Below, one piece after another: positions 1 to 64,000 of a DNA stretch of 64,000 nt. The position numbers and the translations under genes are program-made. How positions within the stretch are numbered: the first letter of the stretch is position 1; the number at the start of each line of letters is the position of its first letter. The notes under the pieces are model-generated. The model made no database searches, was not told the DNA's origin, and saw only the letters and a list, made by a program, of their open reading frames with translations. Source of the stretch: an uncultured Planctomycetota bacterium (GTDB lineage Bacteria > Planctomycetota > PLA2 > JAEUHO01); contig CAVVXN010000004.1 in assembly GCA_963752285.1 (NCBI GenBank), forward strand, positions 160,001-224,000, given 5' to 3'.

Positions 1-1
1 G

Positions 2-961
2 CACCGGTTCCCCGACGAGTGGGAGAACGTGCTCCGGATCCTCTCGCACCTCCGGGCGCTCGCGGACGACCCCGCCGACGTCCCGCGTCTCCTCCTCGGC
101 GCGATCTGGCAGTACCGCCGCGACGACGAACGCCACGCCCGCGTCACCTCGTACGGGACGCACGACAGCCTGCTCGTGATCGACGCGGCGAAGATCCCCC
201 CGACCGGCGCCGAGCCCCCGCCTCCGCCGCCGCCGGGCGCGCCCTACCCCTGGATCCTCGCGCGCCACGACAAGGTGGTGCTCGTGCCGGGAGGGGAGTA
301 CACGCCCCTCGGCGAGCTGTTCCCCCCGCTCCGCTGGTTCCGGAACCTGGTCGCGGTGATCCCCGAGCTCGACCCCGGCGCGCCCGACCAGGCACCGTTC
401 GTGCTCGCCGAGATCCCCTCCCCGGCGGGGCCCCGCGCGGTCCACGCCGGCACGGTGATCTGCTTCGAGCTCCTCTTCCCCGCGACGTGCCGCGGCTGGC
501 GGCTCCGCGGCGCCGAAGTGCTCCTCAACGCCGCGAACTACGGCTGGTTCGGCCCGACCGGGTTTCGCGCCCAGATCCGCGCGGCCGCCGCGCTGCGCGC
601 CGCCGAGACGGGGCTGACGGTGGTGATGGCGGGCAACACCGGACCGACCGCCTTCTGGGACCCGCTGGGCCGCCGATACGGCCTCTTCACGGACGAGCGG
701 GGGCGGACCCTCCCTGCGGGCGGCGACGAGACGACCTTCGAGCCCGGCTGGGCGGCGGGACGCGTCCGCGCGGACCCGCGCCCCACCCTCTACGCGCGCC
801 TCGGCGACCTGCCCTGGGTCCTCCTCGGGCTGGGCCTGCCCCTCCTCGGGATCGTCTCGTGGCACGTCCGTGACCGTTCACGCACAATGACCTCCCGCCC
901 CGCCGGCGGCGGGTCGCATCCGGGGGGCGAGGCCGCCCGTCCGGAAGGTGAAAACCTTTGA
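2..961 (+). CDS. lnt: Apolipoprotein N-acyltransferase, 5'-truncated by window edge
   Basis: CN-hydrolase motifs HDKVVLVPGGEY, GTVICFE, NAANYGWFG, RAAETG..AGNTGPTA and C-terminal TLYARLGD followed by a TM segment. Confidence 0.9.
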   Translation, partial: HRFPDEWENVLRILSHLRALADDPADVPRLLLGAIWQYRRDDERHARVTSYGTHDSLLVIDAAKIPPTGAEPPPPPPPGAPYPWILARHDKVVLVPGGEYTPLGELFPPLRWFRNLVAVIPELDPGAPDQAPFVLAEIPSPAGPRAVHAGTVICFELLFPATCRGWRLRGAEVLLNAANYGWFGPTGFRAQIRAAAALRAAETGLTVVMAGNTGPTAFWDPLGRRYGLFTDERGRTLPAGGDETTFEPGWAAGRVRADPRPTLYARLGDLPWVLLGLGLPLLGIVSWHVRDRSRTMTSRPAGGGSHPGGEAARPEGENL

Positions 962-1092
962 CTCGCCATGGCGGCTCTGCCATAACCCGTGACGCCCGCG
1001 CGACCTGGGGCGGTCCAGGAGGGTGGCGCCGCACGAGGCGGGCGCGTTCAACGGACGCGGTGTCCCGAACGGGGGCCCGCGAGGAGTAGCGC

Positions 1093-1941
1093 ATGAGCAC
1101 CGTCGCCAAGATCCTCGTCGTCGTGAACCTCGTGCTGGCCGGCGCGTTCCTGGCATCCGCCTCGAACCACCTGGGTCAGCAGGAGACCTGGAAGACCAAG
1201 CACGACGCCGCGGTCGCCGACTACGAGCAGAAGCTCGCCGAGAAGGACAAGGTCAACGCGAGCCTCAAGGCCACGAACGACGCCCTCGTCGCCGAGGACA
1301 ACGACATCAAGCAGTCGAACAGCGCGCTGAAGAAGGAGAACGAGACCGTCCGCGCGCAGAACGACCTGCTCAAGACCGGGATCACCGAGTTCCAGAGCCA
1401 GAACGACCGTCTGACCGCAGCCGTCCAGACCGCGCAGGAGACGATCAAGTCGCTGCGGGACATGAACGCGGGGCTCCAGAACGAGCGGGCGACCCTGGCC
1501 GACCAGGTGCGTGCGGCGCTCGACCAGAAGGAGGCCGCGATCCGCAGCCGGAACGAGACCGAGGTCCAGAACGAGACCCTCCTCGCGACGAAGCAGCAGC
1601 TCGAGAGCAACATCGAGGACCTGAAGACGCAGCTCAACAGCGCCCACCTGACGGCCGAGAACGCCCTGTCCAACGGTGGCGGCGCCGCTGGGACCGCGAT
1701 GGACCAGCCCGCGCAGACCGGCATGGTCCTGATGAGCGACCCCTCGACGAACGTCGCGGTCATCTCCCTCGGCGCCGAGGACGGTGTCCGCCGCGGCTTC
1801 CGTTACACCGTCTCGCGCGGCAGCCAGTACGTGACGACCCTCGAGATCACCGACGTCGAGGCCAAGCAGTCCGCCGGTCGGTCCGTGAAGGACCTCCAGA
1901 AGAGCCCGATCCAGAAGGGCGACCGGGTCATGAGCCGCTGA
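1093..1941 (+). CDS. Membrane-anchored coiled-coil protein with C-terminal beta domain (FlgT-C-like ISLGAEDGV motif)
   Basis: GAGGAG RBS; N-terminal hydrophobic helix; about 170 aa of heptad-rich sequence; strong GC3 codon bias. Confidence 0.8.
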   Translation: MSTVAKILVVVNLVLAGAFLASASNHLGQQETWKTKHDAAVADYEQKLAEKDKVNASLKATNDALVAEDNDIKQSNSALKKENETVRAQNDLLKTGITEFQSQNDRLTAAVQTAQETIKSLRDMNAGLQNERATLADQVRAALDQKEAAIRSRNETEVQNETLLATKQQLESNIEDLKTQLNSAHLTAENALSNGGGAAGTAMDQPAQTGMVLMSDPSTNVAVISLGAEDGVRRGFRYTVSRGSQYVTTLEITDVEAKQSAGRSVKDLQKSPIQKGDRVMSR

Positions 1942-1966
1942 CCGAGGCCGCGAAGGAGATCCCCCC

Positions 1967-2155
1967 ATGGCACGTGACGTGTACGAAGACTCCGACGCCG
2001 CCGACGCCGAACCGCAGCGCGACGCGCTCGGCAACGCCCTGGTGGTCCTGACGACGATCCTCCTCCTCGGCGCCCTGGTCGTGATCCAGCTCTCGCTGAA
2101 GGACCACTTCAACGCCGGCATGTTCGGCGGTCCCCCGCAGTCGTCCGGCAGCTGA
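1967..2155 (+). CDS. Small single-pass membrane protein (62 aa)
   Basis: AAGGAG RBS; acidic N-terminus plus one TM helix; typical codon usage. Confidence 0.7.
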
Positions 2156-2357
2156 CGCCGAGGAATTTCGGCGACACCCCCCGGCCTCCCGACGCCGGGC
2201 GCGGGCATCCCGAGCACGGGACTCGCGCCCGGCGTCTCGTTTCGGGGGAACCCCCGGTCCCTCGGCGCGTGTATCTTCCCGCCCGGAGGCGCGTCGCGGG
2301 CAGGACAGAGGGTTCGGTTCACCCCGGGGCCGCCACCGAGAGGACGGGACCTCGACC

Positions 2358-3410
2358 ATGGCGAAGGTGCTCGAGTGGCTGATCGGGAAGTTCTCCGTAG
2401 ACATGGGGATCGACCTCGGGACGGCGAACACCCTCGTCTGCGTCCAGGGCCAGGGGATCATCCTGAACGAGCCCTCGGTGGTCGCCGTCAAGAAGGGCAC
2501 GAACAAGGTCCTCCTCGACGGGCGCGCGGTCGGTGACACCGCCAAGGAGATGCTCGGGAAGACCCCGGGGAACATCGTCGCGATCCGTCCGCTCAAGGAC
2601 GGCGTGATCGCCGACTTCGAGATCACCGAGGCGATGCTCCGCTACTTCATCCGCAAGGTGCATGACCGCACCTGGGCGGTGCACCCGCGCGTGGTGATCG
2701 CGATCCCGTACGGCATCACGCCCGTGGAGAAGCGCGCGGTGATCAACAGCGCCGAGCGCGCGGGCGCCCGCAAGGTGTTCCTGATCGAGGAGCCGATGGC
2801 CGCGGGCATCGGCGTGGGGCTGCCCATCACGGAGCCGCAGGCCTCGATGATCGTGGACATCGGCGGCGGCACCACCGAGGTCGCCGTCATCTCGCTCGCC
2901 GGCATCGTCACGGCCCAGAGCGTCCGCGTGGCGGGCGACGAGATGGACGAGGCGATCATCAACCACATGCGGAACACGTACAACCTGCTCATCGGCGAGC
3001 AGACCGCGGAGAAGATCAAGATCGGGATCGGCAGCGCGTACCCGCTCAAGCGCGAGATGACGATGGACGTGAAGGGCCGCGACCTGAAGCAGGGCCTCCC
3101 GCGCAAGGTCGTCGTGACGAGCGAGGAGATCCGCGAGGCCCTCCAGGAGCCCGTGCGCGGCATCGTCGAGACCGTGAAGGCCACGCTCGAGGCGACCCCG
3201 CCCGAGCTCGCCGCGGACCTCGTGGACAGCGGCATCGTGATGGCCGGCGGCGGCGCGCTGCTCCGCGGCCTCGACCGGGTGATCGCGGAGGAGATCAACC
3301 TCCCCGTGCGCGTCGCCGAGGACCCCCTGACCGCCGTCGCGCGGGGTACGGGCGTGTTCCTGGAGAAGATCCGCGACCTCAAGGTCGCGCTCGACGCCGG
3401 CGAGGACTGA
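2358..3410 (+). CDS. mreB: Rod shape-determining actin homolog MreB
   Basis: [48 protein letters not shown] motifs. Confidence 0.98.
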
Positions 3411-3517
3411 CCCCGGGCGCGCCGAGACGCGAGGACCCGGATCGTTTCGCGCGGCGGACCGCCCCCGCGCCGCCGACGCCGCGAACCGCTCCCTCACACC
3501 CTCGGCGAGAGCGCCCT

Positions 3518-3549
3518 TGACGCGTCCCTACTCGCGGCTTCAATACCAC
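3518..3549 (+). promoter_or_regulatory. Candidate internal sigma70-type promoter upstream of mreC
   Basis: TTGACG -35-like box followed by a weaker AT-containing -10-like segment in the mreB-mreC gap. Confidence 0.35.
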
Positions 3550-3739
3550 CAGTGGGGGAGGATTCCCGCCTTCTCCCCCCCGGGTTGAGGTCGGCGGCCG
3601 TGGGGCCGGCGAGGTGATGTCCGAGGTGGCCGGCGGGGCCCGGTCCGACGCCGTCGGAGGGGGCAGGCATCCTGGGCCCGACCTGCGCGGGACCCGGGAT
3701 GGTGGTCTCCGCGCCGCGTCGGTCTCGAGGAGGACGGCG

Positions 3740-4579
3740 ATGCGGTTTCGGCGACGACACGCGTGGGGAGCGATCCTGATCGCGCTCTTCGCGCTGCCGG
3801 TGCTCCGGCCGCAGGGGATCCCGTTCCTCGAGCGACCGGTCGCGTCGTTCTTCGCCTGGTTCGAGGCGGTCCCGGCGCTGAACCCTCGCCTCTGGTCGGG
3901 GCGCGACGCGGACGACGAGTCCGACGGACCGCGCGCGCGCGCCCTGGCGGTCGAGAACGCGTTGCTGCGCGAGCACTTCGCCGAGCGCCTCCAGGCGCAG
4001 CAGGACCTCGGCCGGACCCTCGAGGCCCTGCAGGACGCGGGGCTCGACCGTCTGCCCCGTGCCGTCTCCGCGCGTGTGCTCCGGTCCACGGACGCGTCGG
4101 GCTGGCGCCAGAGCATCCTCATCGATCGAGGCGAGGACGACGGGCTCGAGCCGGGCGTCGTCGTGGTGTCGGGACCCGTCCTCGTCGGCCGCGTGGAGGT
4201 CGTGGAGGGCCGCTCGGCGCTCGTGAAGCTCTTCACGGACCGGCAGAGCCGCCTCGAGGTCGCCATGCGGTCGGACCGCGGCGTCCGCCTGACCGGGTTC
4301 GTCCGCGGCGAGGGCGCGGCGCGGCCGGGCGACGACCTGCTCGTCCGCGACGTCCGGGTGGGGGAGGACGTGGGGCGCCTGCTCCCGGGCACGCCGGTCG
4401 TCACGTCGAACGAGGACGTCCGCGTTCCGGCGGGGCTCCTCGTCGGCTGGATCACCGAGGTTCGCGACAAGGACCTCGACGGCCTGCCGACCGTGCGCCT
4501 GCGTCCCGCGTTCGACCTCGCCCGGACGACGCGCGTGTTCGTCCTGCTCCCCCCGACGGGCGCCAGCGCCCCCAAGTAG
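3740..4579 (+). CDS. mreC: Rod shape-determining protein MreC
   Basis: GAGGAG RBS before ATG 3740; TM plus short coiled coil; ILIDRGEDDG, LVGRV, VVTS, PAGLLVG motifs; operon position. Confidence 0.9.
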   Translation: MRFRRRHAWGAILIALFALPVLRPQGIPFLERPVASFFAWFEAVPALNPRLWSGRDADDESDGPRARALAVENALLREHFAERLQAQQDLGRTLEALQDAGLDRLPRAVSARVLRSTDASGWRQSILIDRGEDDGLEPGVVVVSGPVLVGRVEVVEGRSALVKLFTDRQSRLEVAMRSDRGVRLTGFVRGEGAARPGDDLLVRDVRVGEDVGRLLPGTPVVTSNEDVRVPAGLLVGWITEVRDKDLDGLPTVRLRPAFDLARTTRVFVLLPPTGASAPK

Positions 4580-4593
4580 CGAGGGAGGGGGAG

Positions 4594-5100
4594 ATGTCGG
4601 TCTTCGTGCTCTGGAGCCTGATCCTCGTCGCGGTCGTCGTCCCCGACATCGCCCCGCACGCGCTCGGGATCGGTTCGCACCCGCCGGACGTGTGGGTCCT
4701 CGTCGTCGCGTACCTCGCGATCCGAGGCAAGGGCTACTCGGCCGTCGGCTGGGCCATCGTCCTCGGCCTCGTGCGCGACAGCCTCTCGCTCGACCCGCTC
4801 GGGACGCACGCGTTCGTCCTGGGCACCGTCGCCTTCCTCTTCTGCGAGGGTCCTCGCCACCGCGGGCGCATCGACGGCGTCCTCGCGCTCGTCGTGACGC
4901 TGGCCGCCGGGCTCCTCGCCGGGTGGATCTACGTGCTCCGCGTGCTCCCGCTCGGCGGCCCGCCGCCGTGGGCCGCGCTCTGGCACGCGATCCCCGTCGC
5001 CGGCTTCACCACGCTCCTCGCGCTCGGGCTGTTCCCCTTCCTCGATCGCCATCGTCTCCTCGACGATCTCGTGGGCCGCACGCGTGGCCTTCCAGCGTAG
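4594..5100 (+). CDS. mreD: Rod shape-determining protein MreD
   Basis: Polytopic 168-aa membrane protein with PDVWV and GLVRDSLS..PLG motifs, between mreC and mrdA. Confidence 0.85.
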   Translation: MSVFVLWSLILVAVVVPDIAPHALGIGSHPPDVWVLVVAYLAIRGKGYSAVGWAIVLGLVRDSLSLDPLGTHAFVLGTVAFLFCEGPRHRGRIDGVLALVVTLAAGLLAGWIYVLRVLPLGGPPPWAALWHAIPVAGFTTLLALGLFPFLDRHRLLDDLVGRTRGLPA

Positions 5101-7675
5101 GCTCCGGATCCTGTTCCTGATCGCCGCGGCCTCGGCCGTCGTGATCTGGCTCCGCCTGCTGGAGCTCCAGGTCGTCGAGCGCTCGACGTGGGTGGCCGAG
5201 GCCCAGGCCAAGCGGCTCTGGATCCGCGACCTGAGCCCGCCCCGCGGCCGGATCCTCGACGCCGGCGGCCAGGTCGTGGCCCACGACGTGCCCGTGCCCG
5301 AGCTCGCCGTCGTCGGGTCGGAGTGGCGCCGGCGCGCGCGGGTCCGGTGCGAGGCGTGCGGGTCGATCTACTACTACGACCCCTCGAGCGCCCGGGCGGA
5401 GCGTCGCACCCGGCCTCGGCACTGCACCTGCGGCGCGCCGCCGGGCGCCCTGGTGCCCCTGCCGCCGGCCGACCTCTCGCCGCTCGAGACGGCGCTGGGG
5501 TTCCCGCCAGGGCGCCTCGCGGAGCTCGCCCAGAGCCGGGTGGCCGAGGTGGACCGGCTCACGCGCGACTACCGCCGGGCGCTCGTGGCCGGCGGCGAGT
5601 ACGAGTTCCTGATCGACGACGCCGTGGACCAGCGGCGCGACGACCTCCTGCAGCGGCCCGTGGTGATCGTGTCCAAGGTGACCGACGAGGTCGTGCGGCT
5701 CCTGGAGCTCGACGACGTGGGGCGCTACCGGGGCTTCGAGATCCGGTACGCGGAGCATCGCACGTACGCGCCGGACGGCCCCCCGGGCCAGATGCTCGGC
5801 TACGTCAGCGTGGTCGAGGGCGAGGAGGAGCTCGAGGCGCTTCGTGCCCGCTACGGCGACGACGTGAACCTCGACACGCGCCGCGGGCGCTGGGGCCTCG
5901 AGCGCGCCTCGGACGACGCGCTCCTCGGCAAGCACGGCGCGGAGCGCCTCGCCCGGGACGAGGCCGGCGCCTTCACGGTGGTCGTCGGCGGGTCGCCGCC
6001 CGCCGCCGGGAAGACGCTCCGGCTCGCGATGACGTCGGAGGCCTGCCGCCAGGCCGAGGAGGCGATGCGGGCCGAGGCCGATCGCGAGGGCTACGCGCCG
6101 CACGCGAGTCCCTCGGGCGGCTTCGTCGCGATCGACGTGGCAACGGGGCGCGTCCTCGCGTGGGCGGAGATCCCCCGACTGGTCGTCGGCGACGACCTGG
6201 CGCGCCTCTTCGATCCGGCCGACACGACCGCGACCTACGACCCGTCGATCGGCCAGTGGGTGCCCGCCGAGGGCCATGCCCCCCCCGAGGGAGAGAGCCG
6301 CGAGGCCTGGGCGCTCCGCCTGTCGAAGCCCGCGCCGATCTACCTCTCGCGCGTCTCCCAGATCGCCGTGGAGCCCGGCAGCACGATGAAGGTGCTCGTG
6401 GGGCTCGGGATGCTCGAGGGGCTCCACGCGATGCCGGCCGGGACGCTCCTCCCGCTCGACACCATGTACCCCTCGGGGTTTCCCTGCACGCAGTTCGCCT
6501 TCCAGCCGCACTGCCACATCCACGGCCCCGTGGACTTCGCGGAGGCGATCCAGGTCTCCTGCAACCGCTACTTCGCCCTCTCGCTCCGGCAGTACCCGGC
6601 GTGGTGGAACGTGTACCGTCACTCCGTTCCCGCCCTCCTCGCCCGGCTCGGGCTCGGACGTCCGAGCGGCGTGGACGTGTACGGCGAGCGGACGGGGACG
6701 TTCCTACGGGACTGGATCGACTTCGACCCGCGGGTCCCGGTACGCGAGGCCGTGGCCGCCCTCGAGGCGACCGGTCTCCACGTGGCGCGCGTGGAGGACC
6801 CCACGCTCCCCTCCAAGGTCGCCGGTCGATCGCCCGCCCGGCTGAAGCAGGCGCTCGTCGAGGCGACGCGCGAGATCGCAGCGGCCTCCGGCTCCGAGGA
6901 CGCCCTCCTCCGCGTGGGGGCGACGCCCGCCGAGGGACGCTACCTCGACCTCCACGTCGTGCTCGCGTTCCGCCGGCACCCCGAGGGACCCGTCCCCGCC
7001 CCGGACGTCGCGGTCGCGGTGAGGCCCGTCCTCCGACGCGTGTTCGGGCCGCTCGGCGGTGTGGCCGAGCCGGTCGAGGCGCCCCGGGACGCCGTCGCGT
7101 TCGGCATCCGGCTCCGTTACCACGAGCCGATCGGTCGGGAGGCCGGCGACGGTTTGGTGATCCTCCCGGACGACGGCCGGAACGTGGCGATCGGCCAGGG
7201 CCCGGTCGCCGTGACGCCCCTCCAGATGGTCCGCGCCGTGGCTGCGCTCGCGAACGGCGGACGACTCGTGACGCCGCACGTGGTCGGCTGGGTGGACGAC
7301 GTCCCGGTGCGGACGCCGAGCGAGGACCTCCACCTCGACCCGGCGGACGTCGCGCGCATCCGGGAGGGCATGCGGCGCGTGATCGAGGAGCCGGGCGGCA
7401 CCGCGTACTCCGCTGGTTTCGGGAGCGTGCCCGCCACGGTGTACGGCAAGACCGGGACCGCGCAACCCGGCACGTGGTGGATCGCCGGCGAGGCGCCGCC
7501 GCAGGGGCCCTGGCACCACTGGTTCGTCGGGTTCGCGACGAAGCCCGGTCGGCCGACGATCGCCTTCGCGTGCGTGCTCCACGCGCGAACGGAGGGCGCA
7601 GCCGGCAGCACGGCCGCGAAATCGTGCGCGAGATTCCTCACCTGGTGGTTCACCGAAGGCCCGGGCGCGGGATAG
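5084..7675 (+). CDS. mrdA: Class B penicillin-binding protein 2 with insertions
   Basis: RGRILD, GRWGLE, EPGSTMK (SxxK), SCN, AIGQG..VTPLQM, GKTGTAQ (KTG), HHWFVGFA. Confidence 0.92.
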   Translation: MAFQRRLRILFLIAAASAVVIWLRLLELQVVERSTWVAEAQAKRLWIRDLSPPRGRILDAGGQVVAHDVPVPELAVVGSEWRRRARVRCEACGSIYYYDPSSARAERRTRPRHCTCGAPPGALVPLPPADLSPLETALGFPPGRLAELAQSRVAEVDRLTRDYRRALVAGGEYEFLIDDAVDQRRDDLLQRPVVIVSKVTDEVVRLLELDDVGRYRGFEIRYAEHRTYAPDGPPGQMLGYVSVVEGEEELEALRARYGDDVNLDTRRGRWGLERASDDALLGKHGAERLARDEAGAFTVVVGGSPPAAGKTLRLAMTSEACRQAEEAMRAEADREGYAPHASPSGGFVAIDVATGRVLAWAEIPRLVVGDDLARLFDPADTTATYDPSIGQWVPAEGHAPPEGESREAWALRLSKPAPIYLSRVSQIAVEPGSTMKVLVGLGMLEGLHAMPAGTLLPLDTMYPSGFPCTQFAFQPHCHIHGPVDFAEAIQVSCNRYFALSLRQYPAWWNVYRHSVPALLARLGLGRPSGVDVYGERTGTFLRDWIDFDPRVPVREAVAALEATGLHVARVEDPTLPSKVAGRSPARLKQALVEATREIAAASGSEDALLRVGATPAEGRYLDLHVVLAFRRHPEGPVPAPDVAVAVRPVLRRVFGPLGGVAEPVEAPRDAVAFGIRLRYHEPIGREAGDGLVILPDDGRNVAIGQGPVAVTPLQMVRAVAALANGGRLVTPHVVGWVDDVPVRTPSEDLHLDPADVARIREGMRRVIEEPGGTAYSAGFGSVPATVYGKTGTAQPGTWWIAGEAPPQGPWHHWFVGFATKPGRPTIAFACVLHARTEGAAGSTAAKSCARFLTWWFTEGPGAG

Positions 7676-7683
7676 GAGGGCCG

Positions 7684-8823
7684 GTGCGCGATCTCACGCT
7701 CGGCGATCGGGTCAAGCGTGCGAACTGGGGTCTGTTGGGCCTCGGCGTCGCACTCTCGGTCGCGGGCGTCGTGCTCGTCGGGGTGGCGTCGCGGGACTCG
7801 TCGGCCGACTACGCGCACGATCAGATCCGCTGGACCGTCATCGGCGTGGCGGCCTGCCTGCTCGTGCTGGCCGTTCCGTACGAGCGGATCGTCCGCTGGC
7901 GGTACGTCGCGTACGGCGGCGGCATCCTGCTCCTCCTCGCCGTCCTCGTGGCGGGCGCGGGCGGTGGCGGCACGGACGTGCGGCGCTGGATCCGGCTCGG
8001 TTCGTTCAAGGTCCAGCCGAGCGAGTTCATGAAGGTGGTGATGGTCCTGACGCTCGCCGGGTACATCCGCTACGAGCGCTCGTACCGTCGCTTCAAGGGC
8101 CTCGCACTGCCGTTCGGGCTGACGCTCCTCCCCGTGTTCCTCATCATGAAGCAGCCGGATCTCGGGACGGCGCTGCTCCTGATCCCCATCCTCTTCGTCT
8201 TGCTCTACGTCGCGGGGGCGAAGCCGCGCCACCTCGGCGTCGTGGCCCTCGGCGGCGCGCTGGCGGGCACCGTCCTCTACCTGGTCCCCGGGCTGCTGAA
8301 CGAGTACCAGAAGGACCGCGTCCGCGCGTACGCGTACCAGGACAGCGGAAACGCCGCGCTCCTCCGCGACAAGGGCCACCAGCTCTGGAACGCCAAGATC
8401 GTCGCGGGCAGCGCGTCGTTCTTCGGCGACGGGACCGGCGAGGAGGCTTCCGAAGACGTCCGGTTCCTCTCGCAGCGGCACACCGACTTCATCTTCCCGG
8501 TCCTCGTGGCGTCGTTCGGCACGTTCGGGGCGACGATCTTCCTCGGCCTGTACCTGCTCTTCGTGTGGGGGATCCTCCAGACCGCGCTGCGGGTCCGAGA
8601 GCCATCGGGGAGGCTGCTCGCGGTCGGCGTGGCCGCGCTCTTCGCCGGTCAGGCGCTCATCAACATGGCGATGACGCTGGGCCTCCTGCCCGTCGTCGGC
8701 ATGCCGTTGCCCTTCATCTCGAAGGGCGGCTCGAGTCTCCTCACGTCGTTCGTGGCCTTGGGCCTCGTCCTGAACGTGGGCGCGGATCACCCCGTCGAGT
8801 TCGGCCGCGGCGACTTCGACTGA
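7684..8823 (+). CDS. rodA: SEDS peptidoglycan glycosyltransferase RodA
   Basis: RRWIRLGSFKVQPSEFMK, QPDLGTA, HTDFIF, GLLPVVGMPLPFISKGGSS; AGGAGG RBS before GTG. Confidence 0.93.
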   Translation: MRDLTLGDRVKRANWGLLGLGVALSVAGVVLVGVASRDSSADYAHDQIRWTVIGVAACLLVLAVPYERIVRWRYVAYGGGILLLLAVLVAGAGGGGTDVRRWIRLGSFKVQPSEFMKVVMVLTLAGYIRYERSYRRFKGLALPFGLTLLPVFLIMKQPDLGTALLLIPILFVLLYVAGAKPRHLGVVALGGALAGTVLYLVPGLLNEYQKDRVRAYAYQDSGNAALLRDKGHQLWNAKIVAGSASFFGDGTGEEASEDVRFLSQRHTDFIFPVLVASFGTFGATIFLGLYLLFVWGILQTALRVREPSGRLLAVGVAALFAGQALINMAMTLGLLPVVGMPLPFISKGGSSLLTSFVALGLVLNVGADHPVEFGRGDFD

Positions 8824-9053
8824 TCCCGCGTCGATCGCGCAGGCGTCGCCGGCGGCCCTCCGTCCCCGCCGCGGCGACGAGACCGGCGACCGGATCGTCC
8901 GCCAAGGAGCATGGAACCAGACCGCGAAGAGCCCGCGCTCGTCGCGGAGCCGCCGCCTCGATCCCGGAGTCCGGGCGCGCACGATCCGCGTCCCAGCGGC
9001 CCGCCGGGTGACGAAGCACGAACAAAACGTGCGGGGCGGGCGCGGGCGACGCC

Positions 9054-9512
9054 TCAGGGGGGGTACGTGCGGGTGCGGATGCCGTCCGGCGCGCTCGCGG
9101 CGCGTCGTTCCCGGGTCTCCGGGCGCTTCGCGCTTCCGACGTACTCGGCCCAGGCCCGCCGAAGGGACGGCGCCAGGGCGTCGAACGCCGCCGCGAGGCC
9201 CGCGTCCTTCCCGAGCCGGGCACGGAGCTCGGCGGGGACCTCTACCGTGCGAGGTTGCGGGTCACGCTCGAGAGAGACCTCGACGCGGTCGCCCCGCCCG
9301 ACCCCGGCACGCACGAGGAGCTCTCGGACCACCGGGACCCGCAACACGCCGTTCGATCGACTCGCCGTGCCCCGGAAGGGCGTGCCGGCGAGCGTGCCTC
9401 GCACCGGGCCGTGCCCGAGCGAGGCCGCGACCGTGGCGGGCACCTCGATGAAGGTCCAAGACGTGTAGGGCGCCCTCCGCCCGCCGACCAGGACGACCTC
9501 GAAGCGTTCCAT
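9054..9512 (-). CDS. DUF1905 plus YdeI/OmpD-associated family protein
   Basis: WTFIEVP..PVRGTL, GDRVEVSLERD..RTVEVPAEL, AKRPETRERR motifs. Confidence 0.85.
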   Translation of the reverse strand: MERFEVVLVGGRRAPYTSWTFIEVPATVAASLGHGPVRGTLAGTPFRGTASRSNGVLRVPVVRELLVRAGVGRGDRVEVSLERDPQPRTVEVPAELRARLGKDAGLAAAFDALAPSLRRAWAEYVGSAKRPETRERRAASAPDGIRTRTYPP

Positions 9513-9665
9513 GCGCCCGCCAGGATAGTTCGAGCGGCGCCACCCGGCGCCGGGACGCCCTCGCCCCGAACCGCAGGGCACGGGAGGACGCCGGCTCTCC
9601 CTCGGTCGCGGCTCGCCCTCGGGCCCGGCGCTATCCTCCCGCCTTCCCTCGCCGGAGACCGCCGC

Positions 9666-11054
9666 GTGAAGCCGACCACCGCGATCGCCGTGATCCTGCC
9701 GCTCGTGGTCACCGTCACGGCGTTCGTGCTCGTCAGCACGCGGGGCGCCGGCGCCGGCGCCAGCGAGAACGGGATCTGGTGGGACGAGCCGATGGCCCGC
9801 TTCGTCCGGGAGAAGGTTGCGAACGCGTACGTGGACCCGCTCGACGACGCGCGCGCGTCGGAGGCTTTCTACAAGGCGCTCGACGCGTACGTCCACGACC
9901 TCGACGAGTACTGCGACTTCATCCCGCCGGACGAGCACAAGAAGTGGCTCGAGGACACGGCGGGCGAGTACGCCGGGCTCGGCGTGAAGGTGCAGGACGT
10001 CCCGGAGGGGCTCTGGATCGTCGGCGTCCTGCCCCAGGGACCGGCCGCGAATGCGGGGATCCACCCGGGCGACACCATCGTCGCGGCCGCGGGGCACCGT
10101 CTCGCCAACCTGGACCTCGACACGATCGAGGCGACGAGGCTCCTCAAGGGCGAGGCCGGAAGCCGAGTGAACCTTGGCGTGATCTCGGGTCCCCGTCCCA
10201 AGGACGGGCCCGCGACCGGTCCCGAGCGCGAGGTCGTGGTGCAGCGCGCGGTCGTGCGTCCGCCCTCGGTGTTCACGCGACGCGTGGGGCCCGACGGTCT
10301 CTATGGCGTGGTGCGGCTCACCGAGTTCGTGGAGGCGACCGAGGAGGACTTCGACGCGGCGGTCCGCCAGCTCCTCGCGCAGGAGGTCAAGGGGCTCATC
10401 CTGGACCTTCGCGACAACGGCGGCGGCGTCCTGGCGACGGCCGTGGCGGTGGTGGACCGGTTCGTCCGGAGCGGAACCATCGTCCGGATGGAGGGCCGCG
10501 CTCCGAACGCGACCCGCGTCTACGAGGCGCGCGCGGACAACACGCTCCCCGACACGATCCCGTTGATCGTGCTCGTGAACAGCGGCAGCGCGAGCGCGAG
10601 CGAGGTGGTCGCCGGCGCGCTCCAGGACCACCGGCGCGCGCTGCTCGTCGGAGAGCGCACCTACGGCAAGTTCCTCGTCCAGCAGGTGCTCGACGTGCCC
10701 GGGCGTGACGCCGCGGTCCAGCTCACGACCTCGCGCTACTACCTTCCCTCGGGGCGCTCGTACCAGCGGCCGCGCCGCGCACCCGGAGCACGGGGCCCCG
10801 CGGCCTCGCAGCCCGGGCCGAACGGGAGCGAGACCGTCGGGGGCTGGGGGCTCCTCCCCGACGTGATCGTTCCTCTCGACAAGGCCGCACGCACGAAGCT
10901 CGCGCAGCGTTTCGCCAACGAGGAAGCCGTGCCCTGGCAGGAGGAGACGCCCTTCCCCGAGGTACCGACCACCGAGATGGACGCGCAGCTCGAGCGCGCG
11001 ATCGACCTGCTCCAGGGGGAGCTCGTCCTTCAGAAGATCCGCGCCAGCCGGTAG
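9666..11054 (+). CDS. ctpA: S41 family carboxy-terminal processing protease (PDZ plus peptidase)
   Basis: YAGLGV PDZ, LILDLRDNGGG, VLVNSGSASASEVVAGALQD, GERTYGK, DAQLERA. Confidence 0.92.
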   Translation: MKPTTAIAVILPLVVTVTAFVLVSTRGAGAGASENGIWWDEPMARFVREKVANAYVDPLDDARASEAFYKALDAYVHDLDEYCDFIPPDEHKKWLEDTAGEYAGLGVKVQDVPEGLWIVGVLPQGPAANAGIHPGDTIVAAAGHRLANLDLDTIEATRLLKGEAGSRVNLGVISGPRPKDGPATGPEREVVVQRAVVRPPSVFTRRVGPDGLYGVVRLTEFVEATEEDFDAAVRQLLAQEVKGLILDLRDNGGGVLATAVAVVDRFVRSGTIVRMEGRAPNATRVYEARADNTLPDTIPLIVLVNSGSASASEVVAGALQDHRRALLVGERTYGKFLVQQVLDVPGRDAAVQLTTSRYYLPSGRSYQRPRRAPGARGPAASQPGPNGSETVGGWGLLPDVIVPLDKAARTKLAQRFANEEAVPWQEETPFPEVPTTEMDAQLERAIDLLQGELVLQKIRASR

Positions 11055-11075
11055 GGCGGCGGGATCGGAGCGGCC

Positions 11076-12131
11076 GTGCGGATCCTCGGCATCGACACGT
11101 CCTGCGACGACACCGCCGCCGCCGTCGTGGAGGCACCGCGCCGGGTCCTCTCGAACGTCGTCGCGAGCCAGTTCGACCTGCACGCGCCGTTCGGCGGGGT
11201 CGTGCCCGAGATCGCGAGTCGGGCCCACGCGGAGCGCGTCTCGGCGATCGTGGACCGCGCGCTCGCGAACTCGGGCTCGACGCTCGACGACCTCGACGCC
11301 GTGGCGGTCACGAACCGGCCCGGTCTCATCGGCTCGCTGATCGTGGGCGTGGCGGCGGCGAAGGCGATCGCGTGGTCGCGGGATCTTCCGCTCGTCGGGG
11401 TCGATCACATCGAGGCGCACGTCGTGTCGGCGCTCGCTGACCATCCGGACCTGGAACCCCCGTTCGTGGCCCTCGTCGCCTCCGGCGGCCACACCTCGCT
11501 GTACGCGTACCGCGACGCGACGCGACTCGAGATCCTCGGCCAGACGATCGACGACGCCGCGGGCGAGTGTTTCGACAAGGTCGCGGTGCTCCTCGGGCTG
11601 CCCCAGCCCGGCGGCCCGGCCGTGAGCCGGCTCGCCGCGACCGGCGACCCGACCGCCGTACGCTTCCCGCGCTACCGCCCACCGGACGACGCGCTCGCGT
11701 TCTCGTTCTCCGGTCTCAAGACGGCGGTGCTCTACCACCTGAAGGGCCCCGGCGGTCGCCGCACGGACCCCGACCGCGCCGACCTCGCGCAGAGCCCCGC
11801 CGACGTGGCCGCTTCGTTCGAGCGCGCCGTCGTGGACGTCCTCGTGGACCGCGCGCTCGAGGCCGCGCGGCGCGAGGGCGTCTCGGACCTCGTGGTGGGG
11901 GGCGGGGTCGCCGCGAATCGCGAGCTCCGTCGGCTCCTGGCCGAACGCGCCCCGGCGGGCCTTCGCGTGCGCTTCCCCACGCCGGCGCTCTGCGCGGACA
12001 ACGGCGCGATGGTCGCGATCCGCGGTGCCGCGCTCCTCGCGCTCGGGCAGGTGGACGACCTCGACCTCGACGTCGTCGCGACGGGCATCCTCCGGGGCGG
12101 CGTGCGGAGGGCGCCCCCCGGCGGCCGATGA
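11076..12131 (+). CDS. tsaD: tRNA N6-adenosine threonylcarbamoyltransferase
   Basis: ILGIDTSCDDT, GGVVPEIASRAH, HIEAH, SGGHT, DDAAGECFDK, FSFSGLKT, DNGAM. Confidence 0.97.
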   Translation: MRILGIDTSCDDTAAAVVEAPRRVLSNVVASQFDLHAPFGGVVPEIASRAHAERVSAIVDRALANSGSTLDDLDAVAVTNRPGLIGSLIVGVAAAKAIAWSRDLPLVGVDHIEAHVVSALADHPDLEPPFVALVASGGHTSLYAYRDATRLEILGQTIDDAAGECFDKVAVLLGLPQPGGPAVSRLAATGDPTAVRFPRYRPPDDALAFSFSGLKTAVLYHLKGPGGRRTDPDRADLAQSPADVAASFERAVVDVLVDRALEAARREGVSDLVVGGGVAANRELRRLLAERAPAGLRVRFPTPALCADNGAMVAIRGAALLALGQVDDLDLDVVATGILRGGVRRAPPGGR

Positions 12132-13150
12132 TTGCGGCGCCGCCCGCGCCGTGGTCCGATGGACCCGTGCGGCGAAGACCTCCTCTTCCCGGCCTCGCGA
12201 CAAGCGGGCTCCTCGCGGCGCTGGTCCTCGTCGGCGCGGGCGTGCGACCCGCGGGGGTCCGCGCGCAGGACGAGGGGCCGTTCGGCTGCCCGATCCGCGC
12301 GATCCTGCTGGAGGAGAACGAGATCCTCCGCCGCGTGTACGACGGCATCCGCAAGGGGCTCGAACAGGCGCAGCTCCCGCGAATCTGCCTCGAGCTCGCG
12401 TCGGGACCGCGCGAGGCGAACAAGATCTACGAGCGGCTCGCGTCCTCGCCGCCGCCGCTCCTCTTCGTGCTCGGCCGCGACGCGGAAGCGTCGCTCGGCG
12501 CCCACTTCGCCACCGTCCCCCGCGTCTACGTGGACACCGCGTGGCTGGTGAACGGCGCGCCGCTCCCCCCCGACCCGGACGTACGACCGCCCGCCGCGAT
12601 CGTCCGAGGCGAGGTGAGCGCGGCCCACGTGGCCGAGGCGCTCCGCGAGCTGGACCTCCGTTCGAGCCGTCCGGTCGCCCGCCTCTCGTGGATCGATCCC
12701 GACGACGCCCTCCAGGCCGTGGCCCGGCGGCTCGGCGATGCCGCCGGCTTCCGGCCCGCGTTCGCGCCGGCCGACGGGAACCCCCAGGTGCTCCTCGACC
12801 TCGGCGTGGGCGCCGGGGAGCACCGGCAGAAGCTCTCGCGCCTCGTCACGGCGGCCGAGAAGGAGCGGGTCCCGCTCGTATCCGACGACCGCTCGGCGTG
12901 GGGCCGCGGCGCCGCGGTCGTCGTGATGCCCGACGCGTTCCTGCTCGGTCGCGCCGCCGCCGAGGAGGGACGCCGCCTGCTCCTCGAGGACCGGACACGG
13001 GTGCTTCGACGGACGGTGGGGGCGTTCGAGGTGGGGGTGGACCTCGGCGCGGCGGCGCGCGAGGGGCTGGACGTCCCGCTCGGATTCCTCGCCCGCGCCG
13101 ACATGATCCGCCGCGGGCCCGCGCGGCCCTCGCCGGAGGGCGGGCGTTGA
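12128..13150 (+). CDS. Exported protein, ABC substrate-binding-like fold (possible sensor partner)
   Basis: Signal peptide-like N-region; ATGA overlap with tsaD; C-terminal pattern resembling ABC_sub_bind (VDLGAAAREGLDVPLGFLARAD). Confidence 0.55.
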   Translation: MIAAPPAPWSDGPVRRRPPLPGLATSGLLAALVLVGAGVRPAGVRAQDEGPFGCPIRAILLEENEILRRVYDGIRKGLEQAQLPRICLELASGPREANKIYERLASSPPPLLFVLGRDAEASLGAHFATVPRVYVDTAWLVNGAPLPPDPDVRPPAAIVRGEVSAAHVAEALRELDLRSSRPVARLSWIDPDDALQAVARRLGDAAGFRPAFAPADGNPQVLLDLGVGAGEHRQKLSRLVTAAEKERVPLVSDDRSAWGRGAAVVVMPDAFLLGRAAAEEGRRLLLEDRTRVLRRTVGAFEVGVDLGAAAREGLDVPLGFLARADMIRRGPARPSPEGGR

Positions 13151-14700
13151 CGCGCTCTCTCGTCGGCCTGACGCTCCTGCTCGTGGGCGGCGTCGTGCTG
13201 GCCATGGGCGCGGGGGTCGTGGTGTGGGTCACGAACGAGGACCTCGCGCAGGCCGAGCAGGACGCGCGGCTCCAGCACGAGGCCGCCGAGCGAGAGATGC
13301 GCGAGCTGGCGCGCGCGGTCGTGACCGAGGCGCAGGAAGCCGCGCACGGACTCGTGGACGGCGCGGACCGCCGACTGCGACTCTGGATCGCCGACGAGCC
13401 GCTCTCCCTCTACCGCGATCCCGTGCCGCCGCACCCGCTCGACGTCGAGGCGCTCCGGTCGGGGCTCGCCGCGGAGGTTCGCGGGCGGAGCCTGGCCGAG
13501 CAGGAGCACGTGGAGGTCGTGACGGGGATCATGTCGGAGCACGCCGAGGCTCGGATCGACCGCATGACGGCCGAGCTCCGCGCCGACGCCTCGCTCCAGG
13601 CGGAGGCCGCGGCCCGCGCGCGGCGCGACCGCCTCTCCACCCGCCTCGCGATCCTGCTCGTGGGCATGGCGTTCCTGCTCGCCGGGACGCTCTACGCGCT
13701 CGTGATCCGCCCGGTCGCGCGCCTCAGGCACGCGGTCAACCGCATCGCCGCGGGCGATCTCGATACCCCCGTCGAGGCCGCGCGGTGGCCGACGCGCGAG
13801 ATGGCCGGGCTCGCGCGCGAGGTGGACCGGATGCGCGAGCAGATCCGCGGCGCGACGAGCAACCTCGAGCGCGAGGTGGCGCGCAAGACGCAGAGCCTGG
13901 AGAAGACCCTCGCCGAGCGGACGGAGGCCTACGAGGAGCTCCGCGCGGCGCGCGACCGGCTGGTCCAGGCCGAGAAGATGGCCGGTCTCGGGACGCTCGC
14001 CGGGGGCGTCGCGCACGAGTTCAACAACCTCCTCGGCGGCATCCTCGGCTGTCTCGAGAACGCGCGCGCCGGCGTGACCGACGCGTCCGTCCTCGAGGAC
14101 CTCGACGTCGCGAGGCGCACCGCCGGCCGTGCGACGCAGATGATCCGCGCGCTCCTCGGCGTGGCACGTCCGGGCGAGCGCACGTTCAAGCCCGTGCACC
14201 TGAGACTCGTGCTCGAAGACGTGCTCGGCGCCGCGCAGGCGACGATCCGACGGCGCGAGATCCGCCTCGAGCAGAGGCTCGTCGGCGACCCGGTCGTGGA
14301 CGGCGACGAGGCGCAGCTCCACCAGGTCGCGCTGAACCTCGTTACCAACGCGCTGCAAGTCGTGGACGACGGGGAACGGATCGCGGTCGAGCTCCGGGTC
14401 GAGGGCCGTCACGCGGTGCTCGAGGTCCGCGACGAGGGCCCGGGCGTCAAGCCCGAGGAGCGGAGCCGGATCTTCGAGCCCTTCTTCACCGGTCGGAGCG
14501 AGGGAACCGGCCTCGGCCTCTTCGTCTCGTACGGCATCGTGGAACGCCACGGTGGGCGGATCGAGGTGGGGGACGCGCCCGAAGGGGGCGCACGCTTCAC
14601 GGTCCGCCTGCCCCTGGAGGACCCGACGGCCGCCGCGCGCGCCGCGGAGGGCGGGGACGCGTCCGGGCCCCCCCCGGCCGAGGCCTCCCCCTCCGTCTGA
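13147..14700 (+). CDS. Membrane sensor histidine kinase (HAMP-HisKA-HATPase, NtrB-like)
   Basis: Two TM segments, HAMP, QAEKMAGLGTLAGGVAHEFNN H-box, NLVTNA, DEGPG, GTGLGL. Confidence 0.92.
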   Translation: MTRSLVGLTLLLVGGVVLAMGAGVVVWVTNEDLAQAEQDARLQHEAAEREMRELARAVVTEAQEAAHGLVDGADRRLRLWIADEPLSLYRDPVPPHPLDVEALRSGLAAEVRGRSLAEQEHVEVVTGIMSEHAEARIDRMTAELRADASLQAEAAARARRDRLSTRLAILLVGMAFLLAGTLYALVIRPVARLRHAVNRIAAGDLDTPVEAARWPTREMAGLAREVDRMREQIRGATSNLEREVARKTQSLEKTLAERTEAYEELRAARDRLVQAEKMAGLGTLAGGVAHEFNNLLGGILGCLENARAGVTDASVLEDLDVARRTAGRATQMIRALLGVARPGERTFKPVHLRLVLEDVLGAAQATIRRREIRLEQRLVGDPVVDGDEAQLHQVALNLVTNALQVVDDGERIAVELRVEGRHAVLEVRDEGPGVKPEERSRIFEPFFTGRSEGTGLGLFVSYGIVERHGGRIEVGDAPEGGARFTVRLPLEDPTAAARAAEGGDASGPPPAEASPSV

Positions 14701-14756
14701 GCGCGCGCGACGCGCCGGGGCCGCGGATCCGCCGCCTCGGACCCGAGGACGCGGAG

Positions 14757-14771
14757 GGCCCGCGGCTTGCT
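14757..14771 (+). promoter_or_regulatory. Candidate sigma54 -24/-12 element
   Basis: GGCCCGCGGCTTGCT gives GG-N10-GC with TTGCT, just upstream of the regulator start. Confidence 0.4.
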
Positions 14772-14784
14772 ACATATGTATCCC

Positions 14785-15516
14785 ATGGGTGACACGGCGG
14801 CGACGCGGGGTCGGATCCTCGTCATCGACGACGAGGAGTCGATTCGTCACGCGCTGGCCCGGGCGCTCCAGCGCGCGGGATTCCAGGTCTCCGAGGCCGC
14901 GACCGGTCGCGAAGGCGTGGACCGCTTCGGCGCCGGGGGTATCGACGCGGTCGTCTGCGACCTCCGGCTCCCCGACCTGGGCGGCCTCGACCTCGTCGCG
15001 ATCTTCACCGAGATGCGACCCGAGGTGCCCGTGCTCGTGATGACGGGCTACGGCTCGCTCGGGAGCGCGCTCGAGGCGATGCGCCGCGGCGCGAAGGACT
15101 ACCTCCAGAAGCCGTTCCCGATGGAGGAGGTGGTGCGCCTCCTCGAGCGCGCTCTCGCCGAGCAGCGACTGCAACGCGAGAACCGCCACCTCCGTGCGCT
15201 CGTCGAGCGGAAGTTCTCGCCCGAGGACTTCGAGCGCGTCGAGCAGGAGCTCAAGTCGCTCGAGCCCGAGCCGGAGGCGAGGGGCGATGTCGCGCGCTCG
15301 ACCGACGGGAGTCCGCCGCCCCTCGAGGAGGCGCGCCGCTCGTTCGAGGTCCACTACGTGGAGGACCTCCTCGCGCGCACCGGCGGGAACGTCGCGGCCG
15401 CGGCGCGACTGGCCGGCATCTCGCGCCCGAACTTCCACAAGAAGCTGAGGACCCTCGGCATCGACGCGTCGCGGTTCAAGGAAGCCGCGCGCCGCGGGCG
15501 GACGGGGAGCCTCTGA
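14785..15516 (+). CDS. Response regulator, REC plus Fis-type HTH, without an AAA+ domain
   Basis: ILVIDDE, DLRLP, MTGYG, KPF receiver motifs; GGNVAAAARLAGISR HTH_8. Confidence 0.9.
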   Translation: MGDTAATRGRILVIDDEESIRHALARALQRAGFQVSEAATGREGVDRFGAGGIDAVVCDLRLPDLGGLDLVAIFTEMRPEVPVLVMTGYGSLGSALEAMRRGAKDYLQKPFPMEEVVRLLERALAEQRLQRENRHLRALVERKFSPEDFERVEQELKSLEPEPEARGDVARSTDGSPPPLEEARRSFEVHYVEDLLARTGGNVAAAARLAGISRPNFHKKLRTLGIDASRFKEAARRGRTGSL

Positions 15517-15594
15517 GGACCCCGCCGTGGCCCGCGCGTCCCTCTGGCCGTCGTGGCGTTCGTGTTGCCGCCGAGATCCCCGAAAGGAGCGCTG

Positions 15595-16656
15595 GTGAGA
15601 GCCGTCGTCCTCCCCCTCGTGATCCTCGCCGTCGCCGCGGTCGTCGCGTGGGTGTTCTGGCCCGAGCCCGCGCCCGACGTCGTCCTCTACTGCGGCGTGG
15701 ACCAGGACCAGAGCCGCGGCATCACGGACGAGTACGAGAAGAAGACCGGGCAGGAGGTCAAGTTCGTCCCCGAGAACGAGCGCAACCGCTCCATCGGATT
15801 GCCGCAGCAGCTCCTGCAGGAGCGTTCGCACCCGCGCGCGGACGTGTACTGGTCGAACGAGAACATGCACATCGTGGACCTCGGCCTGCGGGGCCTCCTC
15901 GCGCCGCTCCCGCCGGGTCTCGCGGAGCGCTTCCCGCCCGAGTGGCGTGACCCGAAGGGCCTCTACGTGGCGTTCGGCGCGCGGGCGCGCGTGCTGCTCG
16001 TCAACACGAAGCTCCTGCCCGACCCGAAGGACCGGCCCACCTCCGTGGACGACCTTCTGAACCCCAAGTACAAGGCGATGGGCTTCCAGACCGCGATGGC
16101 CGAGCCGTTCGTCGGCACGACCTTCACGCACGCCGTCGTGATCCTGACGCGCGACGAGGCGAAGGGGAAGGCCTTCTTCGAGGGCGTGGTCGCGGCGATG
16201 GACGACGGCTTGCTGCGTCTGACGCCCGGCAACGGCGAGGCCATGCAGCTCGCCCGTGACAGCGAGAAGAAGGTCGCGTTCTGCCTGACCGACACCGACG
16301 ACGCCTGGGGCGCGGTGCAGCAGGGCTTCCCCGTCGAGATCGTCTATCCCGACCAGGGCGAGGGGCAGGTGGGCACGGTCGTCATGGCGAACACGGCCGC
16401 CCTGGTCCGGGGCGGTCCGAACCCCGAGAACGCGGCCCGGCTTCTCGAGCACATCGCGAGCCCCGGGGTGGAGCTCGAGCTCGCGAACGGCCCGAGCGCG
16501 CAGATGCCCCTGCGGACCGAGAACCAGGATGTGAAGCTTCCCGAGCACGTGAAGCGGCCGGGGAAGGACTTCCGCATGGCGAAGGTGGACTGGGCCCAGG
16601 TCGGCGCGAACCGGGACCGCTGGACCGACTGGCTGAACCACGTCTTCCGGAAGTAG
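15595..16656 (+). CDS. Extracellular solute-binding protein, Fe3+/thiamine (AfuA-like) family
   Basis: PRADVYWSNE, ARARVLLVNT, LTDTDDA, VYPDQ, NTAALV motifs; AAGGAG RBS. Confidence 0.85.
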   Translation: MRAVVLPLVILAVAAVVAWVFWPEPAPDVVLYCGVDQDQSRGITDEYEKKTGQEVKFVPENERNRSIGLPQQLLQERSHPRADVYWSNENMHIVDLGLRGLLAPLPPGLAERFPPEWRDPKGLYVAFGARARVLLVNTKLLPDPKDRPTSVDDLLNPKYKAMGFQTAMAEPFVGTTFTHAVVILTRDEAKGKAFFEGVVAAMDDGLLRLTPGNGEAMQLARDSEKKVAFCLTDTDDAWGAVQQGFPVEIVYPDQGEGQVGTVVMANTAALVRGGPNPENAARLLEHIASPGVELELANGPSAQMPLRTENQDVKLPEHVKRPGKDFRMAKVDWAQVGANRDRWTDWLNHVFRK

Positions 16657-16677
16657 GACGCGTCCCCGCGCCCGGGC

Positions 16678-17592
16678 TCATCCGAGGTCCCCGTCGAGCT
16701 TCTCCAGCGCGTCCTGGCACCAGGATCGCGTGTCCTCGTCGTCGATCCGACCCAGGCAGGTCGAAGCCTCCTCGCGGGCGCGCCTCGCCGCGCCGTGGTC
16801 CCCACGCGCGTGCGCGACCCGGGCTCGCGCCTCGTGACAGAAGAAGGCGTCGCTCGGACCGCCGTCGTTCGCCCGGCAGATGGAGAGCGCGTTCTCCGCG
16901 TGGCGCTCGGCGTCGTCGATTCGGCCCAGCGCGAGCATCGTCATCGCGAGGCGGTACTCCGCGATCTTCACGTTCTCCCAGTTCCCCGCGACCTCCCAGT
17001 ACGTGCGGGCCATCTTCGCCGCGCGCTCGAGGAGGCGGTCCTCGTCGGGGGTCCGGTCGCCCTTCTCCTCGAGCGTGCAGGCGAGGTTGTTGCCGGTGAT
17101 CGCGAGAACCCGTGCGGCGGGATCGCCCTTCCCGGGACCGTAGGCCGCGAGGGCCTCGCACTCGGAGACGAGGCCCGCGCAACGGTCGAGTGCGCCCTGC
17201 TGTGCGAGCGCCTGCGCCGCGAGCCCGAGCACGCGGATGCGGCTCGACGCCTCGCTCCCCTGGATCCCGCGCTGGAGCAGCGGCTCCCAGTCGCCGCCTG
17301 CGCAGAGCTCCAGGATCGCGGCGTAGCGCCAGAGCGACCGGTCCGCGTCGCTCCCGGCTTCGACGCGGGGCCGGAGGCTCTCGACGAGGCCTCGTCCCGC
17401 GGCCCAGTCGCCGAGGTGGTCGCCCGCGACGTGGGTCCCGAGCGCCGCGAGCTGGAGCACGTCGCCCGGACCCTCCGTGCGCGACACCGCGTCCACGACC
17501 CGGGCGAAGACGCCCTTCGGGTCGTCCGCGTGCTCGGCCCAGCCCTTCCCGGCCAGGTCCGCGATCGTGGAAGTGGTCGTGTCCGGCGCCAT
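16678..17592 (-). CDS. Alpha-helical TPR-like hypothetical protein
   Basis: GGAGG RBS; helical repeats (AEYRLAMTMLALG, HEARARVAHARGD). Confidence 0.7.
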   Translation of the reverse strand: MAPDTTTSTIADLAGKGWAEHADDPKGVFARVVDAVSRTEGPGDVLQLAALGTHVAGDHLGDWAAGRGLVESLRPRVEAGSDADRSLWRYAAILELCAGGDWEPLLQRGIQGSEASSRIRVLGLAAQALAQQGALDRCAGLVSECEALAAYGPGKGDPAARVLAITGNNLACTLEEKGDRTPDEDRLLERAAKMARTYWEVAGNWENVKIAEYRLAMTMLALGRIDDAERHAENALSICRANDGGPSDAFFCHEARARVAHARGDHGAARRAREEASTCLGRIDDEDTRSWCQDALEKLDGDLG

Positions 17593-17675
17593 GCCTCCTC
17601 CTCTCCCGCTGGGTCTTCCGAGGGACGGGGGCCGCCACTCGAAAGGAATCGCACCGTACGGGGCCGTCGGCGTTC

Positions 17676-17704
17676 TTGACAAGGCCGATGTCCGCCTCGA
17701 CCCT
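17676..17704 (+). promoter_or_regulatory. Likely promoter of tRNA-Glu
   Basis: Perfect TTGACA at 17676-17681, 17-nt spacer, then a GACCCT -10-like hexamer. Confidence 0.5.
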
Positions 17705-17759
17705 CCGTCGCAGCGCCGACCCGGGCCCCAGGCCCCCCGCGGCACCCGAGATCTAGCCC

Positions 17760-17837
17760 GCCCCTATCGTCCAGCCTGGTCCAGGACACCGGCCTTTCAA
17801 GCCGGAAACACGGGTTCAAATCCCGTTGGGGGTACCA
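17760..17837 (+). tRNA. tRNA-Glu (anticodon UUC)
   Basis: Acceptor stem GCCCCTA/TGGGGGT; anticodon arm CCGGC-ctTTCaa-GCCGG; T arm ACGGG-TTCAAAT-CCCGT; encoded CCA. Confidence 0.97.
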
Positions 17838-18017
17838 CCCCTCCCGTGGACTACCGGCTCGGGGAGTCGGTCCCGAGGGGTCGTCCCTGTCGCCCGTTGA
17901 CGCTGGCGACACGGGCTCGCGCGGCGTCCATCGCCTTGCACTCCGCTCCGTGCGCGCCTCGTAGGTGTTTGGGCCCCATCCGGGGAGCCGGCCCCGGGCG
18001 CCGCCACTGGTCCCGGC

Positions 18018-18413
18018 TTAGGACGCCTTGAACCGGAGCGTCAGCACGCGCTGCTTGCCCGCGTCGTCGTAGTAGGACTCGAGTTCCATGTTGCGCGCGC
18101 GGGAGATGGCATCGGCGATGTGCTGCGCGTGCTTCTCGGTTTCCGTCTCGACCCAGAGACCGTCCTTGTCGCTCCCCATGTCCAGGACGCGCGAGTGCTC
18201 GTCGCGCTCGTGCTCGGTGACGTTCTTCACGATGTTCCGGATCTCCGCCTCGTGATCCGGTTCGAGCGTCGCGAGGATTTGAACCAGGCCGTTGGCGATT
18301 CCGTCCGTAGCGCCGTGCTTCCGCTGGCGGTTCTTGCGCTCGAGCCGTTCCTCGGCGTCGTTCAGGTGCGACCGAGCGTTCGGTGCGTTGCCCGGCTGGT
18401 ACGGCTGGCTCAT
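18018..18413 (-). CDS. Hypothetical protein resembling the BCAM0308-family C-terminal domain
   Basis: HEAEIRNIVKN...GLWVETETEKHAQHIADAISRA pattern recalled from that family; GGAG RBS. Confidence 0.55.
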   Translation of the reverse strand: MSQPYQPGNAPNARSHLNDAEERLERKNRQRKHGATDGIANGLVQILATLEPDHEAEIRNIVKNVTEHERDEHSRVLDMGSDKDGLWVETETEKHAQHIADAISRARNMELESYYDDAGKQRVLTLRFKAS

Positions 18414-18912
18414 TTGCGTCGCTCCACGGGTGACATCTGTCCATGGACGTTACAGCGGCTCCGGGGGTACAAAGCGAGAGCACCCGTTCTGGCGGCACGC
18501 ATCGAGAGCCAAGTCCGCAGCAACCAGCCCCGGGGGAAGACAGGCCCCGGCGTCCCGCGCGGGGTCGAGCGCGGCTGAGCGACGGCGCTCCCGCGTGCCG
18601 CTGCGCGGTGGACGCGCGCCGCGTGAGCCTCGCTCGACTATTTCGAGCCGCACGCCCGGGCCCCGGCATCTAAGGGGTGGCCGCCCCACTCTGGCCGCGG
18701 ACGCCCCCGAGGGGTCGGGCGGGAAGGACCTGTCGCACGTCGCCCATGCCGCGGTGGCCGGTCGTGGGGGGACGATGCTGAACGAGGTCGAGCGCATGTC
18801 TGGTCGTACCGGCGTGGCGGCGAGTCTTCGTCATGGATTTGACGTCGCGGTTGCTTCGTCCTGAACGCCGCGCCGCGCGTCGCCGGTGCTGGCCAATCCG
18901 ACAGGAGACCCG

Positions 18913-19278
18913 ATGCACATCCAACTCAATACCGACGTCCACATCGACGGAACCGAAGCGCTGGCCGCGCATGTGGGGACCACGATCAAGCAGGTGCTGA
19001 AGCGCTTCAGTGAGCACATCACCCGGGTGGAGGTTCATCTCCGAGACGAGAACGGGGAAAGGAGCGGGCAGCAAGACCAGCGCTGCATGCTGGAGGCTCG
19101 TCTCGAAGGCCGGCCGCCCGTGGCGGTGACGGACCACGCCGCGACGCTGGAGCAGGCGGTGGACGGCGCTGCGCACAAGCTGGCGCGCCGGTTGGAGAGC
19201 ATGCTGGGAAGGCTGCACGACCATCGCGAGAGAGCTTCCGAGCCGCGCTTGCCGGGGACGGAACGCGCAGGGTGCTGA
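18913..19278 (+). CDS. HPF/RaiA-family ribosome-associated protein
   Basis: MHIQLNTD, ITRVEVHLRDENG, RCMLEARLEG, AVDGAAHKL; AGGAG RBS. Confidence 0.88.
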   Translation: MHIQLNTDVHIDGTEALAAHVGTTIKQVLKRFSEHITRVEVHLRDENGERSGQQDQRCMLEARLEGRPPVAVTDHAATLEQAVDGAAHKLARRLESMLGRLHDHRERASEPRLPGTERAGC

Positions 19279-19629
19279 CACGGCCACGAGCGCGTTGCGT
19301 CGCCAGATCGGCTGGGTGACACGGCGACGCCCGGTCCGGCCCGACGATTTCGAGACTCGCGAACCGCCCACAAAAGGGCGCAGGACGCGCGCTCGGCGCG
19401 GCGCGGGAGGCACGGCCTGGCGGAGGTCGTGCGGGGCCCAGGAGATCTCCCGTGGCGGCGCGCGACCGGTGTTCCGGCAAGGACGGTGCGGTACCATGCC
19501 AGTGGTGCGCCGACATGAGACCCACCAAGACCGTCCGCCGGGCCGCGAGCGCCCCGAGCTCGCCCGCGTCTCCCTTCACCAGCCGCCGGGGCGGGAGGAC
19601 TTGCTTGCACCCGCACAGGCGTGAACCGG

Positions 19630-20060
19630 CGGTGGACTTTCTCTCGCATAGGCTCGCGATGCGGGCGCCGATTGGAGCCGCGGGTCGATGAATTCCGGTC
19701 AGGGGGTATTGCGGACGCCAGCACATGGAGACGTTCGTCTACGGCAATCGGCGCGCGAGCGACGAGGTCGGTGCGAACGAATTGGGTCGCGTAAGACGAA
19801 CGATCCATGAACTCCTTCGTCCCGCTCGCCACCGGGGGGAGGAAGCGCATCGGGATCGGATGCAGATCCGCGCGCGCAGTGGGCTGGTGCGATCGCGGAC
19901 GAGGTGGGTGAACGCGCTCCGCGGTTGGGTCCAGCCGCGCGGGGTGCGTGTGAAGAAGCACGCCGCGAAGAACGTGGGAGCGGGATCCCTGCATCCCCCT
20001 GGTCCTGCCCCCCCCCCCGCGCGCGGGGTCAGCCAGGAGATCGAGCGCTACCAAGCGTGG
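19630..20060 (+). pseudogene. Decayed IS110-family transposase fragment
   Basis: YGNRRASDEVGANELGR and LLRPARHRGEEA..RARSGLVRSRTRWVNALRG match the IS110 KxDxxDAxxLA and coiled-coil region. Catalytic residues are degenerate and the C-terminal domain is absent. Boundaries are approximate. Confidence 0.7.
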
Positions 20061-20138
20061 GGCCGCGGTGGTCGCGGGAGGGTGAAGACCGAAGGTGCGG
20101 GCGACGCCGGTCCCGCAGGGCGCCGCGCGGAGGGCGAC

Positions 20139-21539
20139 ATGAGCGTACGCGGAATCGGTACGGGCGGTTGGCGGAGAGCCGTTCGCACGGCGATGGGAGC
20201 CGGCATCGGCGTGCTGCTCGCCTCTTCACCGGCTCGTGCGGAGGAGCCCGTCGTCCTCGTGGTGGGGCCCGTCCACCTCGAAGTGCACGTCTCGCGGACC
20301 GCGCACCTCTTCCACGTCGTGGATCAGCTCTCGGGCTGGAGCCCGTTCTGTCACGCGCAGTACCGCCGGGCCTTCGAGGCCGACGAAGGCCTGTCCGCGG
20401 ACGACCTCGCCGCGCTCGCCCGGCACGCCGCCCTTCGGAAGCGCAAGGGCTGGGGCCAGGGGCTGGAGCAGACCTTCTACACGCCGCTCCCGCTCGCGCA
20501 GGCGCTCGCCGCGGGCGTACGGGCCGGTCGCCTCACCGCCGCCGAGGCGGAGGCGGAGGGGGAGGTCCTGTCCCACTTCGGGCCGCGCGTGGACGCGTTC
20601 ACGAGCCGGCGGCGGTCGTCCGTCCTCGCGTTTTGCGACCGCGTGGTCGCGTGGCGCGAGCGCCTGACCGCCGACTTCACGCCGCTGGCGCGACTCTGTG
20701 CCGTGCGCGATCTCGAGGTGCCGATCTACCTCATCGCGAACCCCGTCGGGTCGGCGCTCGGCGGCGGCTACAACGGCGGCCGCGTGGCCTTGGAGGTGGG
20801 GGAAACGGAGGACACGTACGCGACGCTCCTCCACGAGCTCTTCCACGCCCTCCTCGCGCCGCGTCACGAGGCCCTCGAGGAGGCCGCCCGGGGCGCCCCG
20901 AGCCTCGACGCGGAGACCGTGGGCGAGGGGCTCTGCTACGCGCTGGCCCCGGGCCTCGTGCACGACGGACCCGATCGTCTCGCTCGCGTGGCGAGCCGGG
21001 ACCTCGCGGCCGGACGACGGTTGTGGGACGCCTACGTTCGGTTCAACCGACTCGGGCTCTGTGTGCGCCCCATGCTCAGGGAGGCGCTCCAATCCGAGGA
21101 CGCGACGCTCGACGGGCTGCTCTCGCGCGTCGTAGACGCGTGGGTCGCGCTCCTGGAGCTCGAGAGCGCGAAGCCGACCGCGTACGTGCTCGGCCCCGCC
21201 TGGAGGGCCGCGACGACGCGGCTGCGCGACGAGCTCCACGTGGACGTCTTCTCCTTCCACCACGACGCCGGCGCCTACGAGAAGTCCCTCTTCTACCCAC
21301 GGGGTGGCGTGGTCGTGCTGCTCTTCGCCGCGGACAGCCCCGATCGCGACGTCCCCGAGAACGTCCGGGACCTCCTCCCGATCCCCTGGGCCCAATTGCT
21401 GGAGGATCTCCAGCGCGGCGGGACGCTGGAGAAGGAAGGGCACGCGCGCGGCCGCCGGGTGGTGATGCTCCTGGCGCCCACGACGGCGGCGCTCGGCGAG
21501 CTCGTCGGGAAGACGGCGCTGCTCGCGCGTGCGGACTGA
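20139..21539 (+). CDS. Secreted protein with HEXXH zinc-metallopeptidase motif
   Basis: GGAGGG RBS; signal peptide ending ARA-EE; GGGYNGG..TLLHELFHAL..E motif. Confidence 0.7.
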   Translation: MSVRGIGTGGWRRAVRTAMGAGIGVLLASSPARAEEPVVLVVGPVHLEVHVSRTAHLFHVVDQLSGWSPFCHAQYRRAFEADEGLSADDLAALARHAALRKRKGWGQGLEQTFYTPLPLAQALAAGVRAGRLTAAEAEAEGEVLSHFGPRVDAFTSRRRSSVLAFCDRVVAWRERLTADFTPLARLCAVRDLEVPIYLIANPVGSALGGGYNGGRVALEVGETEDTYATLLHELFHALLAPRHEALEEAARGAPSLDAETVGEGLCYALAPGLVHDGPDRLARVASRDLAAGRRLWDAYVRFNRLGLCVRPMLREALQSEDATLDGLLSRVVDAWVALLELESAKPTAYVLGPAWRAATTRLRDELHVDVFSFHHDAGAYEKSLFYPRGGVVVLLFAADSPDRDVPENVRDLLPIPWAQLLEDLQRGGTLEKEGHARGRRVVMLLAPTTAALGELVGKTALLARAD

Positions 21540-21584
21540 CGCCCCGGAGCCCGATCGGGCAGGCGAGATCCACGGCGCCGGCGC

Positions 21585-23918
21585 TCAGCGCGTGCCCGCG
21601 GGGCCGTCGTCGTCGAAGACCAGACGGATCACGCGCGTCTCGCCCGGACCAAGGACGATCGGGCCGGGGTCGCGGAGGGCGAGGCCCGGCGAGCCGGGCA
21701 CGTCCGCTTCGACGTGGTAGGCGCCCGCGGGGACGCCGTGGAGCAGGAGTCCCTCTTCGTCGAACCCGTCCGGCTGTAGGGGGCCGCTCTCCTCGCCCCG
21801 GAGCTCGAGCGCAACCTCTTCCGGCGCGAGCGGGCTCGGCGCGACGATCACGACGCGAAGGGTCGCGGAGCGAGAGAGCGCCAGCCGGACGTCGTGACGC
21901 CGCTCTCCCGCCTCGATCTCGACGGTCGTCGTGGCCCGAACGAAACCCGGGGCCGATACGGCCAGCTCGTACGTCCCGGGCCGCACCCCGCCGACGACGA
22001 CGGCGGCTCCGGTCTCGTCCGGTGCGGTCTCGCGGACGAGGGCGGGTCCCATCGACACCGTGAGCCCGCGCGCGGGGAGGACGTGGCCCTCGGCGTCGCG
22101 CGCCTGCACGTGCAGGTCGCACGTCGGCTCCGGTCGCTTCGTGTCCGACACGCCCGAGGGCTCTGCCTCTCGGCTCTCGGGCGCCCCGATCGAGAGGACG
22201 CTGCCGGCGAATCGGGGGACGACCCGCGTCCACGCCAGCGATCGGCCGCCATAGCAGCGGTGAGAGCGGCGCCAGCGCCTCGCGATCACGTGGACGGGAC
22301 CCGGCGGGACCTGCCGGAGCTCGAAGCGCCCCGCGGCGTCCGTCGTGGTCCGGTCGAGGAGCTTTTGGGCCGGCTCGCGGGGGACCGCGGTCTCGGGCCC
22401 CGCGCCGGCCGCGCCCGCGGGCCGCGGGTCGTCGGAAGCGCGGAGGAAGGGCGGAAGATCCTCGTCGTCCTCCGCGAGGTCGTCGGGATTCCAGGCCGCG
22501 TCGTAGACGGTTACCTCCACGCCCTCGCTCCCCCGTCCGTCGTCGCCGTGCACCTCGCCGCGGATCGTCCGCGCGGGCCCGAGGACGAGCGTGATCGGGC
22601 CCGTCTCGTTCGGGCGGCACCACGTCGCCGCGCGCGAGTACCCGGGGAGGTCGGCGGAGAGCCGAAACGGCGGGCTCTCCCACGCGCGGATGGCGAAGCG
22701 GCCCTCCGAGTCGGTGAACGCACCCTGACCCTGGATCCCAGCGCCGCGCGCAGGCCGTCCGCCCGGGAGCAGCACGACGCCACGGACGTCCGGGCAGAAG
22801 ACCGGAAGCGGGGCCGGCTCCGGGTCGCCGGACGGATCGACGAGGCCGATCCCGAAGCGTTGGACTTCTCCTTCGGCGAGCGCGTCGCAACTCTCGGTCC
22901 GGGGTCGGTACGGGGGCAGCGAGACCCGGAGCTCGAGGCCACCGTAGGCCCGGTCCGTCGGTGCGCGCTCGATCCGGAAGCGTCCGTCGGGACCGGAGGC
23001 GCCCGAGGCGAACACCTCGTCCTCGAAGGGATCGGCGCCGTCGAAAGACGCGTAGCGCGTACCGCGGGCGACGACGAGTCGAGCTCCCGATCGCGGCTCC
23101 CCCGTCTCCCCGTCGTAGACGCCGCCGACCAGGGTGGCGCCGGCGCCCATCTCGACGTCCACGTCTCGTCCGTCGCCGGGACCGGCGAGGACCTCCCGGG
23201 GCGCGAAGCCCGCCGCCCGCACGACGAACGTGCCGACGCCGTCCACCGGCAGGCCCTCGAGGCGCCAGCCGCCCGCGCCGTCGGTCCTCGTCTCGACCTC
23301 GAGGGTCGCGAGGCGCGACGCGAGCTCGTAGCAAACCGTCGCGTCGGCGATCGGCTGGCCCGCCGCGTCGTGCACGCGACCCTGGAAGGTCACCCCAGGA
23401 CCGAGGGGCACGTCTACGAGGTGCCCTGGGAGGAGATCGGGGATCGTCGCCTCGCCGCGCGCGCCGGCGTAGACGAGGAGCCGGAACGACGACGCCGCCG
23501 GTGGCGCCGAGACGTCGAGGGTGCCGTCGGATCGCGTGAGAAGGCCCAAGACCTCGGGCCGGAGCTCGGGCGGAGGCCCCGCGAGGGACGGGGCGATGGC
23601 GACGCGCGCGGCCGCGACCGGACGTCCCCCCGCGTCGATCACGCGGATGCGGACCCGCTCCGGGGGCACGGCGCACGTCGCGCCCTTCGGCGGCACGCAT
23701 CCGCGAAGGCGCGGTTCGTCGTCGGGGCCCGCGCGCGGCCTGTGGGAAAGGACCCGGACCGGCGTCCGCGCGGTCCCGACCCCGTCGCGCCCCGAGGGCC
23801 CATGGCCGCGCGACGCCTCCACCGCGTCGTAGCCCACGGTCATCGTCGCGAAAGCCGCGCCGGTGAGGAGCGCCGCGACCGCCACCGCGCCCAGGCCGCT
23901 CCTCCGCCGCGTCGCCAT
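21585..23918 (-). CDS. Carboxypeptidase-regulatory-like (repeated beta-sandwich) domain protein
   Basis: Repeated GRVHDAAGQPIADATV / TDxxGRF motifs; N-terminal TM or signal. Confidence 0.75.
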   Translation of the reverse strand: MATRRRSGLGAVAVAALLTGAAFATMTVGYDAVEASRGHGPSGRDGVGTARTPVRVLSHRPRAGPDDEPRLRGCVPPKGATCAVPPERVRIRVIDAGGRPVAAARVAIAPSLAGPPPELRPEVLGLLTRSDGTLDVSAPPAASSFRLLVYAGARGEATIPDLLPGHLVDVPLGPGVTFQGRVHDAAGQPIADATVCYELASRLATLEVETRTDGAGGWRLEGLPVDGVGTFVVRAAGFAPREVLAGPGDGRDVDVEMGAGATLVGGVYDGETGEPRSGARLVVARGTRYASFDGADPFEDEVFASGASGPDGRFRIERAPTDRAYGGLELRVSLPPYRPRTESCDALAEGEVQRFGIGLVDPSGDPEPAPLPVFCPDVRGVVLLPGGRPARGAGIQGQGAFTDSEGRFAIRAWESPPFRLSADLPGYSRAATWCRPNETGPITLVLGPARTIRGEVHGDDGRGSEGVEVTVYDAAWNPDDLAEDDEDLPPFLRASDDPRPAGAAGAGPETAVPREPAQKLLDRTTTDAAGRFELRQVPPGPVHVIARRWRRSHRCYGGRSLAWTRVVPRFAGSVLSIGAPESREAEPSGVSDTKRPEPTCDLHVQARDAEGHVLPARGLTVSMGPALVRETAPDETGAAVVVGGVRPGTYELAVSAPGFVRATTTVEIEAGERRHDVRLALSRSATLRVVIVAPSPLAPEEVALELRGEESGPLQPDGFDEEGLLLHGVPAGAYHVEADVPGSPGLALRDPGPIVLGPGETRVIRLVFDDDGPAGTR

Positions 23919-24092
23919 GGCGTACCGGTCGCAATCGACGTGCCTCGGGCCGCGGCCCCAAGTAGGCGCTCCTCCGTTCCCGCGACGCCGCGCACGTGGC
24001 GAGTCGGTGACGACGAGGGCCCCACGGCGGGGGTTCGAGGTCCCGCGCGGCGGTAGCATCTCGGACCGCGCTGCCGGGCGGGAGGAGGAGCG

Positions 24093-24902
24093 ATGCTCGC
24101 CATCGAGGTCGAGGGTCTCTCGTTCGCGTTCCCGGCCAAGCGCGTCCTCGAAGACGTGACGTTCTCGGTCGGGGAGGGCGAGGTCGTCGGCTACCTCGGG
24201 CCGAACGGCGCCGGCAAGACCACGACCCTCAAGATCCTCCTGGGCCTCCTCCGCCCGGAGGTGGGGCGGATCCTCGTCGCGGGGCTCGACCCGCGCCTCG
24301 ATCCGGTCCTCGTGCGGGGCCTCGTCGGCTACGTCCCCGAGTCGGGCGCGCTCTACGAGACGCTGACGCCCGTCGAGCACCTGACGCTCGTCGGACGCCT
24401 CCACGGGCTCGACCCGGCGCTCCTCGACGTCCGGATCGACGAGCTGCTCGAGTCCTTCGGGCTCAGATCCGTGGCGTCTCGCCGGATGGGCGGATTCTCG
24501 AAGGGCATGAAGCAGAAGGTCGTGATCGCCTCGGCGTTGCTGCATGCGCCGCGCGTTCTCTTCCTCGACGAACCCTTGAACGGCCTCGACGCGAACGCGA
24601 CGGTCACCGTGAAGGAGGTGATCCGCGGCCTGGCGGCGGGAGGCACCTCCGTCGTCTACTCCTCGCACCTGATGGACGTCGTCGAGCGGGTGAGTGACCG
24701 GGTGATCATCATCGACCACGGGCGTGTGGTCGCCGACGGCCAGATCGCGGCGCTCCGCACGCGCTCCGGCGACGCGACGCTCGAGGCCCTGTTCCAGCGC
24801 CTCACGGTGGGGGAGCAGACGCACGCGCAGGCCGCACGCATCCTCGGTGCGGTCCAGTCCGGGGGCGGGTCGGCGCAGGGTGGGGGCGAGCCGACGGCAT
24901 GA
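24093..24902 (+). CDS. ABC transporter ATP-binding protein (ABC-2 exporter type)
   Basis: GPNGAGKTT, FSKGMKQK, LFLDEPLNGLD, SSH. Confidence 0.95.
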   Translation: MLAIEVEGLSFAFPAKRVLEDVTFSVGEGEVVGYLGPNGAGKTTTLKILLGLLRPEVGRILVAGLDPRLDPVLVRGLVGYVPESGALYETLTPVEHLTLVGRLHGLDPALLDVRIDELLESFGLRSVASRRMGGFSKGMKQKVVIASALLHAPRVLFLDEPLNGLDANATVTVKEVIRGLAAGGTSVVYSSHLMDVVERVSDRVIIIDHGRVVADGQIAALRTRSGDATLEALFQRLTVGEQTHAQAARILGAVQSGGGSAQGGGEPTA

Positions 24903-26587
24903 CCCTTCCGTTCCTCCGGGCCTTCGGGGTCGATCCCGGGCGTTTCCAGGTGCTCCGGCGGGCCTTCTGGACGCTCTCGCGGAGGGAGCCGCCCGGGCTC
25001 GTCCAGGCGAAGGCGAACCGCCGCGGGTGGTCGATGGGCCAGGCCACGTGGATCTACGTGCTCTACGGCGGCCTGGTGGGCATCGCCGCCGCGTTCCTCG
25101 ACTCGCGGATCTTGTTCGGCGTGACGTTCCTCACGATGGCCCTCGTCATGCTCCTGCTCGCGGTCGTCGCGGACTTCGCCAGCGTGGTGGTCGCGCCCGG
25201 CGAAGACGAGATCCTCTTCCACCTCCCCATCACCTCGCGTACGTATCTCGCCGCGCGCCTGACCGTGGCGGCGCAGCACACGGCGGTCGTTGCGCTGGCG
25301 CTCGGCGCGATTCCCTCGGTGGTCGCGGCCGTGAAGTGGCGAAACGCGCTCTGCGTCCCTCTCTACCTCGGGGCGACGGTGTGGACGGGCTGGTTCGCGC
25401 TGGTCCTGGCCTTCGTCGTCTATCGGGCGGCGCTCCGGCTCCTCGGCGGCGAGCGGCTTCGCACCTTGCTCGCCCTCCTTCCCGCCTTCGTGAGCCTCGT
25501 CTTCGCGCTCGGTCCCCAGATCCTCTTCGCCGGGAGAACCCAGGTGGTGGCTGCGGGCTCCGTGTCCGCCTGGATCGACCGCTACGGCGTGTTCGTCCCT
25601 CCCGCGTGGTTCGCCTCGATCGTGGAGGCGGCGTTGCTCCGAACGGACGGTCCGAACCTCCTCCGTGCAGCGATCGGGCTCGCGGCCGTGCCCCTCTCGG
25701 CGTGGATGCTCGTCGTGGCGCTGGGCCGCGGGTACCTGCAGGACCTCCAACGACTCGTCTCGGGGCACGACGCCGGACGGCCGTCGAGGACCGGGCGTCC
25801 TGCCGTCGCGCCGCGCCGGCCCTGGAAATCCCTGCCGGGCCTCGAGACCGCGGAGGCGCGTGCGGGTTGGCTGCTCTACGCCGGCGCCATGCGGAGCCGG
25901 GCGTCGCTTGCCAGGGCGGTCCCGAGCCTCGTGACGCCGGTCGCGTTCCAGGTGTTCGGGGTGATCCAATCCCGGCAGGACGGCGTGAACGCCTTCTCGC
26001 CCATCGTCCCCTACCTGGTCGCGTCGGCGCCGGCCATGCTCCTCATGCTCCTCCCGTATCACGAGGACCACGACGCGGTGTGGTGCCTCCAGTCGTCCCC
26101 GATGCGCCGCTACGGGCGGTTCTGGCTCGGAATCGTGGGCGCGATGCTGGTGCGACACGTGCTCGTGGCGGCCGTCGCGGTGACCGCCATCGCGCTGGCG
26201 TTCGACCCGCGCTGGACGACGCTCGCGGGTCTGGTCCACGCGTTCGTCGGCGCGCTCCTGACCGTGTGCGTCGTGGGCGCGGTGACCTGGAAGCGACTGC
26301 CGTTCTCGCGCGCGTTCACGGGGAGCCAGGCCGCGGAGGGGATCGGCGTCACGTTCCTCGCGCTGCTCGTGCTGGGCGTTCTCGGCGGTCTCCACGCGCT
26401 CGTGCTCGCCTACGCCCCGTGGGCGTTCCTCGTCACGATCCCCGCCGCGACCCTCCTCGGGCTCCTCTGGCTCCGTAGCCTCGCGAACGAGCTGGACCGA
26501 AACCCGCCGGCGGAGCTCGCCCTTCGTCCGTCCGGCCTCCGTCCCGCGCGGGTCGGGTCGTCGCGCACCGGAAGCCGCCGATCGTGA
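24899..26587 (+). CDS. ABC exporter permease (multi-TM)
   Basis: Many TM helices; LFHLPITSRTYLAARL motif; ATGA overlap with the ATPase gene. Confidence 0.8.
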   Translation: MTLPFLRAFGVDPGRFQVLRRAFWTLSRREPPGLVQAKANRRGWSMGQATWIYVLYGGLVGIAAAFLDSRILFGVTFLTMALVMLLLAVVADFASVVVAPGEDEILFHLPITSRTYLAARLTVAAQHTAVVALALGAIPSVVAAVKWRNALCVPLYLGATVWTGWFALVLAFVVYRAALRLLGGERLRTLLALLPAFVSLVFALGPQILFAGRTQVVAAGSVSAWIDRYGVFVPPAWFASIVEAALLRTDGPNLLRAAIGLAAVPLSAWMLVVALGRGYLQDLQRLVSGHDAGRPSRTGRPAVAPRRPWKSLPGLETAEARAGWLLYAGAMRSRASLARAVPSLVTPVAFQVFGVIQSRQDGVNAFSPIVPYLVASAPAMLLMLLPYHEDHDAVWCLQSSPMRRYGRFWLGIVGAMLVRHVLVAAVAVTAIALAFDPRWTTLAGLVHAFVGALLTVCVVGAVTWKRLPFSRAFTGSQAAEGIGVTFLALLVLGVLGGLHALVLAYAPWAFLVTIPAATLLGLLWLRSLANELDRNPPAELALRPSGLRPARVGSSRTGSRRS

Positions 26588-27552
26588 ACCCCCTCGCCCG
26601 CGGCTGGTCCCGGCTTCGCGCGCTCGCCTCGCGGTCGCGTGCGCGGGTCGTAGACACCTGCATGTGCCTCAACGAGCTCGACCTGCTCGAGCTGCGGCTT
26701 CGGGAGCTGTGGGACGTCGTCGATCGGTTCGTCGTCGTGGAGGCGACCTTCACGCACGCCGGCGTCGAGAAGCCCCTCTTCCTCTCCGCGCACCGGTCCC
26801 GATTCCAACCCTATCGGGAGAAGCTCGTCGTCCACACGCTGACCGATTGCCCCGTGGCGTCGCCGCGGGACGAGGCGGAGCGGGCCGAGATCGAGCGGCA
26901 CCAGCGGGAGTCGATCGGCGAAGCGCTCCGGCCGCTCCACCTCTCCGGCCGCGACGTCGTCCTCGTGAGCGACGTAGACGAGATCCCTCGCGCATCCGAG
27001 GTCGCGGCCCTCGACCGGCGCCTTCACGACGCGCGGTTCGCCGTGTTCGTCGAGCGTCACTACCATCGCTACGTGAACCACGCCTGGCCCGACGGCTCGG
27101 GGCCACCCGCGTGGCTCGGAACGGTCGCGTGCCGGTACGCGACGCTTCGTCGCATCGGCGCTCACGAGGTGCGCCTGGGGAAGGGCCGTGCGGGCCGGCT
27201 CCTCGAGCGGAGAGACCCGCGGTGGAGCTACGTGGAGGAGGGCGGGTGGCACCTCACGTGGATGGGGGGCGCCGAGGCGAGCTGGCTCAAGGCGCAGCAC
27301 GTCCTCCACGTCCTCCCGGCCGCGTCGGGCCTGCGCGACCTCGGGCCCGAGATCCCGATCCAGGTCTTTTCGACCGACGTGTCGCGCGCCGAGTGCCGCG
27401 CCCTCCAGGCGGAGTACCTCGCGGAGGCCGAGGACCCCCGCTTCACGTCCCTGGACTTCGACACGTTCGAGATCGAGCAGGACGTCCCCCGCGTCCTGTG
27501 CGCGGACCGACGGCGGTATCGAAGGTGGTTCTTCTTCACGAGCGGCGTCTGA
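26584..27552 (+). CDS. Glycosyltransferase family 17 (GnT-III-like)
   Basis: NELDLLELRLREL..VDRFVVVEATFTHAG..KPL, SDVDEIP, GGWHLTW. Confidence 0.88.
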   Translation: MNPLARGWSRLRALASRSRARVVDTCMCLNELDLLELRLRELWDVVDRFVVVEATFTHAGVEKPLFLSAHRSRFQPYREKLVVHTLTDCPVASPRDEAERAEIERHQRESIGEALRPLHLSGRDVVLVSDVDEIPRASEVAALDRRLHDARFAVFVERHYHRYVNHAWPDGSGPPAWLGTVACRYATLRRIGAHEVRLGKGRAGRLLERRDPRWSYVEEGGWHLTWMGGAEASWLKAQHVLHVLPAASGLRDLGPEIPIQVFSTDVSRAECRALQAEYLAEAEDPRFTSLDFDTFEIEQDVPRVLCADRRRYRRWFFFTSGV

Positions 27553-27595
27553 CGGCGGGAGGGGCCGACCCGCCTCTCCGGTATCCTCGCGCGCC

Positions 27596-28546
27596 GTGCC
27601 GCTCGCTCGTGCGCCCGCCGCAGAAGACCTCGCCGCGCCCCGACCGCGGGGGGGCGAGCCCGTGCTCTTCGTCGGGCAGCCGCGGTACTTCCGCTCGTGC
27701 TACGAGGACGCCGTGCGCCAGGGGTGGGGATACGCCTACGAGGTCCGCTTCGGCCAGAAGGACCTTCTCGAAGGGCTTCCCGAGCGCGTGGCGGCCACGG
27801 GCGCGCGGACGTGCGTCGTCTTCGAGCCCTGGATGCTGGCGGACCGCCCCGAGCACGCGCGCGCCCTCCGGGCGGCGGGCGTGCGCCTGGTCGCGTACTC
27901 CACCGAGCCGCTGCCGCACCGACGCCGCGGCGCGCACAAGGACACGAAGCGGCGGCTCGCGAACGTGCGCCGCGCGCGCCGCCTCGACTGGGACCTCTGG
28001 ATCCACCACGACCCGTCGTCCGAGGCCCTGCTCCGCGCCGAGGGCTGCGAGCCGCTCGTGATCCACCCCCTGCCGGTGAGCGAGTGCCTGTTCTTCCCGG
28101 AGGCCGTCGAACGCGACGTCGACGCGTGCTTCCTCGGCTGGAGCTCGCCGCACCGGGAGGAGTTCCTCGCCCTGCTCGAGGCCCACCTCCACGTCGTCCA
28201 CGTGGCCCACGGCTTCTTCGACGAGGACGCGCGCCGCCTGATGAATCGCTCGAGGGTGGTGCTGAACCTCCACGCCCACGCCTTCGAGAACTTCGAGAAC
28301 CGGTGCGTGCAAGCTCTCTTCTGCGGTCGGCCGCTCGTGAGCGAGGCGCTCGCCGGCGGCTACCTCGCGCCGGGCCGGGCGTACGCGCTCGCGAGGACGC
28401 CCCGGGAGATGCTGGAACGGGTGAGGAACGTCCTCGCGGCGGGCGACGGCGAGACGCGGGAGCCCACGTTCGACCGCTCGCGTTTCCTCGTGGCCTCGCT
28501 CCGCGCGGTCCTCGCGTGCCCGTGGCCCGGGGCGGTCCCGCCGTGA
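27596..28546 (+). CDS. Glycosyltransferase, CgeB/Glyco_trans_1_2-like
   Basis: DACFLGW..HREEFL, NRSRVVLNLH, FENRCVQALFCGRPLVSE. Confidence 0.75.
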   Translation: MPLARAPAAEDLAAPRPRGGEPVLFVGQPRYFRSCYEDAVRQGWGYAYEVRFGQKDLLEGLPERVAATGARTCVVFEPWMLADRPEHARALRAAGVRLVAYSTEPLPHRRRGAHKDTKRRLANVRRARRLDWDLWIHHDPSSEALLRAEGCEPLVIHPLPVSECLFFPEAVERDVDACFLGWSSPHREEFLALLEAHLHVVHVAHGFFDEDARRLMNRSRVVLNLHAHAFENFENRCVQALFCGRPLVSEALAGGYLAPGRAYALARTPREMLERVRNVLAAGDGETREPTFDRSRFLVASLRAVLACPWPGAVPP

Positions 28547-29757
28547 CCGCGAAGGAGAGCGACTCGGTTGCGCGCGCCGAGGTGAAGGACGCGATGCGCG
28601 TCGCGTCCGACGCCGCGCGGCGACATCTGCGCCATCTCGAGCGTCTGGTCGGTACGGCGTCCGACCTCGAGGCCCCGTTCTCCGCGCGGCTTCGCCGGCG
28701 GCTCGCCCGCGTCGTCCCCGGCGGACGTCGCCGCGCGCTCGTCCGCCTCGTCGCGGGGTTTCGCGCCGTCGTCGAGGCCACCGAACGCGCGGCCGACTGG
28801 CAGGACGCCCAGGCCACGTACGCCCAGGCGCTCGCCGAACGCGCGGCGCGAGGCGCACCCGCCCGATCGTGGGAGGGCCCTCGCGAACGCCCCGCGCTCC
28901 TGGTCGGGACGGGCGGCGGCGGAACGCGACTCCTCGCCGACCTCGCCGCGCGTCTCGGGCTCTTCCTGGGGCCGCGCGTCAACGAGAGCTTCGACTCCGT
29001 GGCCCTCGCGCCGCTCGTCTACGAGCTCGTCGAGGAGCGCGGCGACGCGGTGGACCTGCCGGAGGGCGACGGGGCCCGGGCGAGGATCCTCTCCACCCTG
29101 GAGGCGGTGTACGGCGACTGGCTCCGCGAGGGCGAGCCCTTCGGCTGGAAGCTCCCCGAGTCGATCCTCGTCCTCCCGCTCCTCCTCGACGCGTTCCCGG
29201 ACGCGCGCGTCGTGTTCCTCGTGCGACACCCCGTGACCGCCTCGCTCCGACGCCCGCACGTCACGACGCTCCCCGAGCACCCGCTCGGTCGCGCGGTGCT
29301 CGCGGGCGCGTACCGCGCGGTCGGCCGCCCGCCCGGGCGGGTCCCGACCGACCCGCCCTACGTGCGGCACGCCCTCGTCTGGCGACACGAGGTCGGCCGT
29401 GCGCACCGGTGGCTCGCGCGAAGCGTCCCCGCCGAGCGCGTGCTCCGACTGCGCTACGAGGAGCTCGCGCTGAGCCCCCGGCGGTGCGCCGAGCGTCTCG
29501 CCGGGCACCTCGGCCTCGCCCCGCCGGGACCCGGGGACGCGAGCGGATTCGACGTGCGGCGCATCCAAGCGCCCGGGGACCGCGCGCGCGTGCGGGAGGT
29601 CCTCGCGATCTGTGGCGACGTCGCCGCCGAGGTCGGCTACGCGGACGGCTGGCTCGACGGCCCGTGGGAGCGGCCCGAGCGGCGCGACCTGTTCGCGATC
29701 CCGTCCGGACGCGCGTCGGGGACCTCCGGGCCGGGCCGGCGACCCGCCCCCACGTAG
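28543..29757 (+). CDS. Sulfotransferase
   Basis: VGTGGGGTRLL PAPS-binding loop, GWKLP, FPDARVVFLVRHP, LRYEEL. Confidence 0.85.
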   Translation: MTAKESDSVARAEVKDAMRVASDAARRHLRHLERLVGTASDLEAPFSARLRRRLARVVPGGRRRALVRLVAGFRAVVEATERAADWQDAQATYAQALAERAARGAPARSWEGPRERPALLVGTGGGGTRLLADLAARLGLFLGPRVNESFDSVALAPLVYELVEERGDAVDLPEGDGARARILSTLEAVYGDWLREGEPFGWKLPESILVLPLLLDAFPDARVVFLVRHPVTASLRRPHVTTLPEHPLGRAVLAGAYRAVGRPPGRVPTDPPYVRHALVWRHEVGRAHRWLARSVPAERVLRLRYEELALSPRRCAERLAGHLGLAPPGPGDASGFDVRRIQAPGDRARVREVLAICGDVAAEVGYADGWLDGPWERPERRDLFAIPSGRASGTSGPGRRPAPT

Positions 29758-30338
29758 CGCGGGGGCACGAGGACCGTCCGCACCTCGACCTCCTCGAGAC
29801 CCGCGAGCAACACGTCCCGCACGGCCTGCTCCCCGAACCGGTAGTAGTCGCCCGGGAACCGGTGCACCACGAGCGTCGGCGTCGAGGCCGAGAGCGCGTC
29901 GGCCCAGGCGCGGAGCGGTCGGCCGAGCAGCGGCACGCTGGCCATCGCGCCAACGAGACGGGCGCCGCGCGTGAGGCGCCTGGGGCCGTAACCCGGCACG
30001 CCGATCGCCACGAGCGCGCCCGGACGCGCGACGCGTCGGATCTCGGCGAGCGTCAGCCAGAAGCGGGGGTCGTGCTCGAGGACGGAGTTCGTGAGCACCG
30101 TGTCGAACCGTGCGTCCTCGAAGCAGGAGAGGTCGTTTGCGTTCGCCCGCAGGATCTCGAAGTCGGCGTGGCGGGAGGGACCGTCGAGGGCAACCCCGAC
30201 CTTCTCGGTCGCGCCGGCCAGGGCGGGCAGGCAGAGGAGGGCTTCGGGGCCGGGCACGGCCCCGATCTCGAGGACCGCGCCGCCCGCGCCCCGTGCGCGA
30301 CAGACGCTCTCGAACTCGGCGAAGACCCTCTCGTGCAC
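29637..30338 (-). CDS. Class I SAM-dependent methyltransferase (start could be 30377)
   Basis: VLEIGA, FEDARFDTVLTNSVLEHD, EIRRVARPG, HRFPGDYYRF. Confidence 0.85.
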   Translation of the reverse strand: MHERVFAEFESVCRARGAGGAVLEIGAVPGPEALLCLPALAGATEKVGVALDGPSRHADFEILRANANDLSCFEDARFDTVLTNSVLEHDPRFWLTLAEIRRVARPGALVAIGVPGYGPRRLTRGARLVGAMASVPLLGRPLRAWADALSASTPTLVVHRFPGDYYRFGEQAVRDVLLAGLEEVEVRTVLVPPRYVGAGRRPGPEVPDARPDGIANRSRRSGRSHGPSSQPSA

Positions 30339-30451
30339 GGCCGCCCCCGGGCCCGCGGAGCATACGGGAGCGTGCACCGCCCGACAACGCGACGTGTCGT
30401 CCGGCCCGGGTCCTTGCCGGAACGTCCGCGCGACGCGATGATCCGCGCTCG

Positions 30452-31555
30452 ATGCGCTTCCTCTTCGCCACCGGCGAGCGATACCCGCCCGAGGTCCACG
30501 GCGGCGCCGAGGTGTCGATCGACGAGCTCGTGGGCGCGCTCCTCGCGCGGGGCCACGGGTGCGAGGTCGTCGCGGGCCTCGGTCGCGGGCTTCGCCGGCT
30601 GCGCTACCGCCTCTGGCGCGCGCGGACCGGCTTCGCCCGGGTCGGCCGCCGGGACGCGGCGAACGGCTACGGCACGGTGCGCGCCCGCCGGCACGACGTC
30701 CGGGCGGCCCTCGCGGAGCGCCTCGGGGCGTTTCGCCCCGACGTCGTCCTGGCGTGGAACGCGTGCGGGCCCGCGCTCGCCGCGGACGCCGCCGCGGCCG
30801 GCGCCCGCGCGATCCTCTGGCTCCCGGACGCGACCCTCCGCCCCGAGGCCGGGCCGGTCCCGCCCGGGGCCCTCGTCGCGGCGGCGTCCCGGTTCGTCGC
30901 GGAACGGGCCGAGCGACGCCTCGGCCGCCCCGTCTCCGTGCTGCGACCGCTGGTTTGCCGGGAGCGTTACCGGTCCGCCCGGCGGTGGCCCGAGATGGTC
31001 ACGCTCGTGAACCCGCTCCCGACGAAGGGCGTCGAGGTGGCCCTCGGCGTCGCACGCCTGCTGCCCGAGCGCGCGTTCGCTCTCGCCGTGCCCCGCGGCT
31101 TCCCGGGCGGGGCCCGCGCGGTCCGACGGCTCGCGCGGCGCAGAGCACGAAACGTCCGCGTGATCGGGCCGTTCCTCGACATGCGCGAGGTCTACGCGCG
31201 CACGGCCGTGCTGCTCGTCCCCTCGCAGTGCGAGGACGCGTCCCCGCGTGTCGTGCTCGAGGCGCACGCGAACGCGATCCCCGTGGTCGCGAGCCGCGTC
31301 GGTGGGATCCCCGAGATCGGCGGCGACGCCGCGGTGCTCCTCCCTCCCGACGCGCCGCCCTCGGCCTGGGCGGAGGCGGTGGAGCGACTGCTCTCGGACG
31401 AGGCGCATCGCGAGGACGTCGCGCGGCGCGGCCTCGAAAACGTGGCGCGGGCCGAGCTCCGCCCGGAGGAGGTGGTCGAGTCGCTCTTGCGGCTCGCGAC
31501 CGCGCCCGTCGGCTCGTCTCGCGACGCGGCACGGGCCCCGGTGGGCGGCGCGTGA
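30452..31555 (+). CDS. Glycosyltransferase family 4
   Basis: YPPEVHGGAE, KGVE, VPSQCEDASPRVVLEAHANAIPVVASRVGGIPE. Confidence 0.9.
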   Translation: MRFLFATGERYPPEVHGGAEVSIDELVGALLARGHGCEVVAGLGRGLRRLRYRLWRARTGFARVGRRDAANGYGTVRARRHDVRAALAERLGAFRPDVVLAWNACGPALAADAAAAGARAILWLPDATLRPEAGPVPPGALVAAASRFVAERAERRLGRPVSVLRPLVCRERYRSARRWPEMVTLVNPLPTKGVEVALGVARLLPERAFALAVPRGFPGGARAVRRLARRRARNVRVIGPFLDMREVYARTAVLLVPSQCEDASPRVVLEAHANAIPVVASRVGGIPEIGGDAAVLLPPDAPPSAWAEAVERLLSDEAHREDVARRGLENVARAELRPEEVVESLLRLATAPVGSSRDAARAPVGGA

Positions 31556-32550
31556 ACCTCGAGGGCCGCACCGTGCTGGTGACGGGATCGGCCGGGTTCA
31601 TCGGCAGCCACGTCGTCGAGACCCTCGTCTCCCGCGGGGCGCGCGTCCGCGCGTTCACGCACTATCGCGCCCTCGGTTCGCGGGGCTGGCTCGACGCGCT
31701 CTCGCCCGCGACGGAGGACGCGCTCGAGATCGTCGCCGGGGACGTCCGCGACGGATTCTCGCTCCTCGACGCGACCGACGGCGCGAGCGCGGTCCTCCAC
31801 CTCGCGGCGCTCGTGGGCGTGCCGTACTCGTACGAGAGCCCGGCGTCGTTCGTCGCGACGAACGTGACGGGCACGCTGCACGTCCTGGAGGCGGCGCGCC
31901 GCCGCGCGGTCGAGCGGGTGGTCGTGGTCTCGACCTCCGAGGTCTACGGCACCGCGCGCCACCCGCCGATCGACGAGGACCACCCGCTCCAGGCCCAGTC
32001 GCCCTACGCGGCGAGCAAGATCGGCGCCGAGAAGCTCGCCGAGGCGTATGCCCGGACCTACGGACTCCCCGTCGTCGTGGCCCGCCCCTTCAACACGTAC
32101 GGACCGCGCCAGTCCGCGCGCGCGATCGTCCCGGCGATCCTCGGGCAGCTCCTCGCGGGCGCGCGCGAGGTGCACGTCGGGAACCTCGAGCCGCGGCGGG
32201 ACTTCGTCTTCGTGCGGGACACGGCACGCGCGCTCGCCGACCTCCTCTCGTGCGACGAGGCGATCGGCACGGTGGTGAACGTCGCGACCGGCGTGGACGT
32301 GTCCGTCGGCGAGCTCGCGGCGCGCATCGTGGCGCGCGTTCGCCCGGGCACGCCCGTCGTCCGGGACGACGTTCGATCGCGCCCGTCGTCGTCCGAGGTC
32401 GAGCGGCTCCAGGGATCGGCGGCGCGGCTCGAGGCCCTGACGGGCGCGCGGCCGGCGGTCGATCTCGACGCGGGCCTCGACGAGACGATCGCCTGGTACG
32501 CGGAGCCGGGTCGCGTGGACCCGCGCTCGGCCTCGGCCTACTCGATCTAG
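31552..32550 (+). CDS. NDP-sugar 4,6-dehydratase (LegB-like extended SDR)
   Basis: TGSAGFIGSH, HLAALVGVPYSY, STSEVYG, QSPYAASK, RPFNTYGPRQSARA. Confidence 0.9.
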   Translation: MNLEGRTVLVTGSAGFIGSHVVETLVSRGARVRAFTHYRALGSRGWLDALSPATEDALEIVAGDVRDGFSLLDATDGASAVLHLAALVGVPYSYESPASFVATNVTGTLHVLEAARRRAVERVVVVSTSEVYGTARHPPIDEDHPLQAQSPYAASKIGAEKLAEAYARTYGLPVVVARPFNTYGPRQSARAIVPAILGQLLAGAREVHVGNLEPRRDFVFVRDTARALADLLSCDEAIGTVVNVATGVDVSVGELAARIVARVRPGTPVVRDDVRSRPSSSEVERLQGSAARLEALTGARPAVDLDAGLDETIAWYAEPGRVDPRSASAYSI

Positions 32551-32817
32551 ACCGGACAAACCATGAACCTACGTGAATCACGCGGCCCTGCGCACGCCAG
32601 AACCCCGATGGCGGCGTCCTTCGTCGTCGGCGACCCCCGATCCTGGGCCGGGACGGGAGGTCGCCTCCTCCCGACGCCTCGCCCTCGGGGCCCGGGCGCA
32701 CAGAGGACACCCTGTCGGGGAAGGCGTGATCGCCCCGCGGTCGCAACGCGAGCCTGCATCGACGCTTCTGTCGAACACGTCGCGTGCTCCATGGGTCATC
32801 CCGGTTAGGAAGAACTC

Positions 32818-33531
32818 GTGCGTGCGGTCATCCTCGCGGGCGGCGCGGGCGCCAGGCTGCGTCCCTACACCGCCACCATCCCCAAGCCTCTCGTGCCGAT
32901 CGGGGGCGAGAAGCCGATCCTCGAGATCGTGCTCCGCCAGCTCGCGCGCGCGGGATGCGCGCGGGCCACGCTCGCGGTGGGCGGCGGGTCGGCCTCGCTC
33001 GTGCGCGCGTTCTTCGGCGACGGCGAGGCGGTCGGCGTCCCGCTCGACTACGTCGTGGACGCGAGCCCCCTCGGCACGGTGGGCCCCCTCACCCTGATCG
33101 AGGACCTCCCCTCGCACGTCCTGGTGATGAACGGGGACGTCCTGTCCGACCTCGACCTTCGCGCCTTCTACGAGGCCCACGTCGCGCGCGGCGCCGCCGC
33201 CACCGTCGCGGCCTGCTACCGGTCGGTGCGCGTGGACTTCGGCGTGATGGGGTGCGATGAACGTGGCGTGCTGGTCGAGTTCTCGGAGAAGCCGAGCCAC
33301 GACGTCCTGGTCAGCATGGGCATCTACTGCCTGCGGTGCGAGGCGCTCGCGTGCGTGCCTCGCGGGACGCCGTACGGGTTCGACGACCTCATGCGGGACG
33401 GGATTCGCCGCGGCGATCGGATCGACGTCGTGCGACACGACGGCTTCTGGCTCGACATCGGGCGCCCGGAGGACTACGACCGCGCGAACGAGCTCTACCC
33501 CGCGCTCCGCGATCGCCTCGACCCGGCATGA
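32818..33531 (+). CDS. Sugar-phosphate nucleotidyltransferase
   Basis: AVILAGGAGARLRPYT..PKPL, PLGTVGPL, VMNGD, WLDIGRPEDY. Confidence 0.92.
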   Translation: MRAVILAGGAGARLRPYTATIPKPLVPIGGEKPILEIVLRQLARAGCARATLAVGGGSASLVRAFFGDGEAVGVPLDYVVDASPLGTVGPLTLIEDLPSHVLVMNGDVLSDLDLRAFYEAHVARGAAATVAACYRSVRVDFGVMGCDERGVLVEFSEKPSHDVLVSMGIYCLRCEALACVPRGTPYGFDDLMRDGIRRGDRIDVVRHDGFWLDIGRPEDYDRANELYPALRDRLDPA

Positions 33532-34499
33532 CGCGCGCCGTCGTCACGGGCTCGACCGGGTTCACGGGGCGTCACCTCCTCGCGGAGCTCGAAGCGCGCG
33601 GGATCGAGGCGGTCCGCGTGAGCCTGCGGCGGCACGGACCCGGCGTCACCACCGTGCGCCTCGCGTCCCGAGGCGCGTGGGAGGAGCTCTTGGGAGGCGT
33701 CGGGCCCGACCTCGTGTTCCACCTCCACGGGTCCTTTGAGGGGGAGGACGCGTCGGAGCTCGTCCGCCACAACGTCGCGCCGGCGGCGGCGCTCCTCGAC
33801 GCGGCGGCGCGCGTCGGGTCTCGCGCGTCGATCCTGCTCGTCGGGTCGGCGGCGGAGTACGGGCCGCTCGCGCCCGGCCGAGGGCCCGTGACGGAGGACG
33901 CGCCGCTTCGGCCGACCACGCTGCTCGGGGTCACCAAGGCCGCGCAGACCGGGCTCGGCCTCGCCGCGGCCCGGACCCGCGGGCTCGTCGTCGTCGTCGC
34001 GCGGCCCGCGAACCTGGTCGGTCCCGGCGCGGCCGAGACCACCGCGGTCGGCGCCTTCGCGGCCCGTCTCGCCGACGTCGCGGCCGGACGCGCGCGCGTC
34101 GTGCGCGTGGGCCCCCTCGACACGACGCGCGACCTCGTGGACGTGCGCGACGCCGTCCGCGCGTACGTGGCCCTGGCCCTCGCGCCGCGCGCCCGGGGGC
34201 AGGTGGTCCACGTGGCGACGGGACGGGCGACGCCGATGCGCGAGGTCTTCCTAGGGCTCGCGCGCCGGCTGGGCGTGTCGTGTCCGGTGGAGGAGGATCC
34301 GGCGCTTGGGCCCGCACGCTCCGCCGACCAGCCGGCGTTCACGGCGAGCGTGGACCGCCTGCGGGACCTGGTGGGGGAGGTCCCGGCGACGCCGCTCTCG
34401 GTCACGCTCGACGACGTGGCCCGTGCCGTCGAGGTCGGGCCGGGCCGCGCGGGCGCGGGCTCGGGCGCGGGCGACGGGCCGCGCTCACCGGTCGTGTGA
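33528..34499 (+). CDS. NAD-dependent epimerase/reductase (Rmd-like)
   Basis: TGSTGFTGRHL, GSAAEYG, RPANLVGPG, RDLVDVRDAVRAY. Confidence 0.82.
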   Translation: MTRAVVTGSTGFTGRHLLAELEARGIEAVRVSLRRHGPGVTTVRLASRGAWEELLGGVGPDLVFHLHGSFEGEDASELVRHNVAPAAALLDAAARVGSRASILLVGSAAEYGPLAPGRGPVTEDAPLRPTTLLGVTKAAQTGLGLAAARTRGLVVVVARPANLVGPGAAETTAVGAFAARLADVAAGRARVVRVGPLDTTRDLVDVRDAVRAYVALALAPRARGQVVHVATGRATPMREVFLGLARRLGVSCPVEEDPALGPARSADQPAFTASVDRLRDLVGEVPATPLSVTLDDVARAVEVGPGRAGAGSGAGDGPRSPVV

Positions 34500-35759
34500 G
34501 CGGAGCGCGCGCGAGAGCGTCAGCAGGAGCCGGTGGGCGCCGGTGCGGACCGAGCGCGCGGTCCGCCACGCGAGCTTCACGTGGTGGCGCTCGACGCGCC
34601 GGGCGAGGTCCGTGGACTCCGTTCGCCACGCGGCCGCCGCGTGGAGGTGGACGGCGGCCAGCGAGCGCGCCGTCGTCCGGCGCCACGCCGTGAAGCCGCG
34701 ACGTTCGCCCCGGCGCGCCAGCGCGCCGAGCACGACCGCCGTCCAGGCGCGGCGGAAGAGGAGATCGGACGCCTCGAGCGTCGGCGGGGCGGACGCGACC
34801 TCGCGCGGGCTCGGGGCGGTCGCCCCAGGGTCTCCCGTCGGCGGCGCGCGGCGCGGCGGCGTGCGGGGCGGCGGCGCGCGCCGCGCGGTGTCGAGCCACG
34901 ACAGGGCCTCCGACTCGACGCGGCCGAGGGTCAGCGCTTCGATCGAGGGGTACCGACGGGCGAAAGGATGACGGTCGCCCGGCCAGTCGGGCGCCGCGTC
35001 GATCACCCGCACCGCCGGGCCCTTCGGCGCGTAGACGCGCGGCTCCGTGGGCCCGAAGAGGAGGAGGCACGGCGTCCCCAGGGCGGCCGCGAGGTGGCTC
35101 ACGCCGGAGTCGTTTCCGAGGTACGCGCGGGCGTCGCGGAGCACGCCGAGCAGCGCCTCGGGCGGGAGCGCGAACCGGGCGTCGTGTGCGCGCTCCCATC
35201 CGTCTTCGCTCCGGTCCCGCTCGGTGCCCACCACGGTCAGCCTGTGACCCCGCGCCGCGAGGCGGCCCGCGAGGGCCGCCCAGTGTGGCCAGCGCTTGAA
35301 GCGCGCGGCCGGATCCGAGCCCGCGTGCACGACGAGACTTCCCGAGGCGAGGTCCGACGGTCCCCTCGGAAGCGCGAGCGTGGCCGGCGGCGCGACGTCG
35401 AGCCCGAGCGCGTGGGGGAGCGCGAGGTGGGCGTCCGAGAGACCGTGACGCGCGATGTGGTCCACGAGGACGCGGAGGCCCAGCGGTCGCGGCAGGCGCC
35501 GCACCGCCTCGCCGGGCCCGTGGCACGCGAGGCCGAGGTCGTACTCGTCCGGATCGACCTGGTGGGCGTCCGTGAGCACGCGGGCGAGCGCCGCGTGGCC
35601 GCGGAAGAGCGCGGCGAGGCTCGTGGCCTCGGGCCGGTTCACCAGGAGGTCCACGTCGAAGCCGAGGAGCCACATCGCGTGGCCAGCCCGCGACGCCACG
35701 ACGACGTCCCCCAACCCGTAGCCGGCCTCGACGAGGAGGCGGGGGCGGTCGTACGTCAC
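34485..35759 (-). CDS. Glycosyltransferase family 9 (heptosyltransferase-like) with C-terminal extension
   Basis: GLGDVV, HAGS..KRWP, GNDSGVSHLAAALGTP..LFGPT. Confidence 0.85.
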   Translation of the reverse strand: MTYDRPRLLVEAGYGLGDVVVASRAGHAMWLLGFDVDLLVNRPEATSLAALFRGHAALARVLTDAHQVDPDEYDLGLACHGPGEAVRRLPRPLGLRVLVDHIARHGLSDAHLALPHALGLDVAPPATLALPRGPSDLASGSLVVHAGSDPAARFKRWPHWAALAGRLAARGHRLTVVGTERDRSEDGWERAHDARFALPPEALLGVLRDARAYLGNDSGVSHLAAALGTPCLLLFGPTEPRVYAPKGPAVRVIDAAPDWPGDRHPFARRYPSIEALTLGRVESEALSWLDTARRAPPPRTPPRRAPPTGDPGATAPSPREVASAPPTLEASDLLFRRAWTAVVLGALARRGERRGFTAWRRTTARSLAAVHLHAAAAWRTESTDLARRVERHHVKLAWRTARSVRTGAHRLLLTLSRALRSHDR

Positions 35760-35825
35760 GGCGCCCCCGCCCGGTCCCGCGGGCACGCGCCGACTGTCGT
35801 CAAGCGTCGCACCCGCCTCCCGGGG

Positions 35826-37031
35826 TCATCGCGAGATCTGGAGGAGGACCGACACCGACGGGCCGTCGGCGTTCGCGACGACGACGTCCGGAAGGAAGTC
35901 GTGGCTCACGTCGGCCGCCCCCACGCTCAGCGGGGTCGCACCGACGGTGAAGCGCCGCGGCGTCGGCGGCGTGAATTGGCCGGTCCCGAGGCCCAGCGCG
36001 ACCTCCACCTCGTTCGTCCCGGGCCGCGTCCAGACCAGGTCGCGACGACCGTCGAAGTCGAGATCGATGGAGACGAGCCCGGCGGGCGCGGGGTCGGCGG
36101 GCCAGGACGTCACGACCGGCGGCGAGAAGGCGCCGTTTCCGAGTCCCGGAAGGCACACGAGCTCGGGGCCGTTCGACGACGGCGCGGCGAGGTCCACGAA
36201 CCCGTCGCCGTTGAAGTCGCCCACCGCGACGCGGGAGAGCACGTCGGCGCCCGTGTCGAGGAGGGCGCCGATCTGCGGCACGCCCGCCAGGCTGACGAGC
36301 CGGAGCTCGACCTTCGAGGTGTTCGCGAGCGTCACGACGATGTCGCTCCGGCCGTTCCGGTCGAAGTCCGCGCACGTGACGGCCAGCGGCCCGTCCGGCT
36401 CGTTCAGGATCGGCCCCGGATCCAGGGAGCCGGTGCCGTCGTTCATCATCAGGTTCAGCGTGCCGGCCGAGAGGTCGGCCACGACGAGATCGGGACCGTT
36501 CTGCCCGTCGAAGTCGCCGACGGCGAGCGCCGTGGGTTGGAGGTCGGGCGCGACGGGGAACTCGAACGAGAAGCTGGCGAACACGCGGAAGGACACCTGC
36601 GGATACACGACGACCACACCGGACGGTTGCATGGTCACGTCGTCGTGACCGGCCACCGCGACGTCCACGCGCCCGTCTCCGTCGAAGTCGGCGAGCCGAA
36701 CCTCGGTGGGGTCCGACGGGGCGAGGAAGGGCGAGCCGGGCGCTTCGGTGAAGGTGCCGTCGCCCACGCCGAAGAAGATCGACACCAGGGCCGACGTCCG
36801 ACTCGAGACCGCGAGGTCGCCGACGCCGTCTCCGTCGATGTCGCCCACGGCGAGGTTCTCCGGGCCCGCCGGGACAGGGAAGCTCGGAGGGACCGCGGGC
36901 GTAAACGTGCCGGTGCCGGCGATGGTCCTGCCCCCGCCGCCGCCGCCGCATCCGACGGCGACCGCGACGAGGAGGAGGAGCCCCGTCACCCCGCCTCGCC
37001 GGAAGAGAATCGATCCCGATCTGCGAATCAT
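35826..37031 (-). CDS. FG-GAP/VCBS repeat lipoprotein
   Basis: Lipobox AVG-C followed by poly-Gly; seven DxDGDG-type repeats. Confidence 0.88.
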   Translation of the reverse strand: MIRRSGSILFRRGGVTGLLLLVAVAVGCGGGGGGRTIAGTGTFTPAVPPSFPVPAGPENLAVGDIDGDGVGDLAVSSRTSALVSIFFGVGDGTFTEAPGSPFLAPSDPTEVRLADFDGDGRVDVAVAGHDDVTMQPSGVVVVYPQVSFRVFASFSFEFPVAPDLQPTALAVGDFDGQNGPDLVVADLSAGTLNLMMNDGTGSLDPGPILNEPDGPLAVTCADFDRNGRSDIVVTLANTSKVELRLVSLAGVPQIGALLDTGADVLSRVAVGDFNGDGFVDLAAPSSNGPELVCLPGLGNGAFSPPVVTSWPADPAPAGLVSIDLDFDGRRDLVWTRPGTNEVEVALGLGTGQFTPPTPRRFTVGATPLSVGAADVSHDFLPDVVVANADGPSVSVLLQISR

Positions 37032-37125
37032 CGCGAAACCTCCACCGGCCCGGGCGGCAGTCTACCCGAGCGGGATCCGCGCAGCCGGGGTTCCGTCGGT
37101 CGTGCGCCGCCGGGCGCGCCGCGGC

Positions 37126-37992
37126 TCACCCGCAGCAGGCCGAGCGCGCCGCCGGAGGACGCACGGCGCGGACCTTCAGCGAGACGACCGAGCCGAACGC
37201 CTGCTGCTCCGGGCTCTCGGGATCGAGGTCCGCGGGCTCGTACCGGTCCTCCGCGAGGATCTGGACGTCCACGAACCCGGCCTCCTCCAGCATGCGGAGG
37301 AAGTCGCCCTCTAGCGCGGCCCCGGCGACGCAGTCCACGTAGAGCGCCGCGCGTTCGCAAAGGGATGCGTCGAGCGGCCGCGTGAGGACCAGGTCGCTCA
37401 CGACGAGCCGGCCCCCGGGCTTCAAGACCCGCAGGGCCTCGCGGAGCACCTGGGGCTTGTCGGGCGACAGGTTCACCACGCAGTTCGAGACGATCAGGTC
37501 GATCGACGCGTCGGCCACCGGCAGGTGCTCGATCTCGCCGAGGCGGAAGGTCACGTTCGCGAGCCCTTCGCGCGACGCGATCTCCCGGGCGCGGGCGAGC
37601 ATGGACGGGGTCATGTCCACGCCGATGACCCGTCCCGTGTCTCCGACCCGGCGCGCGGCGAGGAAGCAGTCGATGCCGGCGCCCGAACCCAGGTCGAGCA
37701 CGGTCTCGCCGGGCCGCACGTCGGCAAGCGCGACCGGGTTGCCACAGCCCAGGCCGAGGTTGGCGCCGTCCGGCAGGGCCGCGGCATCGTCGCCGTCGTA
37801 CCCGATGCGGGGAAGGACCGCGTCCGGGTCCGCCTTTCCGCAACACCCGCCCACGGCGGAGGGGCGCCGATCGGCGATCGCGCCGTAGTGCTCGCGGACG
37901 GTGGCGCGGAGCGCGTCGTCGGACGCGGGGCGCGCGGCGTCCTTCCCCGCGCCGCCGCAGCAGGAGGAGGAAGGGGAGGCCGGTCGTTCCAT
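37126..37992 (-). CDS. arsM: Arsenite methyltransferase
   Basis: LGLGCGNP, VLDLGSGAGID, SNCVVNLSPDK, CVAGA and N-terminal CC pairs. Confidence 0.88.
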   Translation of the reverse strand: MERPASPSSSCCGGAGKDAARPASDDALRATVREHYGAIADRRPSAVGGCCGKADPDAVLPRIGYDGDDAAALPDGANLGLGCGNPVALADVRPGETVLDLGSGAGIDCFLAARRVGDTGRVIGVDMTPSMLARAREIASREGLANVTFRLGEIEHLPVADASIDLIVSNCVVNLSPDKPQVLREALRVLKPGGRLVVSDLVLTRPLDASLCERAALYVDCVAGAALEGDFLRMLEEAGFVDVQILAEDRYEPADLDPESPEQQAFGSVVSLKVRAVRPPAARSACCG

Positions 37993-38005
37993 CGCGAGGC
38001 TCCTA

Positions 38006-38038
38006 CGACGTTCTGCCGACGTTCTGCCGACGTTCTGC
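38006..38038. repeat. Three perfect tandem 11-bp repeats (CGACGTTCTGC) in the arsM leader
   Basis: Copies start at 38006, 38017 and 38028. Confidence 0.9.
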
Positions 38039-38097
38039 TCGTCTTCGTGACTCTACGCGCCGCGCGGCGGCGCGCCGCGCCCGCGCCGACCGGGTGG

Positions 38098-39741
38098 TCA
38101 GTGGGGGAGCACGACGCGGACCGCGCCGTCGGCGTCGTCGCCCTCGGCCTCGGCGCGGAGGACCACGCCCTCCTTCGGCAGCGTGTCGGGCAGCGAGAGC
38201 CTGACGGAAAACGTCCCACCCTTCGCCGTCGTAACGGCCTCGACGATCGTCCGGTCGTTCGCGCGCCTCCGTCGGGCGAGGATCGCGGCGTCGCGCGCGG
38301 GCCCCTCCGCCTCGGGGATCGGCGGGGCGTCCGGCGGCTCTACGCCGAACGGACGCTCGACCGCGACGCGGACGCGCACGTCGTGGTACGCGAGACGCTT
38401 CGGCAGCGTCCCCGAGACCTCGATCGACGCGGCGAGGTCGCCGATGCCGAGGGCGATCTCGGGCGGCTCGAGCGGCAGCTCCAGCGCGGGGTCGCCGAGG
38501 AGCATCCACATCTCGAGGTGCTCCTGGCGCACGACCTCGAGCGGCAGCTTTCCCCCCGAGCCGTCCGCGTGGTCGTAGAGCCACCAGATCAGCGGGCTGA
38601 TCGGACCCTTCCCGATCCCGCGCTTCATCGCGAGGTACCAGTCGCCGAGCCGACGAGGCGGGTCCGACGCGGCGAGGAGCGGGAGGAGGCCCTCGAACGC
38701 GAGCTTCCCCATCGCGCCGTCGCTCACGACGTGTGCGCCGACGACCGCGACGGGCCCGTGCGGAGCGCGGAGCGCGGCGAGACCGTACCCCTCGCCGTCC
38801 CACCCCGTGAGCTGGCACGTGTGGCATCCGCAGCTCAAGAGCACGCCGGCGGTGCCGCGCGGGGAGAGCCCGCTCCAGTCCTCGGTCGTGAAGAACCGGC
38901 GCCCGGACCAGAGCGCCCTCGCGTTCGAGTGCCCGAGGTAGACGGTGAAGAGCTGCCCCCCGTTCACGAGGTCCACGCTCTCCTTCTCGAGCGCTTCGTC
39001 GGGCACGAAGAACGGAGACCCCGGGACGTGGACGAGCGCGCGCGGGTACCAGATCGAGCCGAGCTTCTCGAATCGCGCGCTGACCTCGTGGTCGACGATG
39101 TACGCGGCGAGCTTCCGCTCGATCGGCGTCGTGCCGCCCGGGTTCCCGACGATCAGCGAGATCCGCCGCCGCCAGGGCCGGGGCGCGAGCTGCGCCTCGA
39201 AGACGATCGTCTTCTCGACCATCGTCTTCGCCTGCTCCACGGTGCGCGCGGGGAACCGACCGACGGCGATCTCGGGCAGACGGTCGTCGTCGAGCGAGCC
39301 GTACGGGTTGTCCGTGGGCTCCCCGCGCATCTTCTCGACCGTGCCCGAGAACGCCGGAACGACCGTGTCCGGGTCCGGGAGGCTCGGCGCGTCCTTCGCC
39401 GCGGCGCCCGACGTCGCCGGCACCGGCGGCGCGTCGATCGTGCCCACGAGGAGGACCCAGCAGTCGGGTCCGGCCGCGCGCGCGAGCTCGTCGATGCGCG
39501 CACGCACGCGCGCGGCGTCCGGCGCCTCGCCCGACGGACCCCTCAGGTCCGCGAGGTCCACGACCTCCACGTGACACGTCTCGCGGCGGTGCTCGACCAG
39601 CGGCTCGATCGCCTCGCGGAACGCCGGCGCCGTCACGACGATCCAGGTGGGCTCGTCCTTCGCGCCGGATCTCGGCGCGAGCGTCGCGACGAGGAGGACC
39701 GCGGTCGCGATCCGAGCGAGGATCCGGGTGGTCGTCCTCAT
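38098..39741 (-). CDS. Peptidase C25 (gingipain) family secreted protein
   Basis: WVLLVG, TDNPY, PEIAVGRFPA, YLGHS, CGCHT, WMLLGDPAL; signal peptide. Confidence 0.85.
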   Translation of the reverse strand: MRTTTRILARIATAVLLVATLAPRSGAKDEPTWIVVTAPAFREAIEPLVEHRRETCHVEVVDLADLRGPSGEAPDAARVRARIDELARAAGPDCWVLLVGTIDAPPVPATSGAAAKDAPSLPDPDTVVPAFSGTVEKMRGEPTDNPYGSLDDDRLPEIAVGRFPARTVEQAKTMVEKTIVFEAQLAPRPWRRRISLIVGNPGGTTPIERKLAAYIVDHEVSARFEKLGSIWYPRALVHVPGSPFFVPDEALEKESVDLVNGGQLFTVYLGHSNARALWSGRRFFTTEDWSGLSPRGTAGVLLSCGCHTCQLTGWDGEGYGLAALRAPHGPVAVVGAHVVSDGAMGKLAFEGLLPLLAASDPPRRLGDWYLAMKRGIGKGPISPLIWWLYDHADGSGGKLPLEVVRQEHLEMWMLLGDPALELPLEPPEIALGIGDLAASIEVSGTLPKRLAYHDVRVRVAVERPFGVEPPDAPPIPEAEGPARDAAILARRRRANDRTIVEAVTTAKGGTFSVRLSLPDTLPKEGVVLRAEAEGDDADGAVRVVLPH

Positions 39742-39800
39742 CCGCTTCCTCCGTCCAGGTTCACGTCCCGGACTCTACGACGATCGCGAGGCGCGCGCCG

Positions 39801-41489
39801 TCAGGGTGGACCGCGCGCCGCCGAGTCGGCGAGCGGTTGGTTCGTGAGCACCGCGTAGCCCGCGCCCGTCGCCACGACCCACGTGGGAAGGTCGCCGAAG
39901 TACGTCTCGGGGTCGTGGGTGCGGACGAGCAGGAACCGGCGCTCCGGCGCGAAGAACCACGCACGGACGGCCTCCTTGGGGAGGAAGAGGTCGGGGCGGG
40001 ATCGCTCGGGCGGGACCACCATCGCGTCCGACGGGAACCCGAAGTAGCGCACGTGCTCCCTCGCGAACCAGGGGAGGAGGCCCCAGTCCCCGGAATACGG
40101 CAGCTCCGCGCCGAGCTCGTCGCCCGGCGTGCGGTGGCGTTCGATCGCCTGCCAGAGCGGCTTTCCCGCGCGGACGAGGAGCGGCTCCTGCGCGAGGAGC
40201 GCGCCGGCCGCGAGGAGCATCGCCGCCGTCGCGAGGGCCGCGCGGCCGATGGTGCCACGTCGCGCGCGGCGGGGGGTGGGTGCGAGCGCGGCGACGAGCG
40301 CCCCGCCGGCCGCGACCGCGCCGACGGCGAGCGTCGCGGCGTCCGTGTGGCGCGCGACCATCGCGATGACGACACCGAGGCACGCGACCGACACGCCGAT
40401 CGTGGCGAGCGCGAGCTGGCGTCCCCAGGCCGCGTCGTCCTCCGCCGCGCCCGTCGCGCCGCGCGCGGGAAGCCCGAGCGCCACGAGGAGGGCGACCCAC
40501 GGGAAGGCGGGCGACGCGTACGACACGAGCCGGCTTCTCGAGAAGGTGAAGAGAACGGGCGCCGCGAGGGCCAGCGCCGCCGCCACGACGCCGGGGCCGC
40601 GAAGCCACCGCCCCTCGCGCCGGAGCCGGCCGATCGACGGCACGAGCGCGGCGAGCCAGGGGAAGGTGCCGAGGAGCGGGATCCAGACCACCCAGACGGG
40701 TCTCGCGTGGAAGTCGGCGCTCGAGGCGAGGCCGCCGAAGAGGCGGCGGCGAACGAGCGCGTCGAGCAGCCCCGGGATCCGCGCGTCGGCCGCGAGGTAC
40801 CACGGGACGGAGACCGCGAGGAGCAGCAGGAGGCCCGCCGGGTTCACGAACGGCCGGAGGATCCGCGCGTCGCGGCGGACCGCGGCTACCACGAGGGCCG
40901 CGCCGAGGACGAGCGCGAGCGCGAGCGGCCCCTTCGCGAGCATGCCGAGGCCCAGCGCGCCGTGCAGGAGGAGGACGGGGCCCCACCCGGCCCGCCCGCC
41001 CGCGCGGTCGGCCTCGAGGAGCGCGAGGCCCGCGAGCGTCGTCGAGAGCACGAGCCACACGTCCGTCGAGATCGTCGTGGCCTGCGCCACGAACGAGGGC
41101 ATGGTCGCGAGCGCGAGGGCCGCGACCAGGCCGCGTCGCGTCGCGGCGGCGTGGCCTTCCACCGCGGGAGAGAGCCGTCGCGCCCCGATCGCGATCGCGA
41201 GGACCGTGAGGACGCCGGCGAGGAGCGAGGGGACGCGCGCCGCGGCGTCGCCGACGCCGAGCACCAGGAAGGTGAGCGCGAGGGCCCAGGGCGCGAGCGG
41301 CGGCTTCTCGACGTGGGGCGCGCCGTCGAGCGTCGGGACGACGAGATCGCCCGAGGCGTACATCTCGCGGCCCATCTCGGCGTAGCGGGTCTCGGTGCTC
41401 GTGGCGGGCCCGAGGAGAGCGCCGAGGGCCAGCGCGCCGCCGAGGAGCACGGGGGCGAGCCCGATCAGCAGCAGTCCCGGTCGCGCCAC
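39801..41489 (-). CDS. ArnT-like glycosyltransferase (GT39/83, PMT_2)
   Basis: ETRYAEMGREM, EKPPL, ARVPS, LAKGP, PWY motifs; multiple TM segments. Confidence 0.88.
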   Translation of the reverse strand: MARPGLLLIGLAPVLLGGALALGALLGPATSTETRYAEMGREMYASGDLVVPTLDGAPHVEKPPLAPWALALTFLVLGVGDAAARVPSLLAGVLTVLAIAIGARRLSPAVEGHAAATRRGLVAALALATMPSFVAQATTISTDVWLVLSTTLAGLALLEADRAGGRAGWGPVLLLHGALGLGMLAKGPLALALVLGAALVVAAVRRDARILRPFVNPAGLLLLLAVSVPWYLAADARIPGLLDALVRRRLFGGLASSADFHARPVWVVWIPLLGTFPWLAALVPSIGRLRREGRWLRGPGVVAAALALAAPVLFTFSRSRLVSYASPAFPWVALLVALGLPARGATGAAEDDAAWGRQLALATIGVSVACLGVVIAMVARHTDAATLAVGAVAAGGALVAALAPTPRRARRGTIGRAALATAAMLLAAGALLAQEPLLVRAGKPLWQAIERHRTPGDELGAELPYSGDWGLLPWFAREHVRYFGFPSDAMVVPPERSRPDLFLPKEAVRAWFFAPERRFLLVRTHDPETYFGDLPTWVVATGAGYAVLTNQPLADSAARGPP

Positions 41490-41640
41490 GTTGCGGAATA
41501 CTACGCGATCGGGCCCACGGCGAGGGCCCCGGCCTCCGACCGGCCCCGTGCCGGAGGTCCGGCGAGGCACCGCGTCGGCTTCGGTGCTCTCGCCCTCGGG
41601 CTGGACGAGCCTCCGCCCCGGCGCCTAGGATTCGCCGCCC

Positions 41641-43749
41641 ATGCCGCCTTGGTCGCCCCCGGTCCTCGCGACGCTCGCGCTGGTCCTCACGGGCCTCGTC
41701 GGGTCCCCCGCGGCGCGCGCCGGCGACACCGAGGTCCTCGAAGACCCGGGGTACCGCCTTGAGCTGATCCGGCCCGCGCCGGACTGGGACCTCCTCGACG
41801 AGAGGGACGCCGTGAGCCTCGTCTCGAGTGCGCGCCTCGGCGCGACCGGTCCGGGCGCGAGCCTCTGCGTCGTGACGACGCAGCCGTGGCTCGGAGGGGA
41901 CCTCGCGACGTGGGCGCGCGCCCTCTTCGCCCAGACGCCTCTCCCGGGCGCCGAGATCGCGGACGTCGGGTCGCTCGACTACCAGGGCGTTCCCGCCGCT
42001 CGCCGGCATGCACGCTGGACGTCGAACGGCGCCGAGATGGACCAGGAGACCACCCTCTTCGTGCGCGGCGACGTGCTCTTCCAGGTCCTCTGTCAGGCGC
42101 CGCGCGCGACGGTTGCCCCGATGCGCCTGCCGGGTCTCGCCAGCGCGTCCTACTACCCCCGCGATCAGGTCGAGTCGTACTTCCGCGTCTTCCACGCGGC
42201 GCTCACGCTCCTGCCCGGGGACGTGGTGTCGCGCCCGCCGCTCGCGCCGGAGCGCGCGGACCGACGCGGGGTCGGGTGGCGGATCCGGGACGGACGCTAC
42301 GAGAACGCGGCCTACGCGTTCGCCGTCACGCCTCCCGCGGGGTGGGCCTTCGTGGACGAGAGGGAGCGTGCGGCGCTCCCGATCCCCGCGGAGCTCGCGC
42401 TCGTGCACGTCGCGACGGGCGCCCTCGTCGTCGTGGTGACGGAGCGCCCCGTTGGGTTCGACGCCCCGGCGTACGACGCGTCGGTTCGCTCCCGCTTCGA
42501 GAACCGGCTCGAGGAGCACGCCCAGGGCGAGCCCCTCCACGCGACGTTCCTCGGCGCGCCCCTCGCGCTGGCGCGCCTCCCCGGGCGCGGTCCGGCGCCC
42601 GTGGAGATCGCCGTGGGGACGCGCGTCTCGCCGAAGACGTGCTACTGGGTCGTGACGTTCCTTCCGGAGCGGAACCGCGCCGACGGGGCGCGCGCCGTGT
42701 CGGACGCGATCGCTGCGTTCCAGTCGCTCTCCGCCGAGGCGGCGGCCGCGCTCGCCCGCGAGCTCGCCGCCCTCCCCGATCCGCAGGAGGCCGTCGGTCC
42801 GACGACGTCGCTGCGGGCCGGCGTCTGGCGGAACCACGCGCTCGGCGTGGTGTGGAAGAAGCCGTCGCCGGCGTGGCGCGTGTCGATCGATCCCACGGCG
42901 GGCCCGGGGGGGCACTTCGAGGACCTCGCGAGCGGCATGCAGATCGTGTTCGGCGTACAGGACGTCGTGGTCCCGGCGTGGGCCGCTGGTCCGACCGGGT
43001 CGGACGACGACGCCTGGTACCACCAGCAGGCGCTCCAGGGGCTCGACGCGACCCCGGTCCACTACCACGCCCGCGCCAAGGCGACCGAGCTCGCGGGTCT
43101 CCCCGCGCTGGGCTCCATCGCGGACGCGCCCGTCGCCGGCGCCGACGGCCCCCGCCTCCTCGAGGTCGTCGTGACCGCGAAGCACGACGACCACCACCTC
43201 GTCTTCCGAGCCGAGGCCCCGCTGCTCGAGGTGGAACAGGTCCAGACCAACGGTCAGGCCGCCCTCGACGGCTTCGAGCTCCCGGCCGACGGCTGCCCCG
43301 CCGAACGAGGCGACGCGCACCACGTCGAGGACCTCCGCCTGGGCTTCTCCTTCTCGGTCCCACCCGACGGATGGGTGCTCCGCCAGGAGACGCCGGGCTT
43401 CCTCCGGGCGAACGGCACGATGCTCCAGGCGCTCGGTCCCGCGCAGACCGTCGTCGTCGCGGCCGTCGCGGACACGATCAGCGAGCGCCTCGCGCGGCGA
43501 TCGATCGTGCGGGCGATCACCGGTCTGCTCGACGCCACGTTCCAGGGCATCGGCGAGAGCGCCGTCGAGGAGGCGACGCTCGCGGGCCTCGTTGCCGAGC
43601 GACACACGTGGCGCGTGGGAGCGCGGCGATTCGACCTCTTGCTCGCGACGCGCGGCGCCACGCTCTATGCCGTGGGCGTGTTCTCCCGACCGGAGGGCGG
43701 GGGACTCGGACTCGACGACCTCGCGAAGCGCTTCGCGCTGCTGCCCTGA
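41641..43749 (+). CDS. Exported protein with four internally repeated PsbP/DcrB-like domains
   Basis: Signal peptide (ARA-GD); recurring motif in DPGYRLELIRPAPDW, NAAYAFAVTPPAGW, NHALGVVWKKPSPAW, DLRLGFSFSVPPDGW. Confidence 0.6.
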   Translation: MPPWSPPVLATLALVLTGLVGSPAARAGDTEVLEDPGYRLELIRPAPDWDLLDERDAVSLVSSARLGATGPGASLCVVTTQPWLGGDLATWARALFAQTPLPGAEIADVGSLDYQGVPAARRHARWTSNGAEMDQETTLFVRGDVLFQVLCQAPRATVAPMRLPGLASASYYPRDQVESYFRVFHAALTLLPGDVVSRPPLAPERADRRGVGWRIRDGRYENAAYAFAVTPPAGWAFVDERERAALPIPAELALVHVATGALVVVVTERPVGFDAPAYDASVRSRFENRLEEHAQGEPLHATFLGAPLALARLPGRGPAPVEIAVGTRVSPKTCYWVVTFLPERNRADGARAVSDAIAAFQSLSAEAAAALARELAALPDPQEAVGPTTSLRAGVWRNHALGVVWKKPSPAWRVSIDPTAGPGGHFEDLASGMQIVFGVQDVVVPAWAAGPTGSDDDAWYHQQALQGLDATPVHYHARAKATELAGLPALGSIADAPVAGADGPRLLEVVVTAKHDDHHLVFRAEAPLLEVEQVQTNGQAALDGFELPADGCPAERGDAHHVEDLRLGFSFSVPPDGWVLRQETPGFLRANGTMLQALGPAQTVVVAAVADTISERLARRSIVRAITGLLDATFQGIGESAVEEATLAGLVAERHTWRVGARRFDLLLATRGATLYAVGVFSRPEGGGLGLDDLAKRFALLP

Positions 43750-46700
43750 TGGAACCGACCCCCGCCCCGACCGAACGGTACGTCGCGTTCCTGAGCTACC
43801 GGCACGTCGATCCCGACCGACGCTGGGCCGCGTGGCTGCTCCGGAAGATCGAGACGTATCGCATCCCCCGCCGCCTCGCGCGGGACCTCGACGTCCCGCG
43901 ACGCCTCGGCAAGGTGTTCCGCGACGAGGAGGAGTTGGCGGCCACGTCCGATCTCTCCGGGACGATCCGCGAGGCGCTCGAGGGCTCGCGCTACCTGATC
44001 GTCGTGTGCTCTCCCCGAACGCCCGCGTCGAAGTGGGTCGATCGCGAGATCCAGGCGTTCCGAGACCTCGGGCGCTCCGGCCGGATCCTCGCCTGGCTCG
44101 GCGAGGGCGCATCGGACCAGAGCTTCCCGCCGTCGCTCCACGCGATGGGGCCGCGGCTCTCGGACGAGCCCGCGGCCGGCGAGGTGGCGCCGCGGGGCTT
44201 CGAGCCCCTCGCGGCCGACGCGCGCCCCGTCGCGGGCCGGGCCCACGCCCGGGTCCTCCGTACGGCCCTCCTCCGTGTGCTCGCGCGGCTCATCGGCTGC
44301 TCGTACGACGACCTCCGTCAGCGCGACCAGGCGCGGAGGCAGCGGTTCTGGATGGCGGCGACCGCGGCGGCGTCGGTGCTCGTGCTCGCGTTCGCGGTCC
44401 TCGCCGCATACGCGCTCCACAGCCGCAACCTCGCACGCGTCGAACGGGACCACGCCCGGGCCTCCGGCCTGCTCGAGGCGTCGCAGCTCGCGCTCGCGTC
44501 CGATCCCCAGCGCGGACTGATCCTGGCCCGCCACGCCGCGGACCTCGAAGTCACGAAGGAGGTGCGGAGCCAGCTCCACGCGGCCCTCGAGGCGCCGGAC
44601 AAGCGTTGGGCCCGCCCCAATCCCGAGGGCGACTACGTGGGCGTGGCGATCTCGCCCCTCGGCGACCGTGTGCTCGTGGAGTCACGGGGCCGTCGGATCC
44701 GGGTCTTCGACGCGGACGGCGAGGTCCGCGCGACCCTGGAGGGCGGGACGGAGTGGACGGTCGGCCCGGTGTACGCGCCCGACGGCGCCTTCGCGCTGGT
44801 GGACGGGCCGCGCGGGTCCCTGCTCATGTTGGGTCGGGACGGGGCGGTCCTCCACCGGGCCGAGGCGCCGGAGGGCGAGCGATACGACGATTGGCGGATC
44901 CTGCCGGGCACGAACGCGGTCTGGGCCTGCCACGGTCGAACGCTCGTTCGCTTCGCGGCCGATCTGACCGTCGCCGAGGAGCTCAGGGCGAGCGGGACGG
45001 TCCGCGACTACCTCGTGCTCCCCGACGGATCCGGGGTGTGCGCGGCGGTCGATGAGGTGGGCCTCGTCCGCCTCGACGGGTCGGGATCGAAAGTCATCCA
45101 CACCGGCGAGGTCGGCGTGGGAACGCAGCTCCTCTGGGAGCAGCCGGGCCGCGTGCTCCTTTGGCTCTCCTCCTTCGACGCCACGAAGCGGTTGGACCTC
45201 GAGAACCCGGACGCCTCGGAGGACCTCCCCGCGACGCACGTGGCGACGGACCCCCGTCTCGGACTCCTGGCGACGGTGTCGGCCGGAGGGCTCCGGATCC
45301 GCGACCGGGACGGTCGCGTCGTGGGGGAGGCGCGGGGCCGTCGGATCGGCAAGCTCCTCCCGGACGTGACGGGCGGCGCGTTCGTCTACCTCCTGTCCGA
45401 CGGAACGATCTCGGTCCTCGACGCGACGGGTCACGGCGTGACCTACACGGGCGCCGCGGGCGCGGACCCCGTCGTGGTGGCGAGCGCGCTCGCCGGCACG
45501 CGCCTCGTGGTCGGCACGCGACGGGACGGCGTCTGGCTGGTGGACCTCTCGCACGCGGACCTCGGTTCCTTCGGCCTGCCGGGTGCCGGCGGAGGCCCCT
45601 CGCCGTGGAGCGGCGACGGTCGCACCTTCGTGGCTGCCGAGGGCTCCTTCGTGCTCCTCTGCGACCGAGACGGCACGTTGCAGCAGAGCTTCTCGACGGC
45701 GTCCGTGCGCGTGCGGTCGGTCGCCCTCGCTCCGCACGGCGACACGGTCGCCGCGGGACTCGAAGACGGAACGGCGCGGGTGTGGAAGACGGACGGGTCG
45801 CCGGCCGCCGAGCTCCGGGGCCACGAGGGCCCCGTCACGAAGATCGCGTTCTCGCCCGACGGACGCCGCGTACTGACGGGAGGCGTGGACGGGACGGCTC
45901 GCCTCTACGACCTGGACGGTCGGGTGCTCGCCGCGCTGCGAGGATTCACGAGCCCTCTCCGGTACGCCCGGTTCTCCGACGACGGCTCGGAGGTCCTCAC
46001 GTGGGACGGTGGCGCAGGCGTTCGCCTCTGGGACGCCGACGGAAAGCCCAAGCGTCTCCTCGATCTCGGCGGCGAACCCGTGCTTGCGGCGGGATTCCTC
46101 CACGGGACCGACCGCATCGGGCTCGCGGGGCAGCGTCGCGTGCGCGTGTTCGAGCCGGACGGTCACTTGGCCGGCACGATCGAAGACCCGTACCAGCGGA
46201 TCCGCGGCGCGGTGTTCGCGTCGGACGGCCGCATGCTGGTCGTCGGCAGTCCCCTGCGCGTGCTCGCTTCGGACAGTCACGAGCTCTCGTCGCTCGAGAA
46301 ACACGTGGAGGGCGCGCGGATCGAGCCGAACGGCGACCGGATCCTCACCTGGAGCGGAGGAAAGATCGCCGACCTCGAGGCGCCGTCGGGCACCGTCCCC
46401 CTCGGTGATCACCTGGCGAGCATCACCGCGGGGTGCTTCGGTCTCCTCGACGGCGCGTTCGCCACCGCGACGGAAGACGGATCCGTGCACGTGTGGCGGC
46501 GCGACGGTGCGAACCTGGCCGTCCTTCCGCCGTCGGGCGCCGCCGTGCGGGCGCTCTGGCCGTCGAGGGACGGGACGCGGCTCCTCGTCCTCGACGACAC
46601 CGGGCGCATGCGCCTCACCGTCATCGACACCCCGGGGCTCGAGGCGTTGGCGGCGCGTCGTGTCTACCGGGAGCTGACGTGGCGGGAACGTGTGGCGTAC

Positions 46701-47219
46701 AAGGACCTGCTCGGAGATCCGGGGCCGGAACCGGACCCCGGCCTGGCGAAGCTCGACGAGCTCGTCGCGACGCTCGAGAGGTCCGGGGGCGCCGAGACGC
46801 CGGAGTCCCTGCGCCTGGAAGGCGAGCTGGACGACCGCATGCACGAGCTGGTGCCCGGAGCTCGCGAGGGCGAGCAGCTCCCTGAGCTCCTGGCCCTCGT
46901 CGCCCGGACGCATCCCGACGACGCGAAGCGGATCGAGAATGCCATCCAGCACCAGGTCCTCGCCGAGGAGACCAAGCGGAAGCTCGAGGCGCTCCGGTCC
47001 AAGCTCGAGGACTTCCATCGCGAGAAGGGGCGCTACCCGACGAAGGACGAGGACGTGCTGGTCCTCGACCCGGGGGGAACGACGCCCACGGACCCGACCT
47101 CGAGCCCGATCGTGGACGCGTGGGGGTCGGTCTTCCTCTACGTCCCGACGAAGGACGGCTACGCGCTCACGTCGGCGGGTCCCGACGGCGTCCACGGGAC
47201 GCCCGACGACCTCCACTGA
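43749..47219 (+). CDS. TIR - TM - WD40 beta-propeller - GspG-like domain fusion protein
   Basis: AFLSYRH, VFRDEEEL, SRYLIVVCSP, WVDREI (TIR); TM at about 44345-44420; GHEGPV..FSPDG..TGGVDGTARLYD WD40 repeats; C-terminal GRYP..DAWG..SAGPDG..GTPDD. Confidence 0.88.
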   Translation: MEPTPAPTERYVAFLSYRHVDPDRRWAAWLLRKIETYRIPRRLARDLDVPRRLGKVFRDEEELAATSDLSGTIREALEGSRYLIVVCSPRTPASKWVDREIQAFRDLGRSGRILAWLGEGASDQSFPPSLHAMGPRLSDEPAAGEVAPRGFEPLAADARPVAGRAHARVLRTALLRVLARLIGCSYDDLRQRDQARRQRFWMAATAAASVLVLAFAVLAAYALHSRNLARVERDHARASGLLEASQLALASDPQRGLILARHAADLEVTKEVRSQLHAALEAPDKRWARPNPEGDYVGVAISPLGDRVLVESRGRRIRVFDADGEVRATLEGGTEWTVGPVYAPDGAFALVDGPRGSLLMLGRDGAVLHRAEAPEGERYDDWRILPGTNAVWACHGRTLVRFAADLTVAEELRASGTVRDYLVLPDGSGVCAAVDEVGLVRLDGSGSKVIHTGEVGVGTQLLWEQPGRVLLWLSSFDATKRLDLENPDASEDLPATHVATDPRLGLLATVSAGGLRIRDRDGRVVGEARGRRIGKLLPDVTGGAFVYLLSDGTISVLDATGHGVTYTGAAGADPVVVASALAGTRLVVGTRRDGVWLVDLSHADLGSFGLPGAGGGPSPWSGDGRTFVAAEGSFVLLCDRDGTLQQSFSTASVRVRSVALAPHGDTVAAGLEDGTARVWKTDGSPAAELRGHEGPVTKIAFSPDGRRVLTGGVDGTARLYDLDGRVLAALRGFTSPLRYARFSDDGSEVLTWDGGAGVRLWDADGKPKRLLDLGGEPVLAAGFLHGTDRIGLAGQRRVRVFEPDGHLAGTIEDPYQRIRGAVFASDGRMLVVGSPLRVLASDSHELSSLEKHVEGARIEPNGDRILTWSGGKIADLEAPSGTVPLGDHLASITAGCFGLLDGAFATATEDGSVHVWRRDGANLAVLPPSGAAVRALWPSRDGTRLLVLDDTGRMRLTVIDTPGLEALAARRVYRELTWRERVAYKDLLGDPGPEPDPGLAKLDELVATLERSGGAETPESLRLEGELDDRMHELVPGAREGEQLPELLALVARTHPDDAKRIENAIQHQVLAEETKRKLEALRSKLEDFHREKGRYPTKDEDVLVLDPGGTTPTDPTSSPIVDAWGSVFLYVPTKDGYALTSAGPDGVHGTPDDLH

Positions 47220-47229
47220 CCCCCGAACC

Positions 47230-47319
47230 GACATACGGAGCCAGAGCAATTCTGCCCCCCCCACACCGGCCCTACGGGGGGACATACGGAGCCAGGGGAC
47301 GTAGGGGACATACGGAGCC
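47230..47319. repeat. Three copies of GACATACGGAGCC with a nested CCCTACG/CGTAGGG inverted repeat
   Basis: Copies at 47230, 47281 and 47307; inverted arms at 47270-47276 and 47300-47306. Confidence 0.85.
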
Positions 47320-47395
47320 GGAGCCGTACCGCGCCGGGTCGCCGCCCGACCGCGCGGCGATCCGGGCGCGGGACCTCGTCGGGTACCCTCTCCGC

Positions 47396-49078
47396 GTGCG
47401 ATACGCCGAGTGGCTCGTCGTCCCGCTGTTCGTGGTCCCGGTCCTCGCGCTCGCGGGCCTCGGCGCGTGGGCCCACGAGCGCCACGCGGCCGATCTGGGC
47501 CTCCTCGCGCGCGAGGGCGAGGCGCGCGCCCGGCAGTGGCTCGACGAGGGTCCCGCCGCGTGGATGGCGGAGCGCGCGGTCCGCGAGCTCTCGCCCTCGG
47601 CGGGGCCGGCTGCAGGCGACGTCCCGTTCGGGCAGGCCGACCGCCGCGGCGTCGTGCGCCTCGGCGCGCCGAGCGCGGGCCCCGAGACCTGGGCGATCGC
47701 GCCGTCGTTCCCCGTCGGCCTCTCCCCCGACGCGCTCGCGGATCCGGGCGTGCGCCTCCGCGTGGAGGTCGGGGGCGCGCCCGTCGCGGTGGACGGCGTG
47801 GACGCGGCGACGGTCGCGCTCCGAGACCTCCTCGAGCACCCGGATCTCGCGCGTCTTCGCGGCGCCCCGCTGCCGGCCGGCACGAAGCGCTACGTGCTCA
47901 CGCGCTGGCGCGCCGGTGACGGCGACGACGAGGCCCTCCGCGCCGCGGCGCGGCTCCTCGACGTCCTCGCGTCGCTCGAACGCGGCGATCCCGCGCTCGG
48001 CCTCGGCCGACCGCCCGGCGCGTACGAGGTCGGCGGCGTGCTCGTATTCTCGTCGGGCGCCGCCGCGCCGCTCCTCGTGTTCGGGCCCGACGTGGCGCCG
48101 CCCCGGACCGTCCTCTCGGAGCCCGGGGCGGAGACGGACCCCGGCCGGCTCGTGTGGACGGTCTCGCCCGCCACACCCGTCCAGGGCGAGGTGCTGTGGC
48201 AAGGGCGGCTGGACCAGCCGCTCGCCGGCACCTGGCGGTGGGTCGCGAAGGCGCGCGCGTGGTACGCCGACCCGCGCGTCGCTCGTTGGACCGCGCCCGC
48301 CGCGATCCTCCTGGTACTGGGCCTCCTCCTCCCGACCCTCCTCCTCGTCTCGCTCCGCCGCCGGCGGCGCGCCGAGGAGGCGCGCGTGCGATTCCTCGAC
48401 GGGATCGCCCACGACCTGCGAACGCCGCTGGCGGCGCTCCGGCTCCACGCGGACCTCCTCCAGCGCGGCACGGACGACCCGGAGAAGCGCGACCGCTACG
48501 CCGCCACCGTGGCGCGCGAGGCCGCCCGCCTCTCGGGCCTCGTATCGAGCCTCCTCGACCTCTCGCGGCTCGCGCCCGGCGGGGGCGACGGACCGCGCGG
48601 GGCCCCGCCGGCGCCGCGCGTCGCGCTCGGCGCCGCGGTCGAGGGATCGCTTCGCGACTTCGCGCTCGCCTGGCCCGACCGGGCCGACGACGTCCGTCGG
48701 ATCGGCGAGCGCGAGGTCCACGCGCGGGCCGACGGGGAAGGACTTCGCCGCTGCCTCGCGAACCTCCTCGACAACGCGGCGAAGTTCACGCCGAAGGGCA
48801 CGCCGATCCACGTCGGGTGGGGGACGGAGGACGGCCGCGCGTTCCTTCGCGTGGAGGACGAGGGGCCGGGCATCCCGCCCGACGAGGCGCGGCGCGTCTT
48901 CGAGCCGCGCGCGCGCGGGGCGCGCGCCTGCGCGGAGGGCGTGCCCGGCACGGGCCTCGGCCTCGCGCTCGTCCGGGACCTCGCACGGCGGATGGGGGGC
49001 GACGTGGAGCTCGAGCCCTCCGCGCGGGGTGCGCGCTTCACGATCCGGCTCGCGGAGGCCCACGATGACGGCGCATAG
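47396..49078 (+). CDS. Membrane sensor histidine kinase
   Basis: Two TM segments; IAHDLRTPL, NLLDNAAKF, DEGPG, GTGLGL. Confidence 0.92.
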   Translation: MRYAEWLVVPLFVVPVLALAGLGAWAHERHAADLGLLAREGEARARQWLDEGPAAWMAERAVRELSPSAGPAAGDVPFGQADRRGVVRLGAPSAGPETWAIAPSFPVGLSPDALADPGVRLRVEVGGAPVAVDGVDAATVALRDLLEHPDLARLRGAPLPAGTKRYVLTRWRAGDGDDEALRAAARLLDVLASLERGDPALGLGRPPGAYEVGGVLVFSSGAAAPLLVFGPDVAPPRTVLSEPGAETDPGRLVWTVSPATPVQGEVLWQGRLDQPLAGTWRWVAKARAWYADPRVARWTAPAAILLVLGLLLPTLLLVSLRRRRRAEEARVRFLDGIAHDLRTPLAALRLHADLLQRGTDDPEKRDRYAATVAREAARLSGLVSSLLDLSRLAPGGGDGPRGAPPAPRVALGAAVEGSLRDFALAWPDRADDVRRIGEREVHARADGEGLRRCLANLLDNAAKFTPKGTPIHVGWGTEDGRAFLRVEDEGPGIPPDEARRVFEPRARGARACAEGVPGTGLGLALVRDLARRMGGDVELEPSARGARFTIRLAEAHDDGA

Positions 49079-49760
49079 GATCCTCGTGGTCGAGGACGAG
49101 GCCTCGATCCGGACGGGCCTCGGGGACGCGCTCGAGTCGGAGGGTTACGACGTGCTCCTCGCCGAGGACGGGGAGCAGGGTCTCGCGCTGGGTCTTCGCG
49201 AGGACCCCGACCTCGTGCTCCTCGACGTCGTGCTCCCGGGCCTCGACGGCTTCGAGGTGCTGCGCCGGCTCCGCGCCGACGGCGTCGTGACGCCCGTCTT
49301 GATGCTCACGGCGCGCGCGCAGGAGCACGACCGCGTCCGGGGCCTCGACCTCGGCGCCGACGACTACGTGACGAAGCCCTTCGGCCTGCCCGAGCTGCTC
49401 GCGCGCGTGCGCTCGCGCCTCCGCGCGTGGGACCGCGAGCGCGGCGAGGACGAGGGCGCGCGGCTCCGCTTCGCCGGCGTGGTGGTGGACCTCGCGGCGC
49501 GCACCGCGACGAAGGACGGCGAGGACCTGGGCTTGACGCCGAAGGAGATCGACCTGCTTCAGGCGCTCGCGCGGCGCGAGGGCCACGCGGTCTCGCGGGA
49601 CGACCTCCTCCACGAGGTGTGGCGGGACGAGGAGGTGACGCCGCGCGTCGTGGACACGGCGGTTCTCGGCCTCCGGAAGAAGGTCGAGCCCGAGCCGACG
49701 CGGCCGCGGCACGTGCTGTCGGTCCGGGGCACGGGCTACCGCTTCGTGCGGCGGTCCTGA
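49065..49760 (+). CDS. OmpR/PhoB-family response regulator
   Basis: ILVVEDE, LLDVVLP, GADDYVTKPF, LTPKE, RVVD..LRKK, VRGTGYRF winged helix. Confidence 0.95.
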   Translation: MTAHRILVVEDEASIRTGLGDALESEGYDVLLAEDGEQGLALGLREDPDLVLLDVVLPGLDGFEVLRRLRADGVVTPVLMLTARAQEHDRVRGLDLGADDYVTKPFGLPELLARVRSRLRAWDRERGEDEGARLRFAGVVVDLAARTATKDGEDLGLTPKEIDLLQALARREGHAVSRDDLLHEVWRDEEVTPRVVDTAVLGLRKKVEPEPTRPRHVLSVRGTGYRFVRRS

Positions 49761-49796
49761 CCGTTCCCTGACCGAGCGCTGACCGGGGGCTGACCG
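49757..49796 (+). promoter_or_regulatory. Four CTGACCG direct repeats at 11-bp period, likely OmpR-family operator
   Basis: Copies at 49757, 49768, 49779 and 49790, directly upstream of the next gene. Confidence 0.75.
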
Positions 49797-49846
49797 TGCG
49801 CGGCGTCCGAGGGGCGACGATGACGTCGCTTCCGGAGGGCCTCGCC

Positions 49847-52481
49847 ATGCCGCGCTCGATTCGTTCCTTCCTTCCCGTGGTCTGCCTCGTCTCTCTCGTC
49901 TCGGTCGGGGCCCTCCTGCGCTCCGCACGCGCGGACGAGCCCGACGCCGAGACCCGCTTCCACGACGCGTACGTCCTGGAGGTGATCGACGGGAAGGTCG
50001 CCGACGCCGCGAAGGCGTACCTCGCGCTCGTCGAGGACGAGAGGACCCCGCCGAGGATCGAGGGCGAGGCGCGCTTCCGCTTCGCCGTGTGCGCGGCGCT
50101 CCTCGGCCGCCCCGACGAGTCGCGCGCGCGTCTCGCGTCGCTCGTCGCCGACCCCGCGACCTCGCCGGACCTCCAGACGCGGGCCCGCACGTACCTCGAC
50201 GCCCTGCAGGGCCAGGAGGTCGGGAGCGAGCTCGAGAAGAAGCTCCAGTCGCTGGTGTTCGACCTCGCGCGGGCTCCGCTCGCCGGGCCCGACGCCGTCC
50301 CGCCCGTGTACCGCGACTTCGAGGTGCTGGGGGACAAGGCGGTGCCGTTCCTGCGGGGCCTGCTCCACCACCCGGACGTCACGCTCCGCGCGCACGCGTT
50401 CCGCCTCCTCTGTCGCATGAGGGAGCCGGGCATGGGCGCCGCGTGGACGCCCGAGATCGGCGTCGGTAGCCGCGGAAGCTGGTTCGGAATCGACGTGACG
50501 AGCTACCTGAACGCGCAGCCCAACGAGAAGGAGGCGTTCGAGAAGAACCTGCTGGGTCGGTCCGACTCGGAGGACGCCTCCGCGCTCCGCGTGCTGGCGG
50601 GACGCGCCGACTTCCACTTCTCGAGGGAAACGGTGCGCGCGCTCGCGGCCCGCGAGGGCGTGAAGGAGCTCGCGCCCGCGCTCCTCGCCTCCCCGATGGG
50701 CGACGGGGCCGACCTGATCCGGACGTGGCTGGAAGGGGACGATCCCGTCCTCGCGACGGCCGCCGCGGAGCAGGTCTACGCCGCGGCCCGCAACGGAGCC
50801 GCGAAGGGCCCGCTGCCCGCCCCGCTTCCCGAGGTGCTCGCTCCGGTGTTTCGTGAGGGTTGGAGCCACGCGTATCCCACCCGCGAGACCCTGGGGTGGC
50901 TCGCCTCCGCGGCGCCGACCTCCGAGGTGCTGGACGCGCTCGCCGCCCTCCTCCAGGCCGCCCGGTCCTGGTCGAGACCGGCGAACACCAACCCGCTCTA
51001 TGCGTACTGGGGCACCTCGCTCCAGGCGGCGTTCGGGGACCGCGACCTCACGCCGAAGGAGCTCGCACGCTGGGAGGACCTCGCCCTCGAGACGTTCGTC
51101 GCGACCCGGGCCTTGTTCCCCGAGGCGGGCACGCCGGGCAACTCCGCGGCGTACCTGGATCCCTTCCGCGCGCTCCTCCAGAAGCTCCCCGCTCGGGACG
51201 CGGAGGCGTTCGTCCACCGCGTGCTCGCCGGCCCGCTGGCGGACCGGGAGTCCCACTGGCTCGAAGGGCTCGCGCGGGCGATCCCCACCGACACGCCCGG
51301 ACAGCTCCGTCTCTTCCTCACGGCGCTCAACGACCTGTCGCCGGGAGATCGCGTCCCGTTCGTCCGGATGTTGGGCCAGATCGCCGGGGCGCAGAGCCTG
51401 CGGCCGGAGGTCCAGGCCGAGCTGATCCGCATGGCGCCGGAGGTGGTCCCGCTCTCGAACACCGACGTCGCGGCGCTCGTCTCCCGGATCCCCTGGCTCT
51501 CTCCGAGCGCGAGCCTGTCCGACGCGGAGCGGAAGGACCTCGTCGGACGCCTCCTCCTGGCGATCGACCGCTTCCCGAGCTCGTCGCTACCTCCTGGACC
51601 GGCTCCGGAAGCAGCCGGCGAACGTGTCGCAGGCCTGGGTGCCCGACGTCCTCCTCCCGGCCGCCGGGGCGGTGTGGGACCCGCTCGGAAGCACGTCCCG
51701 CGAGGGCATCCTCGCCTCGGCGCTGGACGTCCTCAAGGACGACGCCCGCGGCACCGAGGTCCTGGGACCGCGCCGCGAGGGGGTGGCCGCGTTCGTGATG
51801 GGGCACCGGGGCGACCTCAACCTGGGGGAGTGGCAGAGCGTGGCGTCCCTTCCCGGCCTGTTTCCCCCGGAGTCGTGGCTGCCGGACGCGCCGGAGGGCG
51901 TGCTCGTCGTCTACTTCCAGCCGCAGATCCTGCCGGCGGCGCGGCGGGACGAGATCGCGAAGAAGCTCTTCGAGGTTCCCGAGAACCGGCGCAACCAGAC
52001 CGTCCTGAAGTTCGTGGTGGGCTCCGCGAGCCCTGAGGTCCGCCGCGAATTGGTGGACGCGTCCCTCTCGGGCGACGACCCGGCCGCGCGACGGCTCGTC
52101 TTGGACGACCTGGCTCATGCCCATCCGAGCCCCGACGTCCTCCAGCGAGCGCTCGACGACATGATCCGACCCGAGAGCCCGGACCACGCGCTCGTCTTCC
52201 GGATCGGAGACGCGGTGGCGTACCTGGTCCGGTGGCGACCGTCGAAGGACCTCTTCCCCGCGGTCCGTCTGCTCCTCGACTCGGCGTCCAAGGAAGCGGT
52301 CCTCCAGGGGATCGCGGCGGCGAGGTCCCTCGGTCAGACCGAGCTGATCCCCGCGCTCGCCCCGCACCTCGGATCGCTCGACCAGGAGGTGCGTCAGAGC
52401 GCGAAGGACGCGATCGACCAGATCCGCGAGGTCGAGCGAATGCAGAAAGACGCGGCGCTGGAGGCGAACGGCTTGAAGTAG
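49847..52481 (+). pseudogene. Large secreted TPR/HEAT-repeat protein split by one frameshift near 51575-51590 (real or assembly error)
   Basis: GGAGG RBS and signal peptide. Coding-like sequence switches frame from ..IDRFP to RYLLDRLRKQ.. and ends in HEAT repeats at 52481. Confidence 0.7.
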
Positions 52482-52518
52482 AAGCGTACGGAGGCGGGGC
52501 AATTTTCGCCGCTCTTCC

Positions 52519-52553
52519 CCGCCGCCGCGCCGTTCCCCGCGGCGCGGCGGCGG
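52519..52553. terminator. GC-rich 14-bp stem hairpin between convergent genes
   Basis: CCGCCGCCGCGCCG, 7-nt loop, CGGCGCGGCGGCGG; no U-tract. Confidence 0.55.
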
Positions 52554-52566
52554 CTGCGGCGCGGCC

Positions 52567-53433
52567 TCACTTCGACGCGCGAGGAGGACGGGGCGCGGCG
52601 GCGCCCGGCTCCGCCTGCGCGGTGAGCAGCGCGCGGATCTCGCGGACCTCGCCGCGAAGCGCGCGGACCTCGTCGTGGAGCACCTGGAGCTCGGCGAGGA
52701 CCGGGTCCCCCTGCGATCCTCCCGCGACGAAGGGCGTGTCGGTCGCCCGGTCCCGGCCGGTCGCGCCGCCCAGCGCGCGGAGCGCCCGTTCGTACTCCTC
52801 CTTCCGCTTCGCCTCGGCGACCGCTCGCTGCTTCGCCTCGGCCAGCTCGTCTTGCGCCTTCTCCGCGGCCGCTATCAGCTCCTGCACGCGTCGCTGCATG
52901 TCGGCGAGCTGCTGACGCGCCGCCTCGGCCTGCGCCTGGAGGTCTTGTGCCTTCGCCGCGCGCTGCTGCAGCTCGTTCTGGTGCAGCTGGTTCTGGCGAA
53001 GAAGCCACTCCTGGCCCTTGGTGATGGCAGCCTCCGCGTGCGCTCGGACGACCGCGGGGTCGGAGCCAGTCTCGCCCTTCGCCCCCAGGACGAGCTTCCC
53101 GTCCTCGCCGACCACACCCTCCATGCCGGGCGTCGCTAGCGTCTCACGCCGCATCTCGGCGAGCATCGCCCGGAAGCGGTCTTGCTCTGCGGAGGTGCCG
53201 GTGACGACGAGCGCTCCGTCGCCCCAGATGACCTTCAGGCCCTGGATACTCGCGTCGCGTATGCGATGCGCGAGCTCGTCGACAGAAAGTCCGAGGTCGC
53301 GAACGTCGTAGATCTGCTGGACGCGCGGATCGACCGGCGGTTCGTCGGCGCGCGCGGTCCAGGCCGTCGCGGCGAGGGGCGCCGCGAGGGCGACGAGGAG
53401 CAGCAGGGTTCGGGTGGCCTTCCACATGGTCAT
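52567..53433 (-). CDS. Secreted coiled-coil protein, third gene of the BlaI/BlaR1 operon
   Basis: Signal peptide (ARA-DE), QQIYDVRDL motif, long Q/A/E-rich helix; overlaps the blaR1-like stop. Confidence 0.75.
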   Translation of the reverse strand: MTMWKATRTLLLLVALAAPLAATAWTARADEPPVDPRVQQIYDVRDLGLSVDELAHRIRDASIQGLKVIWGDGALVVTGTSAEQDRFRAMLAEMRRETLATPGMEGVVGEDGKLVLGAKGETGSDPAVVRAHAEAAITKGQEWLLRQNQLHQNELQQRAAKAQDLQAQAEAARQQLADMQRRVQELIAAAEKAQDELAEAKQRAVAEAKRKEEYERALRALGGATGRDRATDTPFVAGGSQGDPVLAELQVLHDEVRALRGEVREIRALLTAQAEPGAAAPRPPRASK

Positions 53434-54707
53434 CTCCCGTCCGCGCCGAGCGCGCGGTGGACTCGGATCGTGCGTTCCTCGATCGACCGGACCCGCGCCT
53501 CGATCCGTCGGGCGAGGTCCGGGTGTCCCTGTGCTTCGAGCGCCCGCGTCACGTCTTCCGCCTCGACGCCGAGCGATCGGAGGTCCTGCTCCAGGCTCTC
53601 GAGCGCCGCCGCGCGCGGGTCGCCCGCGGCCGACGCGGACCCCGGGGGCACGAGCTCCGGCGGCGCCGCCGGGCGCGCCGGCGCGAGGAGCGGCACCACC
53701 AGCAGCGGCAGGAGCGCGAGCCCGCGGCCGCCCGACGCCTCGCGGACGGGGCCCGCGAGGAGGGTTTGCACGCGCACGCCGAGCGACGCGCGCCGGGCGG
53801 CCATCGCGGGCACCGTCGCGGGGACGCGCCGGTCGCCGATCCAGCCCGCGACCGTCGTGAGGCAGCGCGCGAGCGCGACGCGTCGGTGCTCCGCGCGCGC
53901 CGCCCAGGCGTCCGCGCGCCGTTCCGCGAGGTCCGCGAGGCGCCGCCTCGCGAGGTGGTTCAGCGGCTGGAAGAAGAGGAGCCCCGTGGCCGCCGCGTAC
54001 GCGCGCGCCCAGAGCGGGTCGCGTCGCGCGAGGTGCGCGACCTCGTGGGCGAGCATCGCCTCCAGCGCGGCGGGATCGAGCTCCCGGAGCGCGCGCTCCG
54101 GCAGCACGATCTCCAGACGGCGCACGCCGAGGGCCACCGGGCTCGCGATCGCCGGCGAGGTGGAGACCGCGACCGGCCGGCGCAGGCCCGCCTCCCGACG
54201 AAGCGAGGCGACGAGGTCGTGGACCGCGCGCTGCACGTTCGGGACGCGCCGGGCGAAGGACCGCGCGAGACGACGTCGCACCGCGTGGTCGCGGAAGAGG
54301 AGCGCGAGGGCGCCGAGCGGCCAGAGGAGGAGCAGGAGGCTCGGATCCGGGCCCGACTCCGGGGCGGAGGGCGACGTCGCCGGCGCGGGCGCGTCCGAGA
54401 CGGTCGTTACGGAGACGTCCGGGCGCACCGGCGTCTCGACGAGGGTCTCCGGTACAGGCTCGAGCGGGGCGCGCGAGGCGAGCGGCTCCGGAGGCGCCGT
54501 CGGGAAGAGCGCGATGGGCGAGCCGAAGACCATCGCGAGCGTAGCGGTGAGCGCGCCGCCGAGGAGCCCGATGCGCCACGCGCGCTCGGACGCCGCGGGG
54601 CCGAGGCGCCCCGTGCGCGTGAGGAGGAGCGTGGCGCCGAGGAGCACCGTCGAGTGGGCGCCGTACGTCGCGAGCCAGCGGAGGAGGATGGGGACGCCCG
54701 GTGTCAT
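53430..54707 (-). CDS. M56 family (BlaR1/MecR1-like) membrane metallopeptidase
   Basis: SPVALG..IVLP, LAHEVAHLARRD, FFQPL, ERRADAWA. Confidence 0.9.
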   Translation of the reverse strand: MTPGVPILLRWLATYGAHSTVLLGATLLLTRTGRLGPAASERAWRIGLLGGALTATLAMVFGSPIALFPTAPPEPLASRAPLEPVPETLVETPVRPDVSVTTVSDAPAPATSPSAPESGPDPSLLLLLWPLGALALLFRDHAVRRRLARSFARRVPNVQRAVHDLVASLRREAGLRRPVAVSTSPAIASPVALGVRRLEIVLPERALRELDPAALEAMLAHEVAHLARRDPLWARAYAAATGLLFFQPLNHLARRRLADLAERRADAWAARAEHRRVALARCLTTVAGWIGDRRVPATVPAMAARRASLGVRVQTLLAGPVREASGGRGLALLPLLVVPLLAPARPAAPPELVPPGSASAAGDPRAAALESLEQDLRSLGVEAEDVTRALEAQGHPDLARRIEARVRSIEERTIRVHRALGADGR

Positions 54708-55102
54708 CCCCGCGACTCCTCGCCCTTCTCGAGGAGACGGCGGAGGCGGCGGAGCTCTTCCTCGTCCACCTGCTGCTCGGTCAGGAGGTGGGAGAGGAGC
54801 AGCGCGGGATCGCCCTCGAAGAGCCGGCGGAGGAGCGCGCCGACCATGGAGCGGCGTACCTCCTCGCGCGGGAGCGCGGCACGGTAGAGGAACGTCCGTC
54901 CGTCCGCCTCGTGCTGGACGACGCCGCGCCGTTCGAGCCGCTGGAGCGTCGTCGCGACGGTCGTGACGGCGCGCCGCTTCGCGGCCGGGAGCGCGGCGAC
55001 GACGTCGGCGACGGAGGCGAGGCCCTGCTCCCAGAGCACGTCCATCACGGCGAGCTGGAGGTCGGAGAGCTCGACGGGGGCGCGGCGCTTCGAACGACTC
55101 AT
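54704..55102 (-). CDS. BlaI/MecI/CopY family repressor
   Basis: LSDLQLAVMDVLW, TTVATTLQRLERRG, GRTFLY, LFEGD..LLSHL. Confidence 0.93.
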   Translation of the reverse strand: MSRSKRRAPVELSDLQLAVMDVLWEQGLASVADVVAALPAAKRRAVTTVATTLQRLERRGVVQHEADGRTFLYRAALPREEVRRSMVGALLRRLFEGDPALLLSHLLTEQQVDEEELRRLRRLLEKGEESRG

Positions 55103-55121
55103 GTAGTACTACATACGTAGT
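55094..55121. promoter_or_regulatory. Tandem BlaI-type operator boxes overlapping the blaI start
   Basis: ACTAC-ATAC-GTAGT (55108-55121) and ACGAC-TCAT-GTAGT (55094-55107). Confidence 0.75.
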
Positions 55122-55179
55122 TTTACGCCAGCCGTCCAGAGGGCGAAAGGCCCGAAGGAGCCCCGCGGCCCCGCCGGCG

Positions 55180-56562
55180 TCAGCGGGACCCGGTGCGCGC
55201 CGCGTCGAGCGCGGCGCGGAGCTCGCGCTCCGTCTGCTCGCCCATCAGGCGCCGGCGCCCGATGTCGAGCGTCGGGAGGCCGCGCAGCTTCGCCGAACGG
55301 GCGAGGTCGCGGTCGCGCACGAGCCACGCGGGCGGGTTCGGGTCCGCGAGAGCCGCCTTCAGCCCGCTCGGGTCGAGGCCGGCGCGCCCCGCGGCGGCGT
55401 ACACCTCGGCCGGCGTCTCCCGGGTCGCGCGCATGAGCTCGCGGAAGAGGACCTCCTCCTTCCCCACGCTTCGCGCGTACGCGAGGACCCGCGTCCAGAG
55501 GGGGAAGTCGGCAGTCGCCCACGTGTAGATGCGACGGCGGCGTACCGGGTATCCGACACGCGGCGCGACCTTCTCCAACCGCTGGTACGTGGCGCGACAG
55601 TGGGGGCAGAAGGCGTTCAGGTACTCGACGATCCAGACGGGCTTCTCGGTCGGCGGGGGGGCGGGCGCGCGCGACGGCGCGGGCGACTCCGCCGCGACCA
55701 CCGGAGGCGCCGGCGACGGAGCGGCCGGCGCGGGGGACGGATCCTGCGACCCGACCTCGCCGACCGTCTCCCCGGACCCCGTCGATCGGTCGAGGGGCCG
55801 CGACCAGGCCCGGACCGCGCCGTCCGGGTCCCAGGCCTCCGCGGTGCCGATCCCCGGCCACGCCGCGAGCACGGGCGGCTCCGCGTCCCTTGCGTCGTCG
55901 CGCGCGTCCGTCGTTCGGGTCGGACGCCGCGCGGTGGACTCGGGCCGAGCGGTCGGCGTCGCCGTCGCGGCCGGCGTGCCGTCCCCGATCACCTCGCCGG
56001 CTCCGAGGTCCGCGGCCGAGAGCGGCGTGATCTCGACCCACCCCCGGTCGCTCGGACGCGGCCAGAGGAAGGGCGCGGCGGCGACCACGCCGACCGCGGC
56101 GCTCCACGCGATCCGCGAGCGCCGGCCCTCGCCGGGGAGGCGGAGTCCGGAGAGGCGCACGGGGGGCTCGGGCCAGGTCAGGGTGATCGCGCCGGCCACG
56201 AAGCCCATCGAGTCGGCCACGAGGCAGAACGGGCAGAACGTGTGGAGCACGAGCGCCTGGTACGCGACGAATCCCGCGCCGGCGGTCGCCGCGACCGCGC
56301 CCGCCGGGCGCAGCACGGGACGCGCCCACTCGACGGGCAGGAGGCTCACCGTGAACAGGCCGCCGAACGCGACCATCCCCACGACGGAGGTCGGGACGCC
56401 CGCGAGCGTGCCAAGCGGGCTCTCCCGGGCGGCGGCGCACGCCTCGGCGAGCGGGCAGAACTCCCGGTCGGGGTGCAGGTGATCGGAGGTCAGCACGGCG
56501 CTCGCGAGGAGCGCCGCGAGCGCTGCGAGGCGCAACGCCGCCGTGCGTCGAACGTAGGCCAT
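55180..56562 (-). CDS. VKOR - thioredoxin/DsbA-like fusion
   Basis: FCPLAEAC loop cysteines, FCPFC active site, long P/A/T/S linker, CPHC and GLPT thioredoxin domain. Confidence 0.88.
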   Translation of the reverse strand: MAYVRRTAALRLAALAALLASAVLTSDHLHPDREFCPLAEACAAARESPLGTLAGVPTSVVGMVAFGGLFTVSLLPVEWARPVLRPAGAVAATAGAGFVAYQALVLHTFCPFCLVADSMGFVAGAITLTWPEPPVRLSGLRLPGEGRRSRIAWSAAVGVVAAAPFLWPRPSDRGWVEITPLSAADLGAGEVIGDGTPAATATPTARPESTARRPTRTTDARDDARDAEPPVLAAWPGIGTAEAWDPDGAVRAWSRPLDRSTGSGETVGEVGSQDPSPAPAAPSPAPPVVAAESPAPSRAPAPPPTEKPVWIVEYLNAFCPHCRATYQRLEKVAPRVGYPVRRRRIYTWATADFPLWTRVLAYARSVGKEEVLFRELMRATRETPAEVYAAAGRAGLDPSGLKAALADPNPPAWLVRDRDLARSAKLRGLPTLDIGRRRLMGEQTERELRAALDAARTGSR

Positions 56563-56752
56563 GGATCCTCCCGACCGCGCGAGAGCGGGGCGACGCCCGT
56601 GCCGGGCGCCCCGACCCTCCCCACCCGGAGCCGCCCTCTCATCGGCCACCGCGGCCCGGGCACCGAAGTCGCGTTCGTTCGTTCGACGTGCGGCGTGAAG
56701 GACCGTTGAAGGGCCCGCACGAAATGGCCGTTCGGCGGGGTGGCCCCGGCCC

Positions 56753-57679
56753 TCAGCGCGCGAGCGGCAGGTCGTCGCGCGAGGTCGGGATGGTGCGCAG
56801 CGAAGGCGGCGGCTCGCCGGACGGCGCGAGACGGTCGAACGCACAGAGCAGGCGCCCCGCCTTCCGCTCGAGCCCCAAGCGGGTCCGAAGGCTCGGGGCG
56901 AGGCGGGCCGTCTCGGTCAGGGCGTTGAACGCGTCGTAGAGCGTGTCGCCTTCGTGCCGGCAGAACCGCACGCGGACGTGCGCCGCCGCGGTGTCGTCGA
57001 GGTCGGCCCCGTGCTCCAGGAGCGCGAGCACGGGATCGACGACCCGGATGGACCGCGCGCGGCCGAGCGGGGCGACCGCGCGCTTCAGCAGATCGCTCGA
57101 GAAGGCCTGGCGCACGGCGTGCTCGAGGTGGCCGCGCACCGCGCCCGTGGCGTCGCGGTCGTAGAGCGGCGCGTCCTCGAGGGTCCGCGCGGGCACGACC
57201 GCGCCGTTCGCGCCGACGAGGCGCAGTACGCGCTCGCGGAGCGTGACCGCCCCGCCCCGCACGTCGGCCTCGACCAGCACGCCCGCCGCGAACTCGTCGC
57301 CGGGCGAGAGCTCGGCGCGCCACGCGGTCGTGAACACGCCGAGGAGGAGGTACCCGTCGGGCGCGACCTGGCAGAGGTCGAGGTGCCAGCGGTGACCGAG
57401 GCCCTCCAACGCGTCGGCCAGGAGCTCGAGGTCGCCCGCCACAGAGGCGCCGGTGTCGCCCCAGCCCCGCGCGAAGTCCGCGACCTCCGGCGCGTGCATC
57501 CGGACCTCGGCGAAGGCCTGCACCAGGTCCTGCACGGCCTCGCTCGCGAGGCGCCCGGCCTCGGCGCTCTCGGGATCTCCGACGAGTCGCTCCTGGATCA
57601 GCTCCGCCAGGTGGTCGCGCCACGGTTCCGCGGGCACGCGCCCGCGGAAGCGGCACACCTGACCGAACGTGGCGTCCAT
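56753..57679 (-). CDS. DUF932-like protein
   Basis: GDEFAAGVLV, RLVGANG, TLYDAFNALT, RLGLERKAG resemble DUF932 motifs. Confidence 0.6.
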   Translation of the reverse strand: MDATFGQVCRFRGRVPAEPWRDHLAELIQERLVGDPESAEAGRLASEAVQDLVQAFAEVRMHAPEVADFARGWGDTGASVAGDLELLADALEGLGHRWHLDLCQVAPDGYLLLGVFTTAWRAELSPGDEFAAGVLVEADVRGGAVTLRERVLRLVGANGAVVPARTLEDAPLYDRDATGAVRGHLEHAVRQAFSSDLLKRAVAPLGRARSIRVVDPVLALLEHGADLDDTAAAHVRVRFCRHEGDTLYDAFNALTETARLAPSLRTRLGLERKAGRLLCAFDRLAPSGEPPPSLRTIPTSRDDLPLAR

Positions 57680-57841
57680 CGGCAAAGTCCCCTCACGCGC
57701 CCCTCATGTCTACCCGAAATCGTGGTTCTTCGAAAGCCCCGGGCTTCGGTCCCCACGCGCGCGGGCCCCGGGCCGAGCCACGTCCGCCGGGCGCCGTCGC
57801 GAAGCGCGTGGCTCCCCGACGCGCGCCGTGCGCGCCGTGCG

Positions 57842-58555
57842 CTACGCGGGGCCGCGGCGCACGTGGACCGCGCGCGCCTGGTCGCTCCCGATCGCGGCGA
57901 GGTGGCGGCGGAGCGCACGACTCGTCGCGCGCGGCTCGATCGGCACCTTCGAGGCGACGAGCACGCGATTCTCGTACTCGTCGAGGTGCACGACCACGCT
58001 CGCGGCCCACGGCGCGGCAAGGCGCCGGAGGAGGTCGTCCCACGTCACGCCGGGAACGGGCAGCACGTTCGTCACGGCGACTCCGCGCGGCGCGACGTGG
58101 CGCCGCATCTCCCGCGGGAGGGCCTCGAGGCTCACGCCGGGCTTCGTCACGCCGAGGGGCGTGGGCACCGAGAGATCCTCCAGGATCAGGTCGAACGGCC
58201 TGGTGCGCGCGTGGAGCCACGCGCGCGCCTCCGCGCAACGGACCTCCACGCGTCCCGCCCAGGGTCCCGCGTGGCGACGGAACACGCGCTCGCCCTCGAG
58301 CGACAGGTCCACCGCCTCGAGGGGATGGGCGAACCCCATGGCGCGGAGCGGGGCGACGAGCCCGCCGCCCGCGAACCCGAGGATCGCGACGCGCGAGCCG
58401 GGCGTCAGCGCCGCGATGGCCGCGGCGAGGACGTCGAAGAGGGAGTTCGTCGGTCCCGGGCGGTCCACGATCTCCGACAGCACGAGCCCGTCCTGGAGGA
58501 GGCGGGCGCCACGTCGCGTCTTGCGGACCTGGAACCCGGGGCCGGTCGCCGTCAC
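57842..58555 (-). CDS. Spermidine-synthase-like SAM methyltransferase
   Basis: VAILGFAGG, EAVDLS, FDLILEDL, GVAVTN, NRVLVA. Confidence 0.7.
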   Translation of the reverse strand: MTATGPGFQVRKTRRGARLLQDGLVLSEIVDRPGPTNSLFDVLAAAIAALTPGSRVAILGFAGGGLVAPLRAMGFAHPLEAVDLSLEGERVFRRHAGPWAGRVEVRCAEARAWLHARTRPFDLILEDLSVPTPLGVTKPGVSLEALPREMRRHVAPRGVAVTNVLPVPGVTWDDLLRRLAAPWAASVVVHLDEYENRVLVASKVPIEPRATSRALRRHLAAIGSDQARAVHVRRGPA

Positions 58556-59847
58556 GCGTCGCCGTTTCGGACCGCTTCGGCGATCCGACGCGTCCCGTGG
58601 TGCGGGAGACGCCGGTAGCCGTTCCACGCCGCGCGCGCGAGCGAGCCGTCCACGAGTCGCGGGCTCAGCCACGCCCGCACGCGTTCCGGCGGGCCCTGGC
58701 GGATCCCGGCCTCGGCGTCGAGGGCGAACGTGGGGTTCTGTCGCTCGTGACCCCCGACGTGCGGCGCGAGGACCAGCGGCAGGCCGAGCCCCGCGTAGAA
58801 CACCATCTCGCTCGGCTTCGTCCACAGCACGTCCGCGCCCGCGAGGGCCTCGTTCATGGCCCGCCAGTACGCGGGGAAGTCGGGCTCGTGGAGGACGTCC
58901 ACGCCGTCGTGCCCGTCGAGGTGCGCCGAGCGCACGCTCCCACGAAGGGCGTCGGCGACCTCGCGCCGCACGCCCGCGACCAGCGTCAGGCGGAGCGATC
59001 CCTCGCGCACGAGCTCGCCCAGCGCACGCACCATGCGTCCCACGAGCTCGGTCTGCGCGCCCGCGCCGCCGACGGCCAGGAGGAGGCGCGGCGGCGTCCC
59101 CTCGGCCGACCCGGGCAGGTCCACGCCGCCCGCGGCGGACACCTCCGCGCGCAGGGCGCCGTCGGCGCGGAGGCGCACGAGCCGCGGGCCGAGGTTCGCG
59201 CGGAGCCGGTCCGCGGTCTCGTCGCCGACGAGGGCCGACGGGAGCGGAAAGCCCGTGTACCGGATCCGCGCGGCCGGGACGCCGTACGAGCGCAGGCGGT
59301 CCCGCGCGCGTTCGCTCGGCGCCAGATAGTGGAGGTTCGTGCGGGGCGGGTCGAGCGGCGCCCACACGCGGTGCACGTCGGAGTCGGTCACGACGACGTA
59401 CGTGTGGTCGAGACCGGCGTAGTCGGCCGCGAGCCCCGGCGTGTAGAAGGTCGTCACCATGCGGACGCCGTCGGCGCGCATGCGCCTGACGATCCCGTCG
59501 CCCATGCCCTTCCGGATCATCTTCGCCTGGAACCGCACGGCGCGCGTGGCCGCGGGGTTGGTCGGTCCCGGGTCCACCGGACGGATCGACGTCATCGCGT
59601 CGAGGAACCGACGGGGCGCGAACCCCAGGAGGGGGTGGCGGTAGAGCCGCGAGCACATCTCGTACGTCCAGCGCACGCGGTCCCAGGTCCGGACCTCGTC
59701 CGCCGTCGCGAGGGGCGGCGCGTCGATGCGCTCGACGGGGACGTCGAAGGCCTCGGCGAGCGCGTGGGCCGCGCGCAGGTGCCCGTACCCCATGTCGATC
59801 GAGAGGAGGAGCGGGTCGGATCGAGGACGACTCCGCTCGGGCGACAT
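58552..59847 (-). CDS. GT-B glycosyltransferase, MGDG synthase/GT28-like
   Basis: DMGYGHLRAA, VVTDSD, TGFPL, VGGAG, TKPSE..GLP, GGHERQN. Confidence 0.75.
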   Translation of the reverse strand: MSPERSRPRSDPLLLSIDMGYGHLRAAHALAEAFDVPVERIDAPPLATADEVRTWDRVRWTYEMCSRLYRHPLLGFAPRRFLDAMTSIRPVDPGPTNPAATRAVRFQAKMIRKGMGDGIVRRMRADGVRMVTTFYTPGLAADYAGLDHTYVVVTDSDVHRVWAPLDPPRTNLHYLAPSERARDRLRSYGVPAARIRYTGFPLPSALVGDETADRLRANLGPRLVRLRADGALRAEVSAAGGVDLPGSAEGTPPRLLLAVGGAGAQTELVGRMVRALGELVREGSLRLTLVAGVRREVADALRGSVRSAHLDGHDGVDVLHEPDFPAYWRAMNEALAGADVLWTKPSEMVFYAGLGLPLVLAPHVGGHERQNPTFALDAEAGIRQGPPERVRAWLSPRLVDGSLARAAWNGYRRLPHHGTRRIAEAVRNGDA

Positions 59848-59912
59848 CGGGCCGGACCTCCCATGGGGGCGGCCAAGGTATCCGCTCCGGAGGCCGAACG
59901 CGATCGCTGCCG

Positions 59913-61022
59913 CTACCGGGGTCGCGCGCCGGCGCGCGACCGGAGACGGTCCCGCACCGGTCGCCACCGCGCCTCGGCGGAGGCGAGCGCGCGCTCGAAG
60001 GCGAAGGGGTCGGGGACGTCCGCGCGGACCACCGGATCCCACGCGTCGAGCCACGCGGCGAGCGCCTCGCGGTCGGACGCGTCCGGGAGGGGCGCGTGGC
60101 TTCGCAGGTCCGCGAGGCGCCGGGCGAGGTCCAGGCGCTCGGCCGGTCGCGCCAGGTCGGGGCGATCGTAGAGCTGGCGGGCCCGCCGTTCGGTGGCCTC
60201 GAGGTCGTCGAGGAACGAGGCGATCTCCTGGCGCTCGACGGCGGTGGGGAGGGTCGCGAGCGGCATGGCCACGGCGCCGCCCGCGAGCAGGAGGAGGATC
60301 GTCGCGGCGATCGTCGTCGCGAGCGGAGGGCGCCCGAGGGAGCGCCGCGGGCCCAGGAGGAACGTGCCTGCGGCGCCCGCGACGAACCCCGCGGCGAGCG
60401 GGATCCAGACGGAGCCGGGCAGGAACGCGAAGGCCACCGAGACCAACAGGAAGAAGACGAGCGAGCGCCGTGCGCGCCGCGACGCCTCGCCGGGCGTCCC
60501 GAGCGCGATCACGCCGAGCGCGGCGACCCACCCGAAGACGCCGGCGGCGGCGCCGATCGCGCCGAGCGGGCTCGTGCCCGCGCCGGGAGCCGCTCCGAGC
60601 GCGTTCGCGACCCCGCCCGCCAGGGCCGAGCCCACGAAGAGGATCCAGGTCCGCGCGGTCCCGACCGCCCGTTCCAGGCCGAGGCCGGCGCCGAGGCCGA
60701 TCCACACGTCGAAGAGGAGGCCCAGGAGCATGACGTGGAGGAACGCGTCGGAGAAGAGTCGTTGTACGTGGCCGCTCTCGACGAGGCTCGGCCTCGCCGC
60801 GCCGAGGTCCACGAGCGCCTGGGGGTCGGGGCTGCCGAAGGCCCACCACGGCGCGCCGGGCGCCGAGAGCGAGCCGGAACGCACGAGCGCGAAGGCGTGG
60901 AGCGCCACCCACGCGAGCACGATCAGCGGCACCGCGATCGCGTGCCGCGCGCGCGGGGGCGGCACGCCGAGGACCGGCGAGGGGGCCTCGGCGTCCCCGG
61001 GCCACGCCACCGTGTCGTTCAC
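59913..61022 (-). CDS. Rhomboid-like membrane protein lacking catalytic Ser/His, with a soluble helical C-terminus
   Basis: LVDLGA..G..RLFS..FLH..LERAVG rhomboid scaffold; GAAAG in place of GASG. Confidence 0.7.
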   Translation of the reverse strand: MNDTVAWPGDAEAPSPVLGVPPPRARHAIAVPLIVLAWVALHAFALVRSGSLSAPGAPWWAFGSPDPQALVDLGAARPSLVESGHVQRLFSDAFLHVMLLGLLFDVWIGLGAGLGLERAVGTARTWILFVGSALAGGVANALGAAPGAGTSPLGAIGAAAGVFGWVAALGVIALGTPGEASRRARRSLVFFLLVSVAFAFLPGSVWIPLAAGFVAGAAGTFLLGPRRSLGRPPLATTIAATILLLLAGGAVAMPLATLPTAVERQEIASFLDDLEATERRARQLYDRPDLARPAERLDLARRLADLRSHAPLPDASDREALAAWLDAWDPVVRADVPDPFAFERALASAEARWRPVRDRLRSRAGARPR

Positions 61023-61939
61023 CGCGCGGCCTCCTCGGACCAGGCGCGCGGATGCGCGCGCTGGTACGCCTCGACGAGGCGATCGAGCGTCAGGTGCGTG
61101 TAGATCTGCGTCGTCGCGACGCTCTGGTGGCCGAGCATCTCCTGGACCTCGCGCAGGTTCGCGCCGCGCTCGAGGAGGTGCGTCGCGAACGAGTGACGGA
61201 GCGTGTGCGGGTGTACGTCCGCCGAGAGCCCGGCGTGCGCGAGGGCGCGGTCCAGCACGCGCGCGACGCCGCGCGTCGAGAGGCGCTCGCCCCAGCGGTT
61301 GAGGAAGAGGGCCTCTCCGTCCTTCCGGCGTCGCTCGGCGGCGGTCTGGTCGAGGTACGCGCGGATCGCGGCGACGCACGGCCCGCCGAGGGCGCCGATT
61401 CGCTCGCGCCGTCCCTTCCCGAAGAGCCGCGCGATGCCGCCCGCGAGGTCCACGTCGGGGAGGTCGAGGCCGACGGCCTCGGCCACGCGCGCCCCCGTCG
61501 AGTACAGCGTCTCGAGGAGGGCCGAGTCGCGCCGCTCGCCCCACGTCGTGCCCGCCGGCGCCGAGAGGAGCCGATCGACCTCGTCCGTCGTGAGCACGCG
61601 GGGCAGACGACGGGCCCGGCGCGGCGTCCTCAGGCCGCGCGCGGGGTCGGACGCGATCCGCCGCTCCCGCGCGAGCCACGAGAAGAACGAGCGGATCGCG
61701 CTGATCCGCCGCGCCACCGTCGTCGAGGCGAGCGACCGCGCGCGGAGCGAGGCGAGGTAGCGACGGAGCTGCAGGAGGTCCACGTCCGCCGCGCGCCGCG
61801 CGCCGCCCGCCTCGAGGCCGTCGAGGACCTGCCGCAGGTCGGCGTCGTACGCACGGACCGTGTGCGGCGAACGGTCCTCCACGACCTCCAAGTGGTGGAG
61901 GAAGGCCTCGAGGTCCGTCGCGAGGGTGGCGTTCCTCAC
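61019..61939 (-). CDS. xerC: Tyrosine recombinase XerC/XerD
   Basis: SPHTVRAY, LYSTGARVAE, GKG, HPHTLRHSFATHLL, VQEMLGH, TTQIYTH. Confidence 0.9.
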   Translation of the reverse strand: MRNATLATDLEAFLHHLEVVEDRSPHTVRAYDADLRQVLDGLEAGGARRAADVDLLQLRRYLASLRARSLASTTVARRISAIRSFFSWLARERRIASDPARGLRTPRRARRLPRVLTTDEVDRLLSAPAGTTWGERRDSALLETLYSTGARVAEAVGLDLPDVDLAGGIARLFGKGRRERIGALGGPCVAAIRAYLDQTAAERRRKDGEALFLNRWGERLSTRGVARVLDRALAHAGLSADVHPHTLRHSFATHLLERGANLREVQEMLGHQSVATTQIYTHLTLDRLVEAYQRAHPRAWSEEAAR

Positions 61940-63321
61940 CGGTCGGCGGCTCTCGGGCCCGCGACCGCCACCTCGCCGGCGAGCGCGGCGAAGAGACGCC
62001 GTCCCTTCGTGAGCGTCTCCTGCCACTCCGCCTCGGGGTCGGAGCGGAGCGTCACGCCGCCGCCCACCCGGTACGACACCCGCGACCCCGACAGGACGAG
62101 CGTCCGGATCGCCACCGCGAGGTCCATGTCGCCGCCCACGTCGAGCCATCCGACGGCGCCGCAGTACGGACCGCGCGCCTCGCCTTCGATCTCGTCGAGG
62201 ATCTCCATCGCGCGAACCTTCGGCGCGCCCGTCACGCTGCCGGGGGGGAACGCGGCCTGAAGGAGGTCCACCCGGTCGAGTCCCGGCGCGAGCCGGCCCG
62301 CTACGACGCCGATCGCCTGGTGCACCGCCTCGAACCCGAGGAGTCGCCGCGGCACGCGAACGCGCACGGTGCCGGGCCGGCAGGCGCGGCCGAGGTCGTT
62401 CCGGGAGAGGTCCACGATCATCGCGAGCTCGGCCTTCTCCTTCTCCGAGTCGAGGAGGTCGAGGCGGAGCCGCCGGTCCTCGCGCGGCGTCGCCCCACGG
62501 GGGCGCGTCCCCTTCATGGGATCGGTCTCCGCCACGCGTCCGATCACCCGGAGGAAGCGCTCGGGGCTCGCGGAGAGGACCGCGCGGCCCTCGCCCGCGT
62601 CCACGAAGGTCGCGTACGGCGCGGGATGGAGCGCGATCAGGTGCGCAAAGAGGTCCACCGCCCGCCCCTCGAAGCGCGCGTCGAACCGGTGCGACAGGTT
62701 CACCTGGAAGATCTCGCCCTCTTCGATCGCGCGCCGGGCCGACGCGACAGCGGCTACGAACGCCGCCCGGTCGGTCCGGCCCCGGGGCGTCCCGGCCCGA
62801 AACAGGCGGGCGGGGTGCGCCTCCCCCCGGACGCGCGCCACGAGGTCCCGGGCGCGGGCCCGCGCTTCGGCCCGCGTCGCTCCCTCGCCCGCCACGAACG
62901 CCATCCGACGGCCGTGGTCCCAGAGGAGGGCGGCCGGGTAGCGGGCGAGCCAGACGACCGGGAACCCGCCCGAAGGACGCCGCGCGGCGGGGGTCGACTC
63001 GACCCCGCTCCGGGCCTCGTACCCGATCCACCCCGCCCAGCCGCCGGCGAAGGGGACCCGCGGGCCCTCCCGGCGGACGCCGAGGGGACGGAGCGGCCGA
63101 AGGACCTCGCGGAGCGTGCGTCCGCGGGGCCACGCGCGGACCTCGAGCCGATCGACCGGGTCCGCGGCGAGGACCGACCACCGCCGGCCGCGCCCGCCCG
63201 CGGAGGCGGAGAGGCGGAGGAAGGTCCCGGGGCCCGTCGAGACCCGCCGGAGCGCGTCGAGGGGGGCGGGGAGTCGAGCGCGGCGCACGACGACCTCGCG
63301 GTGGGGAGAGGGAACGGCCAC
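61936..63321 (-). CDS. pabB: Aminodeoxychorismate synthase component I (anthranilate synthase I family)
   Basis: FAGGWAGWIGYE, QVNLS, SASPERFL, PMKGTRPR, EKAELAMIVDL, FPPGSVTGAPK, IRT. Confidence 0.88.
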   Translation of the reverse strand: MAVPSPHREVVVRRARLPAPLDALRRVSTGPGTFLRLSASAGGRGRRWSVLAADPVDRLEVRAWPRGRTLREVLRPLRPLGVRREGPRVPFAGGWAGWIGYEARSGVESTPAARRPSGGFPVVWLARYPAALLWDHGRRMAFVAGEGATRAEARARARDLVARVRGEAHPARLFRAGTPRGRTDRAAFVAAVASARRAIEEGEIFQVNLSHRFDARFEGRAVDLFAHLIALHPAPYATFVDAGEGRAVLSASPERFLRVIGRVAETDPMKGTRPRGATPREDRRLRLDLLDSEKEKAELAMIVDLSRNDLGRACRPGTVRVRVPRRLLGFEAVHQAIGVVAGRLAPGLDRVDLLQAAFPPGSVTGAPKVRAMEILDEIEGEARGPYCGAVGWLDVGGDMDLAVAIRTLVLSGSRVSYRVGGGVTLRSDPEAEWQETLTKGRRLFAALAGEVAVAGPRAADR

Positions 63322-63515
63322 CCGGGGATTGTAGGAACACCCCGAATCGGGCCCGCGTTTGCATGCATGGAGGAGAAACCACGGGAGACGCCCTTCACGG
63401 CGACCCTCCGTGTCCCCACCGGGATCCGGGGTGTCCTCGCGGAGGGACGGGATCCCGGTCGCCTGGGTTCGTTCGTTATGATGGCTCGCCTGGACCCGAG
63501 CCACGGAGGTTGCCC

Positions 63516-64000
63516 ATGAGATTCCGACCGTCGTCGTCGATCCTGTTTGCGATCGTGGGGCTCGGGGCGTTGGTCCTGTCCGCTCCGGCGCGCGCGGCCA
63601 CGGCCCCGAAGACGCCGGAGGAGGCACTGCAGGCGGTCGAGGAGGCGCAGCAGGCGCTGGACCGCTTCGAGAAGGCCCTCGGCTCCTCCCACACGACCAC
63701 GGAGACGCTCACGACCGGCCTCGACGAGCTGGTGGACTACTACAAGACGCTCAAGTTCGTCGCGAAGCCCGAGCCCAAGCCCATCCCGGACGGGGCGACC
63801 GAGGAGGAGAAGAAGCAGATCGAGAAGGAGAACTCCGACGCCGAACGCGCCTACGAGCAGATGAAGGACAAGTTCGAGAAGGAGCTCGAGAAGTACAGGA
63901 AGGACTGCGTGAAGGCGCTCCTCAAGGCGTTGAAGCTCGCCAAGCCCAACGCGAAGACCGAGACGAACGAGCGAGAGGACGTGAACGTCAAGGCCGCGCA
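63516..64000 (+). CDS. Secreted helical protein, 3'-truncated by window edge
   Basis: GGAGG RBS; TATGAT -10-like box upstream; signal peptide MRFRPSSSILFAIVGLG..ARA; K/E-rich helices; frame open to the window end. Confidence 0.8.
   Translation, partial: MRFRPSSSILFAIVGLGALVLSAPARAATAPKTPEEALQAVEEAQQALDRFEKALGSSHTTTETLTTGLDELVDYYKTLKFVAKPEPKPIPDGATEEEKKQIEKENSDAERAYEQMKDKFEKELEKYRKDCVKALLKALKLAKPNAKTETNEREDVNVKAA

Follow-up and report, generated by a model that had tools for sequence, protein, structure and literature searches.

A single open reading frame in the genome of an uncultured Planctomycetota bacterium joins an N-terminal TIR domain to a hydrophobic helix, WD40 repeats and a C-terminal domain resembling the pseudopilin GspG, which raises the question of what such a protein might sense and by what route its TIR domain would pass the message on. 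We analyzed this gene, P0001, within the whole stretch of 64,000 nucleotides that contains it (the window, on contig C4), together with its neighbors and its relatives in other genomes. Our preferred reading, to which we assign somewhat less than even odds (about 0.45), is that P0001 spans the membrane and serves as the sensor of a Thoeris-like TIR pathway working outside-in. If true, P0001 and the product of the adjacent gene, P0111, would provide a way of turning cell-envelope events into a TIR-made alarm signal.

Architecture and membrane topology of P0001

The P0001 frame translates into 1156 aa without a stop, and its third-position GC content is 0.84-0.96 across positions 43800-47100 (Table 1). 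The host bacterium is high-GC. Pfam placed TIR_2 at aa 14-113 (36.3 bits, cut-off 28) and T2SSG at aa 1072-1153 (28.2 bits, cut-off 21; profile positions 11-100 of 108), and also matched ThsB_TIR (31.1 bits, cut-off 21.2) and WD40 (78.5 bits, cut-off 27); thus the three families for which the original prediction had suggested a scan, TIR_2, WD40 and T2SSG, all exceeded their cut-offs. No NTPase family was present in the precomputed Pfam matches or among the matches listed (25 of 37 families), in agreement with the claim that P0001 lacks the STAND NTPase of the TIR-STAND-repeat (NLR-like) proteins; nor did the precomputed matches or those listed include an LRR. The plan of P0001 is common to five distinct orthologues with pairwise identities of 36-75%, namely those of G000 (the genome of this window, whose only TIR_2 match is P0001), G016 (protein P0112) and G041, and the proteins P0002 and P0115. 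The fusion of TIR domain to GspG core is therefore carried by a single intact gene and is not an assembly chimera. A literature search found no published description of this architecture, as had been suspected, and the P0001-type single-pass membrane TIR protein is rare.

Table 1. Coordinates of the two adjacent genes and their parts within the window.
Feature	Position	Strand	Details or basis
P0111, secreted protein	41641-43749	+	702 aa; signal peptide aa 1-27 (cleavage between ...AARA and GD); four tandem domains of predicted PsbP/Mog1/DcrB fold
P0111 repeat D1	41728-42255	+	
P0111 repeat D2	42256-42804	+	
P0111 repeat D3	42805-43320	+	
P0111 repeat D4	43321-43746	+	
P0001, TIR - helix - propeller - GspG-like gene	43749-47219	+	1156 aa; intact ORF
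TIR module (predicted cytoplasmic), aa 11-199	43779-44345	+	Pfam core aa 14-113
Glu100 codon, catalytic-type Glu of S-x-W-x-x-x-E motif	44046-44048	+	within WVDREI
Single transmembrane helix (predicted), aa 200-223	44346-44417	+	hydrophobicity, aligned position in family
Juxtamembrane helical stretch (aa 224-285), then diverged propeller-like beta-rich region (aa 286-640)	44418-45668	+	
WD40 beta-propeller, aa 641-960, about 7-8 blades	45669-46628	+	Pfam, blade HMM, self-repeat
Helical linker, aa 961-1070	46629-46958	+	aligned C-termini of three orthologues
GspG-core domain, aa 1071-1156 plus stop codon	46959-47219	+	Pfam, AlphaFold model, Foldseek

The TIR module is the most conserved part of P0001 (mean identity 68%, four orthologues), and its conserved EPLAADARP and LLRVLARLIGCSYDDLRQR stretches extend to the membrane helix; the TIR_2 match reaches 39.0 and 39.9 bits in orthologues. 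HMMER aligned Glu100, which had been singled out as the putative catalytic residue, with the catalytic Glu residues of AtTIR (3jrn, in WCLDEL) and TcpB (4c7m, in WPAREL), and Glu100 is invariant in 19/19 aligned family N-termini. The TIR domain of P0001 is predicted to be of the enzyme type.

Exactly one hydrophobic segment, at aa 202-220, was found in P0001 (Kyte-Doolittle mean of 2.28 over 19 residues), matching the one transmembrane helix of the original prediction, and no N-terminal signal peptide was found in the protein. The helix keeps its position across 19 aligned family members, with a Kyte-Doolittle mean of at least 1.6 in 17 of them. Lys and Arg in the 15 residues before and after the helix sum to 131 versus 60 over 19 family sequences, while the flanks of P0001 alone (5 versus 4) are ambiguous. 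A receptor-like, single-pass topology, with the TIR domain inside and the propellers and pilin-fold tail in the periplasm as a sensor, is thus supported at the level of prediction by the one helix and the family charge bias, as well as by the kinds of ectodomain in the family and the helix-plus-WD40 plan of receptor kinases (see below). The alternative is a simple TIR-WD40 conflict protein with all its repeats in the cytoplasm, either because the segment does not truly cross the membrane or because the orientation is reversed; we regard this as very improbable. A cytoplasmic location is usual for WD40 repeats, and the topology of P0001 is a prediction with a weak charge bias of its own, which would suit such a protein, but the hydrophobicity of the segment, its kept position and the charge bias of the family argue against it, and the GspG-core domain and the co-encoded signal-peptide protein point to the periplasm.

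The proposal of roughly two propellers' worth of WD40 repeats stood for one propeller and in weaker form for the other. Residues 641-960 form a clear propeller, with blade-HMM matches at aa 653-684, 683-745 (64.4 bits), 724-772, 800-834, 855-870, 882-927 and 939-956 and, upon self-alignment, a repeat offset of about 41 aa (probability 98.7%). The region at aa 286-640 has a moderate likeness to it (hhalign probability 75%, E 2.6e-5, over 260-286 columns) and a single weak blade-HMM match at aa 299-336. Together with the juxtamembrane stretch it constitutes the least conserved part of the protein (aa 224-640; mean orthologue identity 35%). In the linker that follows the WD40 propeller, the motifs TWxERVAY and LLGDPGP are conserved among three orthologue C-termini, and the modeled part (aa 1030-1070) is helical.

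The pseudopilin-like tail

The tail comprises an alpha1-C helix and a beta-sheet with a SAGPDGxxGTxDD loop (D1146, D1153 and D1154), and is the second most conserved part of P0001 (55% identity). Its AlphaFold model (pLDDT 83.5) was compared with the PDB by Foldseek; the best ten matches were all major pseudopilins, headed by 3g20_A (E 7.1e-4, TM 0.54/0.59), so that the structure prediction proposed earlier returned a pilin fold. VIA-align gave a Z of 8.5 for the tail against 3g20_A (rmsd 3.9, 94 residues aligned) and of 7.9-7.1 against PulG, EpsG and XcpT, with unrelated rows at 2.4 or below. By HMM and fold alike, the tail contains the globular T2SSG domain. Neither a leader peptide nor an N-methylation motif nor a hydrophobic alpha1-N helix was found in it; because P0001 has no hydrophobic segment besides that at aa 202-220, the tail has no prepilin helix, and the description of a GspG signature without this helix proved accurate. 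The true GspG of this genome carries FTLVELMVV.... The corresponding loop of PulG and GspG holds calcium. Among the pseudopilin matches of the tail is PDB entry 5o2y, the title of which names a calcium-bound form.

We considered the further proposal that the tail is an integrated decoy for a pseudopilin- or pilin-targeting agent, or serves to dock the receptor on T2SS or pilus machinery that it would guard. The tail is truly GspG-like in fold and motif, this genome has a canonical T2SS operon (secretin, GspE, GspF, GspG and a minor pseudopilin), canonical-size GspG matches are present in G016 and G041, and conservation is higher in the tail than in the propellers, as would suit binding to a conserved partner in the host. 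However, the T2SS operon is unlinked, lying on contig C5, and the scanned genes of the window gave no secretion-system match. The tail would be unable to enter the pseudopilus filament because it has no alpha1-N helix, and it scored 21.5 bits against the NCBIfam GspG equivalog TIGR01710, for which the cut-off is 88.85. After its own two orthologues, the proteins nearest to it are not pseudopilins but secreted proteins in which 2-4 modules stand in tandem. Within this genome, three further exported proteins of non-immune appearance contain the same pilin-less GspG-like module, which also occurs in relatives without the TIR gene and in hundreds of tandem-module secreted proteins elsewhere, and exported proteins with this module also carry Kelch, PD40 or DUF3352-like parts. 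Since GspG-like modules recur in the exported proteins of the lineage, the tail appears to be a generic periplasmic module, which argues against a decoy and leaves that proposal, in either form, distinctly unlikely. The pseudopilus is periplasmic and is not known to serve as a phage receptor. The tail is likely a lineage-wide periplasmic module stabilized by calcium, and its role is probably one of docking or self-association rather than that of a decoy or a subunit of the pseudopilus.

The secreted partner, the wider family and candidate signal readers

The stop codon of P0111 (TGA, 43747-43749) overlaps the ATG of P0001 by one base, and the two proteins are probably made together. P0111 had no Pfam, NCBIfam or PADLOC match. 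Comparison of its repeats by hhalign gave probabilities of 95.6% (D1-D2), 96.2% (D2-D3) and 91.8% (D1-D3), and of 32-62% for D4. An AF2 model of D2, built from 28 domain sequences (pLDDT 89.1), had 28 Foldseek matches in the PDB at E ≤1e-3; among the matches listed these were PsbP, Mog1, LpqN/MTC28/Apa or uncharacterized proteins (3lyd, BT_1490), with DcrB, SciW/Eag and Tsi3 at weaker E. The model thus suggests a PsbP/Mog1/DcrB fold for the repeated domain, and protein-atlas leads for P0111 were DUF1795, PsbP and DcrB; seven P0111-family members had no match to the Pfam families of this fold at E ≤5. In G016 and G041 the gene immediately upstream of the TIR orthologue encodes a P0111 homologue (25-32% identical), and a P0111-type gene has this position in 3/3 genomes with DNA context. 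We propose that P0111 acts in the periplasm as a co-receptor or regulator. The family occurs in 7/40 genomes of the order, and P0111 may also have a function of its own, because four of these seven showed no TIR gene in the surrounding DNA fetched.

Proteins with the TIR-plus-helix module form a wider family in which the outer domains vary and include PD40, YD/RHS-like and FGE-sulfatase (precomputed Pfam), types that usually lie outside the cytoplasm. A relative in G012 combines TIR, kinase, helix and FGE-sulfatase. The pairing of a constant TIR-plus-helix module with many different ectodomains, and the 68% identity of the TIR module versus 35% for the outer N-terminal region among orthologues, would be consistent with sensor-like evolution. 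The distribution is patchy: the module was found in 9/41 related genomes, the full-length orthologue in 2/41 (G000 and G016) and the linker-plus-tail region in 2/401 genomes of the phylum sample, and G001, a genome of the same genus that is 80% complete, yielded no P0001-type gene.

The locus does not lie in a defense island; its neighbors are envelope, glycosylation and two-component genes, and those flanking the P0111-P0001 pair include PMT_2, Peptidase_C25, FG-GAP, glycosyltransferases and mreBCD. PADLOC returned only noise (ThsB, 14.3 bits, E 0.0069). Such surroundings would suit a housekeeping protein of envelope signaling or assembly, in which the TIR domain would act as a scaffold or local NAD-linked regulator and P0111 and the tail would be structural periplasmic modules. 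That GspG-like modules and P0111-like proteins occur without TIR in the lineage is in keeping with this, as is the degree of tail conservation, which is that expected of a host-directed contact. We nonetheless regard a housekeeping role as unlikely in view of the patchy, accessory distribution (absence of a match in G001, full form in 2/401 genomes), the variation of ectodomains on a constant TIR module, the invariant catalytic-type Glu, and the conflict-type genes (CHAT-TPR, SLATT and TPR-S) found at related loci.

Under the preferred reading, a second protein would read the TIR-made signal. TIR with SLATT constitutes type VII Thoeris, which uses cADPR, and the 3'cADPR of type I Thoeris is read by a SLOG domain (bioRxiv 10.64898/2025.12.03.692087); SLATT was predicted to be a nucleotide-responsive pore (PMC7159879). 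The neighbors of P0001 in the window include no SLOG, SLATT, Macro, TPR-S or similar domain. This lack of an adjacent effector lowers the claim of a Thoeris operon, not that of a Thoeris-like working. A SLOG-like/SLATT gene is, however, convergent (tail-to-tail) with the TIR orthologue in G016 and G041; as these belong to the same genus, and are the only such cases for the exact P0001 architecture, they count as one evolutionary observation. Every SLOG and SLATT assignment lies below curated cut-offs: the convergent genes scored 29.3 and 29.7 bits for SLATT_1 (NCBIfam cut-off 41), with a DUF4231 match in addition, and the Pfam SLATT_1 score was 18.8 bits (cut-off 26.3). The encoded proteins have four hydrophobic segments; a protein-atlas lead pointed to YpsA (score 0.80, rank 29), and a profile search against the PDB gave no match. 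This family is present in 6/41 relatives, five of the six being among the nine with a TIR-plus-helix module, although these counts rest on related, incomplete genomes and are not independent. The genome of the window has one member, on contig C1 and unlinked to its one TIR gene; in each of the other five genomes with this family, the contig that carries the member also has a TIR_2 gene, at a distance of 15 bp to 3.1 kb. Each of these TIR proteins has a helix after its cytoplasmic part, and neighboring genes encode TPR-S, YAcAr-SLOG (22.4 bits, cut-off 28.2) or cyclase domains. The original prediction did not notice the secreted protein encoded upstream, the existence of a wider TIR-plus-helix family, or the link of such receptors to SLOG-like/SLATT and TPR-S readers.

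P0001 could instead be a self-contained abortive system, in which the same sensor clusters TIR domains that are themselves the effector, depleting NAD+ like SARM1 or TIR-STING, and no reader is needed. The conserved catalytic-type Glu would fit this, the window yielded no reader gene, and the scanned neighbors of the TIR-helix-WD40 genes in G020 and G026 contain no reader domain. Yet membrane TIR genes repeatedly adjoin SLOG-like/SLATT or TPR-S genes, in five related genomes and G041, and a single TIR gene is matched in this genome by a single candidate reader gene, so a reader-free system has in our judgment a low probability.

Proposed pathway and comparison with known systems

For the Thoeris-like pathway that we prefer, we infer the whole chain of events as follows. 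An envelope cue, which might be part of an invading phage, damage to the envelope or a ligand that P0111 holds, would alter the association state of the ectodomain and thereby draw the TIR domains together. The assembled TIR domains would cleave NAD+ to yield an ADP-ribose-derived signal, and the SLOG-like protein with two SLATT-type membrane hairpins would read this signal, leading to pore opening or growth arrest.

P0001 resembles Thoeris (ThsB, with the SLATT effector ThsH in type VII and SLOG effectors in types I and III) in its TIR domain with a catalytic-type Glu and in the SLOG-like/SLATT-like partner that adjoins its orthologues and other membrane TIR genes in relatives. Both would also share the logic of a TIR-made signal that is read by an effector. 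Unlike in Thoeris, a 1156-aa single-pass protein bears the TIR at its N-terminus, followed by a large sensor that is predicted to be periplasmic, and it has a secreted partner; the candidate effector is unlinked here and has sub-cut-off domain matches, and the locus lies outside any defense island.

With animal Toll and Toll-like receptors, P0001 would share a single pass through the membrane, a repeat-built ectodomain outside and a TIR inside, and for both, ectodomain-driven TIR clustering is the natural activation model. Those receptors have an LRR ectodomain and a C-terminal TIR, whereas the TIR of P0001 is N-terminal, giving the opposite (type II) orientation, and is of the enzyme type, and its ectodomain consists of WD40 blades and a pilin fold without LRRs. 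We see the resemblance as one of analogy; there is no evidence that the architecture as a whole descends from a common ancestor. The TIR-STAND(NTPase)-WD40/TPR (NLR-like) proteins have, like P0001, an N-terminal TIR and C-terminal repeats as presumed sensor; in P0001 a membrane helix takes the place of the NTPase switch, and its activation would therefore need clustering across the membrane.

The PsbP, Mog1, DcrB, LpqN and DUF1795 proteins, most of which are extracytoplasmic, share the predicted alpha-beta sandwich fold of P0111, which differs in having four tandem copies, no family HMM match and a position directly upstream of a TIR receptor gene, which it overlaps here. The tail has the alpha1-C helix plus beta-sheet fold and the DxWG...Y...S-x-G-P-D-G-x-x-G-T-x-D-D loop of the GspG/PulG/EpsG pseudopilins but, unlike these, forms the C-terminus of a receptor outside a gsp operon and falls far below the equivalog cut-off. 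Receptor Ser/Thr kinases (P0029, P0032, P0035 and P0063), which gave the strongest WD40 matches to the P0001 query, follow, as read by eye, the same plan of cytoplasmic output domain, one helix and WD40 repeats, with a kinase where P0001 has a TIR.

Architecture and conservation of P0001

The TIR gene of the window, P0001, reads as one real gene, since its 1156-codon open reading frame runs without interruption and its third-position GC stays at 0.84-0.96 over the full length (the window as a whole is ~74% GC). The coordinates and motifs of the original prediction were all confirmed, including the open reading frame and the position of the putative catalytic Glu100, which HMMER aligned to the Glu of WCLDEL in plant AtTIR (3jrn) and to that of WPAREL in Brucella TcpB. 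The protein had also been described as having one transmembrane helix and no STAND NTPase; it contains a single hydrophobic segment, and no NTPase family appears anywhere in its precomputed Pfam list. Two propellers had been proposed for the region that follows. The more C-terminal one is secure, as it is matched by the blade HMM and its self-alignment shows a repeat at ~41 aa with a probability of 98.7%, whereas the beta-rich region before it shows a moderate likeness to the WD40 region (probability 75%), and a second propeller is only plausible. A scan of window positions 41300-47600 for promoters and terminators returned zero sites. No RNA run was listed for the P0001 locus, and five DNA runs carry it in small shares (0.05-0.09).

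The fusion is not an assembly chimera, because five distinct proteins, with pairwise identities of 36-75%, are built alike from the TIR domain through to the tail: P0001, its orthologue in the related genome G016 (identical to database protein P0112), the G041 orthologue, which was added by a further sampling of the order, and the database proteins P0002 and P0115. This architecture is conserved to different degrees along its length, with mean identities among four orthologues of 68% for the TIR domain, 55% for the tail, 52% for the helix and juxtamembrane region, 41% for WD40, 40% for the linker, and 35% for the outer N-terminal region. Among 41 related genomes, the full-form gene was found only in G000, the genome that carries the window, and in G016; when 401 genomes sampled from the phylum were searched for linker plus tail, the same two were the only matches at E<=1e-12. 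G001, a genome of the same genus (80% complete), yielded no full-form gene; the genes that flank the locus are split over different contigs in it. A metagenome contig scan with the linker-plus-tail alignment returned zero relatives, and a genome contig scan with P0115 returned a single unrelated WD40 match. A look-up of clusters supplied no names.

Coordinates of features in P0001, in the surrounding window, and at related loci
Feature	Location	Remarks
P0111, secreted protein	window 41641-43749 (+)	702 aa
P0001, TIR gene	window 43749-47219 (+)	1156 aa
TIR_2 domain	P0001 aa 14-113	Pfam 36.3 bits, cut-off 28
Glu100	codon 44046	within S-K-W-V-D-R-E
Hydrophobic segment	P0001 aa 202-220	Kyte-Doolittle mean 2.28
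Beta-rich region	P0001 aa 286-640	
WD40 propeller	P0001 aa 641-960	
WD40 family match	P0001	Pfam 78.5 bits
Modelled tail region	P0001 aa 1030-1156	modelled with 47 relatives
T2SSG domain	P0001 aa 1072-1153	Pfam 28.2 bits, cut-off 21; profile positions 11-100 of 108
Direct repeat, 3 copies	window 47230-47321	starts 47230, 47281, 47307
OmpR-type regulator	window 49086-49760	
BlaI-type repressor (Penicillinase_R) with BlaR1/HtpX-like membrane protease gene, and adjoining VKOR-thioredoxin/DsbA fusion	window 53430-55102 (-) and 55180-56535 (-)	
L001	G000:C5:1184000-1193000	pilin-less GspG-like module(s)
L002	G000:C1:572000-579000	pilin-less GspG-like module(s)
L003	G000:C5:702000-709000	pilin-less GspG-like module(s)
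L013	G016, 7826-7840	P0111-like and TIR genes in one reading frame, single stop codon between
L016	G012:C190:3000-16000	TIR-helix-WD40 paralogue, 1216 aa
L026	G041, 13496-14626	patatin-like phospholipase gene
L040	G025:C105:14000-22207	compact TIR/candidate-reader locus
L041	G012:C512:9000-15407	compact TIR/candidate-reader locus
L042	G019:C468:1-6024	compact TIR/candidate-reader locus
L043	G022:C57:1-10000	compact TIR/candidate-reader locus

The GspG-like tail and the secreted partner P0111

Structure models were made for the P0001 tail and for domain 2 of the upstream protein P0111. The tail model (pLDDT 83.5) shows a long helix and, after it, a small beta-sheet, and its best ten Foldseek matches in the PDB are all major pseudopilins (GspG 3g20, PulG 5o2y, EpsG, XcpT), the top match having E 7.1e-4 and TM 0.54/0.59. 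VIA-align gave Z scores between 8.5 (rmsd 3.9, 94 residues) and 7.1 for major pseudopilins, 5.8-3.7 for type IV pilins, and at most 2.4 for unrelated rows. The tail family profile likewise matched eight GspG sequences of the PDB (E 6e-21 to 2.3e-16). The S-x-G-P-D-G-x-x-G-T-x-D-D loop is retained (D1146, D1153, D1154), and the NCBIfam GspG equivalog scores 21.5 bits on P0001, below its cut-off of 88.85. The tail lacks the prepilin helix that G000's own GspG possesses. A GspG-like domain without this helix, as predicted, is borne out by the T2SSG match, the pseudopilin fold and the location of the only hydrophobic segment elsewhere in the protein.

Five proteins of G000 match T2SSG: P0001, the true GspG, which is encoded on a different contig in a secretin-GspE-GspF-GspG-pseudopilin operon, and three large exported proteins with no pilin leader. 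A similar mix of carriers is found in G001, G016, and G041. In an all-against-all search, the nearest relatives of the tail after its orthologues are secreted proteins of 200-500 aa with 2-4 tandem modules, ranking above pseudopilins of canonical size; in other carriers the module is joined to Kelch or PD40 propellers. The original prediction regarded the tail as a decoy or docking part, and the retained fold and loop are compatible with such a use. The wide occurrence of the module in exported proteins of this lineage argues against a specific decoy, and we consider this idea improbable. We favour a general role in periplasmic docking or stabilisation, since the module is generic. The three exported proteins of G000 (L001-L003) comprise one of ~990 aa in which an N-terminal helix is combined with three modules in tandem, one of ~430 aa with a signal peptide and a module, and a DUF3352-like protein of ~730 aa with a module past its C-terminal hydrophobic stretch.

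P0111 carries a signal peptide, and its TGA overlaps the ATG of P0001 by one base. It has zero matches in Pfam, NCBIfam, and PADLOC, and a word-index homology search found only P0111 itself. A homologue with 25-32% identity is encoded directly upstream of the TIR orthologue in both G016 and G041. Seven of the 40 genomes examined from the order carry the family, and in four of these seven the surrounding DNA examined contained no TIR gene. Four domains of ~170 aa, homologous to one another, make up P0111; hhalign gave 92-96% among D1-D3 and lower values for D4. The model of domain 2 (pLDDT 89.1) gave 28 fold matches at E<=1e-3, the strong ones being PsbP, Mog1, LpqN/MTC28/Apa and two uncharacterised proteins; DcrB, SciW/Eag, and Tsi3 matched with weaker E, and the protein-atlas leads agree with these folds. 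The bacterial and plastid proteins among them are mostly extracytoplasmic, and several are protein or ligand binders. A domain profile run against PDB sequences matched only TAL repeats, which we judged spurious. In G016, the TIR start lies ~10 nt past the stop of the P0111-like gene, as judged from P0112.

A histidine kinase and a response regulator encoded downstream were considered as parts of the system and rejected, since neither is conserved beside the orthologues and they are preceded by a repeat-bearing region of their own. Three copies of the 15-nt direct repeat GACATACGGAGCC(A/G)G, spaced by 51 and 26 nt, occur in the 176 bp that separate the TIR gene from the histidine kinase gene. 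This stretch has a higher AT content than the DNA around it, and the OmpR-type regulator may bind to the copies.

The TIR-plus-helix family and its candidate signal readers

Beyond the orthologues, 16 further matches to P0001 (32-44% identity) are confined to its first 200-290 residues. The 19 aligned N-termini share a TIR module, an EP(L/I)A(A/G)D motif, an arginine-rich stretch, and an invariant catalytic-type Glu (19/19), with a hydrophobic helix at the equivalent position that passes the threshold in 17. The domains after the helix vary in the precomputed Pfam data between WD40, PD40, TPR, YD/RHS-like repeats, FGE-sulfatase and PQQ-like, and the module as such occurs in 9 of 41 related genomes. 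P0001 is a rare sub-form of this broader, putative receptor family of TIR-based signalling. Receptor Ser/Thr kinases among the WD40 matches follow the same helix-then-WD40 plan, as judged by eye. Across the family, the 15 residues before the helix contain 131 Lys and Arg versus 60 in the 15 residues after it, which supports a TIR domain inside and the remainder outside; the C-terminal 930 residues of P0001 are thus predicted, with good support, to be periplasmic. The count in P0001 alone is 5 versus 4, and in view of the family as a whole it is highly improbable that the predicted topology is wrong. The L016 paralogue stands between two genes, one for a ClpB-like double-AAA+ protein that has a PCRF domain and one, convergent, for a TPR-CHAT (caspase-like) protein, a setting that resembles a conflict system.

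The TIR orthologues of G016 and G041 each face a convergent gene (in G016, the two gene ends are 15-18 bp apart) whose product of 570-575 aa has four hydrophobic segments, SLATT_1 matches of 29.3 and 29.7 bits, below the cut-off of 41, and DUF4231 matches. Its N-terminal 200 residues contain the motifs TGHR, EGADQ, and WDGE..GRGGT, which we take to be SLOG-like, and the protein atlas places YpsA-SLOG at 0.80 (rank 29); the family profile gave nothing meaningful against the PDB. The family occurs in six of the 41 relatives, five of which also have the TIR-plus-helix module; because the genomes are related and incomplete, we attach no statistical claim to this co-occurrence. In all five genomes besides G000, a TIR_2 gene shares the contig with the SLOG-like/SLATT gene, at 44 bp in G012, 80 bp in G025, 159 bp (divergent) in G022, and ~3.1 kb within the same operon in G019, and convergently in G016. 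The TIR proteins beside these genes each have a helix past the cytoplasmic part and then an outer domain. G019 and G012 have FGE-sulfatase in this position, and G022 a propeller-like domain; the protein of G012 contains a kinase domain as well (TIR-kinase-helix-FGE-sulfatase). Genes nearby encode TPR-S, YAcAr-SLOG (22.4 bits, sub-cut-off) and cyclase domains.

In the compact loci L040-L043, the membrane TIR proteins are paired with candidate readers of two kinds, SLOG-like/SLATT proteins and TPR-S/SLOG-like proteins, of which the one in G019 has a cyclase domain. Taken together, these loci resemble a family of cassettes for outside-in TIR signalling. The second gene downstream of the G041 TIR orthologue, which follows the SLATT-like gene, encodes the patatin-like phospholipase of L026.

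Proposed outside-in signalling and known TIR systems

We give a probability of about one in three to the reading that this lineage has a true outside-in TIR pathway, in which interchangeable periplasmic sensors detect events at the envelope and a TIR-made nucleotide opens a SLOG-like/SLATT effector. Single-pass receptors with swappable sensors would detect such events before, or without, cytoplasmic entry. In P0001, the sensor would consist of two propellers and a calcium-loop pilin-fold domain, with the secreted four-domain PsbP-like P0111 as a putative co-receptor. We infer that clustering of the ectodomains activates the TIR domain, and the output would be a nucleotide that is read by, and opens, the SLOG-like/SLATT membrane protein.

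The only TIR_2 match of G000 is P0001, and its only SLOG-like/SLATT family member is encoded on contig C1 beside a kinase and sigma factors. This lack of linkage counts against the pathway, as do the sub-cut-off scores of every SLOG and SLATT assignment and the adjacency of a reader to the exact P0001 architecture in one genus. Direct NAD+ depletion by the TIR domain would require no reader; with candidate readers near TIR genes in the other five genomes, we regard it as rather unlikely. The P0001 locus also lies amid envelope and glycosylation genes, with no defence island, and PADLOC finds nothing there. These observations count against the pathway and would suit a non-immune envelope role, which also appears unlikely to us, the catalytic-type Glu being retained throughout the family. 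The proposed outside-in pathway is small, with two genes and one candidate effector, a size that makes it directly testable.

In the literature searched, including PMC7075850, PMC8195603 and PMC7159879, bacterial single-pass TIR receptors were not found described, nor were a TIR-WD40-GspG fusion or pilin-less T2SSG modules. Building blocks for which we found no printed account are the conserved TIR-plus-helix cassette with swappable ectodomains, the wide use of pilin-less GspG-core modules in exported proteins, and the secreted four-fold PsbP-like partner. To our knowledge, the TIR defence systems that have been characterised in bacteria detect infection from within the cell. Animals couple recognition outside to signalling inside by Toll-like receptors, and a TIR enzyme wired to a periplasmic sensor would mean that bacteria can couple envelope-level recognition to NAD-derived signalling. 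TIR plus SLATT constitutes type VII Thoeris with cADPR as the signal, the SLOG domain of type I Thoeris reads 3'cADPR (both bioRxiv 10.64898/2025.12.03.692087), and SLATT is a predicted nucleotide-responsive pore (PMC7159879). If true, the proposed pathway would give bacteria a functional equivalent of Toll-like receptor logic, combined with Thoeris chemistry.
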